A stretch of 64,000 nt of DNA. Origin: an uncultured Kiloniellales bacterium. Its GTDB lineage: Bacteria; Actinomycetota; Acidimicrobiia; Spongiisociales; UBA5794. A program made the position numbers and the translations under genes. Location of the stretch: NCBI GenBank assembly GCA_964195155.1, contig CAXMOP010000115.1, positions 4,986 to 68,985 of the forward strand, written 5' to 3'. Shown here in pieces: positions 1-64,000 of the stretch. The notes below the pieces were generated by a model that saw only the letters and a list, made by a program, of their open reading frames with translations, had not been told where the DNA came from and made no database searches. Numbering within the stretch: position 1 is the first letter of the stretch; every line of letters begins with the position of its first letter.

Positions 1-62
1 TCGAGCTGGGCGGGGACGATGCCGCGGACGTCATATGCCTTGAAGATGGTCTCGAGCTGCAC
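1..62 (-). CDS. 5' end (about 20 codons) of a phosphomannomutase/phosphoglucomutase-family gene running off the left edge
   Basis: The reverse strand reads GTG-QLETIFKAYDVRGIVPAQL, the N-terminal FKAYDxRG motif of alpha-D-phosphohexomutases. The GTG start is at 62-60. Confidence 0.4.
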   Translation of the reverse strand, partial: MQLETIFKAYDVRGIVPAQL

Positions 63-80
63 GGAGCAGGAGTGTATGAG

Positions 81-216
81 TCGTCAGTCGTCAGTCGTCA
101 GTCGTCAGTCGTCAGAGGGCGGCGAAAAGGACAACCGCGTCTTCGGGCTGAAGACTGTGGACTCAGGACTGTGGACCTGAGGCCTATGGACTTGAAGACA
201 GGACTTGGACTCTCTT
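81..216. repeat. Heptamer tandem arrays: (TCGTCAG)x5 at 81-115, then about 9 GGACTNN-type units at 153-216
   Basis: Read directly from the sequence. The CAGTC and GACTG cores are complementary, so the two arrays can pair. They lie in the divergent region between the pmm-like start (62) and the GT2 start (238). Confidence 0.85.
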
Positions 217-237
217 TCGCCTCCTACTCTCCCCGAC

Positions 238-936
238 ATGGCCAATGGAACGCCGACCTTCTCGATTGTGATCCCGGTTCATAACGAGGCGAGCTATCTC
301 CCGGGCGCACTCGCCGAGCTCTTCGCCGAGCTGTCGTCGGTCCCGGCCACGGTCAAGGTCCTCGTCGTGGAAAACGGATCGACCGATGCCACTGCGGCGA
401 CTGTGCAGTCGCTCGCCGAGGACTATCCCGGTCTCTCGCTGATCTCCCTTCCCGCCGCCGACTACGGGGCGGCGATGCGAGAGGGGTTTCTCGCTACCGA
501 CGGCGATTGGGCCGTCAATTTCGACATCGACTACTTCTCCGGTGCATTCCTGGCCAGGGTGCTGGAACTCGGGAGCGACGCCGACCTCGTGCTCGCGTCG
601 AAACGCGCCCCTGGAGCGGACGACCGCCGGTCGGGCTTCCGCCGTTTCGCCACCTGGGCGTTCAATCAGATTCTTCGCTTCGGTCTGGGGTCGAGTGTGT
701 CCGACACCCATGGCATGAAGGCGATCCGACGGGAGGTGGTGGCCGTTATCACCCCGGACTGCCGGTCGACCCAGGACCTGTTCGACACCGAGCTCGTGAT
801 GAGAGCCGAACGAGCCGGCTACCGCATCGTCGAGGTGCCGGCGGTAGTGGAAGAGAAGCGGGAGACTCGCTCCAGCCTGATGAACAGGGTGCCCCGCACC
901 CTGCGTGGAGTCATTGCGATTCGCCGGAACCTCTAG
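238..936 (+). CDS. Glycosyltransferase family 2, polyprenol-phosphate sugar synthase-like (Ppm1/GtrB/PpgS type)
   Basis: ATG at 238. TFSIVIPVHNEASYL, VVENGSTD and a DxD-like region are GT2 hallmarks. It is about 230 aa and soluble, as expected for a polyprenyl-P-sugar synthase. Confidence 0.75.
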   Translation: MANGTPTFSIVIPVHNEASYLPGALAELFAELSSVPATVKVLVVENGSTDATAATVQSLAEDYPGLSLISLPAADYGAAMREGFLATDGDWAVNFDIDYFSGAFLARVLELGSDADLVLASKRAPGADDRRSGFRRFATWAFNQILRFGLGSSVSDTHGMKAIRREVVAVITPDCRSTQDLFDTELVMRAERAGYRIVEVPAVVEEKRETRSSLMNRVPRTLRGVIAIRRNL

Positions 937-1751
937 CCGGGCAGTCCGGCGAGTTGCCGCAGCGAGGCCTCACTGTCGGCGTCGGCGGGTAGCAGCGCCT
1001 CCAGGCGAAGCTCCTCGAGCGTCACGTCGTAGGGGGCACCGATGGTGGCGATGGTGGTGAAGAGCTTCAGCTCCAGATCCTCGATACGGAGGTGCAGCGG
1101 TACCAGCAGCGCCGAGCTGGTCGGCACCGGCTGGGCCTCCGGGAGGTCGGCGATACCGGGATAGGACCGTACCTCCCCCAGCAGTTGGGTGAGGGTGGTA
1201 TCGGTCGGTCGGTCCATCGCCTCACGCTCGACACGGTCGAGCAGGGCCGTCGCTGCCTCTTCCCAGTTGACGAGGTACCGCCGCAGGCCCCTCGGGTGCA
1301 GCGACAGCCGGATGAGGTTGCCGGCAAACAACGCAACGTCGGTGGGGTCGATCAGCCGCGCCACCAGCGCCCCGGCCGCCTCGTTACTCAGCAACAGGTT
1401 CCAGCCCCGATCGACGACGTACGCGGGGAACGGCTCGTGCGCACCCAGGATCACGGACAGGACATGCCGCACCTGTTCGAGGCCCGGTTCGTCGAGGCGC
1501 CGTTCCTGGTACACCGGCGCGAAGCCGGCAGCGGCGAGCAGCGCGTTCCGATAGCGAAGGGGCACGTCAAGCGCCGTGCCGAGATGCAGCACCATCTCCC
1601 GACTGGGCTTGGCTCGCCCGGTCTCGAGAAAGCTCAGGTGACGCTGGGACACCGCGGCGGTTGCGGCCAGATCGAGCTGGCTGACCCGGCGGGCGGTGCG
1701 CCACTGCCTCAGCAGGTCGCCGAACTTGGGGGCGGAGCCGGTCGTGGTCAT
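933..1751 (-). CDS. XRE-family HTH transcriptional regulator with an MmyB-like C-terminal domain
   Basis: ATG at 1751 is confirmed in the sequence. The N-terminal HTH is LRQWRTARRVSQLDLAATAAVSQRHLSFLETGRAKPS. The 626-aa ORF in the track is an upstream-extension artefact. The stop overlaps the GT2 stop region at 933-936. Confidence 0.8.
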   Translation of the reverse strand: MTTTGSAPKFGDLLRQWRTARRVSQLDLAATAAVSQRHLSFLETGRAKPSREMVLHLGTALDVPLRYRNALLAAAGFAPVYQERRLDEPGLEQVRHVLSVILGAHEPFPAYVVDRGWNLLLSNEAAGALVARLIDPTDVALFAGNLIRLSLHPRGLRRYLVNWEEAATALLDRVEREAMDRPTDTTLTQLLGEVRSYPGIADLPEAQPVPTSSALLVPLHLRIEDLELKLFTTIATIGAPYDVTLEELRLEALLPADADSEASLRQLAGLPG

Positions 1752-1784
1752 GCGAGTCGAGCGTACTTCGCCGGGGGACCCGTT

Positions 1785-1803
1785 CCTATTACCTATTAGG
1801 TAA
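1785..1803. promoter_or_regulatory. AT-rich operator-like palindrome TTACCTA-T-TAGGTAA, preceded by an extra CCTATT half-site
   Basis: A perfect 7-bp inverted repeat with a 1-nt centre, in a 117-bp divergent spacer between the XRE regulator (start 1751) and a small membrane protein (start 1869). AT-rich sequence is rare in this 70% GC DNA. Confidence 0.6.
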
Positions 1804-1868
1804 TTGATTCCATTCCTAGCCGGTCTGATACTTGACGGGTCTGGCAAGAAACGGCACCAGGAGGATCC

Positions 1869-2285
1869 ATGAAGAACCAAGACGCTCGCAGCTCCCTGTT
1901 GGGCAGGGCGATGACCGACAACGGCCTGTTCTCCGGCACCGCCGGCATCGTGCTCATCATCGGTGCGGCGTTCGGCCTCGGTGGCTGGATCGGCATCAAC
2001 GCCTGGCTCCTGGCCGGCCTCGGAGTCGGTCTGGTGGTGTACGCCGCCGATCTGTTGTGGTTGGCGCGCTCCTCCCGCATGATCGTCGCCGGCGGACGGG
2101 CCGCGGTGCTGGCCGACGTCGCCTGGGTGATCGCCGCCGCAGCGTTGATTGCCTTCAGCGCGGTGCTGACCCGGCAGGGAGAGCTGGCCCTCGCCATCGT
2201 CAGCATTGTCGTCGCCGGGTTCGCAGCCGCTCAATGGATCGGCCTGAGGCGACTCAGCGACGCTGAGGACCACACCGCGGTGTAG
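1869..2285 (+). CDS. Small integral membrane protein (4 predicted TM helices), divergent partner of the XRE/MmyB regulator
   Basis: ATG at 1869 with a GGAGGA Shine-Dalgarno sequence 5 nt upstream. The hydrophobic segments are clear. Confidence 0.6.
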   Translation: MKNQDARSSLLGRAMTDNGLFSGTAGIVLIIGAAFGLGGWIGINAWLLAGLGVGLVVYAADLLWLARSSRMIVAGGRAAVLADVAWVIAAAALIAFSAVLTRQGELALAIVSIVVAGFAAAQWIGLRRLSDAEDHTAV

Positions 2286-2303
2286 ACCGTGTAGACAAGG
2301 GGC

Positions 2304-2886
2304 GTGCTCATCCGACGGGCGGTTCTCGACGGGGTCGTAGCGGGCGAGATCGATCTCGCCTTTCGACGCTGGGATCGCCCGTCGGTCAAGGTCGGAACCC
2401 GACAGCGCACGGCGGTGGGGATCATCGAGATCACGGCCATGGAGGTGATCGACCTCGCCAACATCACCGACGAGGAGGCCGTCCGAGCCGGCGCGGCATC
2501 GGCGGCCGAGATCCGGGCATGGCTCGGAGCAAGAACCGGCTCGGTCTATCGCATCAGCCTCATATACGCGGGAACCGACCCCAGGGTGGCGTTGCGCAAG
2601 GCCGAGATCACTACCGATGAGGACCAGTCGAAGTTGGCCGCTCAATTGGACCGCTTCGATGGAACCGGGCGCCGCGGGCCTTGGACGGTTGCGGTGCTGC
2701 GGGCCATCGGAGATGCGCCCGGCACCCCGGCGGCGGGATCTCGCCTTGCGGTTCGGCCGCGAGAAGCGCCTCTTCAAAACCGACGTGCGGAAACTGAAGG
2801 AACTCGGCCTCACCGAGAGCCTGCGACCAGGGTATCGGCTGTCGCCGCGGGGCCGGTCGTTCCTGAAACGGCTCGACGAAGACTAG
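2304..2886 (+). CDS. Hypothetical protein with an apparent +1/-1 frameshift near 2724-2738 (frame 0 from 2304, frame 1 to 2886)
   Basis: The frame-0 product looks protein-like up to GDAPGTPAAG. Frame 1 continues as RDLALRFGREKRLFKTDVRKLKELGLTESLRPGYRLSPRGRSFLKRLDED. The switch falls in the run caccccggcggcggg. Downstream, frame 0 reads antisense through gtrA and is not coding. Confidence 0.4.
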
Positions 2887-3035
2887 AGGATGCGCGGATA
2901 GGTGATCGGCCTTCTCGACAGAGGTGCTTCTTTGCCTTCCGCTCTTGCTGCTTCGCAGCGGGCCGCTCGGGCCCCGGCTCAGCGGATACTCTTTCTCAGA
3001 TCGTGACCGGAATCGCGCCCTACCCGCTGAGCCTC

Positions 3036-3503
3036 TTAGTCGGCCGCTACCGGCTCAGCCGCTTCCTCCCCGGCGAGGGCACGGCCGAACACGATGTCAC
3101 GGTACGAGGCGAACTTGGGGAGCAGGATCATCACCGAGGCGAACAGATAGACCCCGTTGGCGGCAACGGCAGACAGCGGGCCGAAGAACGACTCGGCAAG
3201 CCACATGATGCCGGCAGTCACCGCCCAGGCAGCCCCATTGACCAGGTAGAACTGGAAGGTCTCGCGCCCGGACAGTTTCCCGTCGCGCAGCTCAAAGGTC
3301 CAGGTGCGGTTGAGCAGGTAGGAGAGGAACGTCGTCACGGCGAAGGCAACCGACACCGAAGCCACCGACGACCAGTCGAATCCGATCAGGAAGAGGTTGA
3401 ACAGCGCAAACGACACCACGGTATTGACCACGCCGACCACGCCGACCTTGACGAACTGGTCGAGCGACTCACGATTGAGGAAGCTCTCGACATACTGCTT
3501 CAC
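3036..3503 (-). CDS. GtrA-family small membrane protein (polysaccharide/lipid-sugar flippase-like)
   Basis: GTG at 3503 preceded by GAGAGGA. It is a 155-aa protein with 4 TM helices and matches the GtrA/DUF2304 profile (VKVGVVGVVNTVVSFALFNLF...). The GTGA overlap with the upstream gene's stop (3500-3503) indicates translational coupling. Confidence 0.8.
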   Translation of the reverse strand: MKQYVESFLNRESLDQFVKVGVVGVVNTVVSFALFNLFLIGFDWSSVASVSVAFAVTTFLSYLLNRTWTFELRDGKLSGRETFQFYLVNGAAWAVTAGIMWLAESFFGPLSAVAANGVYLFASVMILLPKFASYRDIVFGRALAGEEAAEPVAAD

Positions 3504-5725
3504 ACGCCGGTCCTCTCGTTCCGCTCCCGCCGCCGCAAATACGCATAGGCGGCCAGCCCACCAAGCGCGAGCACGGTGAGCACCATGCCGATGTTCTCGG
3601 CACCGGTGTTGCGAAACTCGAGGACTACATCTTCCTGGGTGGGAACGACCACCATCAACGACGGCGCGGCACGGTATGGCCCCTCGGCACCATCCACCTG
3701 CCAATTCGGGAAGTAGGAGATCTTGACCAGATGCGGAACACCAATGGCGGTGGTGGTAAACGACAAGCGATGGTTCTCGAGTACCACGTTGGTCACGGAG
3801 CCGCCCTCCGGATACGGATCGCTGGAGATGAGCCGATCGCCGACCGAGGTCACGGCGGGCCATTCCGCCGGACCGGTCTCGACGAGCCAGTGGTCGAGGT
3901 TGGCGACGTCGTCGTACCACTCGAGTGATGGCTCGAGGAAGTCGCCGCCACCGCCCCACACCGCAGGCGTGACGGTGGCCACGTCGACGAAGTCGGAGTC
4001 CGGCAGCGCGAAGATCGTCCACGGCAAGGCGACACCGACTTCAACGAGGCCTGAGTCTCGAGCCGCGGTTTCCCCACGTTCGGTGAAACTGACGTAATAG
4101 GCCACGTCGTAGAGGGCGAGATGCTGAATACCGCGATCGAGGTCGAAGCCCCGGTAGTCGAGGCCGCGCACCGGGTTGGACGGCCGATCACTGACTTCCG
4201 AGGCGTTGAGGAAGTGGAATGGTGTGGTGAGGGATGATTCGAAGAACAGACCCTCCATGGACGGGTGCTCCTCGCTCCAAAAGCCCGTCAGCATGAGGGC
4301 CATCGGCGTGCCGTACTGGTTGAGTTCGTGGTTCGCCTCCCACATCACCCGGCCAGGCGGGAGTCCGTCGATCTCCTGCATGAGGGCCTCGTATTCGTGG
4401 TAGTTGGGCTTGCCCTCATACCCCTCGTAGTTCCACTTGACCCAGCCCGGAACGTCGTGGATGTTGGCAATGGTGGCGACAAGCACCAGAAACCCGGCAA
4501 TGAGGGACCCGGCGATCAGCACGGTCCTGCGCGCCGACGATCGCCTGGCCACTTCGGTCACCGCGAGTCCCAACGCAATACCGGCAAATACAAACATCCC
4601 GAAATACCAGTACGGCAGCAGCCGGGCGTTGTAGAGGATCGTGACGCCAAGAAGGGGCAGCACGAGATATCCGACGATGGGCAGGACGGTCAACCACGCC
4701 AATGCCACCACGTCGTCACGTCGCAGCATGCTCCACACCACGCCGACACCGCCGAGGATGACGACCGGAACGAACTCTCCCGGGAGCGGGGTCCCGGGAC
4801 TCTGCTCGCCGACGAGACCCGTTACCGCCGACCACCCCATGTCGGTCGTCAGCCCGCCCATCACGCCGAGGATGAGCGGAAGTGCCCAGAACGCGGCAAT
4901 GCCGAAGCCAAGCAGCCACGAGGGAAACACGACCCGTGGCCCGCCCTTACGGAACAGGAGGGGCACCGTTGCGATGACGATGATCATCGTGGTGACGATG
5001 TGGCTGAGCGCGGTCAGCCCGAGCAGCACGCCGGCGAGCGGCGTCCAGCCTCGGCCCTCGCGCACGTCGCGCACGACCACGCCGAGATAGAGGATCGAGA
5101 GGGCAAAAGACCACGAGAAGGAGAACTCGCCGGCGAGGGTGGACTTGATGTTGGCGCCGAAGATCGAATAGCTCTCCATGAACAGAAACATCCCGCCGGC
5201 CACAGCGGCGATCCCTGCGATCGGACGGGAGAACCCGGACATGCGGGAAAACAGATAGGTCACGGCGGGGAGGGCAACCAGGCCGACGATGGTGACCAGC
5301 TTGAACGCGACCCCGTAGGGAAGGACCACGTCGAGCAGCACCGTCGTGACCGCAGGCAAAGGGAAGTAGAAGTAGAGGACGGGGAAACCGGCATACCAGG
5401 CGTTCGACCAGCCCAGCAGCCTTCCCGATGAAATCAGATTGTCCGCCAACACCTTCGGCAGCAGGACGTGGGCGCCCATATCTCCGCCGGTCGGGGTGTT
5501 GGCGACCAGCAGCTGCGGGAATCTGATGAGATCACCGCTGCCGATCGTGCCCAGGATTCCCGACATCACCAGCAGGATGAGCAAGGTGGGAGCGCCGACC
5601 AGGACCGCAATCACCCAGGTCGGCACACCCTGGCGCGGGGTGAGCGGACGGCGAGGAGGCGCCGACTCTGGCGGCGCGATCGCGGTGGTTGACACCAGCG
5701 GCAGGCTAGAGGAGGTGGTGAGCAA
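3500..5725 (-). CDS. Large polytopic membrane protein, GT-C-like glycosyltransferase candidate (about 12 TM N-terminal, about 250-aa extracytoplasmic C-terminus)
   Basis: 741 aa. The architecture and the position upstream of gtrA match a GtrC-like/GT-C transferase. Confidence 0.7.
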   Translation of the reverse strand: MLTTSSSLPLVSTTAIAPPESAPPRRPLTPRQGVPTWVIAVLVGAPTLLILLVMSGILGTIGSGDLIRFPQLLVANTPTGGDMGAHVLLPKVLADNLISSGRLLGWSNAWYAGFPVLYFYFPLPAVTTVLLDVVLPYGVAFKLVTIVGLVALPAVTYLFSRMSGFSRPIAGIAAVAGGMFLFMESYSIFGANIKSTLAGEFSFSWSFALSILYLGVVVRDVREGRGWTPLAGVLLGLTALSHIVTTMIIVIATVPLLFRKGGPRVVFPSWLLGFGIAAFWALPLILGVMGGLTTDMGWSAVTGLVGEQSPGTPLPGEFVPVVILGGVGVVWSMLRRDDVVALAWLTVLPIVGYLVLPLLGVTILYNARLLPYWYFGMFVFAGIALGLAVTEVARRSSARRTVLIAGSLIAGFLVLVATIANIHDVPGWVKWNYEGYEGKPNYHEYEALMQEIDGLPPGRVMWEANHELNQYGTPMALMLTGFWSEEHPSMEGLFFESSLTTPFHFLNASEVSDRPSNPVRGLDYRGFDLDRGIQHLALYDVAYYVSFTERGETAARDSGLVEVGVALPWTIFALPDSDFVDVATVTPAVWGGGGDFLEPSLEWYDDVANLDHWLVETGPAEWPAVTSVGDRLISSDPYPEGGSVTNVVLENHRLSFTTTAIGVPHLVKISYFPNWQVDGAEGPYRAAPSLMVVVPTQEDVVLEFRNTGAENIGMVLTVLALGGLAAYAYLRRRERNERTGV

Positions 5726-5883
5726 TCCTCCGGCGGGCCGCTGCGGTCAGGAGAAACCAAGTCACCGGATTATCCGAGCAAGCGGCGGCACGTAGCACTC
5801 GTCATTGTTCACCACCGTCCTAGTGAGGCAGGCTTTCTAGGGGTATGGCCGGCAGCCGTGCGCGCCGCCGCCCAAGCATCGCT

Positions 5884-6084
5884 TCAGGGTTCGCCGCGCT
5901 CCACATCGAGCAATGCGCCGAGTTCGAGATGCTCACCGTCGCGGTCCCACCACTTCGACTCACAGCGGTGGCATGAGCAGAAGATGACCTGAGAGCCATC
6001 CGGGAGGGTCAGCTCGATCTGGATGACCGAGTCGTTGCCACATTCTGCGCAGCGGAGCCCGGATGAGGGTTCTTGCCTTCCCAT
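5884..6084 (-). CDS. Small zinc-ribbon protein (CxxC...CxCHRC)
   Basis: 66 aa with CAECG and CSCHRCE cysteine pairs. Confidence 0.5.
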   Translation of the reverse strand: MGRQEPSSGLRCAECGNDSVIQIELTLPDGSQVIFCSCHRCESKWWDRDGEHLELGALLDVERGEP

Positions 6085-6103
6085 GACCGGTCAGGGTAGC
6101 GCG

Positions 6104-6391
6104 CTAAGCGCGAAAAGCGGCCTCTGGGAGGTCCTCGAGTTTGCCGAGGTAGCGCGACCGACGTTTGCCGTCCTCGGACCAATAGGCGTACCAATACGGG
6201 CCGTGGGGACAGCGGGTGCAGCTCTCCTTTCCGCAACGCACCTTCTGCTGGCGCAGCTTCACGTTGGGCCCGCGGTCGGAGAGCACCAGGCCCCGGCTCT
6301 CCAACCGGGCCTTGGCCAGGATGTAGAGGCGGCGCAGTTCGTGCTCATCCATCTCACGGACCGCCTCGAGCACATCTCTGTCGATTGGCAT
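6104..6391 (-). CDS. Hypothetical protein with a C-terminal CxxxxC..C..H motif
   Basis: ATG at 6391 is confirmed (MPIDRDVLEAV...). The C-terminus reads CGKESCTRCPHGPYWYAYW. Confidence 0.5.
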   Translation of the reverse strand: MPIDRDVLEAVREMDEHELRRLYILAKARLESRGLVLSDRGPNVKLRQQKVRCGKESCTRCPHGPYWYAYWSEDGKRRSRYLGKLEDLPEAAFRA

Positions 6392-6449
6392 GGAGCAAAC
6401 GAACTTAGGGCTCGGCGGGCTTCGGACCAAGGACTCAGGCGGTTGCCGG

Positions 6450-6512
6450 CCACTGGCCACTGGTCATTGGTCACTCGTCACTGGTCACTCGTCACTGATC
6501 TCACTCGTCACC
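6450..6512. repeat. Heptamer tandem array (CACTGGT/CACTCGT)x about 8
   Basis: Directly visible as ccactggccactggtcattggtcactcgtcactggtcactcgtcactga. It lies between two co-directional minus-strand genes. Confidence 0.85.
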
Positions 6513-6891
6513 GATCAAGCCCCGCTCGCCTTGCCGCGTCGCTCAGCGATCGCCGTCTCGGCACGCCGGCGACGAGGAGCTCGACCCGGAGGTCCCGATT
6601 GACTACCGCGGTGAGCGGGACGGATTCGACGCCGAGCTCCTCGAACACGGTCGGCTCGAGCTCCCAGGTGACCTCTCTCAGCGGCACACCGAGGGACTCA
6701 ACCATTGCCAGGGCTTGCTTGCAGTTCGCGCAGTCGGTGGAAGTGAAGACGACGACCCCGGGCTTGTCGGTGAGACCACCCAGGTCGATCGGCGGATGGG
6801 ATGGGCGGCGCCATCGTGCGATGAGCCTGGCGATGGCGATCACGATCAGGACTGCCAACAGCACGACGGCAATCCTGATCGCGATCGTCAC
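6508..6891 (-). CDS. Membrane-anchored thioredoxin/glutaredoxin-like protein (CANC motif)
   Basis: GTG at 6891 overlaps the upstream stop (GTGA). An N-terminal TM helix is followed by VVVFTSTDCANCKQA. Confidence 0.6.
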   Translation of the reverse strand: MTIAIRIAVVLLAVLIVIAIARLIARWRRPSHPPIDLGGLTDKPGVVVFTSTDCANCKQALAMVESLGVPLREVTWELEPTVFEELGVESVPLTAVVNRDLRVELLVAGVPRRRSLSDAARRAGLDR

Positions 6892-8348
6892 TCGACCGGG
6901 ATCCCGCCGATAAAGGCCACGCCGCGGCTGCTGGAAACGGAAAGGGCGGCACTGATTGGCACGGTCGCATCGATGATTACGCCGGACGTTCCGCTCTCGG
7001 TCACCTCGCCGAACGGGATCTCCACCTGCCGGCCCGGCAGGATGATGATCTTGTCCGGCCCTGCCGCGGCGGCGCCGAGTGGGGTGATGGTCACCGTGGC
7101 CTGATCGCCAGACGGGTTGATGATCCACAACGAGGTTTCGGCGGCAGGAACCACTCCGACACCGGGGATGATCCAGCGGGTCGCGGGATCGATATTGCCG
7201 GTCGTTGACGCCAGCCCGTTGAAGACCGCCGGCACCACGGGCTCTTCGGCTACAACGTCGCCCTCACCACCGCTATCGGGGGGCGGGTCCGCCGCATCGT
7301 CGGAGATGTCGTCGCCCACCACCGGATCAGCGCGGGGAAATGTGCCGGGCGGCGCAGCCTGGATCACTGCTCCCACCGGGACATTCGACCTGACCCTGAC
7401 GCCGAACGGCGGGTCGGCAAAGTCGCTCAGCTCGAGCCGTATCGGCTGGTTTGGCGACACCAACAGGCTAGTTACCTCCAGGATCGGCCCGCCGGGAGCG
7501 AAGATGTCGATGGCGACGTTCGCGGCCAGGCTGCCGGTATTGGAAAGGACGAGGGTGGGTTCGAGGCCGGGAACGCTGGTCACCGGGAAGTCCCAGGTCG
7601 CCGAACGACTCGTCCCGTTCCAGGTGGCTTCGTCTTGCTCGTTGCTCAGCACCAATGCGGGAATGACCAGCCCGGGATCGGTCTGCACGGTGAGGGTGAC
7701 GGTGTCGAGGAAGGGGATCACCCGAGAGAGGTCCTCGGTGACCCACGATCGGCCGGGAACGTCGAGCCCCTCGAAGCCGCCGAGGGGTGAGCTCCCGAAC
7801 TCACTGATCGCTTGCACCGTCACCTTGGCCGACTCCGGGAACGGATTGAAGAGCCTGAGCTGCAGGGTGAAACCCTCCGCGGTCGTGCCACCGACGAGGT
7901 GCCATACCTTCGGCACGGAGGCCACGCACTGGTCCCCACTCAGCAGATTCTCGGTCCACATCGCGGTGGTCACCACCGCCGGGCCGTCGTCGAACTCCAC
8001 GATGCCGGGCGACTCGCCTCGTCGCACGATCTCCGCGGTGTCGACGCTGCGGGCATCGGCGCCTTGCAGCTGGAATGCCAGGAGGTCCGGCTCGAGGATC
8101 GGGTTGACGTTTGGCAGCGTGATGAGTGCTTCCACATTGACCGCAGTGGCCACGTCGTATGTTGAATCCCTGACCGCGCCCGACGCCACCCACGGGCAAT
8201 ACCAGACGCTCTCCTCGCCCACCGCGCCGGCGGCATCGACCGGGACGGGGAACCCGAGGGCGGAGCCTTGGGACGGCACCGGCTCTGGCTGAACGAACGC
8301 CAACCCCGCCAGGACCATGAGTACGACGACGACGGCGATCCTTCTCAT
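6888..8348 (-). CDS. Secreted protein of unknown function (signal peptide MRRIAVVVVLMVLAGLAFVQP)
   Basis: ATG at 8348 forms an ATGA overlap with the upstream GT2 gene's stop. 487 aa, rich in beta-type sequence, with no recognisable catalytic motif. Confidence 0.65.
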   Translation of the reverse strand: MRRIAVVVVLMVLAGLAFVQPEPVPSQGSALGFPVPVDAAGAVGEESVWYCPWVASGAVRDSTYDVATAVNVEALITLPNVNPILEPDLLAFQLQGADARSVDTAEIVRRGESPGIVEFDDGPAVVTTAMWTENLLSGDQCVASVPKVWHLVGGTTAEGFTLQLRLFNPFPESAKVTVQAISEFGSSPLGGFEGLDVPGRSWVTEDLSRVIPFLDTVTLTVQTDPGLVIPALVLSNEQDEATWNGTSRSATWDFPVTSVPGLEPTLVLSNTGSLAANVAIDIFAPGGPILEVTSLLVSPNQPIRLELSDFADPPFGVRVRSNVPVGAVIQAAPPGTFPRADPVVGDDISDDAADPPPDSGGEGDVVAEEPVVPAVFNGLASTTGNIDPATRWIIPGVGVVPAAETSLWIINPSGDQATVTITPLGAAAAGPDKIIILPGRQVEIPFGEVTESGTSGVIIDATVPISAALSVSSSRGVAFIGGIPVE

Positions 8349-11131
8349 CCGAATCTCCGCCCCGCCCACGCAGAGACAACCAGCACAGACAGCCAAACGG
8401 CGGCGAGGATCGCCTGGGTGCGGCGCTCACCGATCGGAGCGAAGGCGGCCGTCCCGCTGTCCGCCGAAACCTCGTTCCACACGCCCGATTGAGCCCAAGG
8501 CGCAGGTCCCCATCGGCCGTGTGCGTTGTCGCGAACGGTGAGTCGGCTCCCCGTCTCCGCGGTCCCCTCGTAGTCGGCGCCGACACTCGGCCATGCGATT
8601 CCGGCCGACGTCATGGAACGGAAGGCTCCCGCTGCCTCAATTTCATACGTCTCGTTCTCCAACCCTGCGCTGAGCGAGACGATGTCGAGTTGGCCGGTCA
8701 GCCGCTCGGACCAGGCCGCGGCGTAGGGCTGGTCCTGCATGATCACGATCCATCGGATGCCGAAGGAGGCAAGCGCCTCGCCCGCCCGGGAGGTCTCCCC
8801 AGCGATGACCGACAACAGCTCGGCGTGCAGCGCGTCGTCTGCGGGCCGCGGTGCGGCGAGATCGGCCTCCCACAACTCGACCGTGGGCGCCGAGACGACC
8901 CGGTAGGCCGCGCCCTCGATGATGCGCTCGTCGCCCGGCAGCTCCCCGGGTGCACCGAGAAGCAACACGCGAGACTCGGCGGCGTCGCCGGGTCGAGCCT
9001 CGGTGAAGGCAAGCGCCTCGCGATACCGGTCTGGAGGGAGCCCCGCCCTCCCTCCCAGCAATACGGTGGACGAGGCCGCCAGCAGCACCAGGGCGCCGGC
9101 AACGGCGACGCCGCCGACGATCCGCCGCCAGCCGCTGGTCTCGGAGCGCGTGATGGCCTCGAGCGCCGCACCGGTGATCGCCGCCAGACCGAGCGTGACG
9201 AGGGTCAATCCGGCGTATCCGATCTCGCTGCCACCGCCGAGACCGGCACTCCTCGCCAGGAGGGCTCCGCCGGCAGCGAGCACGCCGCCCCAACCGGCAA
9301 CCAGGGCAAGGCGCCGCGGCGCCGAGACGACGACGGCCACGGCTGCGATCATCGTCGCCGCGACCACCACGATCGAGGTCGACCAGAATGCGGCACCCTG
9401 GGTGAGGAATACGTTCAGATCGACGGCGCCGGCCCACGGAAACAGCATCGGAATCGCCAGGACGACTCCCGCGCCGCTGATCGCCACGGCCCGCCACGCC
9501 CCGCCGTCGTTCACGTTGATCAAAGCCCATACCAGCAATGCCACAACCGGCACGAGTAGCAGCGAAGGAGAAGCCAGGGCGACGATGCCGGTGCTGGCGC
9601 CGATAGCGGCGACCCGACCTGCCCGGCCAAGGGCGGTCTTCGGCCACCGGGCCAGCGCCAGTCGCAGCACCAACGGAACCACACCAAGCCCGATCATCGT
9701 CCCGATGGCGGTCTGCGAGGCCAGACCCTGGTACGCCGACCCGGTCACGTACACCAGACCGGCAAGGGTGCCGGGCACCGCCTTGATCCCCCATCCACGC
9801 AGCAATCGAACGGTCCCCCATACCCCGAGGAGGGCCGATCCGGCGATGGCTACATACTCGGCGAGCCGGCCGGAGTCGAGGGTCAGCCCGCGTAGAACGC
9901 TGACGACGGCAACCAGTGGCGGAAGCACCTCTTCGCTGCCGAATCCGGCGGGGTTCCATCCACCGGCATACGCGCCGAGGCCCGCCAGCCAGGAGCCCGG
10001 AAACGCCAGACTCTCGCCAACGGCCGGAAGCCCGAACGACCAGAGCGAGCGGACGGCGATCAGGACCAGGAACACCGCGGCGACACCCACGATCAACGAC
10101 GGTCGCCGCAACTCCTGGCCGATCGCCTCAACCCCGATCGCGTCTTCACCGGGAAGCCTGGCCCTGATCCGGTCCGACAGTTGAGACGAGGTGCGTTTGA
10201 GTGATACCGACCCGCTGACTTGATAGCGGAAGAGCTCTTCATCGCCGACGGCACGCGCATGTCTGGCGCGTCGGCGCTCCCCGAGCGTGTTCGGCAGACG
10301 CACCAGATTCCAGGCCCAGGCGCGAAGCCAGTCGAAGAACGTCCATCGGCCCAGGAACAGGGAAAGCGTCGAATCGGCAAAGCCGGAAAGGAAGGCAACC
10401 GGCACCGTCCACAGCAGGGTCAACGGCCCGTAGACCTTGCCCATCGCCCGGAACCTGCCGGCGCGCTCGCGCCACGGCTCCCGCTCGGTTCCCCCGTCCA
10501 CAACGAGAACCTCAGACGACGGGACCACGATGACCCTTGCGCCGCGGAGCCGTGCCCGCTGGCAGAAGTCCGTCGCCGCGGCGAGGGACGGCAGGAGTCG
10601 GTCCGGCCCTCCGAGGCCGCGAGCGAGGTCTCGTCGCACGAACAGCGACTCACCGCCGACGGCTGCGACATCGCGCACGACGTCGTACTGGCCCTGGTCG
10701 AGTTCGTCGTCGTCGAGCCCGGTGTACGGGGAATCAAAGACGTCGGTGGCGAAGCCGACCGACAGCAGGTGACCCGGATCGTCGAGGTCGAGGATCTTGG
10801 ATCCGGCGACCGCAGCGTCAAGGGAGGTCGCGGTGTCGGCGAGGGCGGCAAGGGCATCGGTGCGGGGTCTGGCGCCGCTGCGCACAAACCAGAGGTGGCT
10901 CGCGGTGCTGCCATCGCGGGAAAACATGGCGGCGATGGCCGGAAACCATTCGACGTCCTCCGCACCGGCGAGACGACGCGCATCGGTGTCACCGCCGATA
11001 ATGACGATCTCGTCCGACTCGTACACTTGGCCACGAACCGCATCGAGGGTTTCGGCAAGGCCGGGCGTGCTGCCAACGAGAATGGCGGTGACGACCGAGG
11101 CGGGGTTCGCTCCCGCGGAAGAGGCTGACAT
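8345..11131 (-). CDS. Glycosyltransferase family 2 domain fused to a large (about 650-aa) polytopic membrane domain
   Basis: The N-terminus SVVTAILVGSTPGLAETLDAVRGQV with ESDEIVII is GT2-like, and the remainder is highly hydrophobic. The start at 11131 is tentative: it overlaps the cofD start divergently (catg) and has no Shine-Dalgarno sequence. Confidence 0.7.
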   Translation of the reverse strand: MSASSAGANPASVVTAILVGSTPGLAETLDAVRGQVYESDEIVIIGGDTDARRLAGAEDVEWFPAIAAMFSRDGSTASHLWFVRSGARPRTDALAALADTATSLDAAVAGSKILDLDDPGHLLSVGFATDVFDSPYTGLDDDELDQGQYDVVRDVAAVGGESLFVRRDLARGLGGPDRLLPSLAAATDFCQRARLRGARVIVVPSSEVLVVDGGTEREPWRERAGRFRAMGKVYGPLTLLWTVPVAFLSGFADSTLSLFLGRWTFFDWLRAWAWNLVRLPNTLGERRRARHARAVGDEELFRYQVSGSVSLKRTSSQLSDRIRARLPGEDAIGVEAIGQELRRPSLIVGVAAVFLVLIAVRSLWSFGLPAVGESLAFPGSWLAGLGAYAGGWNPAGFGSEEVLPPLVAVVSVLRGLTLDSGRLAEYVAIAGSALLGVWGTVRLLRGWGIKAVPGTLAGLVYVTGSAYQGLASQTAIGTMIGLGVVPLVLRLALARWPKTALGRAGRVAAIGASTGIVALASPSLLLVPVVALLVWALINVNDGGAWRAVAISGAGVVLAIPMLFPWAGAVDLNVFLTQGAAFWSTSIVVVAATMIAAVAVVVSAPRRLALVAGWGGVLAAGGALLARSAGLGGGSEIGYAGLTLVTLGLAAITGAALEAITRSETSGWRRIVGGVAVAGALVLLAASSTVLLGGRAGLPPDRYREALAFTEARPGDAAESRVLLLGAPGELPGDERIIEGAAYRVVSAPTVELWEADLAAPRPADDALHAELLSVIAGETSRAGEALASFGIRWIVIMQDQPYAAAWSERLTGQLDIVSLSAGLENETYEIEAAGAFRSMTSAGIAWPSVGADYEGTAETGSRLTVRDNAHGRWGPAPWAQSGVWNEVSADSGTAAFAPIGERRTQAILAAVWLSVLVVSAWAGRRFG

Positions 11132-12101
11132 GAACGACGCTATTCAAGAGACGAAGCCGCGCTATTCCAATCATCCGCGCCTTGCCGTCCTATGCGGCGG
11201 CGTCGGCGGGGCACGGGCGGCCAGGGCTCTGGCGAGTGTCCTCCCCGCCCCGCATCTCACCGTAATCGGCAACGTCGGGGACGACGAAGTGCGCTACGGC
11301 GTCCACGTGTCGGCAGACATGGACACGATCGTGTACACCCTGGCCGGGCTTCAGGGCCCGCACGGGTGGGGCATCGCCGGGGACACGTTTGCCGTGATGG
11401 ACCAATTGTCGGTGCTCGGTGAGGACACCACCTTCCGGCTCGGCGACCAGGATCTGGCCACCTGTCTGCATCGGACGGTTCGGCTGGGGGCCGGTGATTC
11501 CCTGTCGACGACGATCGCCGAGGGTGCTGCCGCGTTTGGCGTCACGGTGCTGGTCCTCCCGGCCACCGATGATCGGCTTCGCACCGAGATCATCACCAGC
11601 GACGGGGAGCGCCTGGCCTTCCAGGACTATTTCGTCATCCGTGGTCACCGCGATGAGGTCGCCGGGCTCGACTTCGTCGGCAGCGAGGCGGCAGTGCCTG
11701 CCCCGGGTGTGGTGGAGGCGATCGAGGAAGCCGATGTCGTCGTCATCGCACCGTCGAACCCGCCACTCTCGATCTGGCCGATTCTTGCGGTTGGCGACAT
11801 CGCGGCGGCGGTGGATCGGCACGACCGGGTGGTGGCGATCAGCCCGCTGTTCGGGGGTGCGCCCATCAAGGGACCGGCCGATCGTGTCCTCGCCTCGCTT
11901 GGCTTTGCGCCGGGAAATGAGGGAGTTGCGGGTGCCTATGCCGGTCTGCTCAGCGATCTCGTCATCGACGTCGGTGACGCCGCCGACATCGAGCTGCTGG
12001 CGGCGCCCCAACTGGCCGTGCACGCACTTGACACGCGAATGGGTGGGCCCAATGCGGGTAAGCGCTTCGCCGCCTCCCTGCTGGAGACGCTCGGATGGTG
12101 A
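11130..12101 (+). CDS. cofD: 2-phospho-L-lactate transferase CofD (FbiA), F420 biosynthesis
   Basis: LAVLCGGVGGAR, the DTIVYTLAG region and GWGIAGDTF are CofD/LPPG:FO transferase hallmarks. Confidence 0.85.
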   Translation: MNDAIQETKPRYSNHPRLAVLCGGVGGARAARALASVLPAPHLTVIGNVGDDEVRYGVHVSADMDTIVYTLAGLQGPHGWGIAGDTFAVMDQLSVLGEDTTFRLGDQDLATCLHRTVRLGAGDSLSTTIAEGAAAFGVTVLVLPATDDRLRTEIITSDGERLAFQDYFVIRGHRDEVAGLDFVGSEAAVPAPGVVEAIEEADVVVIAPSNPPLSIWPILAVGDIAAAVDRHDRVVAISPLFGGAPIKGPADRVLASLGFAPGNEGVAGAYAGLLSDLVIDVGDAADIELLAAPQLAVHALDTRMGGPNAGKRFAASLLETLGW

Positions 12102-12796
12102 AGCGGATCGAGCTCATCCCCGTTGAGGGAGTTCCGGAGGTCCGGTCGGGCGACGAACTCGGCGGGATGATCGTCGCCGCCCTGGCGTCGTCGGGCGAGT
12201 CGCTCATCGACGGCGACGTGCTGGTCGTGACCCACAAGGTGATCTCGAAAGCCGAGGGACGGATCGCCGAGGTCGCTTCGGAGGAGGACTACCGAAAGCT
12301 GGTGGAGGACGAGGCCGAATCCATCATCCGCCGGCGGGGCGACCTCGTCATCACCAAGACGCGCCACGGCTTCATCTGCGCCAACGCCGGTGTCGATCGC
12401 TCGAATACCGCAGAGGGAACCGCGGTGCTGCTGCCGATCGAGCCGGATCGATCGGCCCATCGCCTTCGCGTCCAGATCCAGCACATGTTCGGGGTGTCGA
12501 TTGCCGTCGTAGTCACCGACACCTTTGGCCGCGCCTGGCGCCGCGGCCTGGTCGACGTGGCCATCGGGGTGTCTGGCCTGCCGGCGATCGTCGACCTGCG
12601 CGGCACCACCGACGCCTTCGGCCGAGTCCTCGACGTCACCGAGATCGCCCTCGTCGACGAGATCGCCGCTGCCGCCGACCTGGTGATGGGCAAGGCCAGC
12701 CAGGTCCCGGCGGCAATCCTGCGCGGGCTCACCCTCACCGGCGACGGCCGGGCCACCGACCTGGTCCGCCCCCCCGATGAAGACCTGTTCCGATGA
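12095..12796 (+). CDS. cofE: Coenzyme F420-0:L-glutamate ligase CofE (FbiB N-terminal domain type)
   Basis: An ATGGTGA overlap with the cofD stop. The VITHKVISKAEGR and ICANAGVD motifs are present. Confidence 0.85.
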   Translation: MVKRIELIPVEGVPEVRSGDELGGMIVAALASSGESLIDGDVLVVTHKVISKAEGRIAEVASEEDYRKLVEDEAESIIRRRGDLVITKTRHGFICANAGVDRSNTAEGTAVLLPIEPDRSAHRLRVQIQHMFGVSIAVVVTDTFGRAWRRGLVDVAIGVSGLPAIVDLRGTTDAFGRVLDVTEIALVDEIAAAADLVMGKASQVPAAILRGLTLTGDGRATDLVRPPDEDLFR

Positions 12797-12878
12797 GTCG
12801 CGAGTCACGAGTCGCGAGTCGCGAGCCCGAATCTTCGGTCGTGGTTTTGCTCGCGACTCGCGACTCGCGTCTGGCGTC
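12795..12878. repeat. Inverted heptamer arrays (GAGTCGC)x4-loop-(GCGACTC)x3 forming a long hairpin
   Basis: Directly visible as gagtcgcgagtcacgagtcgcgagtcgcgag ... ctcgcgactcgcgactcgcg, between cofE and fpg. Confidence 0.9.
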
Positions 12879-12883
12879 TTCTC

Positions 12884-13771
12884 ATGCCTGAGCTGCCTGA
12901 GATCGAGGCGTACCTGTATGCGCTGCGACCGCGGATCGTTGGCCGCCAACTGAAGGAGCTCCGGGTGGCCAGCTTCTCGCTGCTCCGCACCTACGACCCA
13001 CCGGTGTCGGCGGTGGAAGGCAAGGAGGTTGCCGGGGTGCACCGCATCGGGAAGCGCATCGCCATCGACCTCGAGGACGATCTCGCCATCGTGGTTCACC
13101 TGATGATCGCCGGACGGTTGAAGTGGGAGAAGGTGGGCAAGGCGATTCCAAAACGTTACGGGCTCGCCGCCCTCGACTTCGACGACGGAACGCTGCTGCT
13201 GACCGAGGCCGGCACAAAGCGACGGGCGACGATGCACATCGTGCGGGGAGACGAGTCGCTCGATGCGCTCGACCCCGGCGGCGCCGAGCTCGCCGACTTG
13301 GACGTGGCAGGTTTCAAGGAACGTCTACTCGTAGAGCGCCACACCCTCAAGCGAAGCCTCACCGATGCCCGATTCCTTTCTGGAATCGGTGGCGCGTTCG
13401 CCGATGAGATCCTGTGGCAGGCCAAGCTGTCGCCTACCCAGATCAACACCAACCTCGACGACGAGGAGGTCGAGCGTCTGTACCGCGCCAGCGTCGGCGT
13501 CATGGATCGGTGGACCGAGGTGCGCATCGACGAGACCGGCGACGGCTTCCCCGAGAAGGTCACCGCCTTTCATCCCGGCATGGGGGTGCACGGCAAGTTC
13601 GGCGAGGCTTGCCCGGAATGTGGCGCCCCGGTGCAGCGCATCGTGCATGGTCGCCGCGAGACCAACTACTGCCCGGGGTGTCAGACCGGAGGCAGGATCC
13701 TCGCCGACCGATCACTGTCGCGGCTCCTCAAGGACGACTGGCCGAAGACCCTGGACGAGCTAGAGGACTAG
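12884..13771 (+). CDS. Formamidopyrimidine-DNA glycosylase / endonuclease VIII family (Fpg/Nei)
   Basis: The N-terminus MPELPEIE carries the catalytic Pro2 and Glu3. The C-terminal zinc finger is CPECGAPVQR...CPGCQ. Confidence 0.85.
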   Translation: MPELPEIEAYLYALRPRIVGRQLKELRVASFSLLRTYDPPVSAVEGKEVAGVHRIGKRIAIDLEDDLAIVVHLMIAGRLKWEKVGKAIPKRYGLAALDFDDGTLLLTEAGTKRRATMHIVRGDESLDALDPGGAELADLDVAGFKERLLVERHTLKRSLTDARFLSGIGGAFADEILWQAKLSPTQINTNLDDEEVERLYRASVGVMDRWTEVRIDETGDGFPEKVTAFHPGMGVHGKFGEACPECGAPVQRIVHGRRETNYCPGCQTGGRILADRSLSRLLKDDWPKTLDELED

Positions 13772-13965
13772 CTGCGACCGCGTCGGATCTCGACGTGTAT
13801 GTTCGGGGGTTGTTTCCACGTTTGAGCAGGGTTTCCGCGGACCGTCGAGGGTACCCGCAGTGCAGATCTGGACCGCCGTTATTCCCTGACGTGACTCTTC
13901 CATGTTTCTTTTGTTTCTGTTGTTTCTGGCCGGTTTGTGTCATACCTGGTTGATAGGTTGTGGCC

Positions 13966-14639
13966 ATGGAAGACATCATCTTCGAGGGCCGTTCGCTCGA
14001 CGAGATAGAACAGATTCTTGCTCGTTGCGAGTCGGCGGTGGGGCGTCTGCGCTCGATACAGATGCGGGCACTGCGCCACGTCGACCGTGTCCAAGGCCCA
14101 CTGGCCGATGGCTGCCGCTCCATGGGGAATGGGTGACGGGCCGCCTCGACGTTTCACCGGACACCGCCAAGAGTCTGGTCTCCACCGCCCAACGCCTCGG
14201 TGAGCTGCCGGCAGTCGAAGAAGGCGCCGCCGGCGGTGACCTGACCTACGACCGGGCCGTGGCGGTGGCGAGGCTCGCCGAAGGCGGAGACGGCACCACC
14301 GCGTTGGAAGAGTCCGCCGGCCTCGACGTAGCCGGCATCCACCGTCAAGTAGCGCAGCGGCGTCGTCTCAGCCGACACCAACAAGCATTCGACGACACGT
14401 ACGCCTGGGTGCGACGGAATGGTGACGAGATCCTCCATCTTCGGCTCGTGCCGGAGCTGGACCCCGCAGCGAACGAGTCGGCCGGCTACTTCCACGTGGA
14501 GGATGCGGACTCCTGGCATGCTGCGTGGACGGGGGGCGATGTGCATCTCACCGCCATCGAAGACCATCCGTCGGGGATGCGCGAGTTCTCGTTCTCCGAT
14601 CCAAACGGCAACCTGATCCGGGTCGGACACAACCTCTGA
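13966..14639 (+). pseudogene. Degenerate DUF222 (REP13E12-type HNH endonuclease) N-terminal remnant with a frameshift near 14125, fused in frame to a VOC/glyoxalase-like C-terminal half-domain
   Basis: Frame 1 reads MEDIIFEGRSLDEIEQILARCESAVGRLRSIQMRALRHVDRVQG then stops. Frame 0 continues EWVTGRLDVSPDTAKSLVSTAQRLGELP..., the DUF222 signature W...RL.LS...A. The last 60 aa (YFHVEDADSWHAAW...FSFSDPNGNLIRV) are a glyoxalase-type beta-alpha-beta-beta-beta half. No HNH domain is present. Confidence 0.5.
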
Positions 14640-14662
14640 GCCGGGCTCGACGAGTGATTGCG

Positions 14663-15589
14663 CTACCGGCTGGCCAGGAACTCACGAACGTCGTCCGATA
14701 GCTGGCGACTCTGGGGCGAGTCGAAGGTATAGAAGCCGTGCCGCGCCCCCTCGTACACCTTGTACTCGACATCGAAGGCCCGTTGCCGGAATCGTTCGGC
14801 ACAAATCCGAGACGATCGTGCCAATCGATCCTTGGATCCCGCGACGATGAAGGTAGATGGGAGCGAATCAAACGTCAGGTCCATCGGCGTCACGGAAAGA
14901 TGCGGCGCTACTTCTGCTGCAAGAGCTGCCTGACCGGCGTAACTCCGGAGCATCAGAGACGCGGGGCCGAACCCGTCTTCGATCCAGGTGAGACGGTCAA
15001 GCACCCCCTGAATCGATACAACACTCTGAATCGCCGGCACCTCTCCCGTCATCTCAACCCCGAGGGGCTGCGCCAGGCCGGGATTGGAGATCATGATCGC
15101 CGCCATCATCGCCAGGTTGCCACCAGCCGAATCACCCATCAGATGCACTGACTCGTACTCGGGATGGTGACGACGTATCCACGCCAACGCGGCGAGGGTC
15201 GAACGCAGGATGTGCGGATGCGGATACTCCGGAGCCAACGGGTACTCGACATTGAAGACCGGATGTCCTGCCGCGGCGACATCGAGTAATCGATACGTGG
15301 AGATGTCAGAGCTGCCGCTGATCCAACCGCCGCCGTGAAAATAGACCACTGCGGTCATCGGCGACGACTTCGGCGCGGCGGGTATGAAATCGAGATACTC
15401 GGCCGCGTTGGGCCCATATTGGTGGCGACCGACCGTTTCCGGCGGCCTGCCCTTCCGAAAACGAAATGCCGCTGCCACCGATCGACTCATGAACCTTGAC
15501 ACGCCAACGGAGAGCCGGTCACGAAACGGAGCCCTCACGAGGGAGACCCCGTCGGTCGGCTCGCTCGGTTCCATCCGCGGCACACTCAC
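14663..15589 (-). CDS. Alpha/beta-hydrolase esterase/lipase (HSL/Aes family)
   Basis: The HGGGW oxyanion motif and the GDSAGG nucleophile elbow are present. The start is GTG at 15589, or alternatively ATG at 15490. Confidence 0.75.
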   Translation of the reverse strand: MSVPRMEPSEPTDGVSLVRAPFRDRLSVGVSRFMSRSVAAAFRFRKGRPPETVGRHQYGPNAAEYLDFIPAAPKSSPMTAVVYFHGGGWISGSSDISTYRLLDVAAAGHPVFNVEYPLAPEYPHPHILRSTLAALAWIRRHHPEYESVHLMGDSAGGNLAMMAAIMISNPGLAQPLGVEMTGEVPAIQSVVSIQGVLDRLTWIEDGFGPASLMLRSYAGQAALAAEVAPHLSVTPMDLTFDSLPSTFIVAGSKDRLARSSRICAERFRQRAFDVEYKVYEGARHGFYTFDSPQSRQLSDDVREFLASR

Positions 15590-15636
15590 TACTCACCCTC
15601 TGGGTGCGTTTTTGCGACCCTGGATCTACCCGTCCG

Positions 15637-16581
15637 TCACAGGTTCTCCCGGAACCAGTCGATGGTCCGGACCAGGCCTTCCTCGATGGTCGTCCACGGC
15701 TCCCAGCCGAGATCGCGAGCTGCCCGGGACGGATCGAGGCAGGACCGTTGCTGCTCCCCCGCTCTCGCTGCGGCGTGACGTGGTTCGACATCCGATCCGA
15801 CGATGGCCGCCATCTTGGTGTAGAGGTCGACCACATTCGTCTCAACGCCGGTGCCGATATTGATGTACGCACCGCCGCCTTGCAAAGCCGCCCGCCAGCA
15901 AGCGTCGGTGACGTCTTCCACATAGACGTAGTCCCGGGTCTGCTTGCCGTCGCTGTAGATCGTCGACACCCTGCCCCCGAGCAGGTCACCGGCGAAGATC
16001 GCCACCACCCCGGCCTCGCCGTGTGGGTCTTGGCCGGGCCCGTACACGTTGGAGAAGCCGAGCGAGACAAAATCGACTCCGTGGGCACGGCGGTAGTACG
16101 CGAGATAGTCGTCGGCGACTTTCTTGGACACGCCGTACGGGGAGGCGGGCAGTCGCGTTTCGGATTCCTTGGTCGGAATCTGATCGGTGTCTCCGAACGT
16201 CGCTCCGCCGGAGGAAGAAAACACCACCCGCTCGACCGCCGCCTCCCGCGCCGCCTGAAGCAGGTTGATGGTGCCGATCAGGTTGACGTCGGCATCGAAG
16301 GCCGGGTCGACGACCGAAGCCCGCACGTCGATCTGTGCCGCTAAATGAAAGATGACCTGCGGCGTGAACCCCACCACGACCTGGCGTAGCTCGGGGGCGC
16401 GGATGTCCATCTGATGGAAGTGGACCTGCCCGCGATCGCGTGCGGGCGCCAGTCGGGACAACATCCCCGATGATAGGTTGTCGATGACCAGCACCTCGGT
16501 GCCCTCGTCGACGAGCCGTTCGACCAGGTTCGATCCAATGAACCCTGCTCCACCGGTGACGACGGCTTTGGAGGTTGCCAT
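15637..16581 (-). CDS. NAD-dependent epimerase/dehydratase (UDP-glucose 4-epimerase-like)
   Basis: ATG at 16581 is confirmed. The Rossmann motif VVTGGAGFIGSNL is followed by YGVSK (YxxxK). A TGATG overlap links it to the upstream gene. Confidence 0.8.
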   Translation of the reverse strand: MATSKAVVTGGAGFIGSNLVERLVDEGTEVLVIDNLSSGMLSRLAPARDRGQVHFHQMDIRAPELRQVVVGFTPQVIFHLAAQIDVRASVVDPAFDADVNLIGTINLLQAAREAAVERVVFSSSGGATFGDTDQIPTKESETRLPASPYGVSKKVADDYLAYYRRAHGVDFVSLGFSNVYGPGQDPHGEAGVVAIFAGDLLGGRVSTIYSDGKQTRDYVYVEDVTDACWRAALQGGGAYINIGTGVETNVVDLYTKMAAIVGSDVEPRHAAARAGEQQRSCLDPSRAARDLGWEPWTTIEEGLVRTIDWFRENL

Positions 16582-17285
16582 CAGATCTTTGCCGGCAGCG
16601 TGTCGGGCAGGAATTCGAGGACGCGATCCGCGGCGTCGTCGGCTGCACCGGCGGAATACTCGTCGGCATTGATGTTCCAGAACTGAGCACCGACACCGTC
16701 GTAGACCACCCAATCCGCATGCGGGGCCGCCTGGCGGGCCCGGTCAACGCCGTCGAGGGCCTCACGGCCCGATGTGCCAAGAATCGGGACGTCCAACTCG
16801 CCAAGCAGCGCCACGGCATGGTCGCCGATCACCGGGTCGACCAGCGCCAGGGAGGCCACGAGCGGTGAGGACGCCGCCTGTCCAATGGCGGTCAGGGCCC
16901 CATCGCCAAAGGCCAGTACCCCGAATCCGTGCTCGGCGTTGGACCAGTTGCCGGCCGGGTTGATGATGAATTTGACGAACGCGCTGAGCCCACCGGGCCC
17001 CGGTGCCACTGCCGCCATGCCGTGTCTGGCGATCAGCCGGCAGATATCGCCCACCGACGATGCGGCGTCGTATGACGGTGACACCACGACGACTGTCGGC
17101 CACTCCCCTATCAGATCCGGGCGCGCCAGGTAGCCGGGATGGGAGCGGGATCCCGTGGACACGCTGGTCGATCCGTACAAGATGACGGTGGTGCCCTCGC
17201 CCTTGAGAACGCTCAATTTGGCTCCTCGGATGCGGCGCCGCCGGAGAACGGCGGCGTCGCGAGCGTAGTGCCGGCGAAGGTTCAT
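16581..17285 (-). CDS. Dienelactone hydrolase-family alpha/beta hydrolase
   Basis: 234 aa with DLH-like organisation. ATG at 17285. Confidence 0.6.
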   Translation of the reverse strand: MNLRRHYARDAAVLRRRRIRGAKLSVLKGEGTTVILYGSTSVSTGSRSHPGYLARPDLIGEWPTVVVVSPSYDAASSVGDICRLIARHGMAAVAPGPGGLSAFVKFIINPAGNWSNAEHGFGVLAFGDGALTAIGQAASSPLVASLALVDPVIGDHAVALLGELDVPILGTSGREALDGVDRARQAAPHADWVVYDGVGAQFWNINADEYSAGAADDAADRVLEFLPDTLPAKI

Positions 17286-17327
17286 AGATCGTGACCGGGT
17301 TGTCGGGAAAGGATTGACGCGATCTAT
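17283..17327. other. Inverted repeat CATAGATCG-N27-CGATCTATG spanning the start codon of 16581..17285 and the stop codon of birA
   Basis: A perfect 9-bp inverted repeat seen in the sequence. Confidence 0.5.
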
Positions 17328-18004
17328 GAACCATCCACCCTGATCTCACCGCTGTGCACCGAGATCACGCCGTCGGCGGTGTCAATCAGGAGCGCGCCGC
17401 TGTCGTCGACCCCGACCGCAACGCCGCCGCCGCGTTCGTACGCGACCTCCTTTCCCAGGGTGGTGGAGGCGGATTCGTACTCATGGCGCCCCCAGAGAGA
17501 GCTCCCGGCGGCCATCCGTTCCAGGAACCGAACCGTCCAGGTCGCAGCCAGGTCGACGGCGACGTCAGGTCCAGGATCGCCCTCGACAATCCCAGCCGCC
17601 CCTTCGATCGGCTCGGCCCACCAAAGGTTGGCTCCGCACCCGACGACCACCCGCGCTCCCGACGCCTCGACAAGGATGCCACCGACCTTGGCTCCTCCCG
17701 ACATCAGGTCATTTGGCCAACGAAGGCCGACATCGATCGAGAAGGTCGCATCGATCGCATCGCGCATGGCAAGACCCGCAACCAGGGGGATCAGGCCCCA
17801 ATCCCCAACCGGCCACCAGGGCTCGAACGCCAGCGAGGCGAAAAGGGCGCGGTCCGGCTCAACCCACTCCCGATCAAAGCGGCCGCGGCCGGTGGTTTGA
17901 TGGCCGGCGACGACGAGCAGCGGCTCACCGGTGAACCTGGTGGCCGCCTCGTCCTGGGTCGATTCCGCGGTTGGGAGCACCACGCTCGCGTAATGTGTAT
18001 CCAT
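17324..18004 (-). CDS. birA: Biotin--[acetyl-CoA-carboxylase] ligase BirA (group I, no DNA-binding domain)
   Basis: GHQTTGRGR and KWPNDL-type motifs are present. It lies divergent from the carboxylase genes. Confidence 0.8.
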   Translation of the reverse strand: MDTHYASVVLPTAESTQDEAATRFTGEPLLVVAGHQTTGRGRFDREWVEPDRALFASLAFEPWWPVGDWGLIPLVAGLAMRDAIDATFSIDVGLRWPNDLMSGGAKVGGILVEASGARVVVGCGANLWWAEPIEGAAGIVEGDPGPDVAVDLAATWTVRFLERMAAGSSLWGRHEYESASTTLGKEVAYERGGGVAVGVDDSGALLIDTADGVISVHSGEIRVDGS

Positions 18005-18047
18005 CGATCAGGGTCAGAGGTCCAATGCTGAGCCTACCGGGAGCACC

Positions 18048-19598
18048 GTGAGCACCGAAGACCGCATCAACCGCCTGCGTGAACTGCGCCAGGAGGCCAT
18101 GGAGCCAGCAAACCAGCGCGCCGTCGACCGCCAGCACGATTTGGGCAAGCTCACGGCTCGCGAGCGCGTCGAGTTGCTGCTCGACAAGGGCTCGTTCCAG
18201 GAAATGGACATGTTCGTGCGCCACCAGGCCAAGGGCTTCGGCATCGAGGACAAGCGGCCGCCCGGCGACGCAGTCATCACCGGATGGGGGACGATCGATG
18301 GACGCACTGCGTTCGTTTTTGCCGAGGACTTCACCGCGTTTGGCGGCAGCCTCGGAGAAGCGGTAGCCGACAAGATCTGCAAGGTGCTTGACCTGGCAAT
18401 GGAGAACGGGGTCCCGATCATCGGGATCAAGGACTCCGGGGGCGCCCGGATCCAGGAAGGAGTCGTCGCACTCGACGGCTACGGTCGAATCTTCGAGAGG
18501 AACGTGCGGGCGTCGGGCGTCATCCCGCAGATCTCGGTCATCATGGGCCCCTGCGCCGGTGGAGCCGTGTACTCGCCGGCGATCACCGATTTCGTGTACC
18601 AGGTCGATGAGACCTCCCACCTGTTCATCACCGGGCCCGAGGTGATCAAGGCCGTGACCGGTGAAGACGTGACCATGGAGGAGCTGGGCGGGGCCCACGC
18701 CCACGCCACCCGTTCAGGAGTGACTCACTTCGTCGTCGACGACGACCGCGCCGCCATGGAGGAAGTCCGCTATCTGTTGTCGTTCCTACCGCAGAACAAC
18801 ATGGAGGTGGCTCCCTTCTTCACACCACTCGACAGCCCGGACCGCACCGAAGAAGACCTGACCACCATCATCCCCGAGTCTCCGAATCAGCCGTACGACA
18901 TGGTCGACGTCGTCGCCGCGATCTTCGACGACGGCGAGTTCTATCAGGTCCACGAGCACTTCGCCATGAATCTCATCGTCGGGTTCGCCCGGCTCGACGG
19001 TTACACCGTCGGCGTGATCGGCAACCAGCCGATGTCCCTGGCCGGCAGCCTCGACATCGACGCCTCGGTCAAGGGAGCCCGCTTCGTGCGGTTCTGCGAC
19101 GCTTTCAACATCCCGCTCGTCACCCTCGTCGACGTCCCCGGGTTCATGCCGGGCGTCGATCAGGAGCATGAGGGGATCATCCGCCACGGTGCCAAGCTGC
19201 TGTATGCCTTCTCTGAGGCGACGGTGCCACGGGTGACCGTCATCACGCGCAAGGCGTACGGGGGCGCCTATCTGGTGATGAACTCACGGGCCCTCAGGGC
19301 CGATATGGCGTTTGCGTGGCCCACCGCAGAGATCGCGGTGATGGGCGCACCAGGGGCGGTCAACATCATCCACCGCCGCACGATCGCCGCCGCCGACGAC
19401 CCGGACGCCGAGCGAGAAGCCCTGATCACGGACTACGAAGAGAAATTCTCCAATCCGTACATCGCAGCGGAGCGGGGCCTGATCGACGACGTCATCGAGG
19501 CAAGGGAGACCCGGCCGCGGTTGATCCGTTCCCTGGCCATGCTCCGCAACAAGCGCGAGGCGATGCCGCCCAAGAAGCACGGGAACATCCCGTTGTAG
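18048..19598 (+). CDS. Acyl-CoA carboxylase carboxyltransferase (beta) subunit, PccB/AccD5-like
   Basis: 516 aa with two crotonase-like carboxyltransferase halves, and a strong full-length match to propionyl-CoA carboxylase beta. GTG start at 18048. Confidence 0.9.
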   Translation: MSTEDRINRLRELRQEAMEPANQRAVDRQHDLGKLTARERVELLLDKGSFQEMDMFVRHQAKGFGIEDKRPPGDAVITGWGTIDGRTAFVFAEDFTAFGGSLGEAVADKICKVLDLAMENGVPIIGIKDSGGARIQEGVVALDGYGRIFERNVRASGVIPQISVIMGPCAGGAVYSPAITDFVYQVDETSHLFITGPEVIKAVTGEDVTMEELGGAHAHATRSGVTHFVVDDDRAAMEEVRYLLSFLPQNNMEVAPFFTPLDSPDRTEEDLTTIIPESPNQPYDMVDVVAAIFDDGEFYQVHEHFAMNLIVGFARLDGYTVGVIGNQPMSLAGSLDIDASVKGARFVRFCDAFNIPLVTLVDVPGFMPGVDQEHEGIIRHGAKLLYAFSEATVPRVTVITRKAYGGAYLVMNSRALRADMAFAWPTAEIAVMGAPGAVNIIHRRTIAAADDPDAEREALITDYEEKFSNPYIAAERGLIDDVIEARETRPRLIRSLAMLRNKREAMPPKKHGNIPL

Positions 19599-19629
19599 GA
19601 GTCGCGAGTCGCCAGTCGCCAGTTGCGAG
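19599..19629. repeat. Heptamer array GAGTCGC GAGTCGC CAGTCGC CAGTTGC
   Basis: Directly visible between the carboxylase beta and alpha genes. Confidence 0.85.
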
Positions 19630-19700
19630 CCCGATCGCTCGTAACGGAATGCTCACGTTCGAGGTCCGACCCCCACCCACCCTTCTCCTAGGATTCACCC

Positions 19701-21446
19701 GTGGATTCTGTTCTGATCGCCAACCGTGGAGAGATTGCCGTCCGGGTGATTCGCGCCGCCCACGACCTCGGGCTGCGCGCCATCGCGGTGTATTCCGAGC
19801 TCGACCGTGACGCCGTCCACGTCGAGCTCGCCGACGAGGCATGGAACATCGGGCCGGGCCCCTCTGCCGAGTCCTACCTGAACATCCCCAACATTCTCGA
19901 GGCCGCAGACGCCTCGAAGGCTGAAGCAGTACATCCGGGATACGGGTTCCTGGCCGAGAATGCAGGCTTCGCCCAGGCCGTCATTGACGCCGGGCTTATC
20001 TGGGTGGGTCCTCCGCCGGCGGCGATCGCGACCATGGGTGACAAGATCGCCTCACGATCCGCGGCCCAAGCGGCCGGGGTTGCTTCGGTTCCCGGAACCC
20101 TCGAACCGCTTGCCAGCGTGGACGAGGTGAGGGCTTTTGCCGAGGAGCACGGCCTTCCGATCGCCATCAAGGCGGCTCACGGCGGCGGCGGCAAGGGCCT
20201 GAAGGTCGTGCGAGAGGGCGACGATATCGAGGCCGCCTACGAAGGAGCCAAGCGGGAAGCCGACGCCTGGTTCGGCAACCCGGAGGTCTACGTCGAGCGC
20301 TATCTCGACAACCCGCGGCACATCGAGGCCCAGATCATGTTCGACACCCACGGCAACGGCGTCTTCCTCGGCGAACGCGACTGCTCGATCCAACGCCGGC
20401 ACCAGAAGCTGATCGAGGAGACGCCGGCACCGCGTTTCACCGATGAACAGCGGTCGGCCCTGGAGAGCGCCGCGCTCGCGGTGGCCGGTGCGGCCGACTA
20501 CGAGAACGCCGGCACCGTTGAATTCCTGATGGACGGGACCGGCGCCCTTTTCTTTCTCGAGATGAATACCCGAATCCAGGTCGAGCACACCATCACCGAA
20601 GAAGCCACCGGCATCGACCTCGTTGCAGAACAGCTTCGCGTCGCTGCCGGCGAGCCGCTTTCCTTCAGCACGGCCGCGTCGCGGGGCCACGTCATCGAGT
20701 TCCGCCTCAACGCCGAGGACCCCGCCCGTGGTTTCCTGCCGACGCCGGGCACGCTCTCTCGGTATCGAGAATCCGCCGGCCGGGGCATCCGCGTCGACAG
20801 CGGGGTCCGTCAGGGATCCACGATCTCGCAGTACTACGACAACCTCATCGCCAAGCTCATCGTCTCGGGTCGGGACCGGACCGAGGCCATCGACCGAGCC
20901 AAGCGCGCCCTGAGCGAGTTCGAGATCGGCGGCGTGGACACCACAATTCCGGCCCACCTCCTCATCCTTGACAACGAGGACTTCGTTTCGGGCAACCTGT
21001 CGACACGGCTGCTCGAAGAGGACCTGGATTTCTCAGGGCTCGCCACCAAGACGGCACCGGCGCTCCCCGAAGAGACCGAGCTCCAGGAACGCGGTATGAC
21101 GGTCGAGGTTGGCGGACGCCGATACGACGTGCGCTACTGGTCCCAAGTCATCGCCCCGACGACGTCCGGTCAGCGCCCCGCGCCGCGGCGGCGTGCGCCC
21201 AAGCTGTCGGAACGCTCCGCACCAGGCGACACCGAGGGAATCGTCACCGCCCCCATGCAGGGCACCATCGTCAAGGTGCACCACGGCGCCGGGGACGCCG
21301 TCGTGGCAGGGGAACCGGTGTGTGTTCTCGAGGCCATGAAGATGGAAAACGAGATCAAAGCGCCCAGCGACGGCGAGATCGTCGACCTCAGAGTGCAGCC
21401 CGGCGACACCGTGGCACCGGGCGCCGTGTTGATGGTGATTCGTTGA
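19701..21446 (+). CDS. Acyl-CoA carboxylase alpha subunit (biotin carboxylase plus C-terminal biotinyl domain, AMKM motif)
   Basis: The N-terminus VLIANRGEIAVRVIRA and the ATP-grasp are present. The C-terminal EAMKMENEI carries the biotinyl-lysine motif. Confidence 0.9.
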   Translation: MDSVLIANRGEIAVRVIRAAHDLGLRAIAVYSELDRDAVHVELADEAWNIGPGPSAESYLNIPNILEAADASKAEAVHPGYGFLAENAGFAQAVIDAGLIWVGPPPAAIATMGDKIASRSAAQAAGVASVPGTLEPLASVDEVRAFAEEHGLPIAIKAAHGGGGKGLKVVREGDDIEAAYEGAKREADAWFGNPEVYVERYLDNPRHIEAQIMFDTHGNGVFLGERDCSIQRRHQKLIEETPAPRFTDEQRSALESAALAVAGAADYENAGTVEFLMDGTGALFFLEMNTRIQVEHTITEEATGIDLVAEQLRVAAGEPLSFSTAASRGHVIEFRLNAEDPARGFLPTPGTLSRYRESAGRGIRVDSGVRQGSTISQYYDNLIAKLIVSGRDRTEAIDRAKRALSEFEIGGVDTTIPAHLLILDNEDFVSGNLSTRLLEEDLDFSGLATKTAPALPEETELQERGMTVEVGGRRYDVRYWSQVIAPTTSGQRPAPRRRAPKLSERSAPGDTEGIVTAPMQGTIVKVHHGAGDAVVAGEPVCVLEAMKMENEIKAPSDGEIVDLRVQPGDTVAPGAVLMVIR

Positions 21447-21492
21447 GCGAGTCGCTCATCGACGACGCCTACGTCGAGAGTTCAGGACCCTC

Positions 21493-23094
21493 CTAGGAAC
21501 CGGGCCGGTACCGGCCGAATACGCCTTCGAGCGTCGTTGAGACCTCGCCGACCGTGGCCCCCACCCGAAGAGCCTCTCGCATCGGATACAGCAGGTTGCC
21601 ATCCCCGGTGGCCGCATCCCGGACGGCGGCGAGCGAATCGAGGGCATCTTCGTCACGACCGGCGCGGTGTGCCTTCAGCGCCCGAATCTGATCGGCCTCG
21701 GTCTCCGGGTCGACCTGGAGCACCGCTATGGCCGGGCCCCCCTCCCCGCCTGGCGCGCTACTCCCCCCCAACGGGGGAGGGACTTCTCCCTGGTAACGAT
21801 TCACGCCAACGATGGTCACGGCGCCGGACTCAACACCGCGGGCGTACCGGTAGGCAGCCTCCTCGATCGCACCTTGCTGAAAACCGGCTTCGATGGCCGC
21901 AACCGCGCCGCCGAAGCCGTCGATGCGCTCGATCAACTCGGTTGCCTCGGCTTCGAGGCGGTCGGTGAGCGCCTCCACGAAATACGATCCGGCCAGCGGG
22001 TCGACCACTGCAGTCACCCCGGTCTCATCGGCCAGGATCTGCTGCGTTCTGAGAGCGACCAATGCGGCCTCCTCCGTCGGCAGGCCCAGCGCCTCGTCAA
22101 AGGAGTTGGTGTGCAAGGACTGGGTTCCGCCCAGCGTTGCGGCCAACGCCTGATAAGCGGTGCGAGTGATGTTGTTCAACGGTTGCTGGGCGGTGAGGGA
22201 CGAGCCTGCGGTCTGGGTGTGGAACCGCATTCGCCAGGACTCCGGTGCGCTGGCCCCGATGCGTTCTCGCATCAGGCGCGCCCACAGCCGCCGGGCGGCA
22301 CGGTATTTGGCTGCCTCCTCGAACAACCCGTTGTGGGCGTTCCAGAAGAACGACAGCCTTGGAGCAAACACATCGAGATCCAGCCCCGCGCGACGGGCCG
22401 CTTCGACATAGGCCAGACCGTCGGCGATGGTGAACGCGATCTCCTGGGCGGCGGTCGAGCCGGCCTCGCGGATGTGGTACCCGCTGATCGAGATCGTGTT
22501 CCAGTTGGGAAGGGCCTCAACGCAGTAGCCAAACAGATCGGTCACCAGGCGCATCGACGGCTCCGGCGGATAGATGTACGTGCCCCGTGCGATGTACTCC
22601 TTCAAAATGTCGTTCTGCACCGTGCCGCGGATCCGCTCCGGCGCCGCGCCCTGTTCGGTCGCCACCAGCTCGTAGAGGAGCAACAGGATTGCCGCGGTGG
22701 CGTTGATGGTCATCGAGGTGGTCACCTCGTCGAGAGGGATCTGATCAAACAGCCGGCGCATGTCCTCGATCGAGTCGATGGCCACCCCGACCTTTCCCAC
22801 CTCACCGGCGGCCATCTGGTGATCCGAGTCGTATCCCATTTGGGTAGGCAGGTCGAAGGCCACCGAAAGCCCGGTCTGTCCGCCGTCGAGGAGTGCGCGG
22901 AATCGCCGGTTGGTGTCGTCGGCGTCGCCAAATCCGGCGTACTGGCGGATGGTCCACGGCCGCTCGGTATACATCGAGGCGTACGGCCCACGCGTGTACG
23001 GGTACTCCCCAGGCTCTCCAAGCTGTTTCGCGGGATCCCACCCGGCGAGATCGTCGGCGGTGTAATCCATCTTCGACGGTTGGTCTTCTGCCAT
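21493..23094 (-). CDS. Methylmalonyl-CoA mutase large-subunit catalytic (N-terminal TIM barrel) domain protein
   Basis: 533 aa with conserved [14 protein letters not shown] and substrate-barrel motifs. The B12-binding domain is absent, so this is the split form. ATG at 23094 with a GAGGGG Shine-Dalgarno sequence. Confidence 0.85.
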
Positions 23095-23125
23095 CACATA
23101 CCCCTCATATTTGGAGGGTCTTCCT

Positions 23126-25720
23126 ATGCTTTTTGGCGATGGTACCCAGGGGGGCCATTTCTATTCCCCACCTCCACCGGTCTATTCGCCACCAGCAAGA
23201 ACGTTCATGACCATGGATCCCAATATCCACGAGGCCCATCGCAGGGACCGCCGCCGCAGGCGGCTCCCATCGTTACTGCTGCTCACGATCATTGTGATCG
23301 TCGGGGCGAGCTGGGTCGGGTTGTTCGGGTTCCTCGGCTCCACCTCCGCAATGGGCACCGTCGAGGAAGTGGAGGAGCGGTTTCTCTGCGACATCAGCGG
23401 CGTCGATCTTTCCTTCCCCGATGTTTCCCGCCTCTCCGCGGTCGAGACCAGCGATGGCGTCGAGCTGGGCAAGCTCTCAGAGCGGAACAGCCAGCCGATC
23501 CCGATCGACGAGATCCCCGAGCTCGTGGTCAATGCGTTGCTCTCCGCCGAAGACAAGAGCTTCTACGAGCACGAGGGGGTCGACTTCCTGGCGGTGTTCC
23601 GTGCCGCCACCAGCGGTGGCGAGAGCGGTGCTTCCACGATCACCCAACAGGTCGTGAAGCAGAACTTCCTCAGCTCGGATCGCACCATCGAGCGAAAGAT
23701 CTGTGAGGCGCAGTTGGCGACCGAGCTGGAACGCCTATATACGAAGGACCAGATCCTCGAGTTCTATGCCAACTCGGTCTTTTTCGGCGCCAACGCCTAC
23801 GGGATCACGGCGGCAGCCCAGGAGTACTTCGGGAAGCCGCTCGAGGACCTCGACGCTGCCGAGGCTGCCACGTTGGTCAGCCCGATCAGGAACCCAAGCT
23901 TCTACCACCCACGCCAGAACCCGAGCAACGCCATCGGTGTCCGCAATCGCACCATCGCGAGCATGGAGGAGAACGGGTTCATCACCGCCGAGGAAGCAAC
24001 CGCGGCCAAGAGCCAGTCACTTGGTGTGCTCCCCCACTCCGAACGCGAGGAACTCGCTCCACAGGTCATGATCGCGGTGCGTCGCGCATTGCTTGACGAC
24101 ACCACAAACCGATTTGGTCTCGGCACTACCTATACCGAGCGCAAGCAAGCGGTGTTCGGGTGCCCGGCTGCGGACACCACGTGCGCCGGCGGGGGCGGCC
24201 TGAATATCGAAGTCACCGTCAACTTCGATTGGCAAACCGAAGGAACCCGGATCTTGCGGGCCTGGTATCGGCACGATGCCGGCGGGCCAACCGGCGCCAT
24301 CGCGACCGTGGAGAATGCGACCGGCGCGATTCGCGTGCTGGCGTCTGGCGTCGAGTACGGCACCGACCTCGCCGCCGGGGAGCGGCCATACGACCTTGCT
24401 CTCGAAGGGCGACGCCACGCCGGGTCGGCATTCAAGCCCTACACGCTGGCGGCGGCGCTCGAAAGCGGTGATCTGAACGGGCGGCCGGTCACCTTGAACT
24501 CGTACTGGGACCGAGGCAGGCCGGCCGTGATCGATTGTGGCTTCCCGTGTTCCTCGCGCGGCAATTTTTGGGTGGTCGATGCGGGCCTGAACACCCCTCA
24601 TGAGTTGCGTACCCTCGAGTCCGCAACGGTGTCGTCGCTGAATCCTGTCTACGCCAGGTTGATTGCCGCCATCGGCGCCGAGCCGGTCGTCGACATGGCC
24701 TATCGGCTCGGCATCCGCACGTCGGAGGTGAAGCCGGTGTATGCGGTGACCCTGGGCGCAGCGTCGGTCAGTCCGCTGGAGATGGCATCTGCGTACTCGA
24801 CCTTCGCCAACCAGGGGAACTACCTGGAGCCTTACCTGATCGAACGGATCACCGACTCGTCGGGCAACGTGATCTACCAGCATCGTCCCCAGCCGGAGCG
24901 AGTGCTCTCGCCGCAAATCGCTGCGGCGGTGACGACGACGCTCGAAAAGGTCGTCGCCGGGGGCACCGGTACCCGGGCCAAGATAGACCGGCCGCAGGCG
25001 GGCAAGACCGGAACGGCAACCGACAACACCGACGTGTGGTTCGTCGGATTCATCCCGCAATACTCCACTGCGGTGTGGGTCGGCTATCCCGACGGCGCGG
25101 TTCCGATGAAGAACTTCACGATCTTTAACGACGTCGAAGGCCGCGAGCAGTCGATTCGCCAGGCCTTCGGGGGCACGGTCGCCGCTCCCGCCTGGCGCCA
25201 GTTCATGCTCTACCTCACCGACGGTCTCGAGGTTCTCGACTTTCCCGAGCCGCCGGAGGGCACCAGCCAGTACTACCGCGTGCCGGGGACGCGGGTACCC
25301 AATATCAACCTCGAGAACATGAACCTCGCCAGGATCGAGGATCTGATCTATGCCGCCCACCTGCGCGTCGCGCTCGTCGAGGTCCCATCGCTCGAAGAGG
25401 TGGACACGCTGCTCAGCATGACGCCGGGATCGGGCGCGTCGATGGGTCAGGGCGGGGCCGTGACCATCGAGATCTCGATCGGCATCCCTGAGGAGATCGT
25501 GAGCCCGAACCTGGTCGGTCTGCCGGTAATCGAAGTCGATCCCACCCTCAATGCGTTCCTCGCCGAGTTCGCCGTCCAGCTCAACTGGGTGCGGCAAGAT
25601 GTCGAGACACCCGATCCCGCCCAGTGGGGACGCGTCGTCGCCACCGACCCCCCGCCGGGGGCCCTGGTGAGGCCCGGCGACACGATCATCGTGTCGGTTG
25701 GAGTCCAGCCAAGTAGCTGA
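23126..25720 (+). CDS. Class A penicillin-binding protein (PBP1A: transglycosylase plus transpeptidase plus a C-terminal PASTA-like tail)
   Basis: ATG at 23126 follows GGAGGG. A proline-rich cytoplasmic tail and a TM helix precede the domains. The GT51 motifs [12 protein letters not shown] and RKICE, the SAFKP serine and the KTGT box are all present. Confidence 0.85.
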
Positions 25721-25744
25721 GTCGCGAGTCGCGAGTCGCGAGTC
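25719..25744. repeat. (GAGTCGC)x3.5 heptamer array immediately after the PBP1A stop
   Basis: Directly visible. Confidence 0.9.
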
Positions 25745-25809
25745 ATGAGAACCTCTCACGCATCTCGCGTCTCGCATCTGGTCGGACCCCCAGCTAGGCG
25801 AATTCGTTG

Positions 25810-25894
25810 CCTCCCCCTCAGGGGGAGGTGCCGAGCGCCAGCGAGGCGGAGGGGGTCAAAGCCTTGCCGCGACCACGGTTCGACCCCCTCGCCT
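25810..25894. other. Two very stable GC hairpins: CCTCCCCCT/AGGGGGAGG at 25810-25828, and a 12-bp stem GGCGGAGGGGGTC...GACCCCCTCGCC at 25845-25894
   Basis: Perfect complementarity read directly. They sit in a 396-nt intergenic region. Confidence 0.7.
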
Positions 25895-25970
25895 CCCGAC
25901 TGTCGGGGCTCCCCCCTTTTCGGCTACTCGCTTCGCGCGCTTCCAGTGACCAGGTTTGTCCGTCCGGACT

Positions 25971-26048
25971 CGGTCACCGGTCACCGGTCACCGGTCCCTG
26001 GTCACTGGTCATTGGGATCTGCTCGCGTCACGGGTCTCGGGTCTGGCG
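25971..26048. repeat. Heptamer array (GGTCACC)x3 then GGTCCCT GGTCACT GGTCATT ...
   Basis: Directly visible. Confidence 0.85.
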
Positions 26049-26116
26049 ATGCTATTCTTCGCGCTCTCAGCTCGGCCTACTTGACTATAAGGGCGCCTAG
26101 CTGTACCTATATACCT

Positions 26117-26620
26117 ATGTCAGACTCGGCGGCGTCCGAAGCATCCCTCGCCGACGGTGTACGTCCTCCCACCGCTTCGATCAGGGAATCCGCGCCACCC
26201 TCGGGCGTCGCCGAGCATGACCAGTTCCTACCGAGTGGCCGGCCCATGTCCGCCCCCGCGGCTCCCCGGCCCACCGCTTCGATCCGGCCGCATCTTCGGC
26301 CCGTGGCATGGCGCGGGACCGGCGTGCGGAGCGGATTCTCCACCGACGATCCCTATGTGCGCCGCTTCTGGACGGCGGCCATAGGTCCGGGAGCGGTCGC
26401 GGACCTGATGCGTCTCGCCGTTGCCGCAGAGCGCGGCCGCTCCCTCCCCCGCCCCGAAGCCATCGGTGTCCTCGTCCGGGAGGACCTGGCTCGGTGGGTG
26501 GAGGGACGGCTGTTCGTGCGCACGACGATCCCGCCGCTGTCTGCCGCCCAGGAACGCCGCCTCAGCCCGGGGCTGAAGCGAGAGCACCGCGCCTCCCCGC
26601 AGCCTGCCGCGTCGAGCTAG
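26117..26620 (+). CDS. Hypothetical protein with an Ala/Pro-rich N-terminus and a conserved-looking C-terminal half
   Basis: ATG at 26117, preceded by the AT-rich run gtacctatatacctATG. The coding potential is moderate and no family could be assigned. Confidence 0.4.
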   Translation: MSDSAASEASLADGVRPPTASIRESAPPSGVAEHDQFLPSGRPMSAPAAPRPTASIRPHLRPVAWRGTGVRSGFSTDDPYVRRFWTAAIGPGAVADLMRLAVAAERGRSLPRPEAIGVLVREDLARWVEGRLFVRTTIPPLSAAQERRLSPGLKREHRASPQPAASS

Positions 26621-26630
26621 CGTTGTCGCC

Positions 26631-27743
26631 ATGGACTACCGGCGGCTCATCGAGCAATACCGCTCGGAAGTATCCGAGTTCTCGCCGTCGGAGGCGAAGA
26701 CGGAAGACTTCGCCGTCGTGATCGACGTCCGGGAACCCGTACAGCGTCTCGAAGGATCGATCGCCGATTCGATCGCCATGCCGAGGTCCGTCCTGGAACG
26801 AGAGATCAATGGAACGGTGCCGGACCGCGACGCGTCGATCCTCCTGTACTGCGTCGTCGGTGAGAGCTCGATCCTGGCCGCCCACACACTGCAGGCGCTC
26901 GGCTACCGCAACGTGAGCTCGTTGGCCGGCGGCTTCCGTCGATGGAAGGCCGACGGAAACCCCATCGTCCTCGATGACGCACTCGCCGCCGATGAGCGCA
27001 TCCGATACGACCGCCAGATTCGGCTCGACGAGATCGGCACCTCAGGTCAGCAGCGATTGCTCGCTTCTCGGGCACTGTTGATCGGAGCCGGCGGGCTTGG
27101 CTCCCCCGCCGCGCTCTACCTGGCTGCCGCTGGAGTCGGCTCCATCGGGATTGTCGACTTCGACCGGGTCGACGTGACCAATCTTCACCGGCAGATCCTG
27201 CACGACACGCCATCGATTGGAAGGGCGAAGACCGATTCGGCGGCCGAGCGGCTCGAAGCCCTGAACCCCGACGTCAAGGTCGAGGTCCACGGCATCCAGG
27301 TGTCGGACGAGAACGCGGTCGGCCTCGTGTCGGGCTACGACGTGATCATCGATGCCTCGGACAACTTCCCCACCAGGCTCGCCCTCAACGACGCCTCGAT
27401 TGCCACGGGGGTTCCACTGGTGCACGGATCGGCGCTGCGTTTCGAAGGAACGGTGGCAGTCTTCGACCCACCCAACGGTCCGTGCTATCGATGCCTGTTC
27501 CCCATCCTCCCGCAGGACGCGGCAACCTGCTCGGACGTCGGCGTCCTCGGAGCGTTGACCGGCGTCATCGGCTCGACCCAGGCCGTCGAGGCGATCAAGC
27601 TATTGCTCGGTGTCCGGCCCCTCTCCGGCGAGTTCCTCACCTACAACGCCCTCGACTCCCACTGGGCGAGGTACCGCTTCGAGAAGGACCCGCAGTGCCC
27701 TGCCTGCGGCGCAGAGTCCAGAGTCGAGAGGCCAGAGTCCTGA
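26631..27743 (+). CDS. ThiF/MoeB-type E1-like adenylyltransferase with an N-terminal rhodanese domain (reverse of the MoeZ order)
   Basis: Residues 1-110 form a rhodanese domain with an LYCVVGESS active-site Cys loop. Residues 120-370 form the ThiF domain with the GAGGLGS nucleotide motif and the CYRC...CPAC zinc motifs. Confidence 0.8.
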   Translation: MDYRRLIEQYRSEVSEFSPSEAKTEDFAVVIDVREPVQRLEGSIADSIAMPRSVLEREINGTVPDRDASILLYCVVGESSILAAHTLQALGYRNVSSLAGGFRRWKADGNPIVLDDALAADERIRYDRQIRLDEIGTSGQQRLLASRALLIGAGGLGSPAALYLAAAGVGSIGIVDFDRVDVTNLHRQILHDTPSIGRAKTDSAAERLEALNPDVKVEVHGIQVSDENAVGLVSGYDVIIDASDNFPTRLALNDASIATGVPLVHGSALRFEGTVAVFDPPNGPCYRCLFPILPQDAATCSDVGVLGALTGVIGSTQAVEAIKLLLGVRPLSGEFLTYNALDSHWARYRFEKDPQCPACGAESRVERPES

Positions 27744-27806
27744 GCAAGAGGCCCGAGTCCGACTCTCGACTCATGACTCTCGACTTAAGGCTCTCGACTC
27801 ATGACT
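27714..27806. repeat. Inverted heptamer arrays (GAGTCNN)x about 6 and (GACTCNN)x about 6 forming a long imperfect hairpin between convergent genes
   Basis: Directly visible. Confidence 0.85.
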
Positions 27807-29239
27807 GCTGCTAGCTCCACAAGGGTTCTGACGCCGAAACCGGATCCACCCTTGACCATGTAGTGATCGGTCTTGTCCGCCCGCGCTGGCCCGGCGATGT
27901 CCAGGTGCACCCAGGGCCGGTCCCCGGCGAACTCGGCAAGAAACAGGGCTGCGTTGATGGTGCCGCCCCAGTTGTCGTCTGCGATGTTCTGCAGGTCGGC
28001 GATCGACGAGTCGAGCTTCTGGCGGTATTCATGTTCCAGGGGAAGCTGCCACCACTTCTCTCCGGCGAATCGGCCGGCGGCGAGCACCGACTCTATTGCG
28101 TCCTCGTCGTTGCCGAGCACCGCACCGATGAGCTGGCCGAGGGCAACCTTGGCGGCGCCGGTCAGCGTGGCGATGTCGACCACGAGGTCGACGTCGGCAT
28201 CCGCGGCGATGCCGAGACCATCTGCCAACACCAGCCGGCCCTCGGCATCGGTGTTCAGCACTTCGACGGTCTTGCCGCCGTATGCGGTGAACACGTCGCC
28301 CGGGCGTTGCGCGGCGCCGCCGGTCATGTTCTCGGTGAGAGGAGCCACACCGATCACCCGAATCGGCAGGCCGAGCGCGGCAATGGCCTGCATGGCGCCG
28401 AAGACGGTCGCGGCTCCCGCCATGTCGGTCTTCATCGCCTCCATGCCCTTGGCCGGCTTGATCGACAGTCCGCCCGAGTCAAAGACGATTCCCTTGCCGA
28501 CCAGAGCCAGCGATGTGGAGGCGTCGTCTGGCTCGTAACGGAGCAGCACCATGCGGGGAGGACTGGTGGCACCGGAAGCGACGGCGAGCAGCCCGCCGTA
28601 GCCGCGGGATCGTGCCTCTTGCTCGTCGACGATCTCGACTTCGACTCCGGCGATCCCTGCGGCGCGCTCGGCGAGTACCGCCGGTGGCTTGTCGCCCGCC
28701 GGCTCATTGACCAGATCCCGTGTGAAGTTGACGCCCGCGGCGATCTTGGATGCCCGTTCGATCGCAGCACCGGCGCCGTCTTCGGCCTCCAGGAGCACGA
28801 GCCGCTCGGTCCTACGCTCCTTCGGTTCTGATCGGTACTCGTCGAATGAATAGGATCCGAGCAGAAAGCCAAGGGCCACCGCCTCGGCGGCCCCTTCGAC
28901 GTCGACCAGATGCAATGTGGTGGCGACCTTTGCCAAGGGACGGGCGGCTCGGCCGAGGGTGCCGGCTGCCCTTCGGATCGCCTCGGCATCGACCTCGTCG
29001 CCGAGACCGAGAAACAGCACCTCGGTGAAGCCGGTCTCCCCCCCGGGGACCGCGACCTGCTGGCCGGTCTTGCCGCTGAACTCACGCGCTGCGAGGTACT
29101 CGTCGAGCCAGTCGCCGAGCCGCTCGGAGACTGCGGCTCCCCCAGGCCCGTAGGTAGAATCGGCGAATACCGGCACGGCGAGCAAGTCGCCGGCCGCTTC
29201 GGCGAGGGATCCTCCTGTTTCGATCTCAGTCATCGGCAT
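27785..29239 (-). CDS. pepA: Leucyl aminopeptidase (M17, PepA)
   Basis: NTDAEGRL and the M17 metal-ligand region VGKGIVFDSGG are present. Confidence 0.85.
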   Translation of the reverse strand: MPMTEIETGGSLAEAAGDLLAVPVFADSTYGPGGAAVSERLGDWLDEYLAAREFSGKTGQQVAVPGGETGFTEVLFLGLGDEVDAEAIRRAAGTLGRAARPLAKVATTLHLVDVEGAAEAVALGFLLGSYSFDEYRSEPKERRTERLVLLEAEDGAGAAIERASKIAAGVNFTRDLVNEPAGDKPPAVLAERAAGIAGVEVEIVDEQEARSRGYGGLLAVASGATSPPRMVLLRYEPDDASTSLALVGKGIVFDSGGLSIKPAKGMEAMKTDMAGAATVFGAMQAIAALGLPIRVIGVAPLTENMTGGAAQRPGDVFTAYGGKTVEVLNTDAEGRLVLADGLGIAADADVDLVVDIATLTGAAKVALGQLIGAVLGNDEDAIESVLAAGRFAGEKWWQLPLEHEYRQKLDSSIADLQNIADDNWGGTINAALFLAEFAGDRPWVHLDIAGPARADKTDHYMVKGGSGFGVRTLVELAAVMSREP

Positions 29240-29777
29240 CCTCTCGACTGGGGAGCCATTCGCCCTCGACGGAGCGAGCCAGCATGTACAGATAGTCGGC
29301 GAGCCGGTTGAGGTAGACGATGACGAGACTGTCTTCGACCGGTCCGTCGGTTGCCCAGGTCACGGCCCGGCGCTCGGCCCGCCGAACCACGGATCTCGCC
29401 ACGTCAATCGACGCTGCCACCGGGTCACCGCCCGGCACGATGAACTCCGTCGGCATCCCGCGCTCGTCGACAATGGCGTCGATCCGGGCCTCGAGACCGT
29501 CGATCATCGACTGATCAACCCGGCTCACACCGTCCTCGAGCTTTGCCCGGTTCGCCGCAGCGGTGGCAAGTTCGGCACCGACTACGAACAATTGGCGCTG
29601 CACGGCCAGCAGCGCCTCGGCGACCGGAGCGCCGGCCGATGCCCGGGCAACACCAAGCAGAGAAACCGACTCGTCGACGGTGCCGTAGGCCTCGGGACCG
29701 ATCTCATCCTTTGCCACACGCCCTCCATGGAACAACCCGGTCGAGCCGTCGTCGCCACGCCGGGTGTAGATCCGCAT
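29226..29777 (-). CDS. ATP:cob(I)alamin adenosyltransferase, PduO type
   Basis: ATG at 29777 gives MRIYTRRGDDGSTGL, the canonical PduO-type N-terminus. Confidence 0.8.
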   Translation of the reverse strand: MRIYTRRGDDGSTGLFHGGRVAKDEIGPEAYGTVDESVSLLGVARASAGAPVAEALLAVQRQLFVVGAELATAAANRAKLEDGVSRVDQSMIDGLEARIDAIVDERGMPTEFIVPGGDPVAASIDVARSVVRRAERRAVTWATDGPVEDSLVIVYLNRLADYLYMLARSVEGEWLPSREDADD

Positions 29778-29803
29778 TGCGGTGAGACTAGGACTCGGTC
29801 CGC

Positions 29804-30481
29804 TCACAGGCCGCCGCCGGTGAGGGCCCGGCCGACGGTGACGATGCCGAAGCTCACCAGCACCGCCAGGTAGGACAGCCCGGTCGCGGCCATCACCCCC
29901 GAGTACCGCGGCTCGCGGATGGAGAACCAGACACCGGCAAGCAAGAGGGCGCCGAGAACCACCAGAGCGACCCACACCCAGGTCAGGACCGAGCCGGTGA
30001 GGGCAAGGGCGCCGGAGAGCACGACCGCAACCGTCTCCCCGCCCAGGGCCACCGCGGCGGACTCATCGAGGTCATACAACGGCCGACGGGGCAGGGTCGG
30101 GTCCACCAGGAACCAATGCCCGAGGAGCATTTCGGATGTCACACCGCCGAGCAGCATCGTGCCCGTCGCCAGCAACACGATCGCCAGGAGCCCGGGCTCG
30201 TATCCAGCCAGCAACAGCAGTGCGGCGGCCAGGATGAACAACGTGCGCGAGGCAAGAGCCTGTTTGGCGGCTACCGCCCCACCGACGGCAAGTACCGCGG
30301 CAACCCAAGCGAGCGTACCGACCCCGGCGAGAGCAGCAAGGGCCGCAAGCGCTGCGGTAACCGAACCCGCCAGCCACACATAGCCGGGACCCACCACCCG
30401 CCATTGGACGACGAGTGCGGTACCGGCGGCGACCCCGGCTCCCCACATGATGAAGAGCAGCTCCGGACCGAGCTCGATCAC
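29804..30481 (-). CDS. Hypothetical polytopic membrane protein translationally coupled to tkt
   Basis: GTG at 30481 overlaps the tkt stop (GTGA). About 7 hydrophobic helices. Confidence 0.5.
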
Positions 30482-32427
30482 TCGCCGAGCCAGGCGGCGA
30501 TGCGTTGCGCCACCGCCTCGGGCGTGAACCCCCATTCGGCTGCGATCACCGTCCACGGAGCCGAGGCGCCGAAGTGGTCGATCCCGATGCGCAACCCGTC
30601 CGTTCCGGCGAATTCTGCCCAGCCGAAGGTCGCCGCCGCCTCCAGGGTGGCGACCGGCATCGTCTCAGGGAGTACCTCAGCGCGGTATTCATCCTCCTGT
30701 TCGGCAAACGCCTCCCAGCACGGCATCGACACGACCCTGATCGAAATGCCATCGGCGGCGAGCAACTCGGTCGCCCGCTCGGCAAGCTGCACCTCTGACC
30801 CGGTGGCGACGAGGGTGGCGTCGGTGCCGTCGCGCCGGATGTACGCACCCCGCCGTACCAGCTCGCGATCGGGTTCCACCGCCGGGACGGGGAGATTCTG
30901 CCTGGTCAGCGCCATCGCGGTGGGGCCGTCGGTTCGGCCGATCGCCATCTCCCAACCCACTGCGACCTCGGTGGGATCGGCGGGTCTGATCACCCACAGA
31001 TTTGGCATTGCCCGCAGCGAGGCGAGGTGCTCGATCGGCTGGTGGGTCGGGCCGTCCTCGCCGAGGAACACTGAGTCGTGGGTCCAGATCCAGATCGAGG
31101 GCGCCCCCATGAGGGCGGACAGCCGCACCGAGGCCCGCATGTAGTCCGAGAAGATGAGAAAGGTTCCGCCGTAGCAGCGGAGCCCGCCGTGGAGGTTGAT
31201 CCCGTTGACCACCGCCCCCATGGCGTGCTCACGGACCCCGAACTTGAGGTTTCTTCCCTCGGGGTGGGCAGCCGAGAAGTCTCCGGAGCCATCGATCTGG
31301 GTGTTGTTCGACGGCGTCAGGTCGGCCGACCCGCCGACGAGGCCGGGCATCGCCGCAGCAAGTTGCTGGATCACCGCGCCGGAGGCGCTCCTGGTTGCTA
31401 CCGATCCCTCGAACGACGGCGTGGCGAGGGTCACCGGGCCCGGATCGAAATACGAATCCGATCGCTGCTCGAGGTCAGGATCGGCTTCGAAGGCCTCGGT
31501 TCGCCGCTGTTCCCACGCCCGTCTCGCCGCCCTCCCCCGGTCCATGCCGACACGGAACCATTCGTAGACCTCGTCGGGGACCACGAATGGCGGGTACTCC
31601 CAGTCATACTCCTCGCGGACGAGCTTGACCTCGTCGACGCCGAGCGGGTTGCCGTGCGCCGAGGCGCTGTCCTGCTTGTTCGGTGAGCCGTAGCCGATGT
31701 GGGTCTTGGCGACCACCAACGACGGACGCTCCTCCCCGTTTGCTTCGGCGATCGCCTGCCGGATCGCCGGGCGATCGTGGCCGTCGACCCCGACCGTGTG
31801 CCACCCATAGGCGGCGAATCGGCCGGCGACGTCCTCGCTGAAGGCCAGCTCGGTCGAACCATCGATCGTGATCGAATTGTCGTCGTACAGGTAGGTGAGC
31901 TTGGAGAGGCTCAGGTGCCCGGCCAGCGAGGCCGCCTCCGAGGCGACGCCCTCCATCAGATCGCCGTCAGAGACAAACGCATAGGTGCGGTGATCGACGA
32001 GATCTGCACCAAACTGGGCACGAAGGTGGCTCTCGGCGATGGCCATGCCAACCGCGGTGGCGAAGCCCTGACCGAGCGGACCGGTGGTGGTCTCGATCCC
32101 GATTCCGGGTTCGTATTCGGGATGCCCGGCGGTGCGAGACCCAAACTGGCGAAAGTCCTCGAGCTCGTCCATGGCCAGCCCGAAGCCGCTGAGATGCAGC
32201 AGCGAGTAGAGCAACATCGATGAATGGCCGTTCGAGAGCACGAAGCGGTCGCGGTCGGGCCAGGTTGGGTCGTCCGGGTCGAGCAGGGTGAACTCGGACC
32301 ACAACACCGCGGCGAGGTCCGCCATCCCCATCGGCGCGCCGGGGTGCCCCGATTCGGCACGCTGCACCGCATCCACCGACATCATGCGCATTGCGTCGAC
32401 GGAGAGCTGTTCGATGTCTTTGGCCAA
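30478..32427 (-). CDS. tkt: Transketolase
   Basis: Proposed TTG start at 32427, 5 nt after GAGGAGGAGG, gives [37 protein letters not shown], a typical Tkt N-terminus. The in-frame ATG at 32490 is the alternative start. The ThDP motif GDGDLMEG is present. Confidence 0.9.
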
Positions 32428-32542
32428 GTCAACCTCCTCCTCGGCGACGCGCAAGGGTAGGCGGCGGGCGCGGTCGGGCCGCCCGGGCATCGTGCGCGTA
32501 TGGTTTGTGGAACATGAGCCGCGAGCAATCCGAGGTGTTGTG

Positions 32543-33208
32543 ATGACGGCAAAGGGTGGCAACGGTCGGCTTCCCCTCTCCTACCTGACCCTGCGACGGA
32601 CTTTGGGAATCCTGGGCATGGCGCTTCCGGTGATTTTGGTGATCGGCGGCCTCATCTTCACCTCCAACAGCGAGATCGAGAACACCATCAGCGACTATTA
32701 CGACACCATCATGGTGGGCGTCTTTGTCGGCGTGCTGTTTGCCATTGCCACGTTCATGTTCTCCTACCTCGGCTACGAGATGCCGAACAGGGGACGATTC
32801 GAGGCTACCGACAACATCGCCGGCAACCTGGCGGCCCTCTTCGCCGTCCTGGTGGCGCTGTTCCCGACCACCCATTCCGTGCAGTGGGTGCGAGGCGTGC
32901 ACCTGGCATCGGCGTTGCTGTTCTTCATGACCCTGGCGTACTTCTCGATCCACTTGTTCACCAAGACCACGCCGGGCGAGACCGCGCAGGGGAGAAAGGC
33001 CGATCGGAACCGGATCTACCGAGTCTGCGGCTGGGCCATCATCCTGTTCATCGCCCTGATCGCCGTCTACTTCCTGTTCTTCCAGGACACGGGCATCGCC
33101 GATCTCAAGCCCGTGCTCGTGCTCGAGTCACTTGCGCTGTGGGCATTTGGCATCTCCTGGCTGGTCAAGGGCGATACGTTGCTCCAGGACTCACCGCCCG
33201 CCCGGTGA
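32543..33208 (+). CDS. Hypothetical membrane protein (5-6 TM helices); first gene of the low-GC island
   Basis: ATG at 32543 with a GAGGTG Shine-Dalgarno sequence. GC content is clearly lower than in the flanking DNA. Confidence 0.55.
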
Positions 33209-33393
33209 GCGCTTCCGGTCGAGCCTCGAGCCCGAGGCGATCGCCGAACGGCGGATGGCGAGTTGAGGCCCGAGGGCAGCGCGGTATTGCCGGTTCTCGG
33301 ACGCCGCGACGTGGGTTGGTGAGCCGGCGCGTGCGTCGTTATGTGCGGTCTGCGCAGACGGTGGAAACCGACGATCTTGCCAGGGGTCAGGGA

Positions 33394-33415
33394 GCGCATA
33401 TTGCCGGATATGCGC
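33394..33415. promoter_or_regulatory. Island palindromic motif copy a: GCGCATATTGCCGGATATGCGC
   Basis: An 8-bp perfect inverted repeat around a GCCGG core. It lies upstream of the MBL hydrolase gene. A related copy is at 33454-33473. Confidence 0.6.
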
Positions 33416-33540
33416 TAGCTGATCTTGACGAACCGCTACGGGGAGCGCGAACAGAATGCCGGTTATGTGCGGGTGTCTGGGGGCCTTCTCCGGGCCCCGT
33501 CAGAACGAACTAGGGTGCGTCGACCCGAAGGAGGCCTTCT

Positions 33541-34677
33541 TTGTCGAACTTTGTCCTAGCGCATCTGGGTGGTACTACAGCGCTTACTACTGAGCCGGTC
33601 GTCGGGTCATCAGATATTGACCCGAGCGTGGCATTTCTGCCCGGGACCGAGGAGCTCGCCGAAGGTGAGATCCGAGTGTCAATCTTGGGTTCCGGGTTGC
33701 CGTGGGTGACCAAGTCGCAGGCATCCGGATCGGTTCTCATGGAGGTGGGCAATCCCGAAAAGGATGTGCTCGTCTTCGATATGGGAACAGGATCGCTGGC
33801 GAACTTCAGCGGTCTTCAAGTTCCTGTCACAAGCCTGAAGAACGTGTTCTTGAGCCATCTACATGCAGACCACATCTCCGACTACGTCACATTCATGGGC
33901 AGCTACGTCAAGGCTGGACGTCTAGACCCTGTCGAGGTGTGGGGTGGAGCGTCCGACGATCCCACATTGGGCCTTGCGACTTTCGTGGACCACATTCAGC
34001 GAGCCCTCGCGTGGGACCAGGCCTCAATCGAGGGATATGTACCTACTACCGGAGGACATGCCACCGCTCACGAAGTTCCATACGACAGGACTGAGGTGAT
34101 CTACGAGCGCAATGGCGTAACCATCACTTCGTTCCCAGTCATCCACGTCCTCAACGGTGCGGTGGGTTTCCGCGTCGATTACGGCGGGCAGTCCGTCGTG
34201 TTCTCTGGCGACACCCTCCCAACGATGACGCTTGTTGAGGCCTCTCAGAATTGTGATCTCCTGATCCACGAGGCAGCCCTTCCCGCCGAGCTGTTTGCCG
34301 AGTTGTACAGCTTCCCGATCGAGCAGGCGCGGATGGTCATCAATGAAGGCCACACCCCCGCCAACGCTGCTGGAATGGTGTTCGACATGGTGACGCCGCG
34401 AATGGCAGCCATGTGGCACACGGCCGTTGTAGACAAGTACGTCGATCCTTTCTTTGAGTCTCTCCGCACGACGTACTCCGGGCCGGCAACGCTGTGCCAG
34501 GACCTAACCGTGTTCAACGTCACGGCCGACGCCGTCACCGCCCGCCAAGCGACCATCGATTGGACCCAACAGGCGGTCGTAGGCGAATCCGATACCGCCC
34601 GGTCCTACGCAGAGCGGCGTCCCAGCCCGACATGGTTCGCCGACGCATATATCGACTGGCAGTCAAAACTCGGCTAA
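33541..34677 (+). CDS. MBL-fold metallo-hydrolase
   Basis: The HLHADHISD motif (HxHxDH) is present. TTG start at 33541, 7 nt after AAGGAGG. Confidence 0.75.
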   Translation: MSNFVLAHLGGTTALTTEPVVGSSDIDPSVAFLPGTEELAEGEIRVSILGSGLPWVTKSQASGSVLMEVGNPEKDVLVFDMGTGSLANFSGLQVPVTSLKNVFLSHLHADHISDYVTFMGSYVKAGRLDPVEVWGGASDDPTLGLATFVDHIQRALAWDQASIEGYVPTTGGHATAHEVPYDRTEVIYERNGVTITSFPVIHVLNGAVGFRVDYGGQSVVFSGDTLPTMTLVEASQNCDLLIHEAALPAELFAELYSFPIEQARMVINEGHTPANAAGMVFDMVTPRMAAMWHTAVVDKYVDPFFESLRTTYSGPATLCQDLTVFNVTADAVTARQATIDWTQQAVVGESDTARSYAERRPSPTWFADAYIDWQSKLG

Positions 34678-34680
34678 TCA

Positions 34681-34752
34681 GCCGCACATAACGGCACATA
34701 GTGGGCGGTCGCCTCCAGCTAGCGCATATCGGCACATATGCGCATATGTGTC
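34681..34752. promoter_or_regulatory. Island palindromic motif copies c1 and c2 (CCGCACATAACGGCACATAGTGGGCGG and GCGCATATCGGCACATATGCGCATATGTG)
   Basis: Directly visible in the convergent spacer after the MBL gene. Confidence 0.6.
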
Positions 34753-34855
34753 GATTGGGCGGGGGATTGGGTGCGTGTCTATGAAGCGCGAAGCGGCGCT
34801 GTGGACGTTTGCCGAGTCCGACGATTGAGTCGGGTCTTCTGTGGGTGAGTGGCGG

Positions 34856-35170
34856 TCAGCCCACCTCGACGTATTCCGAAATTGTCTTCATGAACTCGTC
34901 GGGGTCATCTGGGGTGACCGTGGCCCGTAGACGGCCGCCAGCATCTATCGCAATCCCCGTGGTCTTGTGTCGGCGTGCAGTGTCCCAGTTATACCAGTTC
35001 GACCATCCGCCCGGACCGAGTCCTATGACCCTCCACCGCCCGCCGAATCCCATCTCAAACACCTCGACTGATCGAATCTCGCCGTACGGAACCCGCTTCT
35101 CGCCCAATAGCCCGTAGCGAGCGATCGTGATACCCGTGTCATCGGCTCGCACCGTGTTGTCCTCATACAT
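34856..35170 (-). CDS. Bacterial PH-domain (bPH_2-like) small protein
   Basis: 104 aa. ATG at 35170. Confidence 0.5.
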   Translation of the reverse strand: MYEDNTVRADDTGITIARYGLLGEKRVPYGEIRSVEVFEMGFGGRWRVIGLGPGGWSNWYNWDTARRHKTTGIAIDAGGRLRATVTPDDPDEFMKTISEYVEVG

Positions 35171-35305
35171 CAGCCGCAGAGTATTGACACACTCGTCGTA
35201 TCAACACCGCCGCTGTCGCCGGTCGAATGAGCCACATCTCAATCGGGCGCGGCGGACTCACGAGGCCCAGACGCCCTCCGTCAGACAGTTCGGATTGAGA
35301 AGGCC

Positions 35306-35375
35306 CCCCCATAACCGGCAATATGGGCGGTTTCGCCCGGCGGGTCGGGTAGCGCATATGTGCCGATATGGGCGG
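35306..35375. promoter_or_regulatory. Island palindromic motif copies d1 (CCCCCATAACCGGCAATATGGGCGG) and d2 (GCGCATATGTGCCGATATGGGCGG)
   Basis: Directly visible. d2 ends at the ridA stop codon. Confidence 0.6.
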
Positions 35376-35834
35376 CTATTGGATCTCGACGATCGCCTCG
35401 ATCTCTACCGGTATGTTCATTGGAAGCGATCCAAGTCCGACCGCTGAACGTGCATGCCGTCCAGCCTCGCCGAATACGTCCGCCAGTAGATCAGAGCACC
35501 CGTTGATGACAGCCGGGTGATCAGTGAAATCGGTCGTGCAATTCACCATCCCCAGCACCTTGACTACCCTTACGACCTCGTCAAGCGAACCGAGATTCTT
35601 TCGAAGCGTCGCAAGCAAGCCAAGGCATGTGACTCGTGCCGCCTCGCTAGCTTCATCGGTATCGAGGTCCTCTCCAACCTTGCCGGTCATCCACGACCCG
35701 TCGGCGCGCATCGGGCCATGACCGGACGTGTAGGCGAGGTTCCCCGTTCGCACAAACGTGACATAGGACGCAATCGGATCGGGAGGTGAGGGCAACACCA
35801 AACCGAGTTCCTTGAGTCGAGCCTCCGCCGACAT
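35376..35834 (-). CDS. RidA/YjgF-family reactive-intermediate deaminase
   Basis: 152 aa with typical RidA fold motifs. ATG at 35834. Confidence 0.8.
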   Translation of the reverse strand: MSAEARLKELGLVLPSPPDPIASYVTFVRTGNLAYTSGHGPMRADGSWMTGKVGEDLDTDEASEAARVTCLGLLATLRKNLGSLDEVVRVVKVLGMVNCTTDFTDHPAVINGCSDLLADVFGEAGRHARSAVGLGSLPMNIPVEIEAIVEIQ

Positions 35835-35920
35835 CAGACGCTCCTGCCTCTACGAATCCCCCGAGGGTACAGGCCCACGTCTCCCGTCAACATTCTCGGC
35901 CGCACCAAGCCACTCAGAGA

Positions 35921-35944
35921 GCGCATATGTGCCGATATGGGCGG
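35921..35944. promoter_or_regulatory. Island palindromic motif copy e: GCGCATATGTGCCGATATGGGCGG
   Basis: Identical to d2, and located upstream of ridA. Confidence 0.6.
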
Positions 35945-35954
35945 GTGTTTGGTG

Positions 35955-37124
35955 TCAGCCGCAGGTGGCCTCGGAGCTGCTACTGACGGTATCGATCCAG
36001 TGGACGGATTGTCCGGTGGCGATGTCGCCTGTGGAGATCGTCCCTGATGCGGTGTATGTCGAGGGGTCGACGTTGAAGGTGTGGCGGTAGTCCGTTTCGT
36101 TGCCTGTTGTAGTGATGATCCCGGAGAACGTGTCGGTGGGGGCGCGGGATGGGATTTGGCGGTCATCGAGTCGGATGCTGGCGTGTAGGGGGCCGCCCCA
36201 GTCTCCCCACGTCAGGATCACTTGACACTCGCCCGAGCTTGGATCCCTGGACAGTTGGAGTGTTAGTTCAGCTTCGAGGGACGGCTTGTCGTTCAAACTG
36301 GCCTGTACGTCGATGAAGTTGCCTGCCAGCGGTACCAGTCGCGGGTTCCCGTAGAGGAAATCGACGTCGGCAACACCTGGGGTATTGGAGAACCGGAGGA
36401 ACATGGTGCGAGCGAATGGTCTGAAGATGCCCACGGTGTCAGGACCAGGCAGGTCGTCCTTCTGTGCCCAGTCACCGGCGATGATCCTGTCACCAGGATC
36501 TCCGTAGTAGAAGGTGCTATCGGCGATCCCCTGGGTATTCGAGTTCCGGAGGAACACCTGTCCGGTTGATTCGCGGTGGAGACCGACGGTGTCGATGTCG
36601 TCGTCGTCGAAGTCGCCTACGAACGGCTTGTCGAGAGGATTCCCGTAGTAGAACGAGTAGCTGGCCGCGCCCAGACCCTGTTCCCCACTGCCGAGACTGT
36701 CGAATATGAAGACTTGACCCTGCGACGGCCGGTACAGCGACACCGTATCGCACCCGTCCCCGTCGAAATCTCCTGTGATCGGAACGTCACCACGGCTGCC
36801 GAGGTAGAACCTGACATCGCCCTCTCCGATCGCGATGTGATTCCGCAGGTACACGTATCCATCCGTCGGTCGGAACATGCCTGGCGTATCCCAGCCATCG
36901 CAGTCCCAATCACCGACGATCGGGATATCTCCGGGTACGCCGAAGAAGAATCTATAGCTCGAAATCGTCCCGGATTGCTCGTGCTGCTGACGCAGGTACC
37001 ACAGGCCCGATGTGGTATCAACCACACCGACGGTGTCCTCGGGCGTCTCGGCCAAAACCGGAGCCGGTAAGGCGAGCCAACCGAGCACGACAATCAACAC
37101 AAGAGCCGTCACTGTCACCCTCAC
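35955..37124 (-). CDS. Secreted FG-GAP / beta-propeller repeat protein
   Basis: The signal peptide is VRVTVTALVLIVVLGWLALPAPVLA. At least five repeats of F(Y)YG.PGD.P..GD[WF]D.DG.DT.G.FRP follow. The start is GTG at 37124, or TTG at 37160. Confidence 0.7.
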   Translation of the reverse strand: MRVTVTALVLIVVLGWLALPAPVLAETPEDTVGVVDTTSGLWYLRQQHEQSGTISSYRFFFGVPGDIPIVGDWDCDGWDTPGMFRPTDGYVYLRNHIAIGEGDVRFYLGSRGDVPITGDFDGDGCDTVSLYRPSQGQVFIFDSLGSGEQGLGAASYSFYYGNPLDKPFVGDFDDDDIDTVGLHRESTGQVFLRNSNTQGIADSTFYYGDPGDRIIAGDWAQKDDLPGPDTVGIFRPFARTMFLRFSNTPGVADVDFLYGNPRLVPLAGNFIDVQASLNDKPSLEAELTLQLSRDPSSGECQVILTWGDWGGPLHASIRLDDRQIPSRAPTDTFSGIITTTGNETDYRHTFNVDPSTYTASGTISTGDIATGQSVHWIDTVSSSSEATCG

Positions 37125-37388
37125 CGACACCCCCGGACCCTCCACAATTTCGATCCTCAACGATCACGGATCATACGACTCAGACTATGAGAGGAAACGG
37201 ACCATGGTTCCCCATGACGTCCGGCTCAGCTAGCTCCTAGACGCCGAAGGAAGAGCGATCGCCGAATGGAATGGTGCTGCGGACGACCAGACGCTCGACT
37301 CTCTGCTCGAACAGTCCCTCGGGTGATCAACCCGGCCGAACGCCACCAAACCAATGACCTTCGGCGGCACGTCAAACCTCCGACCACA

Positions 37389-37414
37389 CCCGCCCATAAC
37401 CGGCAATATGCGCC
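37389..37414. promoter_or_regulatory. Island palindromic motif copy f: CCGCCCATAACCGGCAATATGCGCC (reverse complement of copy a type)
   Basis: Directly visible in the divergent spacer between the FG-GAP gene and the HNH gene. Confidence 0.6.
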
Positions 37415-37585
37415 CCCTACGTCCCGGTCTCCAGAGGCAGGACCGGGTACAGCACGAACACCGATCACCCGGTCTGAGCGACATCGCCGACATCCACGAG
37501 TGCTCTGGAACGGCACTTCGGAGTGCGGTCAGTTTCCTTGCATTTCTTCTGGAATCTGTCACCCGCACCGTGTAGGATCGAACAT

Positions 37586-38821
37586 ATGTTCGATAGAGAA
37601 TTCACCTCTGTCCCCGATGGGCTCGACGACATGGAACCAAGCGTGGAGTTGGCAACCGCGCTCAATGACATCGACGTCGATCTGGTGTCGCCGCATGACC
37701 GGATCATCGTCATCCGCGCCTACGCCCGAATGGAGTCCTACTACCAGGCCCGCAAGTATCGCGCCATGGCCTCGGTCGCCGACGCCTTGGAAGAAGACGA
37801 CATGCAGCATGGCCTCGACACCGCTGCCGCCGAGATCCAAGCCGCCCTGTGTCTGACCCGCCGCGCTACCGAAACCGAACTCGGGTTCGCGTTGGATCTG
37901 TGGCATCGCCTTCCGCAGGTCTGGTCTGCGTTGGCGGCGGGGATGATCGACTACCGGAGGGCCCGGGTCATCTCCCTCGGGACGGTCCACCTCGACACCG
38001 GTGCCGCATGGGAAGTCGTCGAACGCATCTTGGAGGACGCCGGCCGGCTCACCTCCGGCGAGCTGCGGAGCCGTCTGCACCGGATGGCGATCGAAGCCGA
38101 CCCGGAGGACGCGCGGCTCCGCTACGAGGACGCCGTCAAGGAGCGGCGAGTGGTTCTCGAACCCGCCGATGACGGGACCGCCAACCTGCTCGGCCTCCAG
38201 CTGGCTCCCCATCGCGCCGCAGCTGCTTCCCGTCATGTGAACCATCTCGCCCGATCGCTGAGGACGAGGGACGAGACCCGCACCATGGATCAACTCCGCG
38301 CCGACGTCCTCATCGACCTGCTCTTGGGCAAGGCACACAGCGGCAAGAAGGCGGGAGCGGTGAATTTGCGGGTCGATCTGGAAACCCTCTCAGGCCTCGC
38401 CGAAGACGCAGGTGAGTTGAACGGCTACGGCCCGGTGATCGCCGACATCGCCCGCCAGATCGCCGCTGAAGCCGAAGATGCCGAATGGCGCTACGCCATC
38501 ACCGACCCGCACACCGGCCAATTGATCACCGACGGGACCACCCGCCGTCGCCCCACCGCCGCGTTGCGCCGCACCGTGGAGGCAAGAGATCAGACCTGTG
38601 TGTTCCCCGGCTGTCGCGTGCCCGCGGTCGACTGCGACTTCGACCACAGCACCCGATGGGCCGACGGCGGCGAAACCACAGAAGACAACGGCGCCCCCCT
38701 CTGTCGCCACAACCACATCACCAAGGACCAACTCGGTTGGAGCTACCGGCGGCTCCGTGACGGCCGCTACCGATGGCGCAGCCGACTCGGCCACACCTAT
38801 TACAGCGCCAGATCCCCATAG
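37586..38821 (+). CDS. DUF222 (REP13E12-family) HNH endonuclease
   Basis: The N-terminal DUF222 region is followed by a C-terminal HNH motif, CVFPGCRVPAVDCDFDHSTRWADGGETTEDNGAPLCRHNH. Confidence 0.8.
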   Translation: MFDREFTSVPDGLDDMEPSVELATALNDIDVDLVSPHDRIIVIRAYARMESYYQARKYRAMASVADALEEDDMQHGLDTAAAEIQAALCLTRRATETELGFALDLWHRLPQVWSALAAGMIDYRRARVISLGTVHLDTGAAWEVVERILEDAGRLTSGELRSRLHRMAIEADPEDARLRYEDAVKERRVVLEPADDGTANLLGLQLAPHRAAAASRHVNHLARSLRTRDETRTMDQLRADVLIDLLLGKAHSGKKAGAVNLRVDLETLSGLAEDAGELNGYGPVIADIARQIAAEAEDAEWRYAITDPHTGQLITDGTTRRRPTAALRRTVEARDQTCVFPGCRVPAVDCDFDHSTRWADGGETTEDNGAPLCRHNHITKDQLGWSYRRLRDGRYRWRSRLGHTYYSARSP

Positions 38822-38838
38822 TCGATCGCGCCGGCGCG

Positions 38839-39912
38839 CTACCCGACCGTGTACAGCTCGCGGTCCGACCGGTTCAACCGCTCCACGCCGTCGTCGGTGA
38901 CCGTCACGATGTCTTCGATCCGCATCCCCCAGTGACCGGGTTGGTAGATGCCCGGCTCGATGGAAAAAGCCATGCCGGAGACCAGCTCAGTGGTGTCTCC
39001 TTTGACGAGATAGGGTCGCTCGTGGGTGTCGAGGCCGATACCGTGCCCGGTGCGGTGGATGAAGAGCTCGCCGTATCCGCCGTCCTCGATCACGGTCCGA
39101 GCTGCGACATCAATGGACCCGGCGGTTACCCCCGGCTTCACCGCATCCACGGCCGATCGTTGCGCGGCGCCGAGCACCTCGTACGCCTCGGCGAACCCCC
39201 CCGGGGGGTCTCCCACCACGAACATGCGAGTGGTGTCGGATCCGTATCCATCGAGCCAGCCGCCGAAGTCAACGACAACGGCGTCGCCACGCTCGATCAT
39301 CCGGCCGGTCGGCTCGTGGTGGGGCGATGCGCCGTTTGGCCCGGAGGCGACGATGGCAAAGCCGCTCCTCTGATGGCCCGAGTCGAGCGTCATCTCGTCG
39401 ATCAGCCGCGACAGCTCGCGTTCGCTGCGCCCTGAGAACCTGGTCGCCCCCAGCCGGGCAACCACCGCGTCGGTGGCTGCACCCGCGGCGCGGAGAGACG
39501 CGATCTCGCCCTCGTCCTTCACCATGCGCAGCTCGGACATCAGCGGTTCGGCCGGTTCGAACCGCGCACCCGGCAGCCGGGTCTGCATGCCGATCAAGAA
39601 GGTTGCCCAGGTCTGGTTGCCAACGGCGACGGTGGAAGCGTTGCCGATCAGGCCAGCGAGGATCGCGATTGGATCCTCGGTCTCCGACCAGGCCCGCTTC
39701 TCCACACCGGACTCGACGCGCACCTCCTCGAGCACCGGTACCAACAGGACTGGATCACCCTCGGCGGGCAGCACCAGTGCGGTGATGCGCTCGTTCTCCA
39801 TTGCCTGGTACCCGATCAGATACGGCAGATCGGATCCAACGGTGACGACGAGGGCATCGACGCCGCGGCGAGCCATCTCCAGTCGCGCCGAAGCGATCCG
39901 GCGCTCGTTCAC
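38839..39912 (-). CDS. M24-family Xaa-Pro aminopeptidase/dipeptidase
   Basis: A pita-bread fold with HRTGHGIGLDTHE metal ligands. GTG start at 39912. Confidence 0.8.
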   Translation of the reverse strand: MNERRIASARLEMARRGVDALVVTVGSDLPYLIGYQAMENERITALVLPAEGDPVLLVPVLEEVRVESGVEKRAWSETEDPIAILAGLIGNASTVAVGNQTWATFLIGMQTRLPGARFEPAEPLMSELRMVKDEGEIASLRAAGAATDAVVARLGATRFSGRSERELSRLIDEMTLDSGHQRSGFAIVASGPNGASPHHEPTGRMIERGDAVVVDFGGWLDGYGSDTTRMFVVGDPPGGFAEAYEVLGAAQRSAVDAVKPGVTAGSIDVAARTVIEDGGYGELFIHRTGHGIGLDTHERPYLVKGDTTELVSGMAFSIEPGIYQPGHWGMRIEDIVTVTDDGVERLNRSDRELYTVG

Positions 39913-41555
39913 GTGGCCTGGGCGAGCGAGTCGCGGGCGTGATAGGAGGAACGGACCAGCGGACCGGACTCAACATGGCTGATCCCGAGAGACTCGCCGT
40001 GGCTGCGATATCTGGCGAACTCATCGGGATGGACGTAGCGATGGATCGGGCGGTGCCGCGGCGTTGGCCGGAGGTACTGGCCGATCGTGACCAGATCGAC
40101 GCCGACCGCCCGGAGGTCGGCGAGCGTCCCGAGCACCTCTTCCTCGGTCTCCCCCATCCCGACGATCAGGCCCGACTTCACCGTGCCCGCCGGGTTGAGC
40201 CACTTGGCTCTCGCCAGCAGGGTCAACGACCGTGCGTAGTTGGCGGCGGTGCGGATCTCCCGTTGCAGACGCAGCACGGTCTCGGTGTTGTGATTGAGGA
40301 CCTCGGGCTTCTCGCCGACCATGGACTCGAGAGCGTCCCGATCGCCCTTGAAGTCGGGGATCAGCACCTCGACGTCGCAGCCGGGAACGAGGTCGCGGAT
40401 CCTTCGGACCGTCTCAGCAAAGATCCCGGCGCCACCGTCGGGAAGGTCGTCGCGGTTGACCGAGGTCAATACCGCGTGACGCAATCCCATCTGCTGTATG
40501 GCCTCGGCGGCCCGCAGCGGCTCATCGACGTCGACCTCGCCGGGCTTGCCCGTGTTGACGTCGCAGAAGGAACAGGCGCGGGTGCAGGTATCACCGAGCA
40601 GCATCAAGGTCGCAGTGCCGGCCTCCCAGCACTCATAGATGTTGGGGCAACCCGCTTCCTCGCACACGGTGTTGAGCTCGAGTCCCCGCATCAGCTGCTT
40701 CAGCTCCCCGTATCCGTCAGAGCCAAGGTTTGCCCTGACCTTCATCCATTCGGGACGAGCCGGCTCGCCCGGGAGGAGGCCACCGATCAGGATCGGGGTC
40801 TCCCCACGGCCGGCCGCGGAGAACGCACCGGATGCGACCATCGCATCGACGTCGTACCGGCCGGATCGCTCGCTTGGCCGGAAGGCGCCGAGCTGTATCT
40901 CCGGCTCCACGGATCCAAAGACTGCCGCTGCGTGCGGAACCAGGGCATCGATGACGGACTCCATCGGGAGATGCTCACCGATCAGCTGGGCGATCGAGGT
41001 CACCGGCCGGTCGGCGATCCCGCATGGGACGATGTTGGAGAAGTATGCAAGGTCCGGGTCCACGTTGAGGGCAAAGCCGTGGGTTGAAACTCCCCGGGCA
41101 ACCCGAACCCCGATGGCGGCCACCTTGCCCCGCCCGGTCCACACGCCGGTCTGGCCGGCCTCGGCCCAGGCTTCGATGCCGAGATCGGCGAGGGCGGCGA
41201 TGAGCATCGCCTCGAGGCGGCGAACGTGGCCGACCATGTCCCAGCCATTTGCCAGCTTCGGGATAGCAACGATCGGGTAGCCGACGAGCTGGCCGGGGCC
41301 GTGGTACGTGATGTCGCCGCCGCGATCGACGTGGTGCAACCTGGCACCAATCGCGTCGAGGTCGGCCTCGGCGATGGTGAGATTGGATCCGTCACCGTTT
41401 CGGCCGACCGTGTAGGTATGCGGGTGCTCCAGCAGCAGCAGGTAGTCGTCCGCGGACCGACCCTCGGTTCGTCCCTCCCAGAACGCACGCTGCAGGTCCC
41501 ATGCCTCGTCGTACTCGACGCGGCCGAGCCACCGCACACGGAGGCGGTGGCTCAT
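39909..41555 (-). CDS. In-frame fusion of octanoyltransferase LipB (N-terminal, about 238 aa) and lipoyl synthase LipA (C-terminal, about 310 aa)
   Basis: ATG at 41555 forms an ATGA overlap with the E2 gene stop. The LipB catalytic region includes TYHGPGQLVGYPI and the catalytic C of ...VPCGI. LipA then follows with RPEWMKV, the [4Fe-4S] triad CEEAGCPNIYEC and the radical-SAM triad CTRACSFC. There is no stop codon between the two halves. Confidence 0.8.
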   Translation of the reverse strand: MSHRLRVRWLGRVEYDEAWDLQRAFWEGRTEGRSADDYLLLLEHPHTYTVGRNGDGSNLTIAEADLDAIGARLHHVDRGGDITYHGPGQLVGYPIVAIPKLANGWDMVGHVRRLEAMLIAALADLGIEAWAEAGQTGVWTGRGKVAAIGVRVARGVSTHGFALNVDPDLAYFSNIVPCGIADRPVTSIAQLIGEHLPMESVIDALVPHAAAVFGSVEPEIQLGAFRPSERSGRYDVDAMVASGAFSAAGRGETPILIGGLLPGEPARPEWMKVRANLGSDGYGELKQLMRGLELNTVCEEAGCPNIYECWEAGTATLMLLGDTCTRACSFCDVNTGKPGEVDVDEPLRAAEAIQQMGLRHAVLTSVNRDDLPDGGAGIFAETVRRIRDLVPGCDVEVLIPDFKGDRDALESMVGEKPEVLNHNTETVLRLQREIRTAANYARSLTLLARAKWLNPAGTVKSGLIVGMGETEEEVLGTLADLRAVGVDLVTIGQYLRPTPRHRPIHRYVHPDEFARYRSHGESLGISHVESGPLVRSSYHARDSLAQAT

Positions 41556-43048
41556 CGCAGTTCCTGTTCCCAATCCCAGGATTCGAGGTTCCGCTTGATT
41601 TGGGCGAGGAACAGCACCGCCGTCGAGCCGTCGAATGCCCGGTGGTCCCAGCTGAGCCCGAGATACCCGATGTGACGAATGGCAACGGTGTCGGTGCCGT
41701 CGGGAAGGGTCACCACAACCGGGCGCTTCACCACGGTGTCGGTGGACAGGATGGCGACGTTTGGCTGGTTGATGATCGGTGCGCTCATGAACGAGCCGAA
41801 CGGCCCCGGGTTGGTGATCGTGAACGTGCTGGTGGAAAGATCCTCCGGATGGAGCTTCCCGGCGCGGGCGCGTTCCGCAACACCGCGGATGTCCCGGGCA
41901 AGGCCGGTGAGGCTGCCCGAGTCGGCCTCAGGGAGGGTCAGGACGATGAGCCCTCCCTGACTGAGGTCGACGGCGATGCCGAGGTCAACGCCGCTGTGGA
42001 ACGTCTGTGTGCCCGCTTCGAGGTCGAACGAGCTGTTCACCGCCGGGTAGGCGCCGAGGGCATCGATCGTCGCCCGCGAGATGAACGGGAGGTAGGTGAG
42101 CGAGAAACCCTCGGTTTCCTTGAAACGCGGCCCGTGCCCTTGACGGGCTCGGGCGACCGACTCGAAATCCACCTCGACCGAGGTCCACACGTGAGCCGAA
42201 GTTTGCTTCGAGGCGATCATGTGCTCTGCCGTGACGCGACGGATCTTCGTCATCGGTGTGACCCCGCCGGCCTCGTCGGCCGTAGGCGCCGCCGCGTCGG
42301 CCGCGGGCACGACCAGTTCGGCCGCTGGTGGCTCTGCTCGCTCCTGGGGCTCGACGGCGACCGCAACCACCGGCTCCTCGACAATCACTTTGGTCGTTGC
42401 GGCCACTGCGCCCGTGGCAACGAATGCCTCAACATCCTTTCGGGTGATCCGGCCACCGGTGCCGGTGCCGACAACCTGATCGAGGTCCACGCCGTTGTCG
42501 GCGGCGAGCTTCCGCACCACCGGCGAGAGCTGCGCCCGTCGTGAGTCGTCGCCTGCAACAGCGGTCGTCGCGGCGGCTGCGGCGACGGGGACGGCCGGTT
42601 GGACGGGAGCCGACTCGGCCGGCGTCGATGCCACCGCGTCGGAGGACTCGGGCGGCGGTCGCTCGGTACCCGTTGGCCCCTGCTGCGACCACACCGCGCC
42701 CGCGCCGGCCGGTGCCTGGGCGGCGACCGGCTGTGGCGAAGGGGCCTCTTCGGGGGCTGCTTCCGCTGCTGGCTCCGTCACCGGTTCTTCCGCCGCCCCC
42801 GGCTCCTCGTCGGCGCCGGTGATGACGACGATCTCGGTACCGACCTCGACCGTTTCGCCCTCCTGGACGAGGATCTGCTCGATGACGCCGGCTACCGGCG
42901 ACGGCATCTCGGTGTCGACCTTGTCGGTGGAGATCTCGACGAGAACCTCATCGATGGCGATCTCGTCGCCGACCTGCTTCGCCCAGGAAAGGATGGTGCC
43001 CTCGGTGACCGTTTCACCGAGTTGGGGCATCGTGACCGTCACTGCCAT
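41552..43048 (-). CDS. Dihydrolipoyllysine-residue acyltransferase (E2 of a 2-oxo-acid dehydrogenase complex; DlaT/SucB-like)
   Basis: ATG at 43048, 9 nt after GGAGGAG. A single lipoyl domain (EISTDKVDTE) is followed by an Ala/Pro linker, a PSBD and a catalytic domain with the DHRAFDG motif. Confidence 0.85.
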   Translation of the reverse strand: MAVTVTMPQLGETVTEGTILSWAKQVGDEIAIDEVLVEISTDKVDTEMPSPVAGVIEQILVQEGETVEVGTEIVVITGADEEPGAAEEPVTEPAAEAAPEEAPSPQPVAAQAPAGAGAVWSQQGPTGTERPPPESSDAVASTPAESAPVQPAVPVAAAAATTAVAGDDSRRAQLSPVVRKLAADNGVDLDQVVGTGTGGRITRKDVEAFVATGAVAATTKVIVEEPVVAVAVEPQERAEPPAAELVVPAADAAAPTADEAGGVTPMTKIRRVTAEHMIASKQTSAHVWTSVEVDFESVARARQGHGPRFKETEGFSLTYLPFISRATIDALGAYPAVNSSFDLEAGTQTFHSGVDLGIAVDLSQGGLIVLTLPEADSGSLTGLARDIRGVAERARAGKLHPEDLSTSTFTITNPGPFGSFMSAPIINQPNVAILSTDTVVKRPVVVTLPDGTDTVAIRHIGYLGLSWDHRAFDGSTAVLFLAQIKRNLESWDWEQELR

Positions 43049-43089
43049 CGGAAAGCGTCTCCTCCGTACGTGTTCAGTTTTCTGTTGTG

Positions 43090-44508
43090 CTAGTGCAGCG
43101 GTCGACCGGCGGCGGCCATCAACGTCTCGCCGATCGCCTCGGATACGGTCGGGTGGGCATGAATAAACGCCGCGGCCTCGGCCGGCACGGCCTCCCATCC
43201 AACAACGTACATCAACTCGTGAATGATCTCGCCGGCCAGGGGATCCACGACGGTGGCGCCAAGCACCGGGCCGTTCTTCTCTGCCACGATCTTGACCGTT
43301 CCTCCGGTCTCGTTGTGAATGATCGCCCGGGCGAGCCCCCGCATGCCGTGCTCGGTGGTCTCTACGTCGTGCCCGAGCGCGATCGCCTCCTCCTCGGTCA
43401 GCCCGACCGAGGCAACTTCGGGCTGCGAGTAGACGATCATCGGAATGGCCCGGTAATTGATTGCATCGCTCGCTCCGGTGGCGATGTGGGTGATCGCCGC
43501 CATCCCCTCGGCGAACCCGACATGGGCGAGCTGCGCGGTGCCGGCGACGATGTCACCGATCGCATAAATCCGGGGATTCGCAGTCTGCATCGTCGTCTCA
43601 TCCACCACGATGAAACCGCTGTCAATCGTCACGCCCGCATCCTCGAGACCGATGTTCGACGTCACCGGTTTGCGCCCAACCGCGACCAGGACGACATCGA
43701 CCGTGACCGCGTCGTCTGCGAATGGGACCGATACTTCTGAGCCCTTGATCTCGGCGGGCCCGACCGCGGTGCCGGTCCTAATGGCGACGCCCTTTCGTTT
43801 GAGGGCTCTGCTCAACGCCTTTGCCGCCTCGGGCTCCATGCCCGGCAGTACCTGGTCCTCCATCTCGAAAAGGTGGACCTCGCTGCCGACGTCGGCGAGC
43901 AACGAGGCGAATTCGATCCCAATGGCACCGGCGCCGATCACCGCTACCCGACGGGGCTGATCCATCCAGTCCAGCGCTTCGTCGCTGGTGACGATCCATT
44001 CGCCGTCGATGTCGTAGCCGGGAATCGCCCCGGGAACCGACCCGGTGGCAACGATGATGTGCTTGGCCTCGAGCGTCGTATTCTCGCCATCGGCGAGCGC
44101 AACGTGGACCTGGCCGTCGACGATCCGCCCGAACCCATCGAGGATGTCAACCCCGCGGGCCTTGAGCAGGCCCGTAAGACCCTTCACCAGCCCGTCGACC
44201 ACGCCGTTCTTCCGTTCGAGCGCGGCTCGCCAGTCGAGTTTCGGCTCGCCGGCCTGCACGCCGAACGTGTCGGCGGTGGCCACCGTGTGAAAGACGTGGG
44301 CGGTCTCGAGCCAGCTCTTGGCCGGAATACAACCTCGGACCAGGCAGGTGCCCCCCACCGTGTCCTTCTCGACGAGTGCGACGGAAAGCCCGAAGTTGTG
44401 CGCATACAGGGCCGCCGCGTAGCCGCCGGGGCCTCCGCCGATGATCACCACGTCGTACAACAGACCTCCACGGAGCGACGACTTGAGGTTAGTGGAGGGA
44501 GTGGCCAT
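43090..44508 (-). CDS. lpd: Dihydrolipoyl dehydrogenase (E3)
   Basis: GGGPGGY FAD motif, the GTCLVRGCIPAK redox disulfide and a C-terminal HAHPT interface motif. The exact start is uncertain: ATG at 44508, or TTG about 14 codons downstream. Confidence 0.85.
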   Translation of the reverse strand: MATPSTNLKSSLRGGLLYDVVIIGGGPGGYAAALYAHNFGLSVALVEKDTVGGTCLVRGCIPAKSWLETAHVFHTVATADTFGVQAGEPKLDWRAALERKNGVVDGLVKGLTGLLKARGVDILDGFGRIVDGQVHVALADGENTTLEAKHIIVATGSVPGAIPGYDIDGEWIVTSDEALDWMDQPRRVAVIGAGAIGIEFASLLADVGSEVHLFEMEDQVLPGMEPEAAKALSRALKRKGVAIRTGTAVGPAEIKGSEVSVPFADDAVTVDVVLVAVGRKPVTSNIGLEDAGVTIDSGFIVVDETTMQTANPRIYAIGDIVAGTAQLAHVGFAEGMAAITHIATGASDAINYRAIPMIVYSQPEVASVGLTEEEAIALGHDVETTEHGMRGLARAIIHNETGGTVKIVAEKNGPVLGATVVDPLAGEIIHELMYVVGWEAVPAEAAAFIHAHPTVSEAIGETLMAAAGRPLH

Positions 44509-44595
44509 GCTTGTTTGGCTATGCAGACCCGCTACCTGATCCTTGCCTCGTTGATCACCGGTCTCGCCATCCTGATCGCCGCCGCGCTGTGGTTC

Positions 44596-45420
44596 TCAGG
44601 AATCTGATCCGATCCCCAGCAGCCGCTCGGCGTTCTCATAGAGCACCCGGTGCCTCAGCCGATCATCCGCCAGCTCCCACTCCTTGAGTTGCTCGTCGAG
44701 ATCGGCAAACGCCCAGCCGCTGCCGAACAGCGCCTTGTCGGTGTCGAGCATTGAGGCTGAATCGTCGAACACCGTGGCGTATTCGGCGGCGGGCGCCCCG
44801 ATCAGGCTGAGCCACACGTTCTGTTTGTGCGAGGCAACCGCAAGCGCCTCCTGGCGCCACAGCCCTCCGTTGTGGGCCATCACGACTCTCAGGTCCGGAT
44901 ACAGGGAAGCGACCACGTCGACACCCCGGGGGTCGCCGTGGGAGAGTCGCAGCCCAGCGCCACCCGGCAGGCCGCGCCCCAGGCGCGAGATGCCGGTGTG
45001 GAACAGCACGATCAGACCGTGGTCGGAGGCGTTTGCCCACAGCGTGTGGGTCGAGCGCTCGGCCGGGTCGAAGGCCTGAGCCACCGGGTCGAAGGCCAAC
45101 CCGGCAAGGCCGAGGCGCGCCGCCTCGTGGACGCCTGCCACCGCCTTTGCCCCCATCGCCGGGTCTACCGAGCCGAAGCCGATGAAGATCGATTGATCCG
45201 AGGCAACGATCTCTGCCACGTCCTCGCTCGAGAACGGGCGGTGCCGTGTCGTTGAAACGGTGTCAAGGCCAAGAATCACTGCTCTGCCGTCGCGCCGGCG
45301 ATAGTGGTCGGCCACGTCCACGGCGGTCAGGACATCCAGGCCGACGTCGAATGGTGCCACCGGGCCTTCGACGAATTCGGCGACCGGCGGATGCACATGG
45401 AAGTCGATGAAGGTCCTCAA
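44596..45420 (-). CDS. Amidohydrolase-2 family metal-dependent hydrolase (TIM barrel)
   Basis: The N-terminal IDFHVH motif is present. TTG start. Confidence 0.7.
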   Translation of the reverse strand: MRTFIDFHVHPPVAEFVEGPVAPFDVGLDVLTAVDVADHYRRRDGRAVILGLDTVSTTRHRPFSSEDVAEIVASDQSIFIGFGSVDPAMGAKAVAGVHEAARLGLAGLAFDPVAQAFDPAERSTHTLWANASDHGLIVLFHTGISRLGRGLPGGAGLRLSHGDPRGVDVVASLYPDLRVVMAHNGGLWRQEALAVASHKQNVWLSLIGAPAAEYATVFDDSASMLDTDKALFGSGWAFADLDEQLKEWELADDRLRHRVLYENAERLLGIGSDS

Positions 45421-45620
45421 GAGTGCCGGAACCCGCGATTTCGTGCCTCCGCTGCGGTGTCGGGGCTGAAGGACTGGAGGCCGTTGTGCTTTACCAGCGC
45501 ATCGCGCTCGACGCGGTCGCTCAAGACCGCGTAATCGGCGTCGTCGTCGCAGTCGAACAGCTCCATGTCATCGCGGGTGCCGATGAATCGGTGCTCGGCA
45601 AACGTGCTCAGGCGGGCCAT
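45417..45620 (-). CDS. Small hypothetical protein (67 aa)
   Basis: The ORF fills a 200-nt gap with a 4-nt overlap to the next start. It has no Shine-Dalgarno sequence and weak support. Confidence 0.3.
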   Translation of the reverse strand: MARLSTFAEHRFIGTRDDMELFDCDDDADYAVLSDRVERDALVKHNGLQSFSPDTAAEARNRGFRHS

Positions 45621-45642
45621 GACCGCGGACGATAGCGCCGCC

Positions 45643-46044
45643 CTAGTCTTGACCCGCCTGCTCGCCGACCGCGCCGAGCTCGGCGAGATATGCGGCTTGC
45701 AGGTCGAGCACCGCGAAGATCACCGACGGCTCGTACCCGTACCCCTGTTCGATGGCCCGCTCCTGGGCATATGCGGCAGCGTCGACTCCTGCAACGATTG
45801 CCGCACCCTCTCGATGGTCCGGGCGTTGCAGATAGTGCATCTCCCACTCGAGGATGCGACGCACATCACCACGCCCGACTTCCGCCTTGGTCGATTTGCT
45901 CAGGCCGTTCCACACGAAGTCGAGCGCGTCCTCGACGCTGTAGACGATTGCCACCTCACTCGGAGTGCGCTCCTGGAGCAAGAGCCCGACCCCGAAGATC
46001 ACCAGAACAGCAACCAGAGCAAGCAGCAGGAGGAGTGGAGCCAT
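45643..46044 (-). CDS. Hypothetical membrane-anchored protein
   Basis: An N-terminal TM helix (MAPLLLLLALVAVLVIFGVGLLL) is followed by a soluble domain. ATG at 46044. Confidence 0.5.
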   Translation of the reverse strand: MAPLLLLLALVAVLVIFGVGLLLQERTPSEVAIVYSVEDALDFVWNGLSKSTKAEVGRGDVRRILEWEMHYLQRPDHREGAAIVAGVDAAAYAQERAIEQGYGYEPSVIFAVLDLQAAYLAELGAVGEQAGQD

Positions 46045-46096
46045 CTGGGCAGCGTACCGACCGCCAAATCGTGTGTAGTGCTACCTTTCCGCCGCG

Positions 46097-46684
46097 ATGA
46101 CCCTGGAAACGCTGAGTCTCTTCTTCGCCCTCCTCGCGATCGCGGCAACCGCCGCAACGATCGGGATCGTCGGCATTGGACTCGCCGGCACCACCAGGGT
46201 CGGCGCCCCCCTAAGGCATACGGTGTTCTCCGCGTTCCAGGGGCTCGAACTGTGGCTGGCGTTTGCAGTGGCAGCGACCGCAACCCTCGCAAGCCTCTAC
46301 CTGTCAGAGGTCGCACACCTCATCCCGTGCACCCTCTGCTGGTACCAGCGCATCGCCATGTATCCGTTGGCGGTGATCCTCCTGATCGCTGCCATCCGCG
46401 CCGACCACCGCATCAGGATCTATGCGGCAACGCTGGCCACGATCGGCGCCGGCATCTCGCTGTACCACCGCTTCATCCAGGCGTTCCCGGACCTGGAGGG
46501 CGGAACCTCGTGCGACCCCAACGCACCGTGCACCGCCGCCTACGTTGAGATCTTCGAGTTCATCACGATCCCCACCATGGCGCTGAGCGGATTCCTGTTC
46601 ATCCTCGCCCTGCTGTGGCTTGATCGATTCAATACCCCGGCCGATCCACCATCATTGACCGCCAACGAGCCGGAGAAGCCATGA
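46097..46684 (+). CDS. DsbB/BdbC-family disulfide bond formation protein
   Basis: 4 TM helices with the CTLCWYQR redox pair and a second Cys pair in a periplasmic loop. Confidence 0.7.
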   Translation: MTLETLSLFFALLAIAATAATIGIVGIGLAGTTRVGAPLRHTVFSAFQGLELWLAFAVAATATLASLYLSEVAHLIPCTLCWYQRIAMYPLAVILLIAAIRADHRIRIYAATLATIGAGISLYHRFIQAFPDLEGGTSCDPNAPCTAAYVEIFEFITIPTMALSGFLFILALLWLDRFNTPADPPSLTANEPEKP

Positions 46685-47286
46685 CACAAAAGAAGACGTT
46701 TTCGATCAAGACCCTGCTGATCGCAACCGGAGGCGTGCTGATCGTCGCACTGCTGGTGGGCGCCGTCCTGTTCGGCGGCAGCACCGAGCAGACCGGCTCC
46801 CCCGAGGTGTCGGGAATCCTGCCCCCCATGCCGGCCAGCGTTCGCGCCGACCAGACGGCGACGGGCAGCGAAGCCCCGACCGTGGTGGGCGCCGACTTCG
46901 ACGGCAACGAGGTCTCGATCCAGAACGACGGGCGACCGAAAGCCATCGTGTTCCTGGCACATTGGTGCCCGCACTGCCAGGCCGAGGTCCCCTCGGTGCA
47001 GGCGTGGCTCGACGCCACCGGCGGGGTCGAGGGCGTCGACATGTATTCGGTGGCCACCGCAGTCAACTCGAGCCGGGGAAACTACCCGCCATCGGACTGG
47101 CTGAGCAACGAAGGCTGGTCGGTCCCGGTGATCCGCGACGACGCCAACAGCTCCGTCCTGGTCGCCCATGGCAACGGCGGGTTCCCGTTCTGGGTGTTCA
47201 CCAACTCCGACGGCACGGTTGCGCTGCGGATTGCCGGCGAGCTCCCCATCGCGGACCTGGAACAGATCATGGGAGGGCTCACCTAA
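46681..47286 (+). CDS. TlpA/ResA-like secreted thioredoxin (WCPHC)
   Basis: An ATGA overlap with dsbB. A signal/TM anchor is followed by HWCPHCQAE. Confidence 0.75.
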   Translation: MTQKKTFSIKTLLIATGGVLIVALLVGAVLFGGSTEQTGSPEVSGILPPMPASVRADQTATGSEAPTVVGADFDGNEVSIQNDGRPKAIVFLAHWCPHCQAEVPSVQAWLDATGGVEGVDMYSVATAVNSSRGNYPPSDWLSNEGWSVPVIRDDANSSVLVAHGNGGFPFWVFTNSDGTVALRIAGELPIADLEQIMGGLT

Positions 47287-47335
47287 GTCCAGGGTCCGAA
47301 CTCCCGACTCTCGACTCTCATTAGGCTCTCGCTCC
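47287..47335. repeat. Heptamer array GACTCTC GACTCTC ... preceded by AGTCCAG GGTCCGA
   Basis: Directly visible between tlpA-like and the LLM oxidoreductase gene. Confidence 0.8.
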
Positions 47336-48268
47336 ATGGAACTTGGATTGATGGTCGAACCGCAGGTCGGCGGCTCATATCAGCGATTGCTTGAACTGGC
47401 CCGTTGGTCCGAGGAACAGGGACTCGACGCCTTCGCCCGCTCGGATCACTACCTCAACGGCGAGGAGTCGGCGCCGGCAACGGATTCGTTGACCTCCTTT
47501 GGCGGGCTGGCGAGGGAGACCGAGCGGATCCAGCTGGTCAGCCTGGTGTCGCCGCTCACCTTCCGTCACCCGGCGGTGCTTGCCAAGACCGCAGCCACGC
47601 TCGATGAGATGTCCGGCGGCCGGTTCGCCCTCGGCATCGGCACCGGCTGGATGGAGTCCGAGCACGAGGCATTCGGCATCGAGCTGTTCACCCTCCGGGA
47701 AGGCTTCTCGAGACTCTTCGAGACGCTCAGCTATGTCCGTTCCGCCTTCTCCGGAACCGAGGGGTTCAGCGGCCGCCACTACCACCTCGCTGCCGGATTC
47801 GAAGTGCTCCCCCGCCCCGCAGACGTGCCGATCGTGGTCGGCGGGTCCGGGATGAAGAAGACACCGACCATGGCGGGCCGCTTCGCCAACGAGTACAACA
47901 TGTTCGTCAGCAACACCGACACGATCGAACAGCGGCTCGAGGTCATGCGTGCCGCCGCCGAGGCCGCCGGCCGCAAGCCGCAGGACATCCGGATCAGCGT
48001 GTCGTCGCCCGCAATGATCGCAGACACCGAGGACGGCTACCGGGCGTTGCTCGAGAAGCGCGGCGCCAAGCGCGACATGACTGCAGACGAATACGAGGCC
48101 TTCCTGGCCGAAAAGAACATTCCTCGCGGGACCCTGGATACGGTCGCCGACGCCGTCGATGTATTGGCCGGTGTTGGAGTTTCCCGCTTTTATCTGCAGG
48201 AAATCACCGCCCTCGACAAGATCGACACCGGCCGAATCGGATCGATCTTTAATGCACTACGCGGATAG
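47336..48268 (+). CDS. LLM-class (luciferase-like) flavin/F420-dependent oxidoreductase
   Basis: ATG at 47336. 310 aa with a TIM-barrel LLM signature. Confidence 0.75.
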   Translation: MELGLMVEPQVGGSYQRLLELARWSEEQGLDAFARSDHYLNGEESAPATDSLTSFGGLARETERIQLVSLVSPLTFRHPAVLAKTAATLDEMSGGRFALGIGTGWMESEHEAFGIELFTLREGFSRLFETLSYVRSAFSGTEGFSGRHYHLAAGFEVLPRPADVPIVVGGSGMKKTPTMAGRFANEYNMFVSNTDTIEQRLEVMRAAAEAAGRKPQDIRISVSSPAMIADTEDGYRALLEKRGAKRDMTADEYEAFLAEKNIPRGTLDTVADAVDVLAGVGVSRFYLQEITALDKIDTGRIGSIFNALRG

Positions 48269-48314
48269 GGGAAAACCTGCCGGGTACGGCCTGCGAAGGC
48301 TCTAACCTCGGCGT

Positions 48315-49067
48315 GTGACCGACCTGCTCGTCGTCGACGACCTCCATGCCGCCGCCGAAGGCACCGAGATCCTCAAGGGCATCAACCTCACCGTCGCCCC
48401 CGGGGAGACCCACGCCATCATGGGGCCGAACGGGTCGGGAAAGTCGACGCTGGCCAATGTGCTGCTCGGCCACCCCGGCTACCTGGTCACCAAGGGCACG
48501 GTCACCTACAAAGGCGTGGACATCACCCGCATGACCCCGGAAAAGCGGGGCAAGGCCGGCATGTTCCTCGGCTTTCAATACCCACAAGAGATCCCCGGGG
48601 TCTCGGTGGTGAACTTCCTGCGCACGGCACTGTCCAACCGCACCGGTACCGACCTCACCGTGCTCGAGCTGCGCCTCAAGGTCATGGATGCTCTGCAGGA
48701 CCTCGACATGGATCCGAGCTTTGCCGATCGCTATCTGAACGAAGGTTTCTCCGGCGGTGAGCGCAAACGCAACGAGATTCTCCAAATGGCGGTACTCGAG
48801 CCCGACCTCGCCATCCTCGACGAGACCGACTCCGGTCTCGACATCGACGCGCTGAAGATCGTCGCCGAGGGAATCGAGCGACTGCGAAACGACGAGCGCG
48901 GCATTGTCGTAATCACGCATTACCAGCGCATGCTCGACTACATCACCCCCGACGTCGTCCATGTCATACTCGACGGCCGTATCGTCGAGGCGGGCGGACC
49001 CGACCTTGCGGACGCCATCGAAGACACCGGCTACGAGCGGTATCGCACCGAGGCGGCTGCGGGGTGA
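48315..49067 (+). CDS. sufC: Fe-S cluster assembly ATPase SufC
   Basis: The Walker A motif GPNGSGKST, the ABC signature and a full-length SufC match are present. GTG start. Confidence 0.9.
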   Translation: MTDLLVVDDLHAAAEGTEILKGINLTVAPGETHAIMGPNGSGKSTLANVLLGHPGYLVTKGTVTYKGVDITRMTPEKRGKAGMFLGFQYPQEIPGVSVVNFLRTALSNRTGTDLTVLELRLKVMDALQDLDMDPSFADRYLNEGFSGGERKRNEILQMAVLEPDLAILDETDSGLDIDALKIVAEGIERLRNDERGIVVITHYQRMLDYITPDVVHVILDGRIVEAGGPDLADAIEDTGYERYRTEAAAG

Positions 49068-50296
49068 ACGACCTCGCTCACCTCCGCGAAGACTTCCCGA
49101 TCCTCGGCCGCGAGGTGAACGGCCATCCGCTGGTCTACCTGGACTCGGCTGCCACGACCCAGAAGCCGGTACAAGTGATCGACGCCGTCGACCACTTCTA
49201 CCGGACATCGAACGCCAACGTCCACCGTGGCGCCTACGCCCTCTCCGAGGAAGCCACGCAGGCCTACGAGGGAGCACGGGCCAAGGTGGCGTCCTTCATC
49301 AACGCCGGCTCCAAGAACGAGGTCGTATTCACCAGGGGGACCACCTCCGGCCTCAACCAAATTGCCTACGGCTACGGCCTCAACGTGCTCAAACCCGGAG
49401 ACAAGGTGCTGCTGACGATCATGGAGCACCATTCGAACATCGTGCCCTGGCAGCTCGTTGCCAAACACACCGGGATCGAACTGGTGTACCTGACGCTGAA
49501 CGACGATTTCGAGGTCGACCTCGATGGTCTCGAGGAAGTGCTCGACGACCGGGTGAAGATCATCACCGTCTCCGGGATGTCGAACGTCACCGGAGCGCTC
49601 GGCCCCGTCCGAGAGCTGGCCGATGCAGCCAAGAGCGTCGGGGCCCTGGTCGTGGTCGATGGTGCCCAGCTCGTGCCGCACCACCCCACCGACGTTGCCG
49701 AGCTCGGCGCCGACTTCCTGGTGTTTTCCGGGCACAAGATGCTCGGCCCCACCGGCATCGGGGCAATGTGGGGCAGGCCGGAGCGCCTGGAGGAGCTCGA
49801 GCCCACCGAGGGCGGCGGTGAGATGATCTCCGACGTCCAGCTCTACGAGTCGCGTTGGGCACCGGTGCCGCACAAGTTCGAGGCGGGAACACCACCCATC
49901 GCCCAGGCAGTCGGGCTCGGCGCCGCTGTCGAGTATCTCGAAAAGGTAGGGATGCCGGCGATCCGCGATCACGAGATCGAGATCACCCGCTACGCGCTCG
50001 ACCGCCTCGCCGAGGTTCCCGATCTGACCGTCTATGGCCCTTCGGACACAACCAAACGCGGCGGTGCCGTCAGCTTCGAGCTCGCCGACATCCACGCCCA
50101 CGACGTCGCAACCATCCTCGACCAGTACGGCGTGGCGGTCCGTGCCGGGCATCATTGCGCAAAGCCGCTCATGCGCCACCTCGACGTGGCCGCCACCGCC
50201 CGTGCCTCGTTCTATCTCTACAACAACAACGACGACGTCGACCGACTCATCGAGGCGCTCTATGAAGCCCGCAAAGTCTTCGGCCTCGACGACTGA
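49064..50296 (+). CDS. sufS: Cysteine desulfurase SufS
   Basis: A GTGA overlap with sufC. The PLP lysine lies in SGHKMLGPTG, and the active-site Cys in RAGHHCA. Confidence 0.9.
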   Translation: MNDLAHLREDFPILGREVNGHPLVYLDSAATTQKPVQVIDAVDHFYRTSNANVHRGAYALSEEATQAYEGARAKVASFINAGSKNEVVFTRGTTSGLNQIAYGYGLNVLKPGDKVLLTIMEHHSNIVPWQLVAKHTGIELVYLTLNDDFEVDLDGLEEVLDDRVKIITVSGMSNVTGALGPVRELADAAKSVGALVVVDGAQLVPHHPTDVAELGADFLVFSGHKMLGPTGIGAMWGRPERLEELEPTEGGGEMISDVQLYESRWAPVPHKFEAGTPPIAQAVGLGAAVEYLEKVGMPAIRDHEIEITRYALDRLAEVPDLTVYGPSDTTKRGGAVSFELADIHAHDVATILDQYGVAVRAGHHCAKPLMRHLDVAATARASFYLYNNNDDVDRLIEALYEARKVFGLDD

Positions 50297-50326
50297 CCAA
50301 ACCGGGCGGGGCGGTATCGTTTTGCC

Positions 50327-50782
50327 ATGAGCAATCTCGAAGAGCTGTACCGCCAGGTCATTCTCGACCACTACCGCAACCCACGGCGCCGGGGAAAGCT
50401 GACCGGGCCGCACGTCCATGCCGAGGGGCTCAATCCGTCGTGCGGCGACGAGTTCTTCCTCGATCTGCTCATCGAAGACGGCGTGATCACCGATATGGCG
50501 ATCGATGGCCAGGGGTGCTCCATCTCGCAGGCTTCGGGTTCGATGATGACCGACGCCATTGTCGGCAAGAGCGTCGAGGACGTCCGGATCGTGTCCGGCC
50601 AGTTCAAGCTGATGATGGGGATCGACGAGGGTGACGACCCGCTCGACCATGAGCGCCCCGGAGCCGTGCTCGGCGATCTCGAGGCATTGCAGGGGGTCCG
50701 AAAGTTTCCGGTGCGCATCAAGTGTGCGGATCTGCCCTGGACGACGCTGGCCGACGCCCTTGATCATGCAGAGGATGAGTAG
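50327..50782 (+). CDS. sufU: SufU/IscU-like zinc-dependent sulfurtransferase scaffold
   Basis: The NPSCGDE, GQGCSIS and C-terminal CADLPW cysteines are present. Confidence 0.85.
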   Translation: MSNLEELYRQVILDHYRNPRRRGKLTGPHVHAEGLNPSCGDEFFLDLLIEDGVITDMAIDGQGCSISQASGSMMTDAIVGKSVEDVRIVSGQFKLMMGIDEGDDPLDHERPGAVLGDLEALQGVRKFPVRIKCADLPWTTLADALDHAEDE

Positions 50783-50791
50783 CCTGAAACC

Positions 50792-51373
50792 GTGGAGTAC
50801 TCACCAACCACCGCTCTCATCGTGGTGGATGTGCAGAACGACTTCGCCGACCCGGAGGGATCGCTGTACGTAACGGGTGGTGAAGAAACGCTCCCATTCA
50901 TCAATGCCAACATCGGGGCAGCCCGCGATGCTGGCTCGGTCATCGTCCGCACCCAGGATTGGCACCCCGAGCACACCCCACACTTCGCCGAAGATGGCGG
51001 TATCTGGCCCCACCATTGTGTCGCTGGAACCTGGGGGGCTGAATTCCATCCAGAGCTCGCGGGCGAAGGACCGGTTGTTCAGAAAGGCACGAGCGGCGAA
51101 GACGGCTACTCCGGTTTCACCGTCCGCGATCCCGAGACCGGCGAGGAGAGCCCGACCGGGCTCGAGCAACTCCTTCGTGACCGGGACGTGACCAGGGTCG
51201 CCGTACTCGGCCTCGCCACCGATTACTGCGTATTGGACACCGCGGTCGACTCCGCAAGGCTCGGCTTCGAGACCACGCTGCTGGCCGACGGCACCAAGCC
51301 GGTCAACGTCGAGCCCGGCGACGGAGCCAGAGCCATTGCCGAGATGGTGGCCTGCGGCGTGAACGTCGAGTAG
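50792..51373 (+). CDS. pncA: Isochorismatase-family nicotinamidase/pyrazinamidase
   Basis: The VVDVQNDF catalytic Asp, the Lys, and LATDYCV with the nucleophile Cys are present. GTG start at 50792. Confidence 0.7.
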   Translation: MEYSPTTALIVVDVQNDFADPEGSLYVTGGEETLPFINANIGAARDAGSVIVRTQDWHPEHTPHFAEDGGIWPHHCVAGTWGAEFHPELAGEGPVVQKGTSGEDGYSGFTVRDPETGEESPTGLEQLLRDRDVTRVAVLGLATDYCVLDTAVDSARLGFETTLLADGTKPVNVEPGDGARAIAEMVACGVNVE

Positions 51374-51376
51374 CGG

Positions 51377-52042
51377 TTACCCGGTCTCCCAATCGCCGGC
51401 GCCGAGCGGCGGCTCGTCCGTTGCTCTGATGAGGACGGAACCTTCGGCATCGACGAAGTCGCCGTCGACCCAGATCCCGGCCCCGACCGCGACGCCGGAA
51501 CGGGCATGGCCGCTGCTCCCCCACTCGACGTAGCTGACGATCGAGCTCGTGCTGCCGAAGTTGGAGTCGCGGTACAGGCCAATTTCCCCGCCGGACGCGC
51601 TGAGCGATCCAAAGCGGCCGCCGGCGTCGATCACGGGACCGTCAACGTCGAGGCCGACCACGGTGGTAGTGGTCACGTACACGGTCTCGCCGGGCGCCAG
51701 CTCCTGGGAGGGCATCCCGAAGTATGAGGGGCGCTGGCAGAGCTGCCACCGCTCGAGGTTGCCGGTTTCGCTGCCAATGTTGGTGATCGCGACGTAGCCC
51801 TGGTCGCCGAACACGACCTCGGTCACGGCGAAGACGGCGCCCTCGCCGGCGGCAGCAGTTGTCGTGGTTTCCGCCGTAGCGGTCGTCGTGGTTTCGTCGG
51901 CGGCTGTGGTCGTCGTCTCCTCTGCCGCAGTCGTGGTCGTCGCCGCGGCGGCGGCAGCGGCCGTGGTCGTGGTGTCATCGCCGCTAGCTCCGCATGCTGC
52001 GGCAACAAGAGCAAGGACGATGAGCAACATCAGCTTCTTCAT
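51377..52042 (-). CDS. Lipoprotein with a Thr/Ala-rich low-complexity linker and a C-terminal lamin-tail-like (LTD) domain
   Basis: ATG at 52042 follows AGGAG. The lipobox is LVAAAC. The linker reads (TTTTAA...)n, and the LTD-like segment is VAITNIGSETGNLERWQL. Confidence 0.6.
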   Translation of the reverse strand: MKKLMLLIVLALVAAACGASGDDTTTTAAAAAAATTTTAAEETTTTAADETTTTATAETTTTAAAGEGAVFAVTEVVFGDQGYVAITNIGSETGNLERWQLCQRPSYFGMPSQELAPGETVYVTTTTVVGLDVDGPVIDAGGRFGSLSASGGEIGLYRDSNFGSTSSIVSYVEWGSSGHARSGVAVGAGIWVDGDFVDAEGSVLIRATDEPPLGAGDWETG

Positions 52043-52137
52043 CGGGGAACACTCCTGGGATCGGGTAGCCGATTGTATTTCACCCGAGAGCTGTCGCTGA
52101 CGGCACGGCACCGCTTAATGAAGCTTTAATCAAGCGC

Positions 52138-52167
52138 GGACTCGCGACTCGCGACTCGCGACTCAGT
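52138..52167. repeat. (GACTCGC)x4 heptamer array in a divergent promoter region
   Basis: Directly visible. Confidence 0.9.
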
Positions 52168-52178
52168 ACGCTCGCAAC

Positions 52179-52874
52179 ATGCGCGGCATCGTGTTCGATT
52201 TGTTCCACACACTGGTTGACCCCGAGGATTTTCGGCCGCGGGAGTCGTGGCGACTGCGTCACGTTGCCGAGACCATCGATGCCAACGGACGGGACCTGGT
52301 CATGTTCTGGAAGGACACCTACTTCGAGCGAACCACCAGCCCGGTGTCCGGTACCGCGCTGGTCCTGCGCTACGCCGCCGACAACGGGATCGACCTCTCC
52401 GAGTCACAGGTCGCTGACATCACCGACCACCTCGGCGACTACCAGGACATCGCTCTCGACCGGCCTCGCCCCGATGTGCTCGAGGCAGTGGCATCGATGG
52501 CCGGCGCTCATGAGCTTGCGCTGCTATCCAACTGCTACCTCGAAGAGGTTGCGGCCTGGCCGCGATCACCACTGGCGCCACACTTTGTCGGCGCCGCGTT
52601 CTCCTATGCGATTGGGTTCAGGAAGCCCGACCACAGCGCATACCTGGCGGCCACTAGATTGCTGGGCGTGGAGCCCGGGGAATGTGCCTTCGTCGGTAAC
52701 GGCGGCAGCAACGAGCTCAGCGGCGCAAAAAGCGCCGGATTCGGGCTCGTCGTCCACCAGAACCAGTTCAACCAAAGCGACGGTCTCGTCACGGCGGAAG
52801 AACAACAACGCCGGGCGGCAGAAGCCGACGCACAGATCACGGCCCTTGGGGAGCTCGAACCACTACTCGGCTGA
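52179..52874 (+). CDS. HAD-superfamily hydrolase
   Basis: Motif I FDLFHTLVD is present, as are motif IV region GNGGSNE and downstream conserved HAD positions. Confidence 0.7.
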   Translation: MRGIVFDLFHTLVDPEDFRPRESWRLRHVAETIDANGRDLVMFWKDTYFERTTSPVSGTALVLRYAADNGIDLSESQVADITDHLGDYQDIALDRPRPDVLEAVASMAGAHELALLSNCYLEEVAAWPRSPLAPHFVGAAFSYAIGFRKPDHSAYLAATRLLGVEPGECAFVGNGGSNELSGAKSAGFGLVVHQNQFNQSDGLVTAEEQQRRAAEADAQITALGELEPLLG

Positions 52875-54419
52875 GAGCGATCCCGCCCGCGCCTCCACCA
52901 CCAGTTCGCGCTGCAGGTCCTTGACCGTCGAGGTCAGCGACACGTGGTACACGTGGGGGTTCACCAGCCGCTTCACCCCGGGATCGAGCCGGTCCAGATC
53001 GGCCATTCGCCACGCCCGCATCGCATCGAGGGACGGGGAGCCGTCGAGTCGTACACCCTTGTCGTAGACCGGGACCAGCAGCTCCTCGACCGAGGCGACG
53101 TCCTCGAGCCGGCGCACGATGCCCTCCCGGTGCGGGTGGTACAGGTCGATCTCGCCGATTCTCGACAGGTCCTCGTCCCCGGCCGACACCACATCGGCGC
53201 TCGCCATCCCCCGCGAGTCGTACACCCGCCACACCCGCTTCTCTCCGGGAATCGGCATCTTCTCCGGGGTGTCGGAGATCTTGATCGCCGGGGTCCACAT
53301 TCCATCCTCGTCGATGGCGACCAGCTTGAAGACGCCCCCGAGGGCGGAGTACCCGTGTGAGGTGATCAGCCGGGTCCCGACCCCGTAGACCAGCCTGGCA
53401 AGCACCGAGTCGGCATCGACGCCGTAGCGGGGGGACTCTTCGGCAATCTGCGCTCGGATCTGCCACATCGCAAGCTCGTCGAGCTCGGAGGACAAGACAA
53501 TGCCGGCCTCGGGGAAGCCCGCTTCGTCGAGCATCGCCGCTGCCCGTACTGCGAGGTGGGCGAGGTCGCCGGAGTCGAGACGGATCCCCATCGGCTCGTG
53601 CCCGGCCGCTCGCAGCTCGTGAAAGACCGTGATCGCATTGGGGATGCCGCTGCGAAGCGTGTCGATCGTGTCGACGAGCAGGACGGTCTCATCCGGATAC
53701 ACCTCGGCATAGGCCCGGAAGGCCCCCAACTCGCCTTCGCCGAGCGCCATGAACAGTTGCACGAGCGAGTGGGCATGGGTTCCCGCGGGCTGCGTTTCGA
53801 GGTAGTGCGCCATGCCGACGTTGCTCGTCGTGTCGGCACCCCCGATCAGCGCGGCGCGGCCGCCGGCGTTGGCGCCGATGTCCGGTCCGCGCCTGAGACC
53901 AAATTCCAGCACGGGGCTTCCCTGTGCCGATTCGGTGACGCGGGAGGCCTTGGTCGCCACCAGGGTCTGATAGTTGAGGTGGTTGAGCAGGGAGGTTTCC
54001 AGGATCTGCGCAACTCCGAGGGGGCCGTCGACGACGGCGATGGGGGCGTGGGCGTGCACGACGCGACCTTCGGGGACGGCTCGGATCGACACCGACGTGA
54101 AGTCCGCGGTCTCCTTCAGCCAGGCCAGGAAGCCCTCGTCGAACCTGGGCTTGCCGGTGATGTCCACCTGGCCGCGAAGCAGTGCCAGATCCTCGTCACT
54201 GATCCGCGTCCTCTCAATCCGGTCGAGGAGCCATCCGAGGCCGGCGGTCACCGCATAGCCGGCCTGATGGCGTCCGTAGTCCGGGTAGCTGCGGAAGAAA
54301 TAGTCGAACAGCGCCCGCCGCTCGTGCAGGCCTTGCTTCCAGTACACCTGGGCCATCGTCAGCTGGTACTGGTCGGTGAACAAGAACCCCTCGGTCAGGT
54401 CGCGGCGATCCGAAGCCAT
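52863..54419 (-). CDS. pncB: Nicotinate phosphoribosyltransferase
   Basis: 518 aa with the full NAPRTase family pattern (FTDQYQLTM N-terminus, phosphohistidine region). Confidence 0.85.
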   Translation of the reverse strand: MASDRRDLTEGFLFTDQYQLTMAQVYWKQGLHERRALFDYFFRSYPDYGRHQAGYAVTAGLGWLLDRIERTRISDEDLALLRGQVDITGKPRFDEGFLAWLKETADFTSVSIRAVPEGRVVHAHAPIAVVDGPLGVAQILETSLLNHLNYQTLVATKASRVTESAQGSPVLEFGLRRGPDIGANAGGRAALIGGADTTSNVGMAHYLETQPAGTHAHSLVQLFMALGEGELGAFRAYAEVYPDETVLLVDTIDTLRSGIPNAITVFHELRAAGHEPMGIRLDSGDLAHLAVRAAAMLDEAGFPEAGIVLSSELDELAMWQIRAQIAEESPRYGVDADSVLARLVYGVGTRLITSHGYSALGGVFKLVAIDEDGMWTPAIKISDTPEKMPIPGEKRVWRVYDSRGMASADVVSAGDEDLSRIGEIDLYHPHREGIVRRLEDVASVEELLVPVYDKGVRLDGSPSLDAMRAWRMADLDRLDPGVKRLVNPHVYHVSLTSTVKDLQRELVVEARAGSLSAE

Positions 54420-54428
54420 TGGTTCACG

Positions 54429-55817
54429 TTACCCGGGCGTCCCACCCTCCGTCATCGGGCGCACGTCGAGGGCGGCATCGAGTTCGCTCTCGGGAAGGAC
54501 TTCGAGCTCGAGGGCAACTTCCCGTACGCCACGTCCCTCGTTGAAAGCTTTCTTGACGACCTCGGCCGCCTTGTCGTACCCGATGTGGGGGACGAGCGCG
54601 GTCCCGACGATGGCGTTCTGATCGAGGAGCCATGCCGCTCGATCCTCGTTGGCCGTGATCTCGCCAATGCACTTTTCGTTCAGGACGCCGGCGCCCGCCG
54701 CCAACAGCTCGATGGATTCCAGAAGCGCATGGGCCATGACCGGCATCATCACGTTCAGCTCGAAATTGCCGTTGGCGCCACCCCAGGTGATCGTCGTGTC
54801 GTTCCCGATCACCCGGGTGGCCACCATCATCACCGCTTCGGGGATCACCGGGTTCACCTTGCCGGGCATGATCGAGGAACCCGGTTGCAGAGCCGGCAGC
54901 GTGATCTCCCCGATGGCATTCCTGGGCCCGGATGCGAGCCAGCGCAGATCGTTCGAGATCTTGAACAATGACGTCGCCACCGTCTTCATCGCGCCGGACG
55001 CATTGACGTAGGCGTCCTTGGACGCCTGGGCCTCGAAATGGTTGTCCGCCTCGCGAAAGGTGTACCCGGATTGGCGATTGATGATGTCGATCGCTCCGGC
55101 AGCGAAGCCGGCGGATGCGTTGATGCCCGTGCCCACCGCGGTACCGCCAAGAGCAAGATCGAACAGCTCGGTCTCGACCCGCTCGACTCGCTCGATACCC
55201 TTGGCCACCTGAGCGGCATACCCGGAGAATTCCTGCCCGAGCCGGATCGGAGTTGCGTCCTGGAGATGGGTACGCCCCGACTTGAGCACGTCGTCGAATT
55301 CGACGGCCTTGGCGTCGAGGCCGCTGTGCAGCTCACCGAGGGCGGGGAGCAACGCTTCCTCGATGGCCGCAACGGCTGCCACATGCATCGCGGTAGGGAT
55401 GACGTCGTTCGACGACTGGCTTGCGTTCACCTCATCGTTTGGGTGCACCAGCTTCGAGCCGCGGTCGCCGCCGAGGATCTCCGACGCCCGGTTGGCCAGG
55501 ACCTCGTTGGCGTTCATGTTCGTCGAGGTGCCCGATCCGGTCTGGAAGACATCGACCACGAACTGATCGTCGAACTTGCCGGCCATCATCTCTCCGGCTG
55601 CGGTCACGATGGCGTCTGCCTTGTCAGCTTCGATGACGCCGAGGGAGCGGTTCATCTCCGCTGCTGCGCTCTTGATCAAGCCAAGCGCCCAGATGAGGCG
55701 ACGGCCGAAACGCAGGTCCGAGATCGGGAAGTTCTCGACGGCCCGCTGGGTGCTAGCGCCGTAGTAGGCGTCGTCCGGGACCGCGATCTCGCCCATGGAA
55801 TCACGTTCGATCCGCAT
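54429..55817 (-). CDS. fumC: Class II fumarate hydratase (fumarase/aspartase family)
   Basis: ATG at 55817, 8 nt after GGGGAG. GSSIMPGKVNP signature and QTGSGTSTNMN are present. An aspartase assignment cannot be fully excluded. Confidence 0.75.
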   Translation of the reverse strand: MRIERDSMGEIAVPDDAYYGASTQRAVENFPISDLRFGRRLIWALGLIKSAAAEMNRSLGVIEADKADAIVTAAGEMMAGKFDDQFVVDVFQTGSGTSTNMNANEVLANRASEILGGDRGSKLVHPNDEVNASQSSNDVIPTAMHVAAVAAIEEALLPALGELHSGLDAKAVEFDDVLKSGRTHLQDATPIRLGQEFSGYAAQVAKGIERVERVETELFDLALGGTAVGTGINASAGFAAGAIDIINRQSGYTFREADNHFEAQASKDAYVNASGAMKTVATSLFKISNDLRWLASGPRNAIGEITLPALQPGSSIMPGKVNPVIPEAVMMVATRVIGNDTTITWGGANGNFELNVMMPVMAHALLESIELLAAGAGVLNEKCIGEITANEDRAAWLLDQNAIVGTALVPHIGYDKAAEVVKKAFNEGRGVREVALELEVLPESELDAALDVRPMTEGGTPG

Positions 55818-55855
55818 CGCTCCCCAGGATACAGGCACGACCGGCCTCGTCGGCG

Positions 55856-56632
55856 TCAGCCGAGGGCAGCGTTGACGGCCTGCGGGAACACCTCGCCAAC
55901 GTCACCCTCGATCCGCAGCGTGACCTGTGCCAACCCATCATGTTCGGTCTCGCCGCGGTTCACGATCGCATAGGGGGCACCGCCGGCGGCGCCGGCGAGG
56001 GGGATGTCTGCCGCCGGCGTCACCGACAGCGTCGACCCGAGCGAAACAACCAGGTCGGACCGCGGTGCGGCGTCGAACGCCTTCGCCACTTCGGCTTCCC
56101 TGAGCTGCTGGCCGAAGGAGATCGTCGCCGACTTCAGGATCCCGCCACAATGGCACACGGGCGGCACCCCGGTTTCGGTGAACGACTCCCGGTGAGACAC
56201 CGGGTCGGTGCGCTCGCCGCAGGCCTGGCACTCGGTCTCCCGCGCGGTGCCGTGGATCTCGACGAGATGGTCCGGGTCGGTGCCGGCATCCCGATGCAAC
56301 CCGTCAACGTTCTGGGTGACGACGAGCTCGACCTTGCCGGCCCGCTCCAGGTCGACCACCGCGCGGTGAACCGCGTTTGGCTTCGCCGCATCGAGGATCT
56401 CTGCGCCTGCGACCGAGCGCTCCCAGTACTCGACCCTGGCGTCCGGGTCGGCCATGAATCTCTGATAGAAGATGGGCGCGCTGCTCTTCCACACGCCATG
56501 CGGTCCCCGGAAGTCCGGGATGCCGCTCGCAGTGGAGATCCCGGCGCCGGTAAACACCAGCGCACGGGTGGAGGCTCGGATGAGCGCCGCCAGCGGCTCG
56601 ACTCCTGCCACTGCGTCGACACGGTTGGCCAT
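55856..56632 (-). CDS. cobB: Sir2-family NAD-dependent protein deacylase
   Basis: GAGISTASGIPDFRG, a zinc ribbon (CQACG...CHCGG) and the catalytic His in QNVDGLH are present. Confidence 0.85.
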   Translation of the reverse strand: MANRVDAVAGVEPLAALIRASTRALVFTGAGISTASGIPDFRGPHGVWKSSAPIFYQRFMADPDARVEYWERSVAGAEILDAAKPNAVHRAVVDLERAGKVELVVTQNVDGLHRDAGTDPDHLVEIHGTARETECQACGERTDPVSHRESFTETGVPPVCHCGGILKSATISFGQQLREAEVAKAFDAAPRSDLVVSLGSTLSVTPAADIPLAGAAGGAPYAIVNRGETEHDGLAQVTLRIEGDVGEVFPQAVNAALG

Positions 56633-56659
56633 GGCCTGATTATGGACGCTGTGTCGGGC

Positions 56660-56740
56660 CGGGAGACCAGATTCAGTCGTTCAACCGGGTCGCGTCGTGC
56701 AACGAGTCCAGCCGGTCAACGAGTTCAGTCGTTCAACGAC
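56660..56740. promoter_or_regulatory. Four direct repeats of a GTCGTNCAACGAG-like motif, spaced 18-23 nt apart, 40-110 nt upstream of cobB
   Basis: The units are ttcagtcgttcaacc, cgtcgtgcaacgag, ccggtcaacgag and ttcagtcgttcaacgac. Confidence 0.5.
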
Positions 56741-57000
56741 CCGCTGTCGTCCAGATACTCATCGAGGTTGGCGGCGCTGCAGGCAGGGAATCCGAAGACA
56801 TATCCATGACGATGGTGAACACCACGATGGCTCCGTCGCGGTGGGGAGAGGCGGCGAGCGGCGGCGTGGGAAGTTGAGAGCGGACGTCGTCTGGCGTTGC
56901 GATCGATCATCGTCCAGTCACCCCGAAATAGGCTGTGCTCTCTGGGGTATCGGAAGAATGACGCCGGTCTTGAATGAGTGTTCTCGACCGTGTTCACGAA

Positions 57001-57777
57001 CTAGTCAGCGGTCCCATACCCTTCGGCTTCGAGGCGCTCGGCAACCTCACGCCCGCCTGATTCGACGATGCGGCCACCGACAAGCACGTGGACACGGTCG
57101 ACCTGCATGTAGCGCAGGATCCGGCTGTAGTGGGTGATCACCAGCACCCCCCGGTCGGGGCTGCGCAGCGACTCGACCATCTCTGCGACCTCGCGTACCG
57201 CGTCGACGTCGAGACCGGAGTCGATTTCGTCGAGGATGGCCACCGTAGGAGCAGCGAGGGCCAGCTGATACATCTCGGACCGTTTCCGCTCACCCCCGGA
57301 AAGGCCAACGTTCACATAGCGGTCCATGAACGGCCCCAAGCGGAGCCGCTCCGCGGCGGCCGATGCCCGCTCGCCGGCCTCCGGATCGCCCGCGGTGTCC
57401 TCCATCGAGGCACTGAGCTCCTCGAGAGAGATCCCGGGAAGCGCGACCGGGTACTGGAAGGCTTGAAACAACCCGGCGAGGGCACGCTCGTCAACGGACA
57501 GGCCGATCAGCTCGACACCACCGACCTTGGCCGACCCCGCTGCCTCGTAGTCGCTGTGACCGCTCAGCACATGCGCCAGGGTCGACTTTCCAGACCCGTT
57601 TGGTCCCATGAGCACATGTACCTCGCCAAAGGGAACGATGAGGTCGACACCGTTGAGGATCTGGAGCTGCCCGAGGTCGGCGGTCAGACCGCTGATCTCG
57701 AGCGCCTCGGTCCCGGCCGCCCCGGTCATGACGGCCTCGGTCATGGCGGCCTCGGTCATGGCGGCATCGTCGGTCAT
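57001..57777 (-). CDS. sufC: Second SufC-family Fe-S cluster assembly ATPase (paralog) with an N-terminal MTEAA-type pentapeptide repeat
   Basis: ATG at 57777 forms an ATGA overlap with the Rieske gene stop. The N-terminus reads MTDDAAMTEAAMTEAVMTGAAG, followed by Walker A GPNGSGKST. Confidence 0.85.
   Translation of the reverse strand: MTDDAAMTEAAMTEAVMTGAAGTEALEISGLTADLGQLQILNGVDLIVPFGEVHVLMGPNGSGKSTLAHVLSGHSDYEAAGSAKVGGVELIGLSVDERALAGLFQAFQYPVALPGISLEELSASMEDTAGDPEAGERASAAAERLRLGPFMDRYVNVGLSGGERKRSEMYQLALAAPTVAILDEIDSGLDVDAVREVAEMVESLRSPDRGVLVITHYSRILRYMQVDRVHVLVGGRIVESGGREVAERLEAEGYGTAD
57727..57777. repeat. 15-nt tandem repeat x3 (ggcggcctcggtcat) encoding MTEAA repeats at the sufC-paralog N-terminus
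   Basis: Directly visible. Confidence 0.85.
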
Positions 57778-58085
57778 GGCGCCTCCAGCTCGAGATAGAC
57801 ATCGCCGTCTCTCACTGCCACCGGGAAGACCGGCACCGGAGCCGTCGCCGGCAACGTCTGCGGCTCGCCGGTGACCAGGTCGAACGGGGATCCGTGGCGC
57901 GGGCACTCCACCTCGCCGTCGAAGATCTCGCCCTCCGACAGCGAAGCCTTCGCGTGGCTGCACTGGTTGCCCAGGGCGTGCACTTCGTCGCCGATCCGGA
58001 ACAGCGCGATCTCGGTCTCCCCGATTTCGACCAACACGCCCCGGCCATCCGGGAGCTGATCGAGTGGCGCCACCTTGACTTCCAT
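57774..58085 (-). CDS. Rieske [2Fe-2S] ferredoxin-like protein embedded in the suf operon
   Basis: ATG at 58085. The CSH...CPRHG Rieske ligands are present. 103 aa. Confidence 0.8.
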   Translation of the reverse strand: MEVKVAPLDQLPDGRGVLVEIGETEIALFRIGDEVHALGNQCSHAKASLSEGEIFDGEVECPRHGSPFDLVTGEPQTLPATAPVPVFPVAVRDGDVYLELEAP

Positions 58086-59368
58086 CAAACCCGACCTGCG
58101 AGCTGCGCGGTGACAAACTTGCCGTTGATCCATTTTCGAACCGGGGCCACGAGCTCGCGCTGGGGGAGTTTGACGAGGGCCTCCTCAAAAAAGCCGTGGA
58201 CCTGCAGCTGGTCGGCGCGGGGCGCTCCGAGGCCCCGAGTCATCAGGTAGTAGCGCTGGGCTGCATCGAGGGGGCCAACCGTCGAGCCGTGACCGCATTT
58301 GACGTCGTTGGCAAGGATCTCGAGGTTGGGAACCGATTGTGCCGAGGCACCCTCGGACAGGATGAGGTTGCGATTGGTCTGGAACGCCTCGGTCTTCTGC
58401 CCGGTCTCTTCGATCCTGATCATCCCGGTGAACACCGAGCGCGCCTCATCCTCGACTGCGCCCTTGAGAAACATGTCGGAGCGGGTATTGGTGCCGATGT
58501 GGCGCATGAAGTACCGGTAGTCGAGGGTTTGCTCGGCCTCGCCGAAGTAGGCGCCGACGACGTCGGCGGCCGACCCGGTGCCTTGCATGCGCATGTCGAG
58601 GTGAAGCCGTGAGAGCTTGCCGCCAAGCCCGACCTCGGCGAAGCGGAGCGTTCCGTCGCGGCCGATGGAGGCATTGGCGTTTCCCAGGGACCGGGTCGCA
58701 TAGCCCCAGTTCTGGACGACGGTGATGGCGAGCCGTGCGTTGGTGCCGACGGCAGCGGCAATCTGGGGAACGACGACCAGGTCGTCGTTGGGTTGAGACC
58801 TGAGATGGATGACGAGTGCAGCTTCTGCACCATCGTCGACCGCGACCACGATGCGGGGAAACGTCACCGATCGAGGCTGCGTTGCCTGGACGTCGAGGTA
58901 GATGACACCGGGGGCGGTCGTTCCCGTTGGAACGTGCACAAATGCCCCGTCGGCGCCGAATGCGGTAGCGGCGAGCGCAAAGCGGTCGCGCACATCGCCA
59001 AGTCCTGCCTCGGCGAGCACCGACTCGATGAGCTCGGGCTTGGCGCTCGACGAGCTATGCAGCGAAGCGAAGGTCACATCGGCGCCGTCCTGGTCCTGCC
59101 CGATCCAGTGTCCGTCGATCAGTGATGCAGACAACTTTGTGTCGAATATTCCGCCGAGCGGGTCGTCGTCGAGTGGGTTGCCCGCTCTCGGGACCGGCGC
59201 ATAGTCGTCCAGATCGAATCCGAGCTCAATGTAGCGCCAGATCTCCTCGGCGCTGTCGGGCATTGCCGTCTCGGCGAACGCCTCGGCGGCGGCCGCCCGC
59301 TGTTCACGACGCCATCCGGCATCTTCGGCGCCGATGGCGTCGACGGTATCTTGATCCAAGGCGGGCAC
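58085..59368 (-). CDS. sufD: SufD (SufB/SufD family) Fe-S cluster assembly protein
   Basis: 427 aa with a SufBD beta-helix core. GTG start at 59368. Confidence 0.8.
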   Translation of the reverse strand: MPALDQDTVDAIGAEDAGWRREQRAAAAEAFAETAMPDSAEEIWRYIELGFDLDDYAPVPRAGNPLDDDPLGGIFDTKLSASLIDGHWIGQDQDGADVTFASLHSSSSAKPELIESVLAEAGLGDVRDRFALAATAFGADGAFVHVPTGTTAPGVIYLDVQATQPRSVTFPRIVVAVDDGAEAALVIHLRSQPNDDLVVVPQIAAAVGTNARLAITVVQNWGYATRSLGNANASIGRDGTLRFAEVGLGGKLSRLHLDMRMQGTGSAADVVGAYFGEAEQTLDYRYFMRHIGTNTRSDMFLKGAVEDEARSVFTGMIRIEETGQKTEAFQTNRNLILSEGASAQSVPNLEILANDVKCGHGSTVGPLDAAQRYYLMTRGLGAPRADQLQVHGFFEEALVKLPQRELVAPVRKWINGKFVTAQLAGRV

Positions 59369-59489
59369 GAGTTTCCTGTGGTCGCAAGCTCACGGAGGGT
59401 ACCGACGCGTCGGCGACTAGCCGCGGGCCGCCGGTGTGCCGCTATGTGCGCTTTGTCCCTGCGGTTGACCCAAGCCAGCAACGCTGGCG

Positions 59490-60131
59490 GTGGTGGGACG
59501 CGCGCCGGCAAGGACGCAAATCTTGAGACGATTTCTTTCCGTCGCGCTCATCCTCGCCACCACCATCGCCTTGGCCGCGGTGGAGAGCCTTGGTTCGCAA
59601 GCCGCGCTCGCCGCGGAGAACACCGAACAGGCGTTCACCCTCGAGGCTTTCCCGCATTCTTCGGGTGACGTGACCTTCCGCGACCCGTGGGGAGCGCGGC
59701 GCTCCGGCGGTCGCCATCACCGGGGAACCGACATCCTCAGCCCTCGCGGCACTCCGATCGTGGCAGTCGCCCCCGGCGTGGTGATCTTCATAGGTGAACA
59801 GAACCTTTCGGGCTATGTGATCAAAATCGATCACGGCGACGGGTGGAGCACCGTGTACATGCACCTGAACAACGACGATCCCGGAACCGACAACGGTGAC
59901 GCCGGCGAGCTCGGCGCGTTTTCCCCCGGCCTCTACGAAGGTGCAACCGTCGAAGCGGGGCAGCTGATTGGCTGGGTCGGGGACTCCGGCAATGCCGAAA
60001 ATACCACGCCGCACACCCACTTCGAGTTGAAGCACGACGAAGAGAAAGAGAACCCTTTCCCCTACCTCGAGCAGGCGTGGATCCGGTCGGGTCGAGCCGC
60101 AAGCGGCTCGACGATGCTGCTGGCGATTTAG
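59490..60131 (+). CDS. Secreted M23-family metallopeptidase (possible Tat signal LRRFLS)
   Basis: HRGTDI and GDSGN...PHTHFE zinc ligands are present. GTG start at 59490, or alternatively TTG at 59523. Confidence 0.75.
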   Translation: MVGRAPARTQILRRFLSVALILATTIALAAVESLGSQAALAAENTEQAFTLEAFPHSSGDVTFRDPWGARRSGGRHHRGTDILSPRGTPIVAVAPGVVIFIGEQNLSGYVIKIDHGDGWSTVYMHLNNDDPGTDNGDAGELGAFSPGLYEGATVEAGQLIGWVGDSGNAENTTPHTHFELKHDEEKENPFPYLEQAWIRSGRAASGSTMLLAI

Positions 60132-60157
60132 CCGGCTTGGCACGTAGCGGCGATCCA

Positions 60158-60856
60158 CTAGCGGATGTTGACGAGATCCCGTGCTCGTGCGAACACCCGG
60201 TCCAGCATCGATTCGGTGAGCCTTCCGGTAAAGGTGTTCTGCTGACTCGGGTGATAGGACGCCAGTACGACCGGGCCTTGGGGAAGCGCCACCTCGAGGC
60301 CGTGCGCAAACTTGGGCCGGGGCCGCGGCATCGGGTGGTTTCGATCGGACAGATACCGCCACACCGATTGATAGGCGTAGCCGCCGAGAACAACGAAGAC
60401 GGAAGGGACGATCAGGCCGAGCTCGGCATCGAACCACGACCGGCAGTTGTCGCGCTCTTCGATGCTCGGCTTGTTCTGCGGTGGTGCACACCGCACCGGG
60501 GCCGTCACCCATGCCCCCGTCAACTTGAGCCCGTCATCGATTCTCGACGAGTCCGGTTGGTTGGCGAAACCCGCTCGATACATCGCCCGGTACAGCCAGT
60601 CCCCGCTGCGATCGCCGGTGAACATCCGTCCGGTCCGATTTGCCCCGTGTGCGGCGGGAGCCAGTCCGATGACGGCGAGCGATGCCACGGGGTCACCGAA
60701 CCCCGGCACCGGTCGGCCCCAGTACTCCTCATCCTGGAATGCGGCACGTTTCTCCGCTGCGACCTGCTCCCGCCAGGCAACGAGGCGGGGGCAGCGTCGG
60801 CAACCGGTGATCGACGCGGTCAGCTCCTCGAGCTCGGAAGGCGACACCCGGCTCAT
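60158..60856 (-). CDS. Uracil-DNA glycosylase, family 4/5 (UdgB-like; GLAPAAHGANRTG motif)
   Basis: ATG at 60856 forms an ATGA overlap with the upstream gene stop. CRRCPRL, GLAPAAHG and HPSQQN motifs are present. Confidence 0.8.
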   Translation of the reverse strand: MSRVSPSELEELTASITGCRRCPRLVAWREQVAAEKRAAFQDEEYWGRPVPGFGDPVASLAVIGLAPAAHGANRTGRMFTGDRSGDWLYRAMYRAGFANQPDSSRIDDGLKLTGAWVTAPVRCAPPQNKPSIEERDNCRSWFDAELGLIVPSVFVVLGGYAYQSVWRYLSDRNHPMPRPRPKFAHGLEVALPQGPVVLASYHPSQQNTFTGRLTESMLDRVFARARDLVNIR

Positions 60857-62352
60857 CGCCGCGGCAGGTATTCCGTCGAGTAGCTCGCGCTGTTGGACCA
60901 CAGCATCCATCCCATGCCCCGTTCGGCGGTGACCCGCTGGAGGTCGACCACGTCCTCGGCGGTCACCGTCCAGGTCTGCAACCACGGGCGCAGGTAGGCA
61001 AAGCCCTCGAGCCGCGACAGACCGCTGGCCAGGGCCTCGTCGATGATCTGAACCGCATGGGCATCCGGGTCTGCAAAATCCTTCCAACCGGGTCCATAGT
61101 TCGTGGAGTACAACGTGGGGCTGAGCACGTCGATGGTTCGGGACATCCGGCCGGGGCGCTGGCCGATGCCCTCGTCGATACTCGACTCGAGGGTGATGCC
61201 GAGCAGGGTCGACCCAACGGCGCAGCCAAGCGGGTTGAGCAGGGAGTACGCCCGCTCGAGGAACTGGATGATCGACTCGACACGATTCTCCTCGTTGTTC
61301 TCGGCGTCGAAGACGGCTGAATCCCGGCGTCCCCCAAACGGGAACGATGCAAAGTCGAACTGGGCCTCGTCGAATCCGGCCTTGCACGCCTCCTCCGCGA
61401 GCGCGATCGGATACTCGTACGACACCGGGTCGGACGCGTCCATCCACGCCTCCTCCGCGGCCGTTCGCCAGACCTCGCCGGTCTCGGTATCGAGGACGGC
61501 ATGGTCGGGATTGGCCAGCGCCATCGGGGTGTCCTGAAAGGCTGCGATCCTGGCGATTTTGTACAGCCCGGCCTCGTCCATGTCGGCGACGATGCCATCG
61601 AGCTCGTACAGGGGGGTGACTGCGCCGACATTGTGGGCGTCGACGACCTCCGTGTCGTAAAAGACCGTGCCAAATTCGTCTTTGATGTCGACGACGAAGG
61701 CGTTGACCCCGGTCGACTCTGCCAATTCGAGCAGGCTGGCCCACCGCACGGCATCTCCGGCGGCGCGCCCGCCGACGCGAACCCCCACGATGTCGAGGGA
61801 CTCCATGGCGATGTCGATCTCATCCTCGGTTCCGTCCCACACCACGGTGAGATCGTTCCAGGCCGGTCGAACCAGAGCGAGGTCCCCCGGCTGTGCTCGA
61901 CCGATCTCGAACAATCCGTCGTCGTTGGTGACGTCATCGGCCGATCCGAGCGTGACCAGCACACCCGGCAGCGGCAGCCCGATGTCCGTGGTGACTCGCC
62001 CGCTGAGCACGACCGGCTCGAGCCTGACCTCGATCTGATCGTCGGATGGCCGTCCATCGAAACGATGTGACCAGGGAACGAAACCGGGAGAGGACACCAG
62101 GACCTGCGTGCCGTCTCCCGGCCACACGAACGACCAATCGGTTGGTGCTCCCCCGGCGGGGAGGACGGTGTCGGAAACGACCACTTCGGCTTCGATCGGG
62201 GAGAGATCGTCTCCGGCGAGGACGATGACCTCGACGATCGGCGGTCCGCTCTCGGGGGGACGGACGCCGGCGACATCGAGAGGGGCCGGCCCCGTGCATG
62301 CAGTGGCTAGCAATGCGGTGGCGACCGCGATGATGGCGAAGCGTTGAACCAT
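60853..62352 (-). CDS. Lipoprotein, putative TIM-barrel glycoside-hydrolase-like domain
   Basis: ATG at 62352 is confirmed. The lipobox is LLATAC. The GVNAFVVDIKDEFG segment resembles DUF4015/GHL-type barrels. Confidence 0.6.
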   Translation of the reverse strand: MVQRFAIIAVATALLATACTGPAPLDVAGVRPPESGPPIVEVIVLAGDDLSPIEAEVVVSDTVLPAGGAPTDWSFVWPGDGTQVLVSSPGFVPWSHRFDGRPSDDQIEVRLEPVVLSGRVTTDIGLPLPGVLVTLGSADDVTNDDGLFEIGRAQPGDLALVRPAWNDLTVVWDGTEDEIDIAMESLDIVGVRVGGRAAGDAVRWASLLELAESTGVNAFVVDIKDEFGTVFYDTEVVDAHNVGAVTPLYELDGIVADMDEAGLYKIARIAAFQDTPMALANPDHAVLDTETGEVWRTAAEEAWMDASDPVSYEYPIALAEEACKAGFDEAQFDFASFPFGGRRDSAVFDAENNEENRVESIIQFLERAYSLLNPLGCAVGSTLLGITLESSIDEGIGQRPGRMSRTIDVLSPTLYSTNYGPGWKDFADPDAHAVQIIDEALASGLSRLEGFAYLRPWLQTWTVTAEDVVDLQRVTAERGMGWMLWSNSASYSTEYLPRR

Positions 62353-62382
62353 GGAAGACCGTTGAGGGTACCGGTGATGGTC

Positions 62383-62450
62383 ATCGACCGCCCCCGAGCG
62401 TTCGGTGGGAATGGTGGCGATCGACCATCCATCACCATTGCCGGATCCGT
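62383..62450. promoter_or_regulatory. 17-bp inverted repeat GGTGATGGTCATCGACC ... GATCGACCATCCATCACC in the divergent sigma-factor promoter region
   Basis: Directly visible. Confidence 0.5.
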
Positions 62451-62493
62451 ACCTGCGTGATAGGTTCTCGATGCGCACCAATAGGTGAGAGGC

Positions 62494-63420
62494 ATGACCG
62501 ATCGCGCTCTGCGAACAGCAGGCGACGCAGTCGGCCGCTATCTGGGCGAGGTGTCGGGATACAACCTGCTCGACGCGAACGAGGAGGTGCGCCTCGCCCG
62601 TGCGATGGAAGGGGGGCGCCGAGCTCTGCAGCGCCTCGAGGACGGTGGACGGTTCACCGCACTAGAACACGCCGCCCTCTACGAGGAAGTCCGCACCGGC
62701 GAAGAGGCCAAGGCCACGTTCATCCGATCCAATCTCCGCCTGGTCGTATCGATCGCCAAGCGATACACGGGACGCGGCCTCGACCTGCTCGATCTGATCC
62801 AGGAAGGGAACCTCGGCTTGATCAGGGCCGTCGAGAAGTTTGACTGGCGCAAGGGCTTCAAGTTCTCCACCTACGCCACGTGGTGGATTCGTCAATCAAT
62901 CACGAGAGGTTTGGGAAACCACGGGCGCACCATTCGCCTGCCCGTGCAAATGATCGACGTCGTGCGCACGGTCCAGGAGACCGACCTCGCCCTGCAGGAG
63001 CGGTATCGGCGCAAACCCACGGTTGCCGAGATTGCCCTCACCAGCGGGCTCGACGAGGAGCAAGTGATCATCGCTCTCTCCGCCCCCGGCGAAACCGTGT
63101 CGCTCGACCGACCGGTGAGCAAGAACGGCGATGCCCACCTCGGCGACTTCGTCCAGGACGAGCGCACGCCCGACCCGTTCTCCGTCGCCGCCGAGCGGGC
63201 CCGCTGCGAGGAGGTTGCCAGGGCGTTGAGCATGCTCGACGAGCGCGAGGGCAAGGTCCTCATGATGCGGTACGGCATCGGCGGCGACAGCCCGCACACC
63301 CTCTCCGACGTCGGAGCCGCACTCGGGATCACCCGTGAACGCGTCCGCCAGATCGAGACCCGGGCCCTGAACAGGCTGCGCGACCCCCACACGATCTGCG
63401 ACCTGCGGAGCCTGCTGTGA
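62494..63420 (+). CDS. Group-2 sigma-70 family RNA polymerase sigma factor (SigB-like)
   Basis: ATG at 62494 follows GGTGAGAGG. Region 2 reads LDLIQEGNLGLIRAVEKFD...FSTYATWWIRQSITR and region 4 reads LGITRERVRQIETRALNRLR. Confidence 0.85.
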   Translation: MTDRALRTAGDAVGRYLGEVSGYNLLDANEEVRLARAMEGGRRALQRLEDGGRFTALEHAALYEEVRTGEEAKATFIRSNLRLVVSIAKRYTGRGLDLLDLIQEGNLGLIRAVEKFDWRKGFKFSTYATWWIRQSITRGLGNHGRTIRLPVQMIDVVRTVQETDLALQERYRRKPTVAEIALTSGLDEEQVIIALSAPGETVSLDRPVSKNGDAHLGDFVQDERTPDPFSVAAERARCEEVARALSMLDEREGKVLMMRYGIGGDSPHTLSDVGAALGITRERVRQIETRALNRLRDPHTICDLRSLL

Positions 63421-63512
63421 GTCGCTAGTCGCGAGTCGCGAGACGCGAGCAAGAACGAGCGTGAGCCTTGGGCTCTCGACTCAAGACTCTCGACTCAAGA
63501 CTCTCGACTCAA
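63419..63512. repeat. Inverted heptamer arrays (GAGTCGC-type x4) and (CTCTCGA CTCAAGA)x3 forming a long hairpin between convergent genes
   Basis: Directly visible. Confidence 0.9.
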
Positions 63513-64000
63513 AAAAGCCGCAGCACGTCGCTTTCGGCGCCTGTCAGGGCTTCGTAGTCGATTTCGCGCCAGCCGATCTTGCGGTCTTCCGCAAGGGTCC
63601 GAGCCTGTGGCTTGACGATCTGGGCGACGAACAGCCCGCGCACGGGAGCCAGGCTGTCGTCACGGTTGAGAAACTCGAGGTATCGGGTGAGCTGCTCCAC
63701 GCCGTCGATCTCGCCCCGACGCTTCACCTCGACGGCGACGGTGCCCCCCTCGACATCCCGACACAGCAGGTCCACCGGGCCGACCGGGGTCGGGTACTCG
63801 CGGCGGACGAGGGTCATCCCTTCCTCGAGCGACTCCGGTTTTTCGGCGAGGAGGCGCTGCAGCTCGACCTCGACGGCGTCCTTCTGCAGACCGGGATCTT
63901 CGCCAAGCTCGATCTCGGTTTCGAATTCGATCTCGTGAAGATCGACGGTGAGCCGCTCCTTCTTCCCGTTGGTGATCACCCACCGATCCTCTTCCTCCGT
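63509..64000 (-). CDS. nucS: Endonuclease NucS (EndoMS), C-terminal nuclease domain; the N-terminus lies beyond the window edge
   Basis: [46 protein letters not shown] matches the NucS RecB-like nuclease core. Confidence 0.7.

Follow-up and report, generated by a model that had tools for sequence, protein, structure and literature searches.

The window, the 64,000-nucleotide stretch of DNA analysed here, carries on its minus strand a LipB-LipA fusion (lipBA, positions 39909..41555) that is encoded by a single open reading frame of 548 amino acids. The frame begins with ATG, ends with the TGA codon at 39909-39911, and passes from the LipB half into the LipA half without a stop codon. The original prediction had held that octanoyltransferase and lipoyl synthase are joined here in one reading frame, and the frame indeed proved to be open throughout. 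Pfam matches are distributed along the chain as LplA-B_cat (residues 15-207), LIAS_N (268-303) and Radical_SAM (320-480), and both halves exceed the curated cut-offs of NCBIfam. A TTG codon located 18 nt upstream of the ATG would, if used as start, extend the protein to 554 aa. No second lipA or lipB was found within the window.

The LipB octanoyltransferase domain (40911..41555, minus strand) spans residues 1-215. Its residues 3-214 match the NCBIfam LipB equivalogs PRK14345 (197.8 bits, cut-off 155) and TIGR00214 (150.1 bits, cut-off 83.55), and the domain aligns to residues 14-220 of M. tuberculosis LipB (1w66) and also to T. thermophilus LipB (2qhs). The Cys/Lys dyad is present, with Lys144 (GKVAAIGV) and Cys178 (IVPCGI) matching the segments RKVAAIGV and IVPCGI of 1w66, the catalytic dyad of which is Cys176/Lys142. 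The LipB core had been placed at residues 1-238; the core and its catalytic residues are there, but the fold ends near residue 215 and not at 238. Within the LplA/LipB/BirA superfamily, domains of the LipB fold have taken on different functions, and on this general ground only one half of the fusion could be catalytic, the LipB domain being for example a degenerate recruiter that binds the lipoyl domain while LipM or LplA encoded elsewhere transfers the octanoyl group. We regard such a loss of activity as very improbable, given that the equivalog models score above their curated cut-offs and that Lys144, Cys178 and the surrounding motifs are invariant both in a 72-sequence Acidimicrobiia alignment and in 43 fusions from other lineages. 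Furthermore, the mean top-residue frequency of the LipB half (0.68) is typical of an enzyme under selection.

The LipA lipoyl synthase domain (39909..40805, minus strand) comprises residues 251-548. It matches the LipA equivalog TIGR00510 with 353.8 bits against a cut-off of 310.25 (NCBIfam, residues 267-544) and the profile PRK05481 with a score of 401 against a cut-off of 203, the two matches together spanning residues 267-547. The auxiliary-cluster motif CX4CX5C reads C298-EEAG-C303-PNIYE-C309, the radical-SAM motif CX3CX2C reads C324-TRA-C328-SF-C331, and the C-terminal RSSY serine ligand corresponds to R535-S-S-Y538. The auxiliary-cluster and RSSY motifs align to both 5exi and 4u0p, and the radical-SAM motif is kept in all aligned Acidimicrobiia homologues. 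Over its length the domain aligns to residues 43-317 of M. tuberculosis LipA (5exi) with every motif included, and its cysteines are invariant in the Acidimicrobiia alignment as well as in the 43 fusions from other lineages. The proposal of a complete LipA carrying both cysteine triads was thus borne out by an equivalog score above cut-off and by motifs that align to a known structure.

Between the two domains lies a family-specific linker (40806..40910, minus strand; residues 216-250), spanned for example by the peptide YDVDAMVASGAFSAAGR. Among 70 species-level sequences, five of its positions (Q221, F225, D237, G243 and F245) are 100% conserved, the gap fraction is 0.02, and the length of 35 residues is kept almost without indels. 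The resulting motif, Q-x3-F ... D-x5-G-x-F, is present in the window protein and allows an Acidimicrobiia-type LipBA to be defined by three features, all of which the window protein shows: an uninterrupted reading frame of about 530-575 aa, this motif between LipB and LipA, and an E2 gene directly upstream. At least 140 GTDB species representatives of the Acidimicrobiia carry the linker. We examined the loci of 80 of these, and 77 share the architecture and context, with an uninterrupted ORF of 533-573 aa across the junction. The unbroken frames include single-cell genomes of Ca. Actinomarina, at about 50% identity to the window protein, as well as a 2.77-Mb chromosome and a 4.16-Mb contig. 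All 120 of the 90%-identity clusters among the matches listed hold full-length homologues of 543-564 aa, and the identical 548-aa protein recurs on 14 contigs, of which four come from different ENA/JGI samples.

A fusion of this kind could be produced falsely if a stop codon were lost, or a frameshift introduced, during sequencing or assembly. The only observations pointing that way are frame breaks between LipB and LipA in 3 of the 80 related loci (L016, L032 and L062) and two truncated loci (L058 and L084), all from one series of metagenome-assembled genomes with isolate names beginning MFD. Against it stand the same protein in different samples, the frame kept in 77 of the 80 species representatives, single-cell genomes and megabase contigs included, and a linker that combines invariant positions with a near absence of indels, a pattern not expected of an untranslated spacer. 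Recurrence in independent assemblies together with the conserved linker effectively refutes an assembly artefact, the chance of which we consider negligible, and no stop codon or frameshift separates the halves. On the sequences compared, the LipB-LipA fusion is the normal state across Acidimicrobiia. The original description of the arrangement as unusual consequently holds with respect to model organisms, but not within Acidimicrobiia, where the fusion is the rule.

A genuine frame could still yield two proteins, LipA being made separately through initiation at Met239 or through cleavage of the linker. The internal ATG (40839..40841, minus strand; MVASGAF) is a candidate vestigial or alternative LipA start and lies about where the ancestral LipA start would be. 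The column of Met239 holds ATG in 43 and TTG in 6 of 70 homologues, so that 49 have a start-capable codon there and may show some internal initiation, and the linker could be exposed, since AlphaFold2 confidence is low there. However, the remaining 21 homologues carry non-start codons at this position (CTG, CTC, CTA, CTT, AGG or CGG), an SD-like tetramer lies upstream of it in only 2 of the 70, and no ribosome-binding site was found at the internal ATG of the window. The invariant linker residues lie on both flanks of Met239, which argues for selection on a translated, structured segment, and the shortest linkers of the fusions in other phyla, of about 5-10 residues, leave no room for a start site. 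Production of two proteins from the one frame therefore appears improbable, and an obligatory LipA start at Met239, which would have undone the claim of a fused enzyme, is unlikely judging from the codons and upstream motifs of the homologues.

The fusion is embedded in a compact and conserved operon. Immediately upstream lies the gene of an E2 dihydrolipoyl acyltransferase (41552..43048, minus strand; 498 aa) with Pfam matches to the lipoyl (Biotin_lipoyl), E3-binding (E3_binding) and catalytic (2-oxoacid_dh) domains. There is one lipoyl domain, whose lipoyl-lysine is K43 (TDKV motif, in the numbering of the 498-aa form). Translation of E2 most likely begins with the ATG at 43048 and not at the start of the 548-aa ORF maximum, because GGAGGA occurs 11 nt before this ATG and the gene is called at 498 aa, as it is in four assemblies. 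Its best family match is SucB_Actino, with a score (396.8) below the cut-off of 423.45. The gene of dihydrolipoyl dehydrogenase (lpd, E3; 43090..44508, minus strand; 472 aa; TIGR01350, 448.7 bits, cut-off 408.8) is located 41 nt upstream of E2, just where E3 had been predicted. E2 lies directly upstream of lipBA in every related locus with enough flank, lpd precedes E2 in almost all related loci, and the order lpd-E2-lipBA is conserved across the Acidimicrobiia clade.

The ATGA start/stop overlap of E2 and lipBA, also part of the original prediction, was recovered at 41552..41555 on the minus strand, and an SD-like AGGAA is found at 41561-41565 within the final codons of E2 (…EQELR-stop). A 4-nt NTGA overlap recurs in 48 of the 73 related loci in which E2 lies upstream, and five more show a TGATG overlap. 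Overlaps of this kind are common in compact operons and taken alone are no proof of coupling; translation of lipBA may be coupled to that of E2. On the other side of the fusion, an M24 Xaa-Pro peptidase gene (38839..39912, minus strand; Pfam Creatinase_N and Peptidase_M24) overlaps the lipBA stop with its GTG start (GTGA, 39909-39912). It follows lipBA in most loci outside Actinomarina and is probably the last gene of the transcription unit. The search for promoters and terminators at 38400-45700 gave none above shuffle expectation. As had been noted, the window appears to hold no E1 gene: Pfam gave no E1_dh match in another 22 large window ORFs, and a tblastn search of the window with an Actinomarina E1 alpha-beta protein returned only a weak match to transketolase. 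Note that window ORFs of 928 aa and 741 aa had no Pfam matches.

Lipoate assembly is a two-step pathway that takes place on the protein. Taken together, the domains, motifs and conservation described above make it very probable that the product of lipBA is a genuine bifunctional lipoate-assembly enzyme on a single chain, with both activities predicted from its sequence. The LipB domain would take octanoate from octanoyl-ACP through a thioester at Cys178 and pass it to the lipoyl-lysine K43 of the E2 encoded upstream, and also to other lipoyl proteins. Sulfur insertion at C6 and C8 would follow in the LipA domain, which would rely for this on its radical-SAM cluster and on a sacrificial auxiliary [4Fe-4S] cluster. 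The fusion probably arose in the ancestor of a large clade of Acidimicrobiia, where lipB and lipA, neighbours in the actinobacterial E2-lipB-lipA gene order, merged, and both the fusion and its length-conserved 35-residue linker would have been maintained by purifying selection. Likely advantages are a fixed 1:1 stoichiometry of the two activities and an octanoylated lipoyl domain kept near LipA, favoring hand-off by proximity, while the start/stop overlap would link expression of the enzyme to that of its substrate protein.

The proposed substrate hand-off, or channelling, onto the co-translated E2 is plausible; what the loci show is a conserved gene order and the start/stop overlap. The AlphaFold2 model of lipBA, built from a 72-sequence alignment in which each sequence is at least 72% identical to the query, has a pTM of 0.84 and a pLDDT below 50 for residues 224-261, and because of this low confidence it provides no interdomain geometry in support of hand-off. 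A bolder and rather unlikely possibility is that the linker acts as a docking element, holding the lipoyl domain of E2 (or the E2 core, or ACP) during passage from LipB to LipA. On this view the fusion would work processively as a lipoyl assembly module, associated with E2 and translationally coupled to its substrate, and it would offer the first natural evidence of an obligate physical hand-off from octanoyl transfer to sulfur insertion.

An ancient and widespread single-chain LipB-LipA argues for a benefit of keeping the two activities close. For structural and kinetic studies of hand-off, such as cryo-EM with a lipoyl domain or a comparison of fused and split halves, the fusion offers a construct that already exists in nature, and it could serve synthetic biology as a compact single-gene lipoylation module. 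All named fusions from other phyla carry the annotation 'lipoyl synthase' only, and with such labels LipB may seem to be missing from Acidimicrobiia genomes in metabolic reconstructions, an apparent absence that would extend to the abundant marine Ca. Actinomarina. Enzymes that act one after the other in a pathway commonly become fused in evolution, and the chemistries of LipB and LipA are well understood, so that the surprise for specialists is modest; it is modest also because the fusion, though genuine, is normal in Acidimicrobiia and recurrent in other phyla.

A database search for LipB-LipA fusions, as the original prediction had proposed, recovered them not only in Acidimicrobiia but also in other phyla. 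Fusions with unrelated linkers, and fusions in the reverse order (LipA-LipB), occur in Planctomycetota (MBN1422490.1), Ca. Sumerlaeota (MCX7013382.1) and Oligoflexia (MBF0315764.1, reverse order), the reverse order being found in 7 of 150 representatives. These proteins have the same two domains as the window lipBA, catalytic residues included, and every catalytic residue is kept in 43 independent-looking fusions of LipB-LipA order from other lineages. The stretch aligned to lipBA residues 200-275 has 29-112 residues in them and 76 here. Identities of about 40-54% suggest that they arose in separate fusion events.

A search of open-access full texts, which may miss reports elsewhere, yielded no account of a naturally occurring LipB-LipA fusion. 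None is described in PMC3904984, PMC10332631 and PMC3917532, and apart from a Shewanella operon the remaining matches concern lipases. The fusion is apparently an unstudied, real and conserved form of a well-known pathway that has gone undescribed. The name lipBA is also used in Shewanella, where, according to PMC4398509, it denotes an operon in which lipB and lipA are co-transcribed as two separate genes encoding two proteins, unlike the single chain of the window. The curated NCBIfam family NF053790 (LplA_LipA_fuse, bifunctional lipoate-protein ligase/lipoyl synthase, a profile of 606 positions) resembles lipBA in having a lipoyl-attachment enzyme N-terminal to LipA, but its N-terminal partner is the ATP-dependent ligase LplA, whereas lipBA has the transferase LipB instead. 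We rejected membership in this family because lipBA scores 356.9 bits against a cut-off of 800 and matches only profile positions 332-605, which correspond to the LipA half, leaving the LplA half unmatched.

The closest comparison is with M. tuberculosis, in which LipB (EC 2.3.1.181) and LipA (EC 2.8.1.8) of the de novo lipoate pathway are separate proteins, the products of Rv2217 (lipB) and Rv2218 (lipA) downstream of dlaT. Both domains of lipBA align end to end with the M. tuberculosis structures (1w66 and 5exi), with all catalytic and cluster residues kept, and the M. tuberculosis gene order E2, lipB, lipA is matched by the window locus. The differences are that the window lipBA overlaps the stop codon of E2, that lpd lies directly upstream, and that the two enzymes form one polypeptide joined by the 35-residue linker.

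The lipBA gene (39909-41555, reverse strand) was predicted originally as a fusion of octanoyltransferase and lipoyl synthase in a single ORF, a claim that is borne out by an uninterrupted frame of 548 codons from its ATG and by equivalog families of both enzymes scoring above cut-off on the same polypeptide. An alternative TTG start 18 nt upstream would extend the product to 554 aa. By Pfam, residues 15-207 form the LipB/LplA catalytic domain, residues 268-303 match the end of LIAS_N and residues 320-480 match Radical_SAM. Against NCBIfam equivalog models with curated thresholds, the LipB half scored 197.8 bits with PRK14345 (cut-off 155) and 150.1 bits with TIGR00214 (cut-off 83.55), and the LipA half scored 353.8 bits with TIGR00510 (cut-off 310.25). 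Residues 5-223 align with residues 14-220 of Mycobacterium tuberculosis LipB (1w66), including the catalytic K144 (in GKVAAIGV) and C178 (in IVPCGI). Similarly, residues 265-542 align with residues 43-317 of M. tuberculosis LipA (5exi), an alignment that contains the auxiliary-cluster motif C298/C303/C309, the radical-SAM motif C324/C328/C331 and the RSSY motif (residues 535-538). At the level of sequence, these comparisons show that both halves are complete relative to solved LipB and LipA structures. No second lipA or lipB was found in the 64-kb window.

The identical 548-aa protein is borne by 14 contigs, and the same gene neighborhood surrounds it in four different samples (three from ENA, one from JGI). 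Homologues listed from a collection of 5.8 billion proteins were exclusively full-length: all 120 listed 90%-identity clusters measured 543-564 aa and carried both domains, with 98-100% query coverage and 72-100% identity. Several of these clusters reside on contigs of 0.3-3.1 Mb; source records that give a name use 'lipoyl synthase [Acidimicrobiia bacterium]'. A survey of one genome per GTDB species, in which only the aligned junction region served as query, matched at least 140 species representatives. The best 80 of these comprise Acidimicrobiia MAGs, single-cell genomes of Ca. Actinomarina (OCS155), the 2.77-Mb chromosome of a Ca. Spongiisociaceae member (OZ241841.1) and a 4.16-Mb contig. 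The frame ran uninterrupted from LipB into LipA in 77 of these 80 loci (ORFs of 533-573 aa). Given the 14 contigs, the four samples, the full-length homologues and the 77 in-frame loci, we rejected the reading of the fusion as an assembly artefact. Three loci with frame breaks (L016, L032 and L062) and two with truncated ORFs (L058 and L084) all belong to one MAG series with isolate names starting MFD, and more likely reflect consensus errors than true pseudogenes. The most distant members, those of Actinomarina, retain only about 50% identity overall, and the fusion is therefore old.

In MAGs whose labels are Kiloniellales, Saprospiraceae and Gammaproteobacteria, all under the CAXM accession prefix, three of the surveyed loci (L005, L014 and L064) bear the Acidimicrobiia-type cluster of lpd, E2, lipBA and M24 peptidase genes at 65-89% identity; these MAGs are probably mis-binned or mislabelled. 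Among the best 80 of at least 140 matches, locus L005 stands closest to the window at species level (84% over the fusion protein).

Our reading of the alignments places the end of the LipB fold at about residue 215 and the start of a segment homologous to actinobacterial LipA N-termini at about residue 250. Across 70 species-level sequences, the intervening 35-residue linker was almost indel-free (gap fraction 0.02) and invariant at five positions (Q221, F225, D237, G243 and F245), and the run-in to LipA was also invariant at E264, P265, P268, W270 and M271. An untranslated or freely evolving spacer would not show such conservation; selection acts on the linker as part of the protein. Both domains were well modelled by AlphaFold2 (pTM 0.84), and pLDDT fell below 50 in the linker (residues 224-261). 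Met239 had been offered as the true start of LipA, and its column does hold ATG in 43 of the 70 sequences and TTG in 6. However, the remaining 21 hold non-start codons (CTG, CTC, CTA, CTT, AGG or CGG), and only 2 of the 70 show a Shine-Dalgarno-like tetramer upstream. Judged from these codons, internal initiation at position 239 may pertain to individual species and cannot be a general requirement.

The placement of lipBA next to its presumptive substrate gene is also conserved. As first proposed, the lipBA start overlaps the stop of the E2 gene in an ATGA (41552-41555). E2 lies directly 5' of lipBA in every related locus with sufficient flank, and the 4-nt overlap recurs in 48 of 73 loci (starting with GTG in 24, TTG in 13 and ATG in 11), with a TGATG overlap in 5 more. 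Within the last E2 codons (…EQEL), 8-10 nt ahead of the lipBA start, lies a sequence resembling AGGAG or AGGAA. In E2, a single lipoyl domain (whose lipoyl-lysine is in TDKV) is combined with an E3-binding and an acyltransferase domain. Translation of E2 most likely begins at the ATG of 43048, which a GGAGGA precedes by 11 nt, for a product of 498 aa as also called in four assemblies. The 548 aa counted from the ATG at 43198 (41552-43198, reverse strand) represent no more than the longest possible ORF, whose first 50 residues are Arg-rich and lack homology; that this length equals the length of LipBA is a coincidence. The lpd gene ends 41 nt 5' of E2 and precedes it in nearly all related loci. 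We found no promoter-like or terminator-like sites above chance inside the lpd-E2-lipBA cluster. The M24 (Xaa-Pro) peptidase gene (38839-39912, reverse strand) begins with a GTG that runs into the lipBA stop as GTGA (39909-39912). It lies 3' of lipBA in most non-Actinomarina loci and seems to form a fourth conserved element of the cluster, with no obvious tie to lipoylation.

In line with the original statement, no E1 was found in the window, either by Pfam among 22 further large ORFs or by tblastn with an E1 alpha-beta protein, whose sole match was a weak one to transketolase. Unlike the window lineage, Ca. Actinomarina has E1 between lpd and E2, the order being lpd, fused E1 alpha-beta, E2 and lipBA (locus L067, 2200-4206; also L065-L082). 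This E1 joins E1_dh, Transket_pyr and Transketolase_C in one ORF of 668 aa, and is therefore a second gene fusion within the same operon.

Convergent with the cluster and immediately 3' of it is a 432-aa ORF (37523-38821, forward strand) that marks the end of conserved synteny; its DUF222 assignment is a precomputed PF02720 match on a 411-aa gene call, and its Cys/His-rich C-terminus looks HNH-like by eye. At a distance of 7-18 kb from lipBA are genes for SUF Fe-S assembly, which encode a SufC-like ABC ATPase (48315-49067), a SufS-like cysteine desulfurase (49064-50296) and NifU_N/SufU (50327-50782) on the forward strand and SufBD (58085-59368) on the reverse strand. LipA consumes its auxiliary Fe-S cluster, and the nearness of these genes could be either functional or incidental. 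A propionate/methylmalonyl-CoA cluster (18048-23097) comprises a carboxyltransferase (18048-19598), a biotin carboxylase with biotinyl domain (19701-21446) and methylmalonyl-CoA mutase (21493-23097, reverse strand). Two reverse-strand ORFs of 741 aa (3500-5725) and 928 aa (8345-11131) lacked Pfam matches at E<=1e-5 and have gene-like GC3 (0.80-0.82).

HMMER was run exhaustively against 1.84 billion representatives at 50% identity, and mapping both halves onto the best 150 gave 71 LipB-LipA proteins (some of them fragments), 7 of the opposite order, 69 with LipA only and 3 with LipB only. The Acidimicrobiia linker occurred in only four of these 150. The 43 full-length LipB-LipA fusions from other clusters carry 29-112 residues opposite the 76 residues 200-275 of the window protein, in sequences unrelated to the Acidimicrobiia linker. 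All 43 retain K144, C178, S537 and, of the six cluster cysteines, every one but C328, which differs in a single sequence; Thr takes the place of S536 in three. Representatives with a named organism belong to Planctomycetota (MBN1422490.1) and Ca. Sumerlaeota (MCX7013382.1) and, in reverse order, Oligoflexia (MBF0315764.1), all annotated 'lipoyl synthase'. The reverse-order representatives (P0144, P0146, P0149, P0160, P0168, P0183 and P0202) span 469-542 aa, and one such fusion sits on a 7.85-Mb contig. Given the varied, unrelated linkers and the reverse order across phyla, fusion of the two enzymes probably arose several times.

Our analyses establish that a single reading frame encodes both active sites with their full sets of residues, that the linker is under selection, and that lipBA is tied to the E2 gene by conserved adjacency and start/stop linkage. 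Following established LipB and LipA chemistry, octanoyl-ACP would serve the N-terminal domain as donor for octanoylating the lipoyl-lysine, which the C-terminal domain would convert to lipoyl. Fusion would enforce 1:1 stoichiometry and could hold the intermediate near the second active site. A bolder and unlikely reading would cast the invariant linker as a docking element, turning the enzyme into a processive module for lipoylation that is associated with E2.

We found no description of a natural LipB-LipA fusion in open-access papers, and no NCBIfam model covers the combination. The fusion is real, conserved and undescribed, and mechanistically unsurprising; it is useful for annotation and offers an experimental handle on the hand-off from LipB to LipA. 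The NCBIfam family NF053790 ('LplA_LipA_fuse') differs in its N-terminal partner from the LipB half of LipBA, which matched it through the LipA half alone (356.9 bits, below the 800-bit cut-off) and is thus not a member. Each half of LipBA is itself an ordinary member of its family.

Follow-up and report, generated by a model that had tools for sequence, protein, structure and literature searches.

The DNA analysed here (a stretch of 64,000 nt from an uncultured Acidimicrobiia bacterium, hereafter the window), taken together with its continuation in near-identical assemblies, encodes what we read, with a probability of roughly 80%, as a complete SUF system of the canonical type (SufB, SufD, SufC, SufS and SufU, with a Rieske protein) whose ancestral operon was broken into three, and in which a repeat-encoded tail on one of two SufC proteins is likely near neutral. 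The locus is a rearranged version of a known SUF system. SUF is described as the only or main Fe-S assembly route in Actinomycetota in the consulted portions of work on M. tuberculosis and M. smegmatis.

SUF genes within the window

Two groups of SUF genes were identified in the window. On the plus strand, sufC1 (48315–49067, GTG start; TIGR01978, 329.7 bits, cutoff 212.8), which codes for the conservative SufC paralog, is followed by the cysteine desulfurase gene sufS (49064–50296; TIGR01979, 590.8 bits) and by sufU, coding for a sulfur-transfer protein (50327–50782; TIGR01994, 148 bits, cutoff 92.5). On the minus strand, sufD (59368–58085, GTG start, 427 aa; TIGR01981, 231.8 bits, cutoff 222) is followed by a gene for a Rieske [2Fe-2S] ferredoxin-like protein (58085–57774; PF00355, 1.1e-18), in which the CxH (CSH) and CxxH (CPRH) ligand motifs are intact, and by sufC2 (57777–57001; TIGR01978, 240.7 bits, cutoff 212.8), whose product is the divergent SufC copy and has an N-terminal tail of variable length. 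The 427-aa SufD scored merely 113.7 bits on the SufB model (cutoff 346.4) and contains a KCGHG motif, the counterpart of E. coli C358/H360.

Stop/start overlaps were read directly at sufD/Rieske (TGATG), Rieske/sufC2 (ATGA) and sufC1/sufS (GTGA), and the sufD-Rieske-sufC2 unit is predicted to be tightly translationally coupled, with the Rieske gene coupled on both sides. This unit is bounded by a divergent M23 peptidase gene (59760–60128, plus strand; PF01551 in identical contigs, mapped to the window by tblastn). A candidate -10 box (GGTACCCTCC, TACCCT; 59394–59403, minus strand) may belong to a separate sufD promoter; a GGTAnnCT element occurs upstream of sufD at a similar distance in most orthologous loci. 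GC content was even over both sufC-bearing units. The original prediction had placed sufC-sufS-sufU at 48315–50782 and sufD-Rieske-sufC at 59368–57001, with the 427-aa protein as SufD rather than SufB, the TGATG and ATGA coupling and the M23 peptidase gene at the border; all of this was borne out by profile scores, direct reading of the overlaps and tblastn.

sufB beyond the window end

A lack of SufB had been implied, and the SUF genes had been described as split between two loci. A tblastn search with SufB and SufD detected a single SufBD-family gene in the 64 kb, so it is literally true that the window has no sufB, but this is an artefact of the window edge. In at least five assemblies 99.4–99.9% identical to the window (the near-identical assemblies being L001–L012, L094 and L095), a canonical sufB ends 288 nt past position 64000; it was read from these assemblies rather than from the window's own contig past base 64000. 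In L001, whose position 5347 corresponds to window position 64000, sufB occupies 3656–5059 (minus strand; approximately 64288–65691 in window numbering) and codes for a 467-aa protein (TIGR01980, 715.5 bits, cutoff 346.4). It lies after nucS, the 3' part of which (residues 56–218) is found at 63509–64000 on the minus strand of the window (tblastn, 100% identical). The Cys/Glu motifs of SufB and the Cys-x-His motif of SufD were present.

Since sufB lies just past the window end, the SUF system is complete and split into three units; the fragmentation claimed earlier is real, but it involves three units instead of two. An ordinary operon merely cut by the window, with the 427-aa protein as SufB, had been named as the arrangement that would overturn the prediction. 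It is correct in that sufB is found just beyond the window, but the 427-aa protein is SufD, and sufB is not adjacent to it, the two genes being parted by five unrelated genes.

For comparison, the actinomycete suf operon runs sufR-sufB-sufD-(Rieske)-sufC-sufS-sufU-sufT (Rv1460–Rv1466 in M. tuberculosis), and canonical single operons with a Rieske gene at the corresponding place were confirmed in Nonomuraea (L092) and Microbacterium (L091). The present locus shares with this operon its protein set (SufB, SufD, SufC, a SufS-type desulfurase, SufU and a Rieske ferredoxin encoded between sufD and sufC), the local orders D-Rieske-C and C-S-U, and the stop/start overlaps. It differs in its division into three units on two strands, spaced by unrelated genes over approximately 5 kb and 6 kb, in the presence of two SufC paralogs instead of one, and in that neither sufR nor sufT was found adjacent to it, among Pfam calls of the examined flanks or the scanned window ORFs; both may be located elsewhere in the genome. 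SufB, SufD, the SufC ATPase motifs and a type II desulfurase SufS with SufU place the system in the SufBCD-SufSU type. The minimal SMS system (SmsCB) was considered and rejected (NF052511, cutoff 650; SufD, 57.4 bits; SufB, 267.5 bits).

Distribution and proposed origin of the layout

The layout is not confined to the present genome and proved to be conserved over an Acidimicrobiia clade. The sufD-Rieske-sufC2 unit was present in all 30 Acidimicrobiia MAG loci; 14 of them extend upstream to sufB (with nucS between in 13), 8 include sufC1-sufS-sufU, which is encoded on the opposite strand, and a further 3 reach sufU/sufS. Identity to the window across these loci was 80–94% for SufB, 72–80% for SufC1, 58–77% for SufC2 and 44–74% for SufD, and more than 110 SufC2 protein clusters were found in metagenomes. 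Judged by this distribution, the layout with both SufC paralogs is taken to be an old trait of the Acidimicrobiia clade and no single-genome quirk.

We propose that an ancestral single operon, sufB-sufD-Rieske-sufC-sufS-sufU, would have been broken in the ancestor of this clade into three transcription units within approximately 17.5 kb: sufB followed by nucS, sufD-Rieske-sufC2, and, on the opposite strand, sufC1-sufS-sufU, possibly with a pncA-like gene, the unit boundaries being predicted from sequence. Both sufC-bearing fragments would have retained a sufC of their own, as could be expected had sufC first been duplicated in tandem and the operon then been broken or inverted between the two copies. 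SufC1 and SufC2 may both feed the usual SufB-SufD scaffold, in which the cluster-ligand residues are intact.

Operator-like palindrome upstream of sufB and sufC1

An operator-like palindrome (TGCACTACGCGGATAGGGGAAAA, with TTTAAT before it) was detected at 48253–48275 on the plus strand, overlapping the stop codon of the preceding gene and ending 40 nt before the sufC1 start. With a PWM built on sufB-upstream sites of 7 species, it was the sole strong match in the window (20.7 bits; runner-up, 11.9 bits), and 300 Markov-simulated windows gave no match of 20.6 bits or higher. Directly upstream of sufB, CACTA-N6-TAGTG is located between a TACAAT -10 box and GAAAT, the copy upstream of sufC1 being weaker, and no such palindrome precedes sufD in the present species. 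In the present species, both copies adjoin a -10 box. In 10 of 11 species, sufB is preceded by a site of this kind, palindromic and with A/T-rich flanks.

This form agrees with the description of SufR sites as palindromes with A/T-rich flanks (bioRxiv 10.64898/2025.12.26.696629). However, the half-site differs from those of the published SufR operators, CAAC-N6-GTTG in Synechocystis and Streptomyces and ACACT-N5-TGTGA in M. tuberculosis, which have A/T-rich tracts beside them. No sufR gene was detected in the window or the examined flanks. Part of the SUF system (sufB and sufC1-sufS-sufU) may be controlled by a putative SufR-like Fe-S-sensing repressor, and part may not.

Two SufC paralogs

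Both SufC proteins pass TIGR01978 and are 46% identical to each other; they are genuine paralogs, as had been predicted. Walker A, Q-loop, signature, Walker B and H-loop motifs are kept in both and are conserved in both paralog clades, those of SufC2 in 31 orthologs. SufC2 is the divergent copy, with a helical subdomain shortened by deletion: scores against T. thermophilus SufC (2D2E) were 294 bits for SufC1 and 213 bits for SufC2, the SufC2 alignment being gapped at the helical subdomain, and full-length matches to E. coli SufC scored 254 and 185 bits, respectively. An AF2 model of the SufC2 core had pLDDT values of approximately 90 or above.

In E. coli SufBC2D (PDB 5AWF; SufC2D2, PDB 2ZU0), a single SufC protein serves both positions, with one SufC per SufB or SufD, and SufD touches the Q-loop, alpha2, alpha3 and beta6 of SufC (PMC6006206). 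In contrast, the present system has two paralogs, one with a shortened helical subdomain, and a sulfur donor of the SufU rather than the SufE type. Genomes with multiple SufC genes are also those of Methanosarcina acetivorans and Paenibacillus polymyxa, for which the consulted portions of the reports describe the duplication of whole modules, i.e., sufC/sufB copies in sufCB(D) modules in the former (PMC10500019) and sufCDSUB with a partial sufC2D2B2 in the latter (PMC8038749). Here, sufC alone is duplicated, whereas sufB, sufD, sufS and sufU occur once each in the DNA examined, and hence a single scaffold must either be shared by the two SufC copies or be divided between them. SUF has been studied almost wholly in one-SufC systems, in which one protein occupies two non-equivalent sites. 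As a natural experiment, a two-SufC clade, with one copy tied to SufD-Rieske and the other to SufS-SufU, could reveal whether the SufC positions of SufBC2D are separable in role and how a broken operon is kept coordinated.

It is a serious, if minority, possibility that the copies are interchangeable and that duplication simply gives each operon fragment a SufC, with sufB and sufC1-sufS-sufU stress-inducible and sufD-Rieske-sufC2 constitutive. If so, and if the tail is neutral, the locus would be a merely rearranged and otherwise ordinary SUF locus. The intact motifs of both proteins and, in the present species, the operator before sufB and sufC1 and its absence before sufD are consistent with this view, as is a comparison of the C-terminal (SufC-binding) domains of SufD and SufB, which gave no signal of specialisation: their identity was 27–41% in the two-SufC clade and 24–42% in one-SufC genomes. 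However, the operator distribution is species-dependent, with a site before sufD in L025, L030 and L041, and SufC2 has diverged (by deletion and to 46% identity) yet is conserved as a constant-length family of its own, which argues against simple redundancy.

We consider it unlikely that the paralogs form a partner-specialised obligate heterodimer, with SufC2 on SufD and SufC1 on SufB, so that the two non-equivalent positions of SufBC2D would each have a dedicated paralog. Such an arrangement would fit the E. coli precedent, in which each SufC is bound to SufB or SufD (PMC6006206), the concentration of SufC2 differences after the Q-loop, in the shortened helical subdomain, the translational coupling of sufC2 to sufD-Rieske, the operator common to sufC1 and sufB, and the clade-wide retention of both copies. 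On the other hand, the C-terminal similarity of SufB and SufD is no lower in the two-SufC clade and thus gives no sign of relaxed partner sharing, and the ATP sites are fully canonical in both paralogs and show no complementary degeneracy. An asymmetric heterodimeric SUF ATPase in which the tail would also tune SufC2 level or activity between strains is a similarly doubtful prediction.

Horizontal gain of one SufC-bearing unit, for example, of sufC1-sufS-sufU from a non-actinobacterial donor, appears improbable, but it keeps some weight because NJ bootstraps supported neither a SufC1+SufC2 group nor the grouping of either paralog with actinomycete SufC. SufC1 has the generic bacterial motif THYQR(M/L)LDYI, whereas THY[TS]RILRY is common to SufC2 and actinomycete SufC, as are VDERAR, VEVPGVS and PK[IV]A. 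In addition, SufC1 resembles Bacteroides or Xanthomonas SufC (57–58%) about as much as actinomycete SufC (55%), and SufS matches a Chloroflexi homolog slightly better (55%) than the Nonomuraea protein (51%). These values carry little weight, since SufC is strongly conserved and donor-related identity differences are small, and the same bootstraps resolve no SufC placement. The C-S-U gene order is that of the actinomycete operon, and GC content is uniform over both units; both argue against a foreign origin.

A variable repeat at the Rieske/sufC2 junction

A VNTR with 15-nt units spans the Rieske stop and sufC2 start (57703–57777, minus strand). Tandem Repeats Finder (TRF) reported it at 57704–57785 with a period of 15, 5.3 copies, 80% matches and a score of 95, and the length of the encoded tail differs among assemblies. 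The 15-nt repeat of the original prediction thus exists, but it is imperfect and does not consist of three clean MTEAA units: the N-terminal peptide of SufC2 reads MTDDAA-MTEAA-MTEAV-MTGAA-GTEA, and only two 15-nt units are identical. In most units, GAGG is followed after five nucleotides by an in-frame ATG (GAGG-N5-ATG), and a TGA falls in the frame of the Rieske gene. We read the array as the Rieske-stop/sufC2-start junction (SD-like GAGG, ATG and first codons) duplicated and prone to slippage, adding a variable, acidic and probably flexible N-terminal tail to SufC2.

The variation between strains for which other assemblies were to be checked was indeed found. In near-identical assemblies, the tail before the conserved LEISGL has 9, 25, 30, 35, 40 or 50 residues, and seven repeat alleles occur on 100%-identical protein bodies, although these copy numbers were taken from metagenomes assembled from short reads, in which tandem repeats may collapse. 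A sister species has an (ETEAS)1–4 repeat that varies at the matching position of SufC2. The tail is missing from more than 110 other SufC2 clusters, whose proteins begin with M-x-N-A-L-E-I; it would be a novelty at the genus level. It was modelled by AF2 as a low-confidence helix (pLDDT 56–61), and is accordingly probably flexible. Most likely, the tail is tolerated (near neutral) rather than functional, neutrality being the default assumption.

Coding tandem repeats whose copy number differs between close strains are known as bacterial coding VNTRs or contingency loci. Unlike in phase-variable contingency loci, the unit here is 15 nt, all alleles are in frame and there is no on/off switching by frameshift; unlike in typical ones, the gene codes for a housekeeping ATPase and not a surface or virulence protein, and what is duplicated is a stop/start coupling junction. 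A coupling junction has here turned into a hypervariable coding VNTR inside a housekeeping gene.

That the repeat is a rheostat-type contingency locus, in which unit number tunes sufC2 expression or, via the acidic tail, SufC2 activity, is quite improbable. Each unit would add an SD-like GAGG and an ATG and alter the distance from the Rieske stop, and the presence of GAGG-N5-ATG and a Rieske-frame TGA in most units, the numerous alleles on identical backgrounds, the parallel variation in the sister species and the in-frame nature of every change (including a 1-aa indel) are in line with this idea. However, a 15-nt unit keeps the frame automatically, the tail is absent from the more than 110 orthologous clusters and has low pLDDT, and the ETEAS units of the sister species lack ATG, so that a multiple-start mechanism is not general. 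It is very improbable that the differences are assembly artefacts: all alleles do come from short-read metagenome assemblies and the longest arrays (approximately 150 nt) are near read length, but the 30-residue allele was found in three independent assemblies, alleles differ by internal unit order and point variants besides count, the variation is seen in k141-named (MEGAHIT-style) and NODE-named (SPAdes-style) contigs alike, and a second species has an equal phenomenon.

Neighbouring genes

A gene for a pncA-like nicotinamidase (50792–51373, plus strand; PF00857; NF008623, 2.7e-39) starts 9 nt past the end of sufU and is probably co-transcribed with it. Upstream of sufC1 is a gene for an LLM-class (F420-type) luciferase-like oxidoreductase (47336–48268, plus strand; PF00296, 2.9e-48), in the position in which it had been predicted; its score on TIGR03560 was 215.9 bits, under the cutoff of 231.4. 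Gene callers gave a length of 310 aa, and the true start is probably at 47336. The LLM oxidoreductase gene also adjoins sufC1 in L016, L017, L020, L025, L027 and L030, and is a conserved upstream neighbour.

SUF genes of the window and sufB beyond its end

ORF listing and profile searches confirmed the gene calls of the original prediction. On the forward strand, sufC1 (48315-49067; TIGR01978, 329.7 bits, cutoff 212.8), sufS (49064-50296; TIGR01979, 590.8 bits) and sufU (50327-50782; TIGR01994, 148 bits) are preceded by a gene for a luciferase-like (LLM-class) oxidoreductase, whose probable real start is 47336. The sufC1/sufS junction is a GTGA overlap, and a pncA-like gene lies 9 nt 3' of sufU. 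On the reverse strand, sufD (59368-58085; TIGR01981, 231.8 bits, cutoff 222; SufB model, 113.7), a gene for a 103-aa Rieske protein with both ligand motifs (58085-57774) and sufC2 (57777-57001; TIGR01978, 240.7 bits, cutoff 212.8) are coupled, as predicted, through TGATG and ATGA overlaps, and the unit is bounded by a divergent M23 peptidase gene. The two predicted SufC ATPases both score above the family cutoff and are 46% identical. Profile-model scores ruled out that sufD is a mislabelled SufB, as well as an SMS-type minimal system. No second SufBD-family gene was detected in the 64 kb by tblastn, and the window gave no hits in Rfam or tRNA searches.

The claim that SufB is missing held within the 64 kb, but a canonical sufB is located 288 nt beyond it in near-identical contigs. 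Exact-protein look-ups identified contigs that match the window at 99.4-99.9% identity across 2-21 kb and come from at least seven assemblies. In every contig long enough (L001, L002, L003, L094 and L095), the genes upstream of sufD are, in order, M23 (divergent), UDG, DUF4015, a sigma-70 factor and nucS, beyond which a SufBD protein of 467 aa is encoded (TIGR01980, 715.5 bits, cutoff 346.4). Window position 64000 corresponds to L001 position 5347 and the window stops within nucS, with residues 56-218 inside, which would place sufB at about 64288-65691 on the reverse strand. The original prediction had also considered an ordinary arrangement cut by the window, with sufB immediately past its end and the 427-aa protein itself being SufB; the former is the case, but the 427-aa protein is SufD. 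Since sufB is present but five unrelated genes away from sufD, the locus is complete and split into three units, two within the window and one just outside, rather than into the two loci first described.

Two further features were observed near sufB. Between an Eis-like acetyltransferase gene and sufB, upstream of the latter and outside the window (L001 3360-3430), are hairpin-forming 7-nt tandem units, CCCAGTT x3 followed by AACTGGC x3. About 3 kb past sufB, L094 contains a second class-V aminotransferase (cysteine-desulfurase-like) gene (12284-12927), near which are another LLM oxidoreductase gene and a pyridoxamine-oxidase-like gene.

Conservation in Acidimicrobiia

A SufC2 scan of species-representative genomes yielded 30 loci from Acidimicrobiia MAGs (one labelled Gemmatimonadales), and the window proteins were mapped onto all of them. 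The sufD-Rieske-sufC2 unit was present in 30/30 loci. Upstream, sufB was reached on the same strand in 14, with nucS intervening in 13 of these; downstream, sufC1-sufS-sufU was reached on the opposite strand in 8, where sufC1 usually has the LLM gene as its neighbour, and sufU/sufS was reached at the contig end in 3 more. Identity to the window was 80-94% for SufB, 72-80% for SufC1, 58-77% for SufC2 and 44-74% for SufD. SufC2 clusters sharing at least 67% identity numbered more than 110 in the protein database, almost all with a length of 236-238 aa, and matches outside Acidimicrobiia had ordinary sufBCDS clusters. The split layout with two SufCs is a trait of the clade, not a quirk of one genome.

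Actinobacterial suf loci are usually single operons, a feature that the window arrangement lacks: a Nonomuraea locus reads sufB-sufD-Rieske-sufC-sufS-sufU, and a Microbacterium locus reads sufB-sufD-Rieske-sufC with a sufT-like gene after it. Where additional SufC genes occur in other genomes, two reports (PMC10500019; PMC8038749) describe duplicates of whole sufCB(D) modules. In contrast to such whole-module duplication, of the M. acetivorans/P. polymyxa type, sufC alone is duplicated in the window and its flanks. Neither two SufC copies nor SUF in Acidimicrobiia was found described in this arrangement in the open-access literature searched. All parts belong to known families; with the absence of SufB resolved, what remains is a conserved two-SufC design and a variable-number tandem repeat at a gene junction, which are real but small curiosities.

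In the same loci (13/14 of those reaching sufB among L013-L041) and in L001, the gene immediately after sufB, in the same orientation, is nucS (EndoMS). The gaps of 30-120 nt suggest that the Fe-S scaffold gene and this mismatch endonuclease gene are co-transcribed.

Putative promoters and an operator-like palindrome

A conserved element occurs 35-55 nt upstream of sufB in 10/11 Acidimicrobiia species and consists of a TACAAT-like -10 box, a palindrome CACTA-N6-TAGTG and GAAAT. In the window species the palindrome upstream of sufB is perfect, CACTATGTCGATAGTG (L001 3621-3643). A position weight matrix (PWM) with flanks, built from seven sufB-upstream sites, had a sole outstanding match in the window, a candidate operator upstream of sufC1 (48253-48275, CACTACGCGGATAGGG; 20.7 bits, runner-up 11.9), and its score was attained in 0/300 simulated windows. 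This site, preceded by TTTAAT (48247-48252) and overlapping the LLM stop codon, ends 40 nt ahead of the sufC1 start. It was singled out by the PWM with flanks only; the plain CACTA-N6-TAGTG pattern occurred at chance level, as did hits of an E. coli-type promoter and terminator scan of 46000-60500. Related sites were found upstream of sufD in three other loci (L025, L030 and L041) and upstream of sufC1 in L027, and only two matches of at least 13 bits lay away from suf genes in 400 kb of related loci. Upstream of sufD in the window species there is no palindrome site; a conserved GGTAnnCT -10-like element is present there, with TACCCT at 59401-59396.

SufR sites have been described as a palindrome between A/T-rich flanks (bioRxiv 10.64898/2025.12.26.696629). 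The sufB/sufC1 element resembles them in form, although its half-sites differ, and no sufR was found in the window or the flanking DNA of near-identical contigs. These elements point to three promoters, two of which may share a common repressor site.

Two SufC paralogs

Of the two copies, SufC1 is conservative (294 bits against Thermus thermophilus SufC), and SufC2 is divergent (213 bits) and has a gap in its helical subdomain. In an AF2 model of SufC2, the core has a pLDDT of about 90 or above and just two short helices stand ahead of the signature motif. Both paralogs retain, in their clade consensus sequences, intact Walker A, Q-loop, signature, Walker B, D-loop and H-loop motifs.

The system thus described has a full component set, intact catalytic and ligand motifs, tight coupling within units, a clade-wide arrangement and a polymorphic repeat. 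We infer that both SufC1 and SufC2 serve a single SufB-SufD scaffold. That the copies are simply redundant and differ in their split regulation is a less likely possibility. The most interesting rival, itself unlikely, is partner specialisation, in which SufC2 would pair with SufD and SufC1 with SufB. It agrees with the known architecture, where the Q-loop and neighbouring helices of each SufC mediate binding to either SufB or SufD (PMC6006206), and with the position of the SufC2 divergence. However, in an indirect test, the C-terminal domains through which SufB and SufD bind SufC were compared by sequence identity and proved no more diverged from each other in the two-SufC clade than in one-SufC genomes, and the ATP sites of both paralogs show no degeneracy.

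A SufC phylogeny, proposed with the original prediction, was only partly informative. In NJ bootstrap trees of SufC1, SufC2, 30 other bacterial SufCs and 3 actinomycete SufCs, each paralog clade was monophyletic in 50/50 replicates, but deeper groupings, including SufC1 with SufC2 and either with actinomycete SufC, had 0-2% support. A count of shared derived residues at strict thresholds left too few informative columns, and motif sharing is qualitative only: VDERAR, VEVPGVS, PK[IV]A and THY[TS]RILRY are common to SufC2 and actinomycete SufC, and SufC1 carries the generic THYQR(M/L)LDYI. The simplest history would be a tandem sufC duplication within an ancestral D-Rieske-C-S-U operon, after which a break or inversion separated the copies; acquisition of one suf unit by horizontal transfer appears improbable beside it.

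The N-terminal repeat of SufC2

TRF identified a repeat of period 15 and 5.3 copies at 57704-57785. On the coding strand the array reads [ATGACCGACGATGCCGCC] [ATGACCGAGGCCGCC] [ATGACCGAGGCCGTC] [ATGACCGGGGCGGCC] [GGGACCGAGGCG] then CTCGAG..., encoding MTDDAA-MTEAA-MTEAV-MTGAA-GTEA-LEISGL. Each of the first four units opens with an in-frame ATG preceded by an SD-like GAGG; for the first ATG this is the GGAGG at the 3' end of the Rieske gene, and for the third and fourth GAGG is supplied by the preceding MTEA unit. These units also contain a Rieske-frame TGA, so that the array amounts to a multiplied stop/start coupling junction.

The suspected variation between strains was borne out. Among assemblies in which SufD and the body of SufC2 are identical, the tail (residues before LEISGL), with copy numbers derived from short-read assemblies, has 9 residues in L003, 25 in the window, 30 in three independent assemblies, 35 in two distinct alleles, 40 in one assembly (L002/L009, protein P0009) and 50 in one allele (L005, P0004); some alleles contain a higher-order 45-nt duplication. 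In a sister species (87% identical) the repeat is (ETEAS)n, where n ranges from 1 to 4 across assemblies, and there is one in-frame single-residue indel. The tail is hypervariable in at least two species, and an assembly artefact as the source of these differences is highly improbable. In the nearest lineage (91-93% identical) the sequence is MTD[YH]VPETEAAGTKALEIEGL, with no repetition, and the remaining SufC2 orthologs all begin M-x-N-A-L-E-I, which makes the tail a genus-level novelty.

The tail is taken to be translated because relatives' tails lack an internal ATG and the frame is open. It is acidic and was predicted by AF2 as a low-confidence helix (pLDDT 56-61). The repeat probably arose by slippage, and the tail appears to be tolerated and near neutral rather than functional; a tuning role for the repeat is decidedly doubtful. 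One sister-species protein, P0130 (11 kb contig), is a 363-aa product of a frameshifted Rieske ORF running into sufC2, which is either an assembly error or a pseudogene/fusion at the coupling junction.

Other genes in the window

The ~6 kb between the suf units (50792-56632) contains an NAD-salvage set: the pncA-like nicotinamidase gene (from 50792, after sufU), NAPRTase (52863-54419, reverse strand) and a Sir2 deacetylase (55856-56632, reverse strand), along with fumarase C, a HAD hydrolase and a 221-aa protein without known function. Both pncA and Sir2 hold the same position in many related loci.

Long high-GC3 ORFs of 741 and 928 aa (3500-5725 and 8345-11131, both reverse strand) had no Pfam or NCBIfam match. 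The region 32000-38000, which may be an island, has a lower GC content (0.60-0.62, about 0.65 elsewhere) and includes an MBL-fold hydrolase (33541-34677) that scores 356.7 bits on the GntH (guanitoxin) NCBIfam model, whose cutoff is 333, a 401-aa ORF without family match and a DUF222/HNH gene (37523-38821). A 548-aa protein (39909-41573, reverse strand), whose gene adjoins those for E2 and E3 of a 2-oxoacid dehydrogenase, joins the catalytic domain of a lipoate-protein ligase to a radical-SAM lipoyl synthase. An F420-0:gamma-glutamyl ligase gene (12095-12796, forward strand) indicates that the organism probably makes F420, which fits the F420-type LLM oxidoreductase (47336-48268, forward strand) as a conserved neighbour of sufC1.
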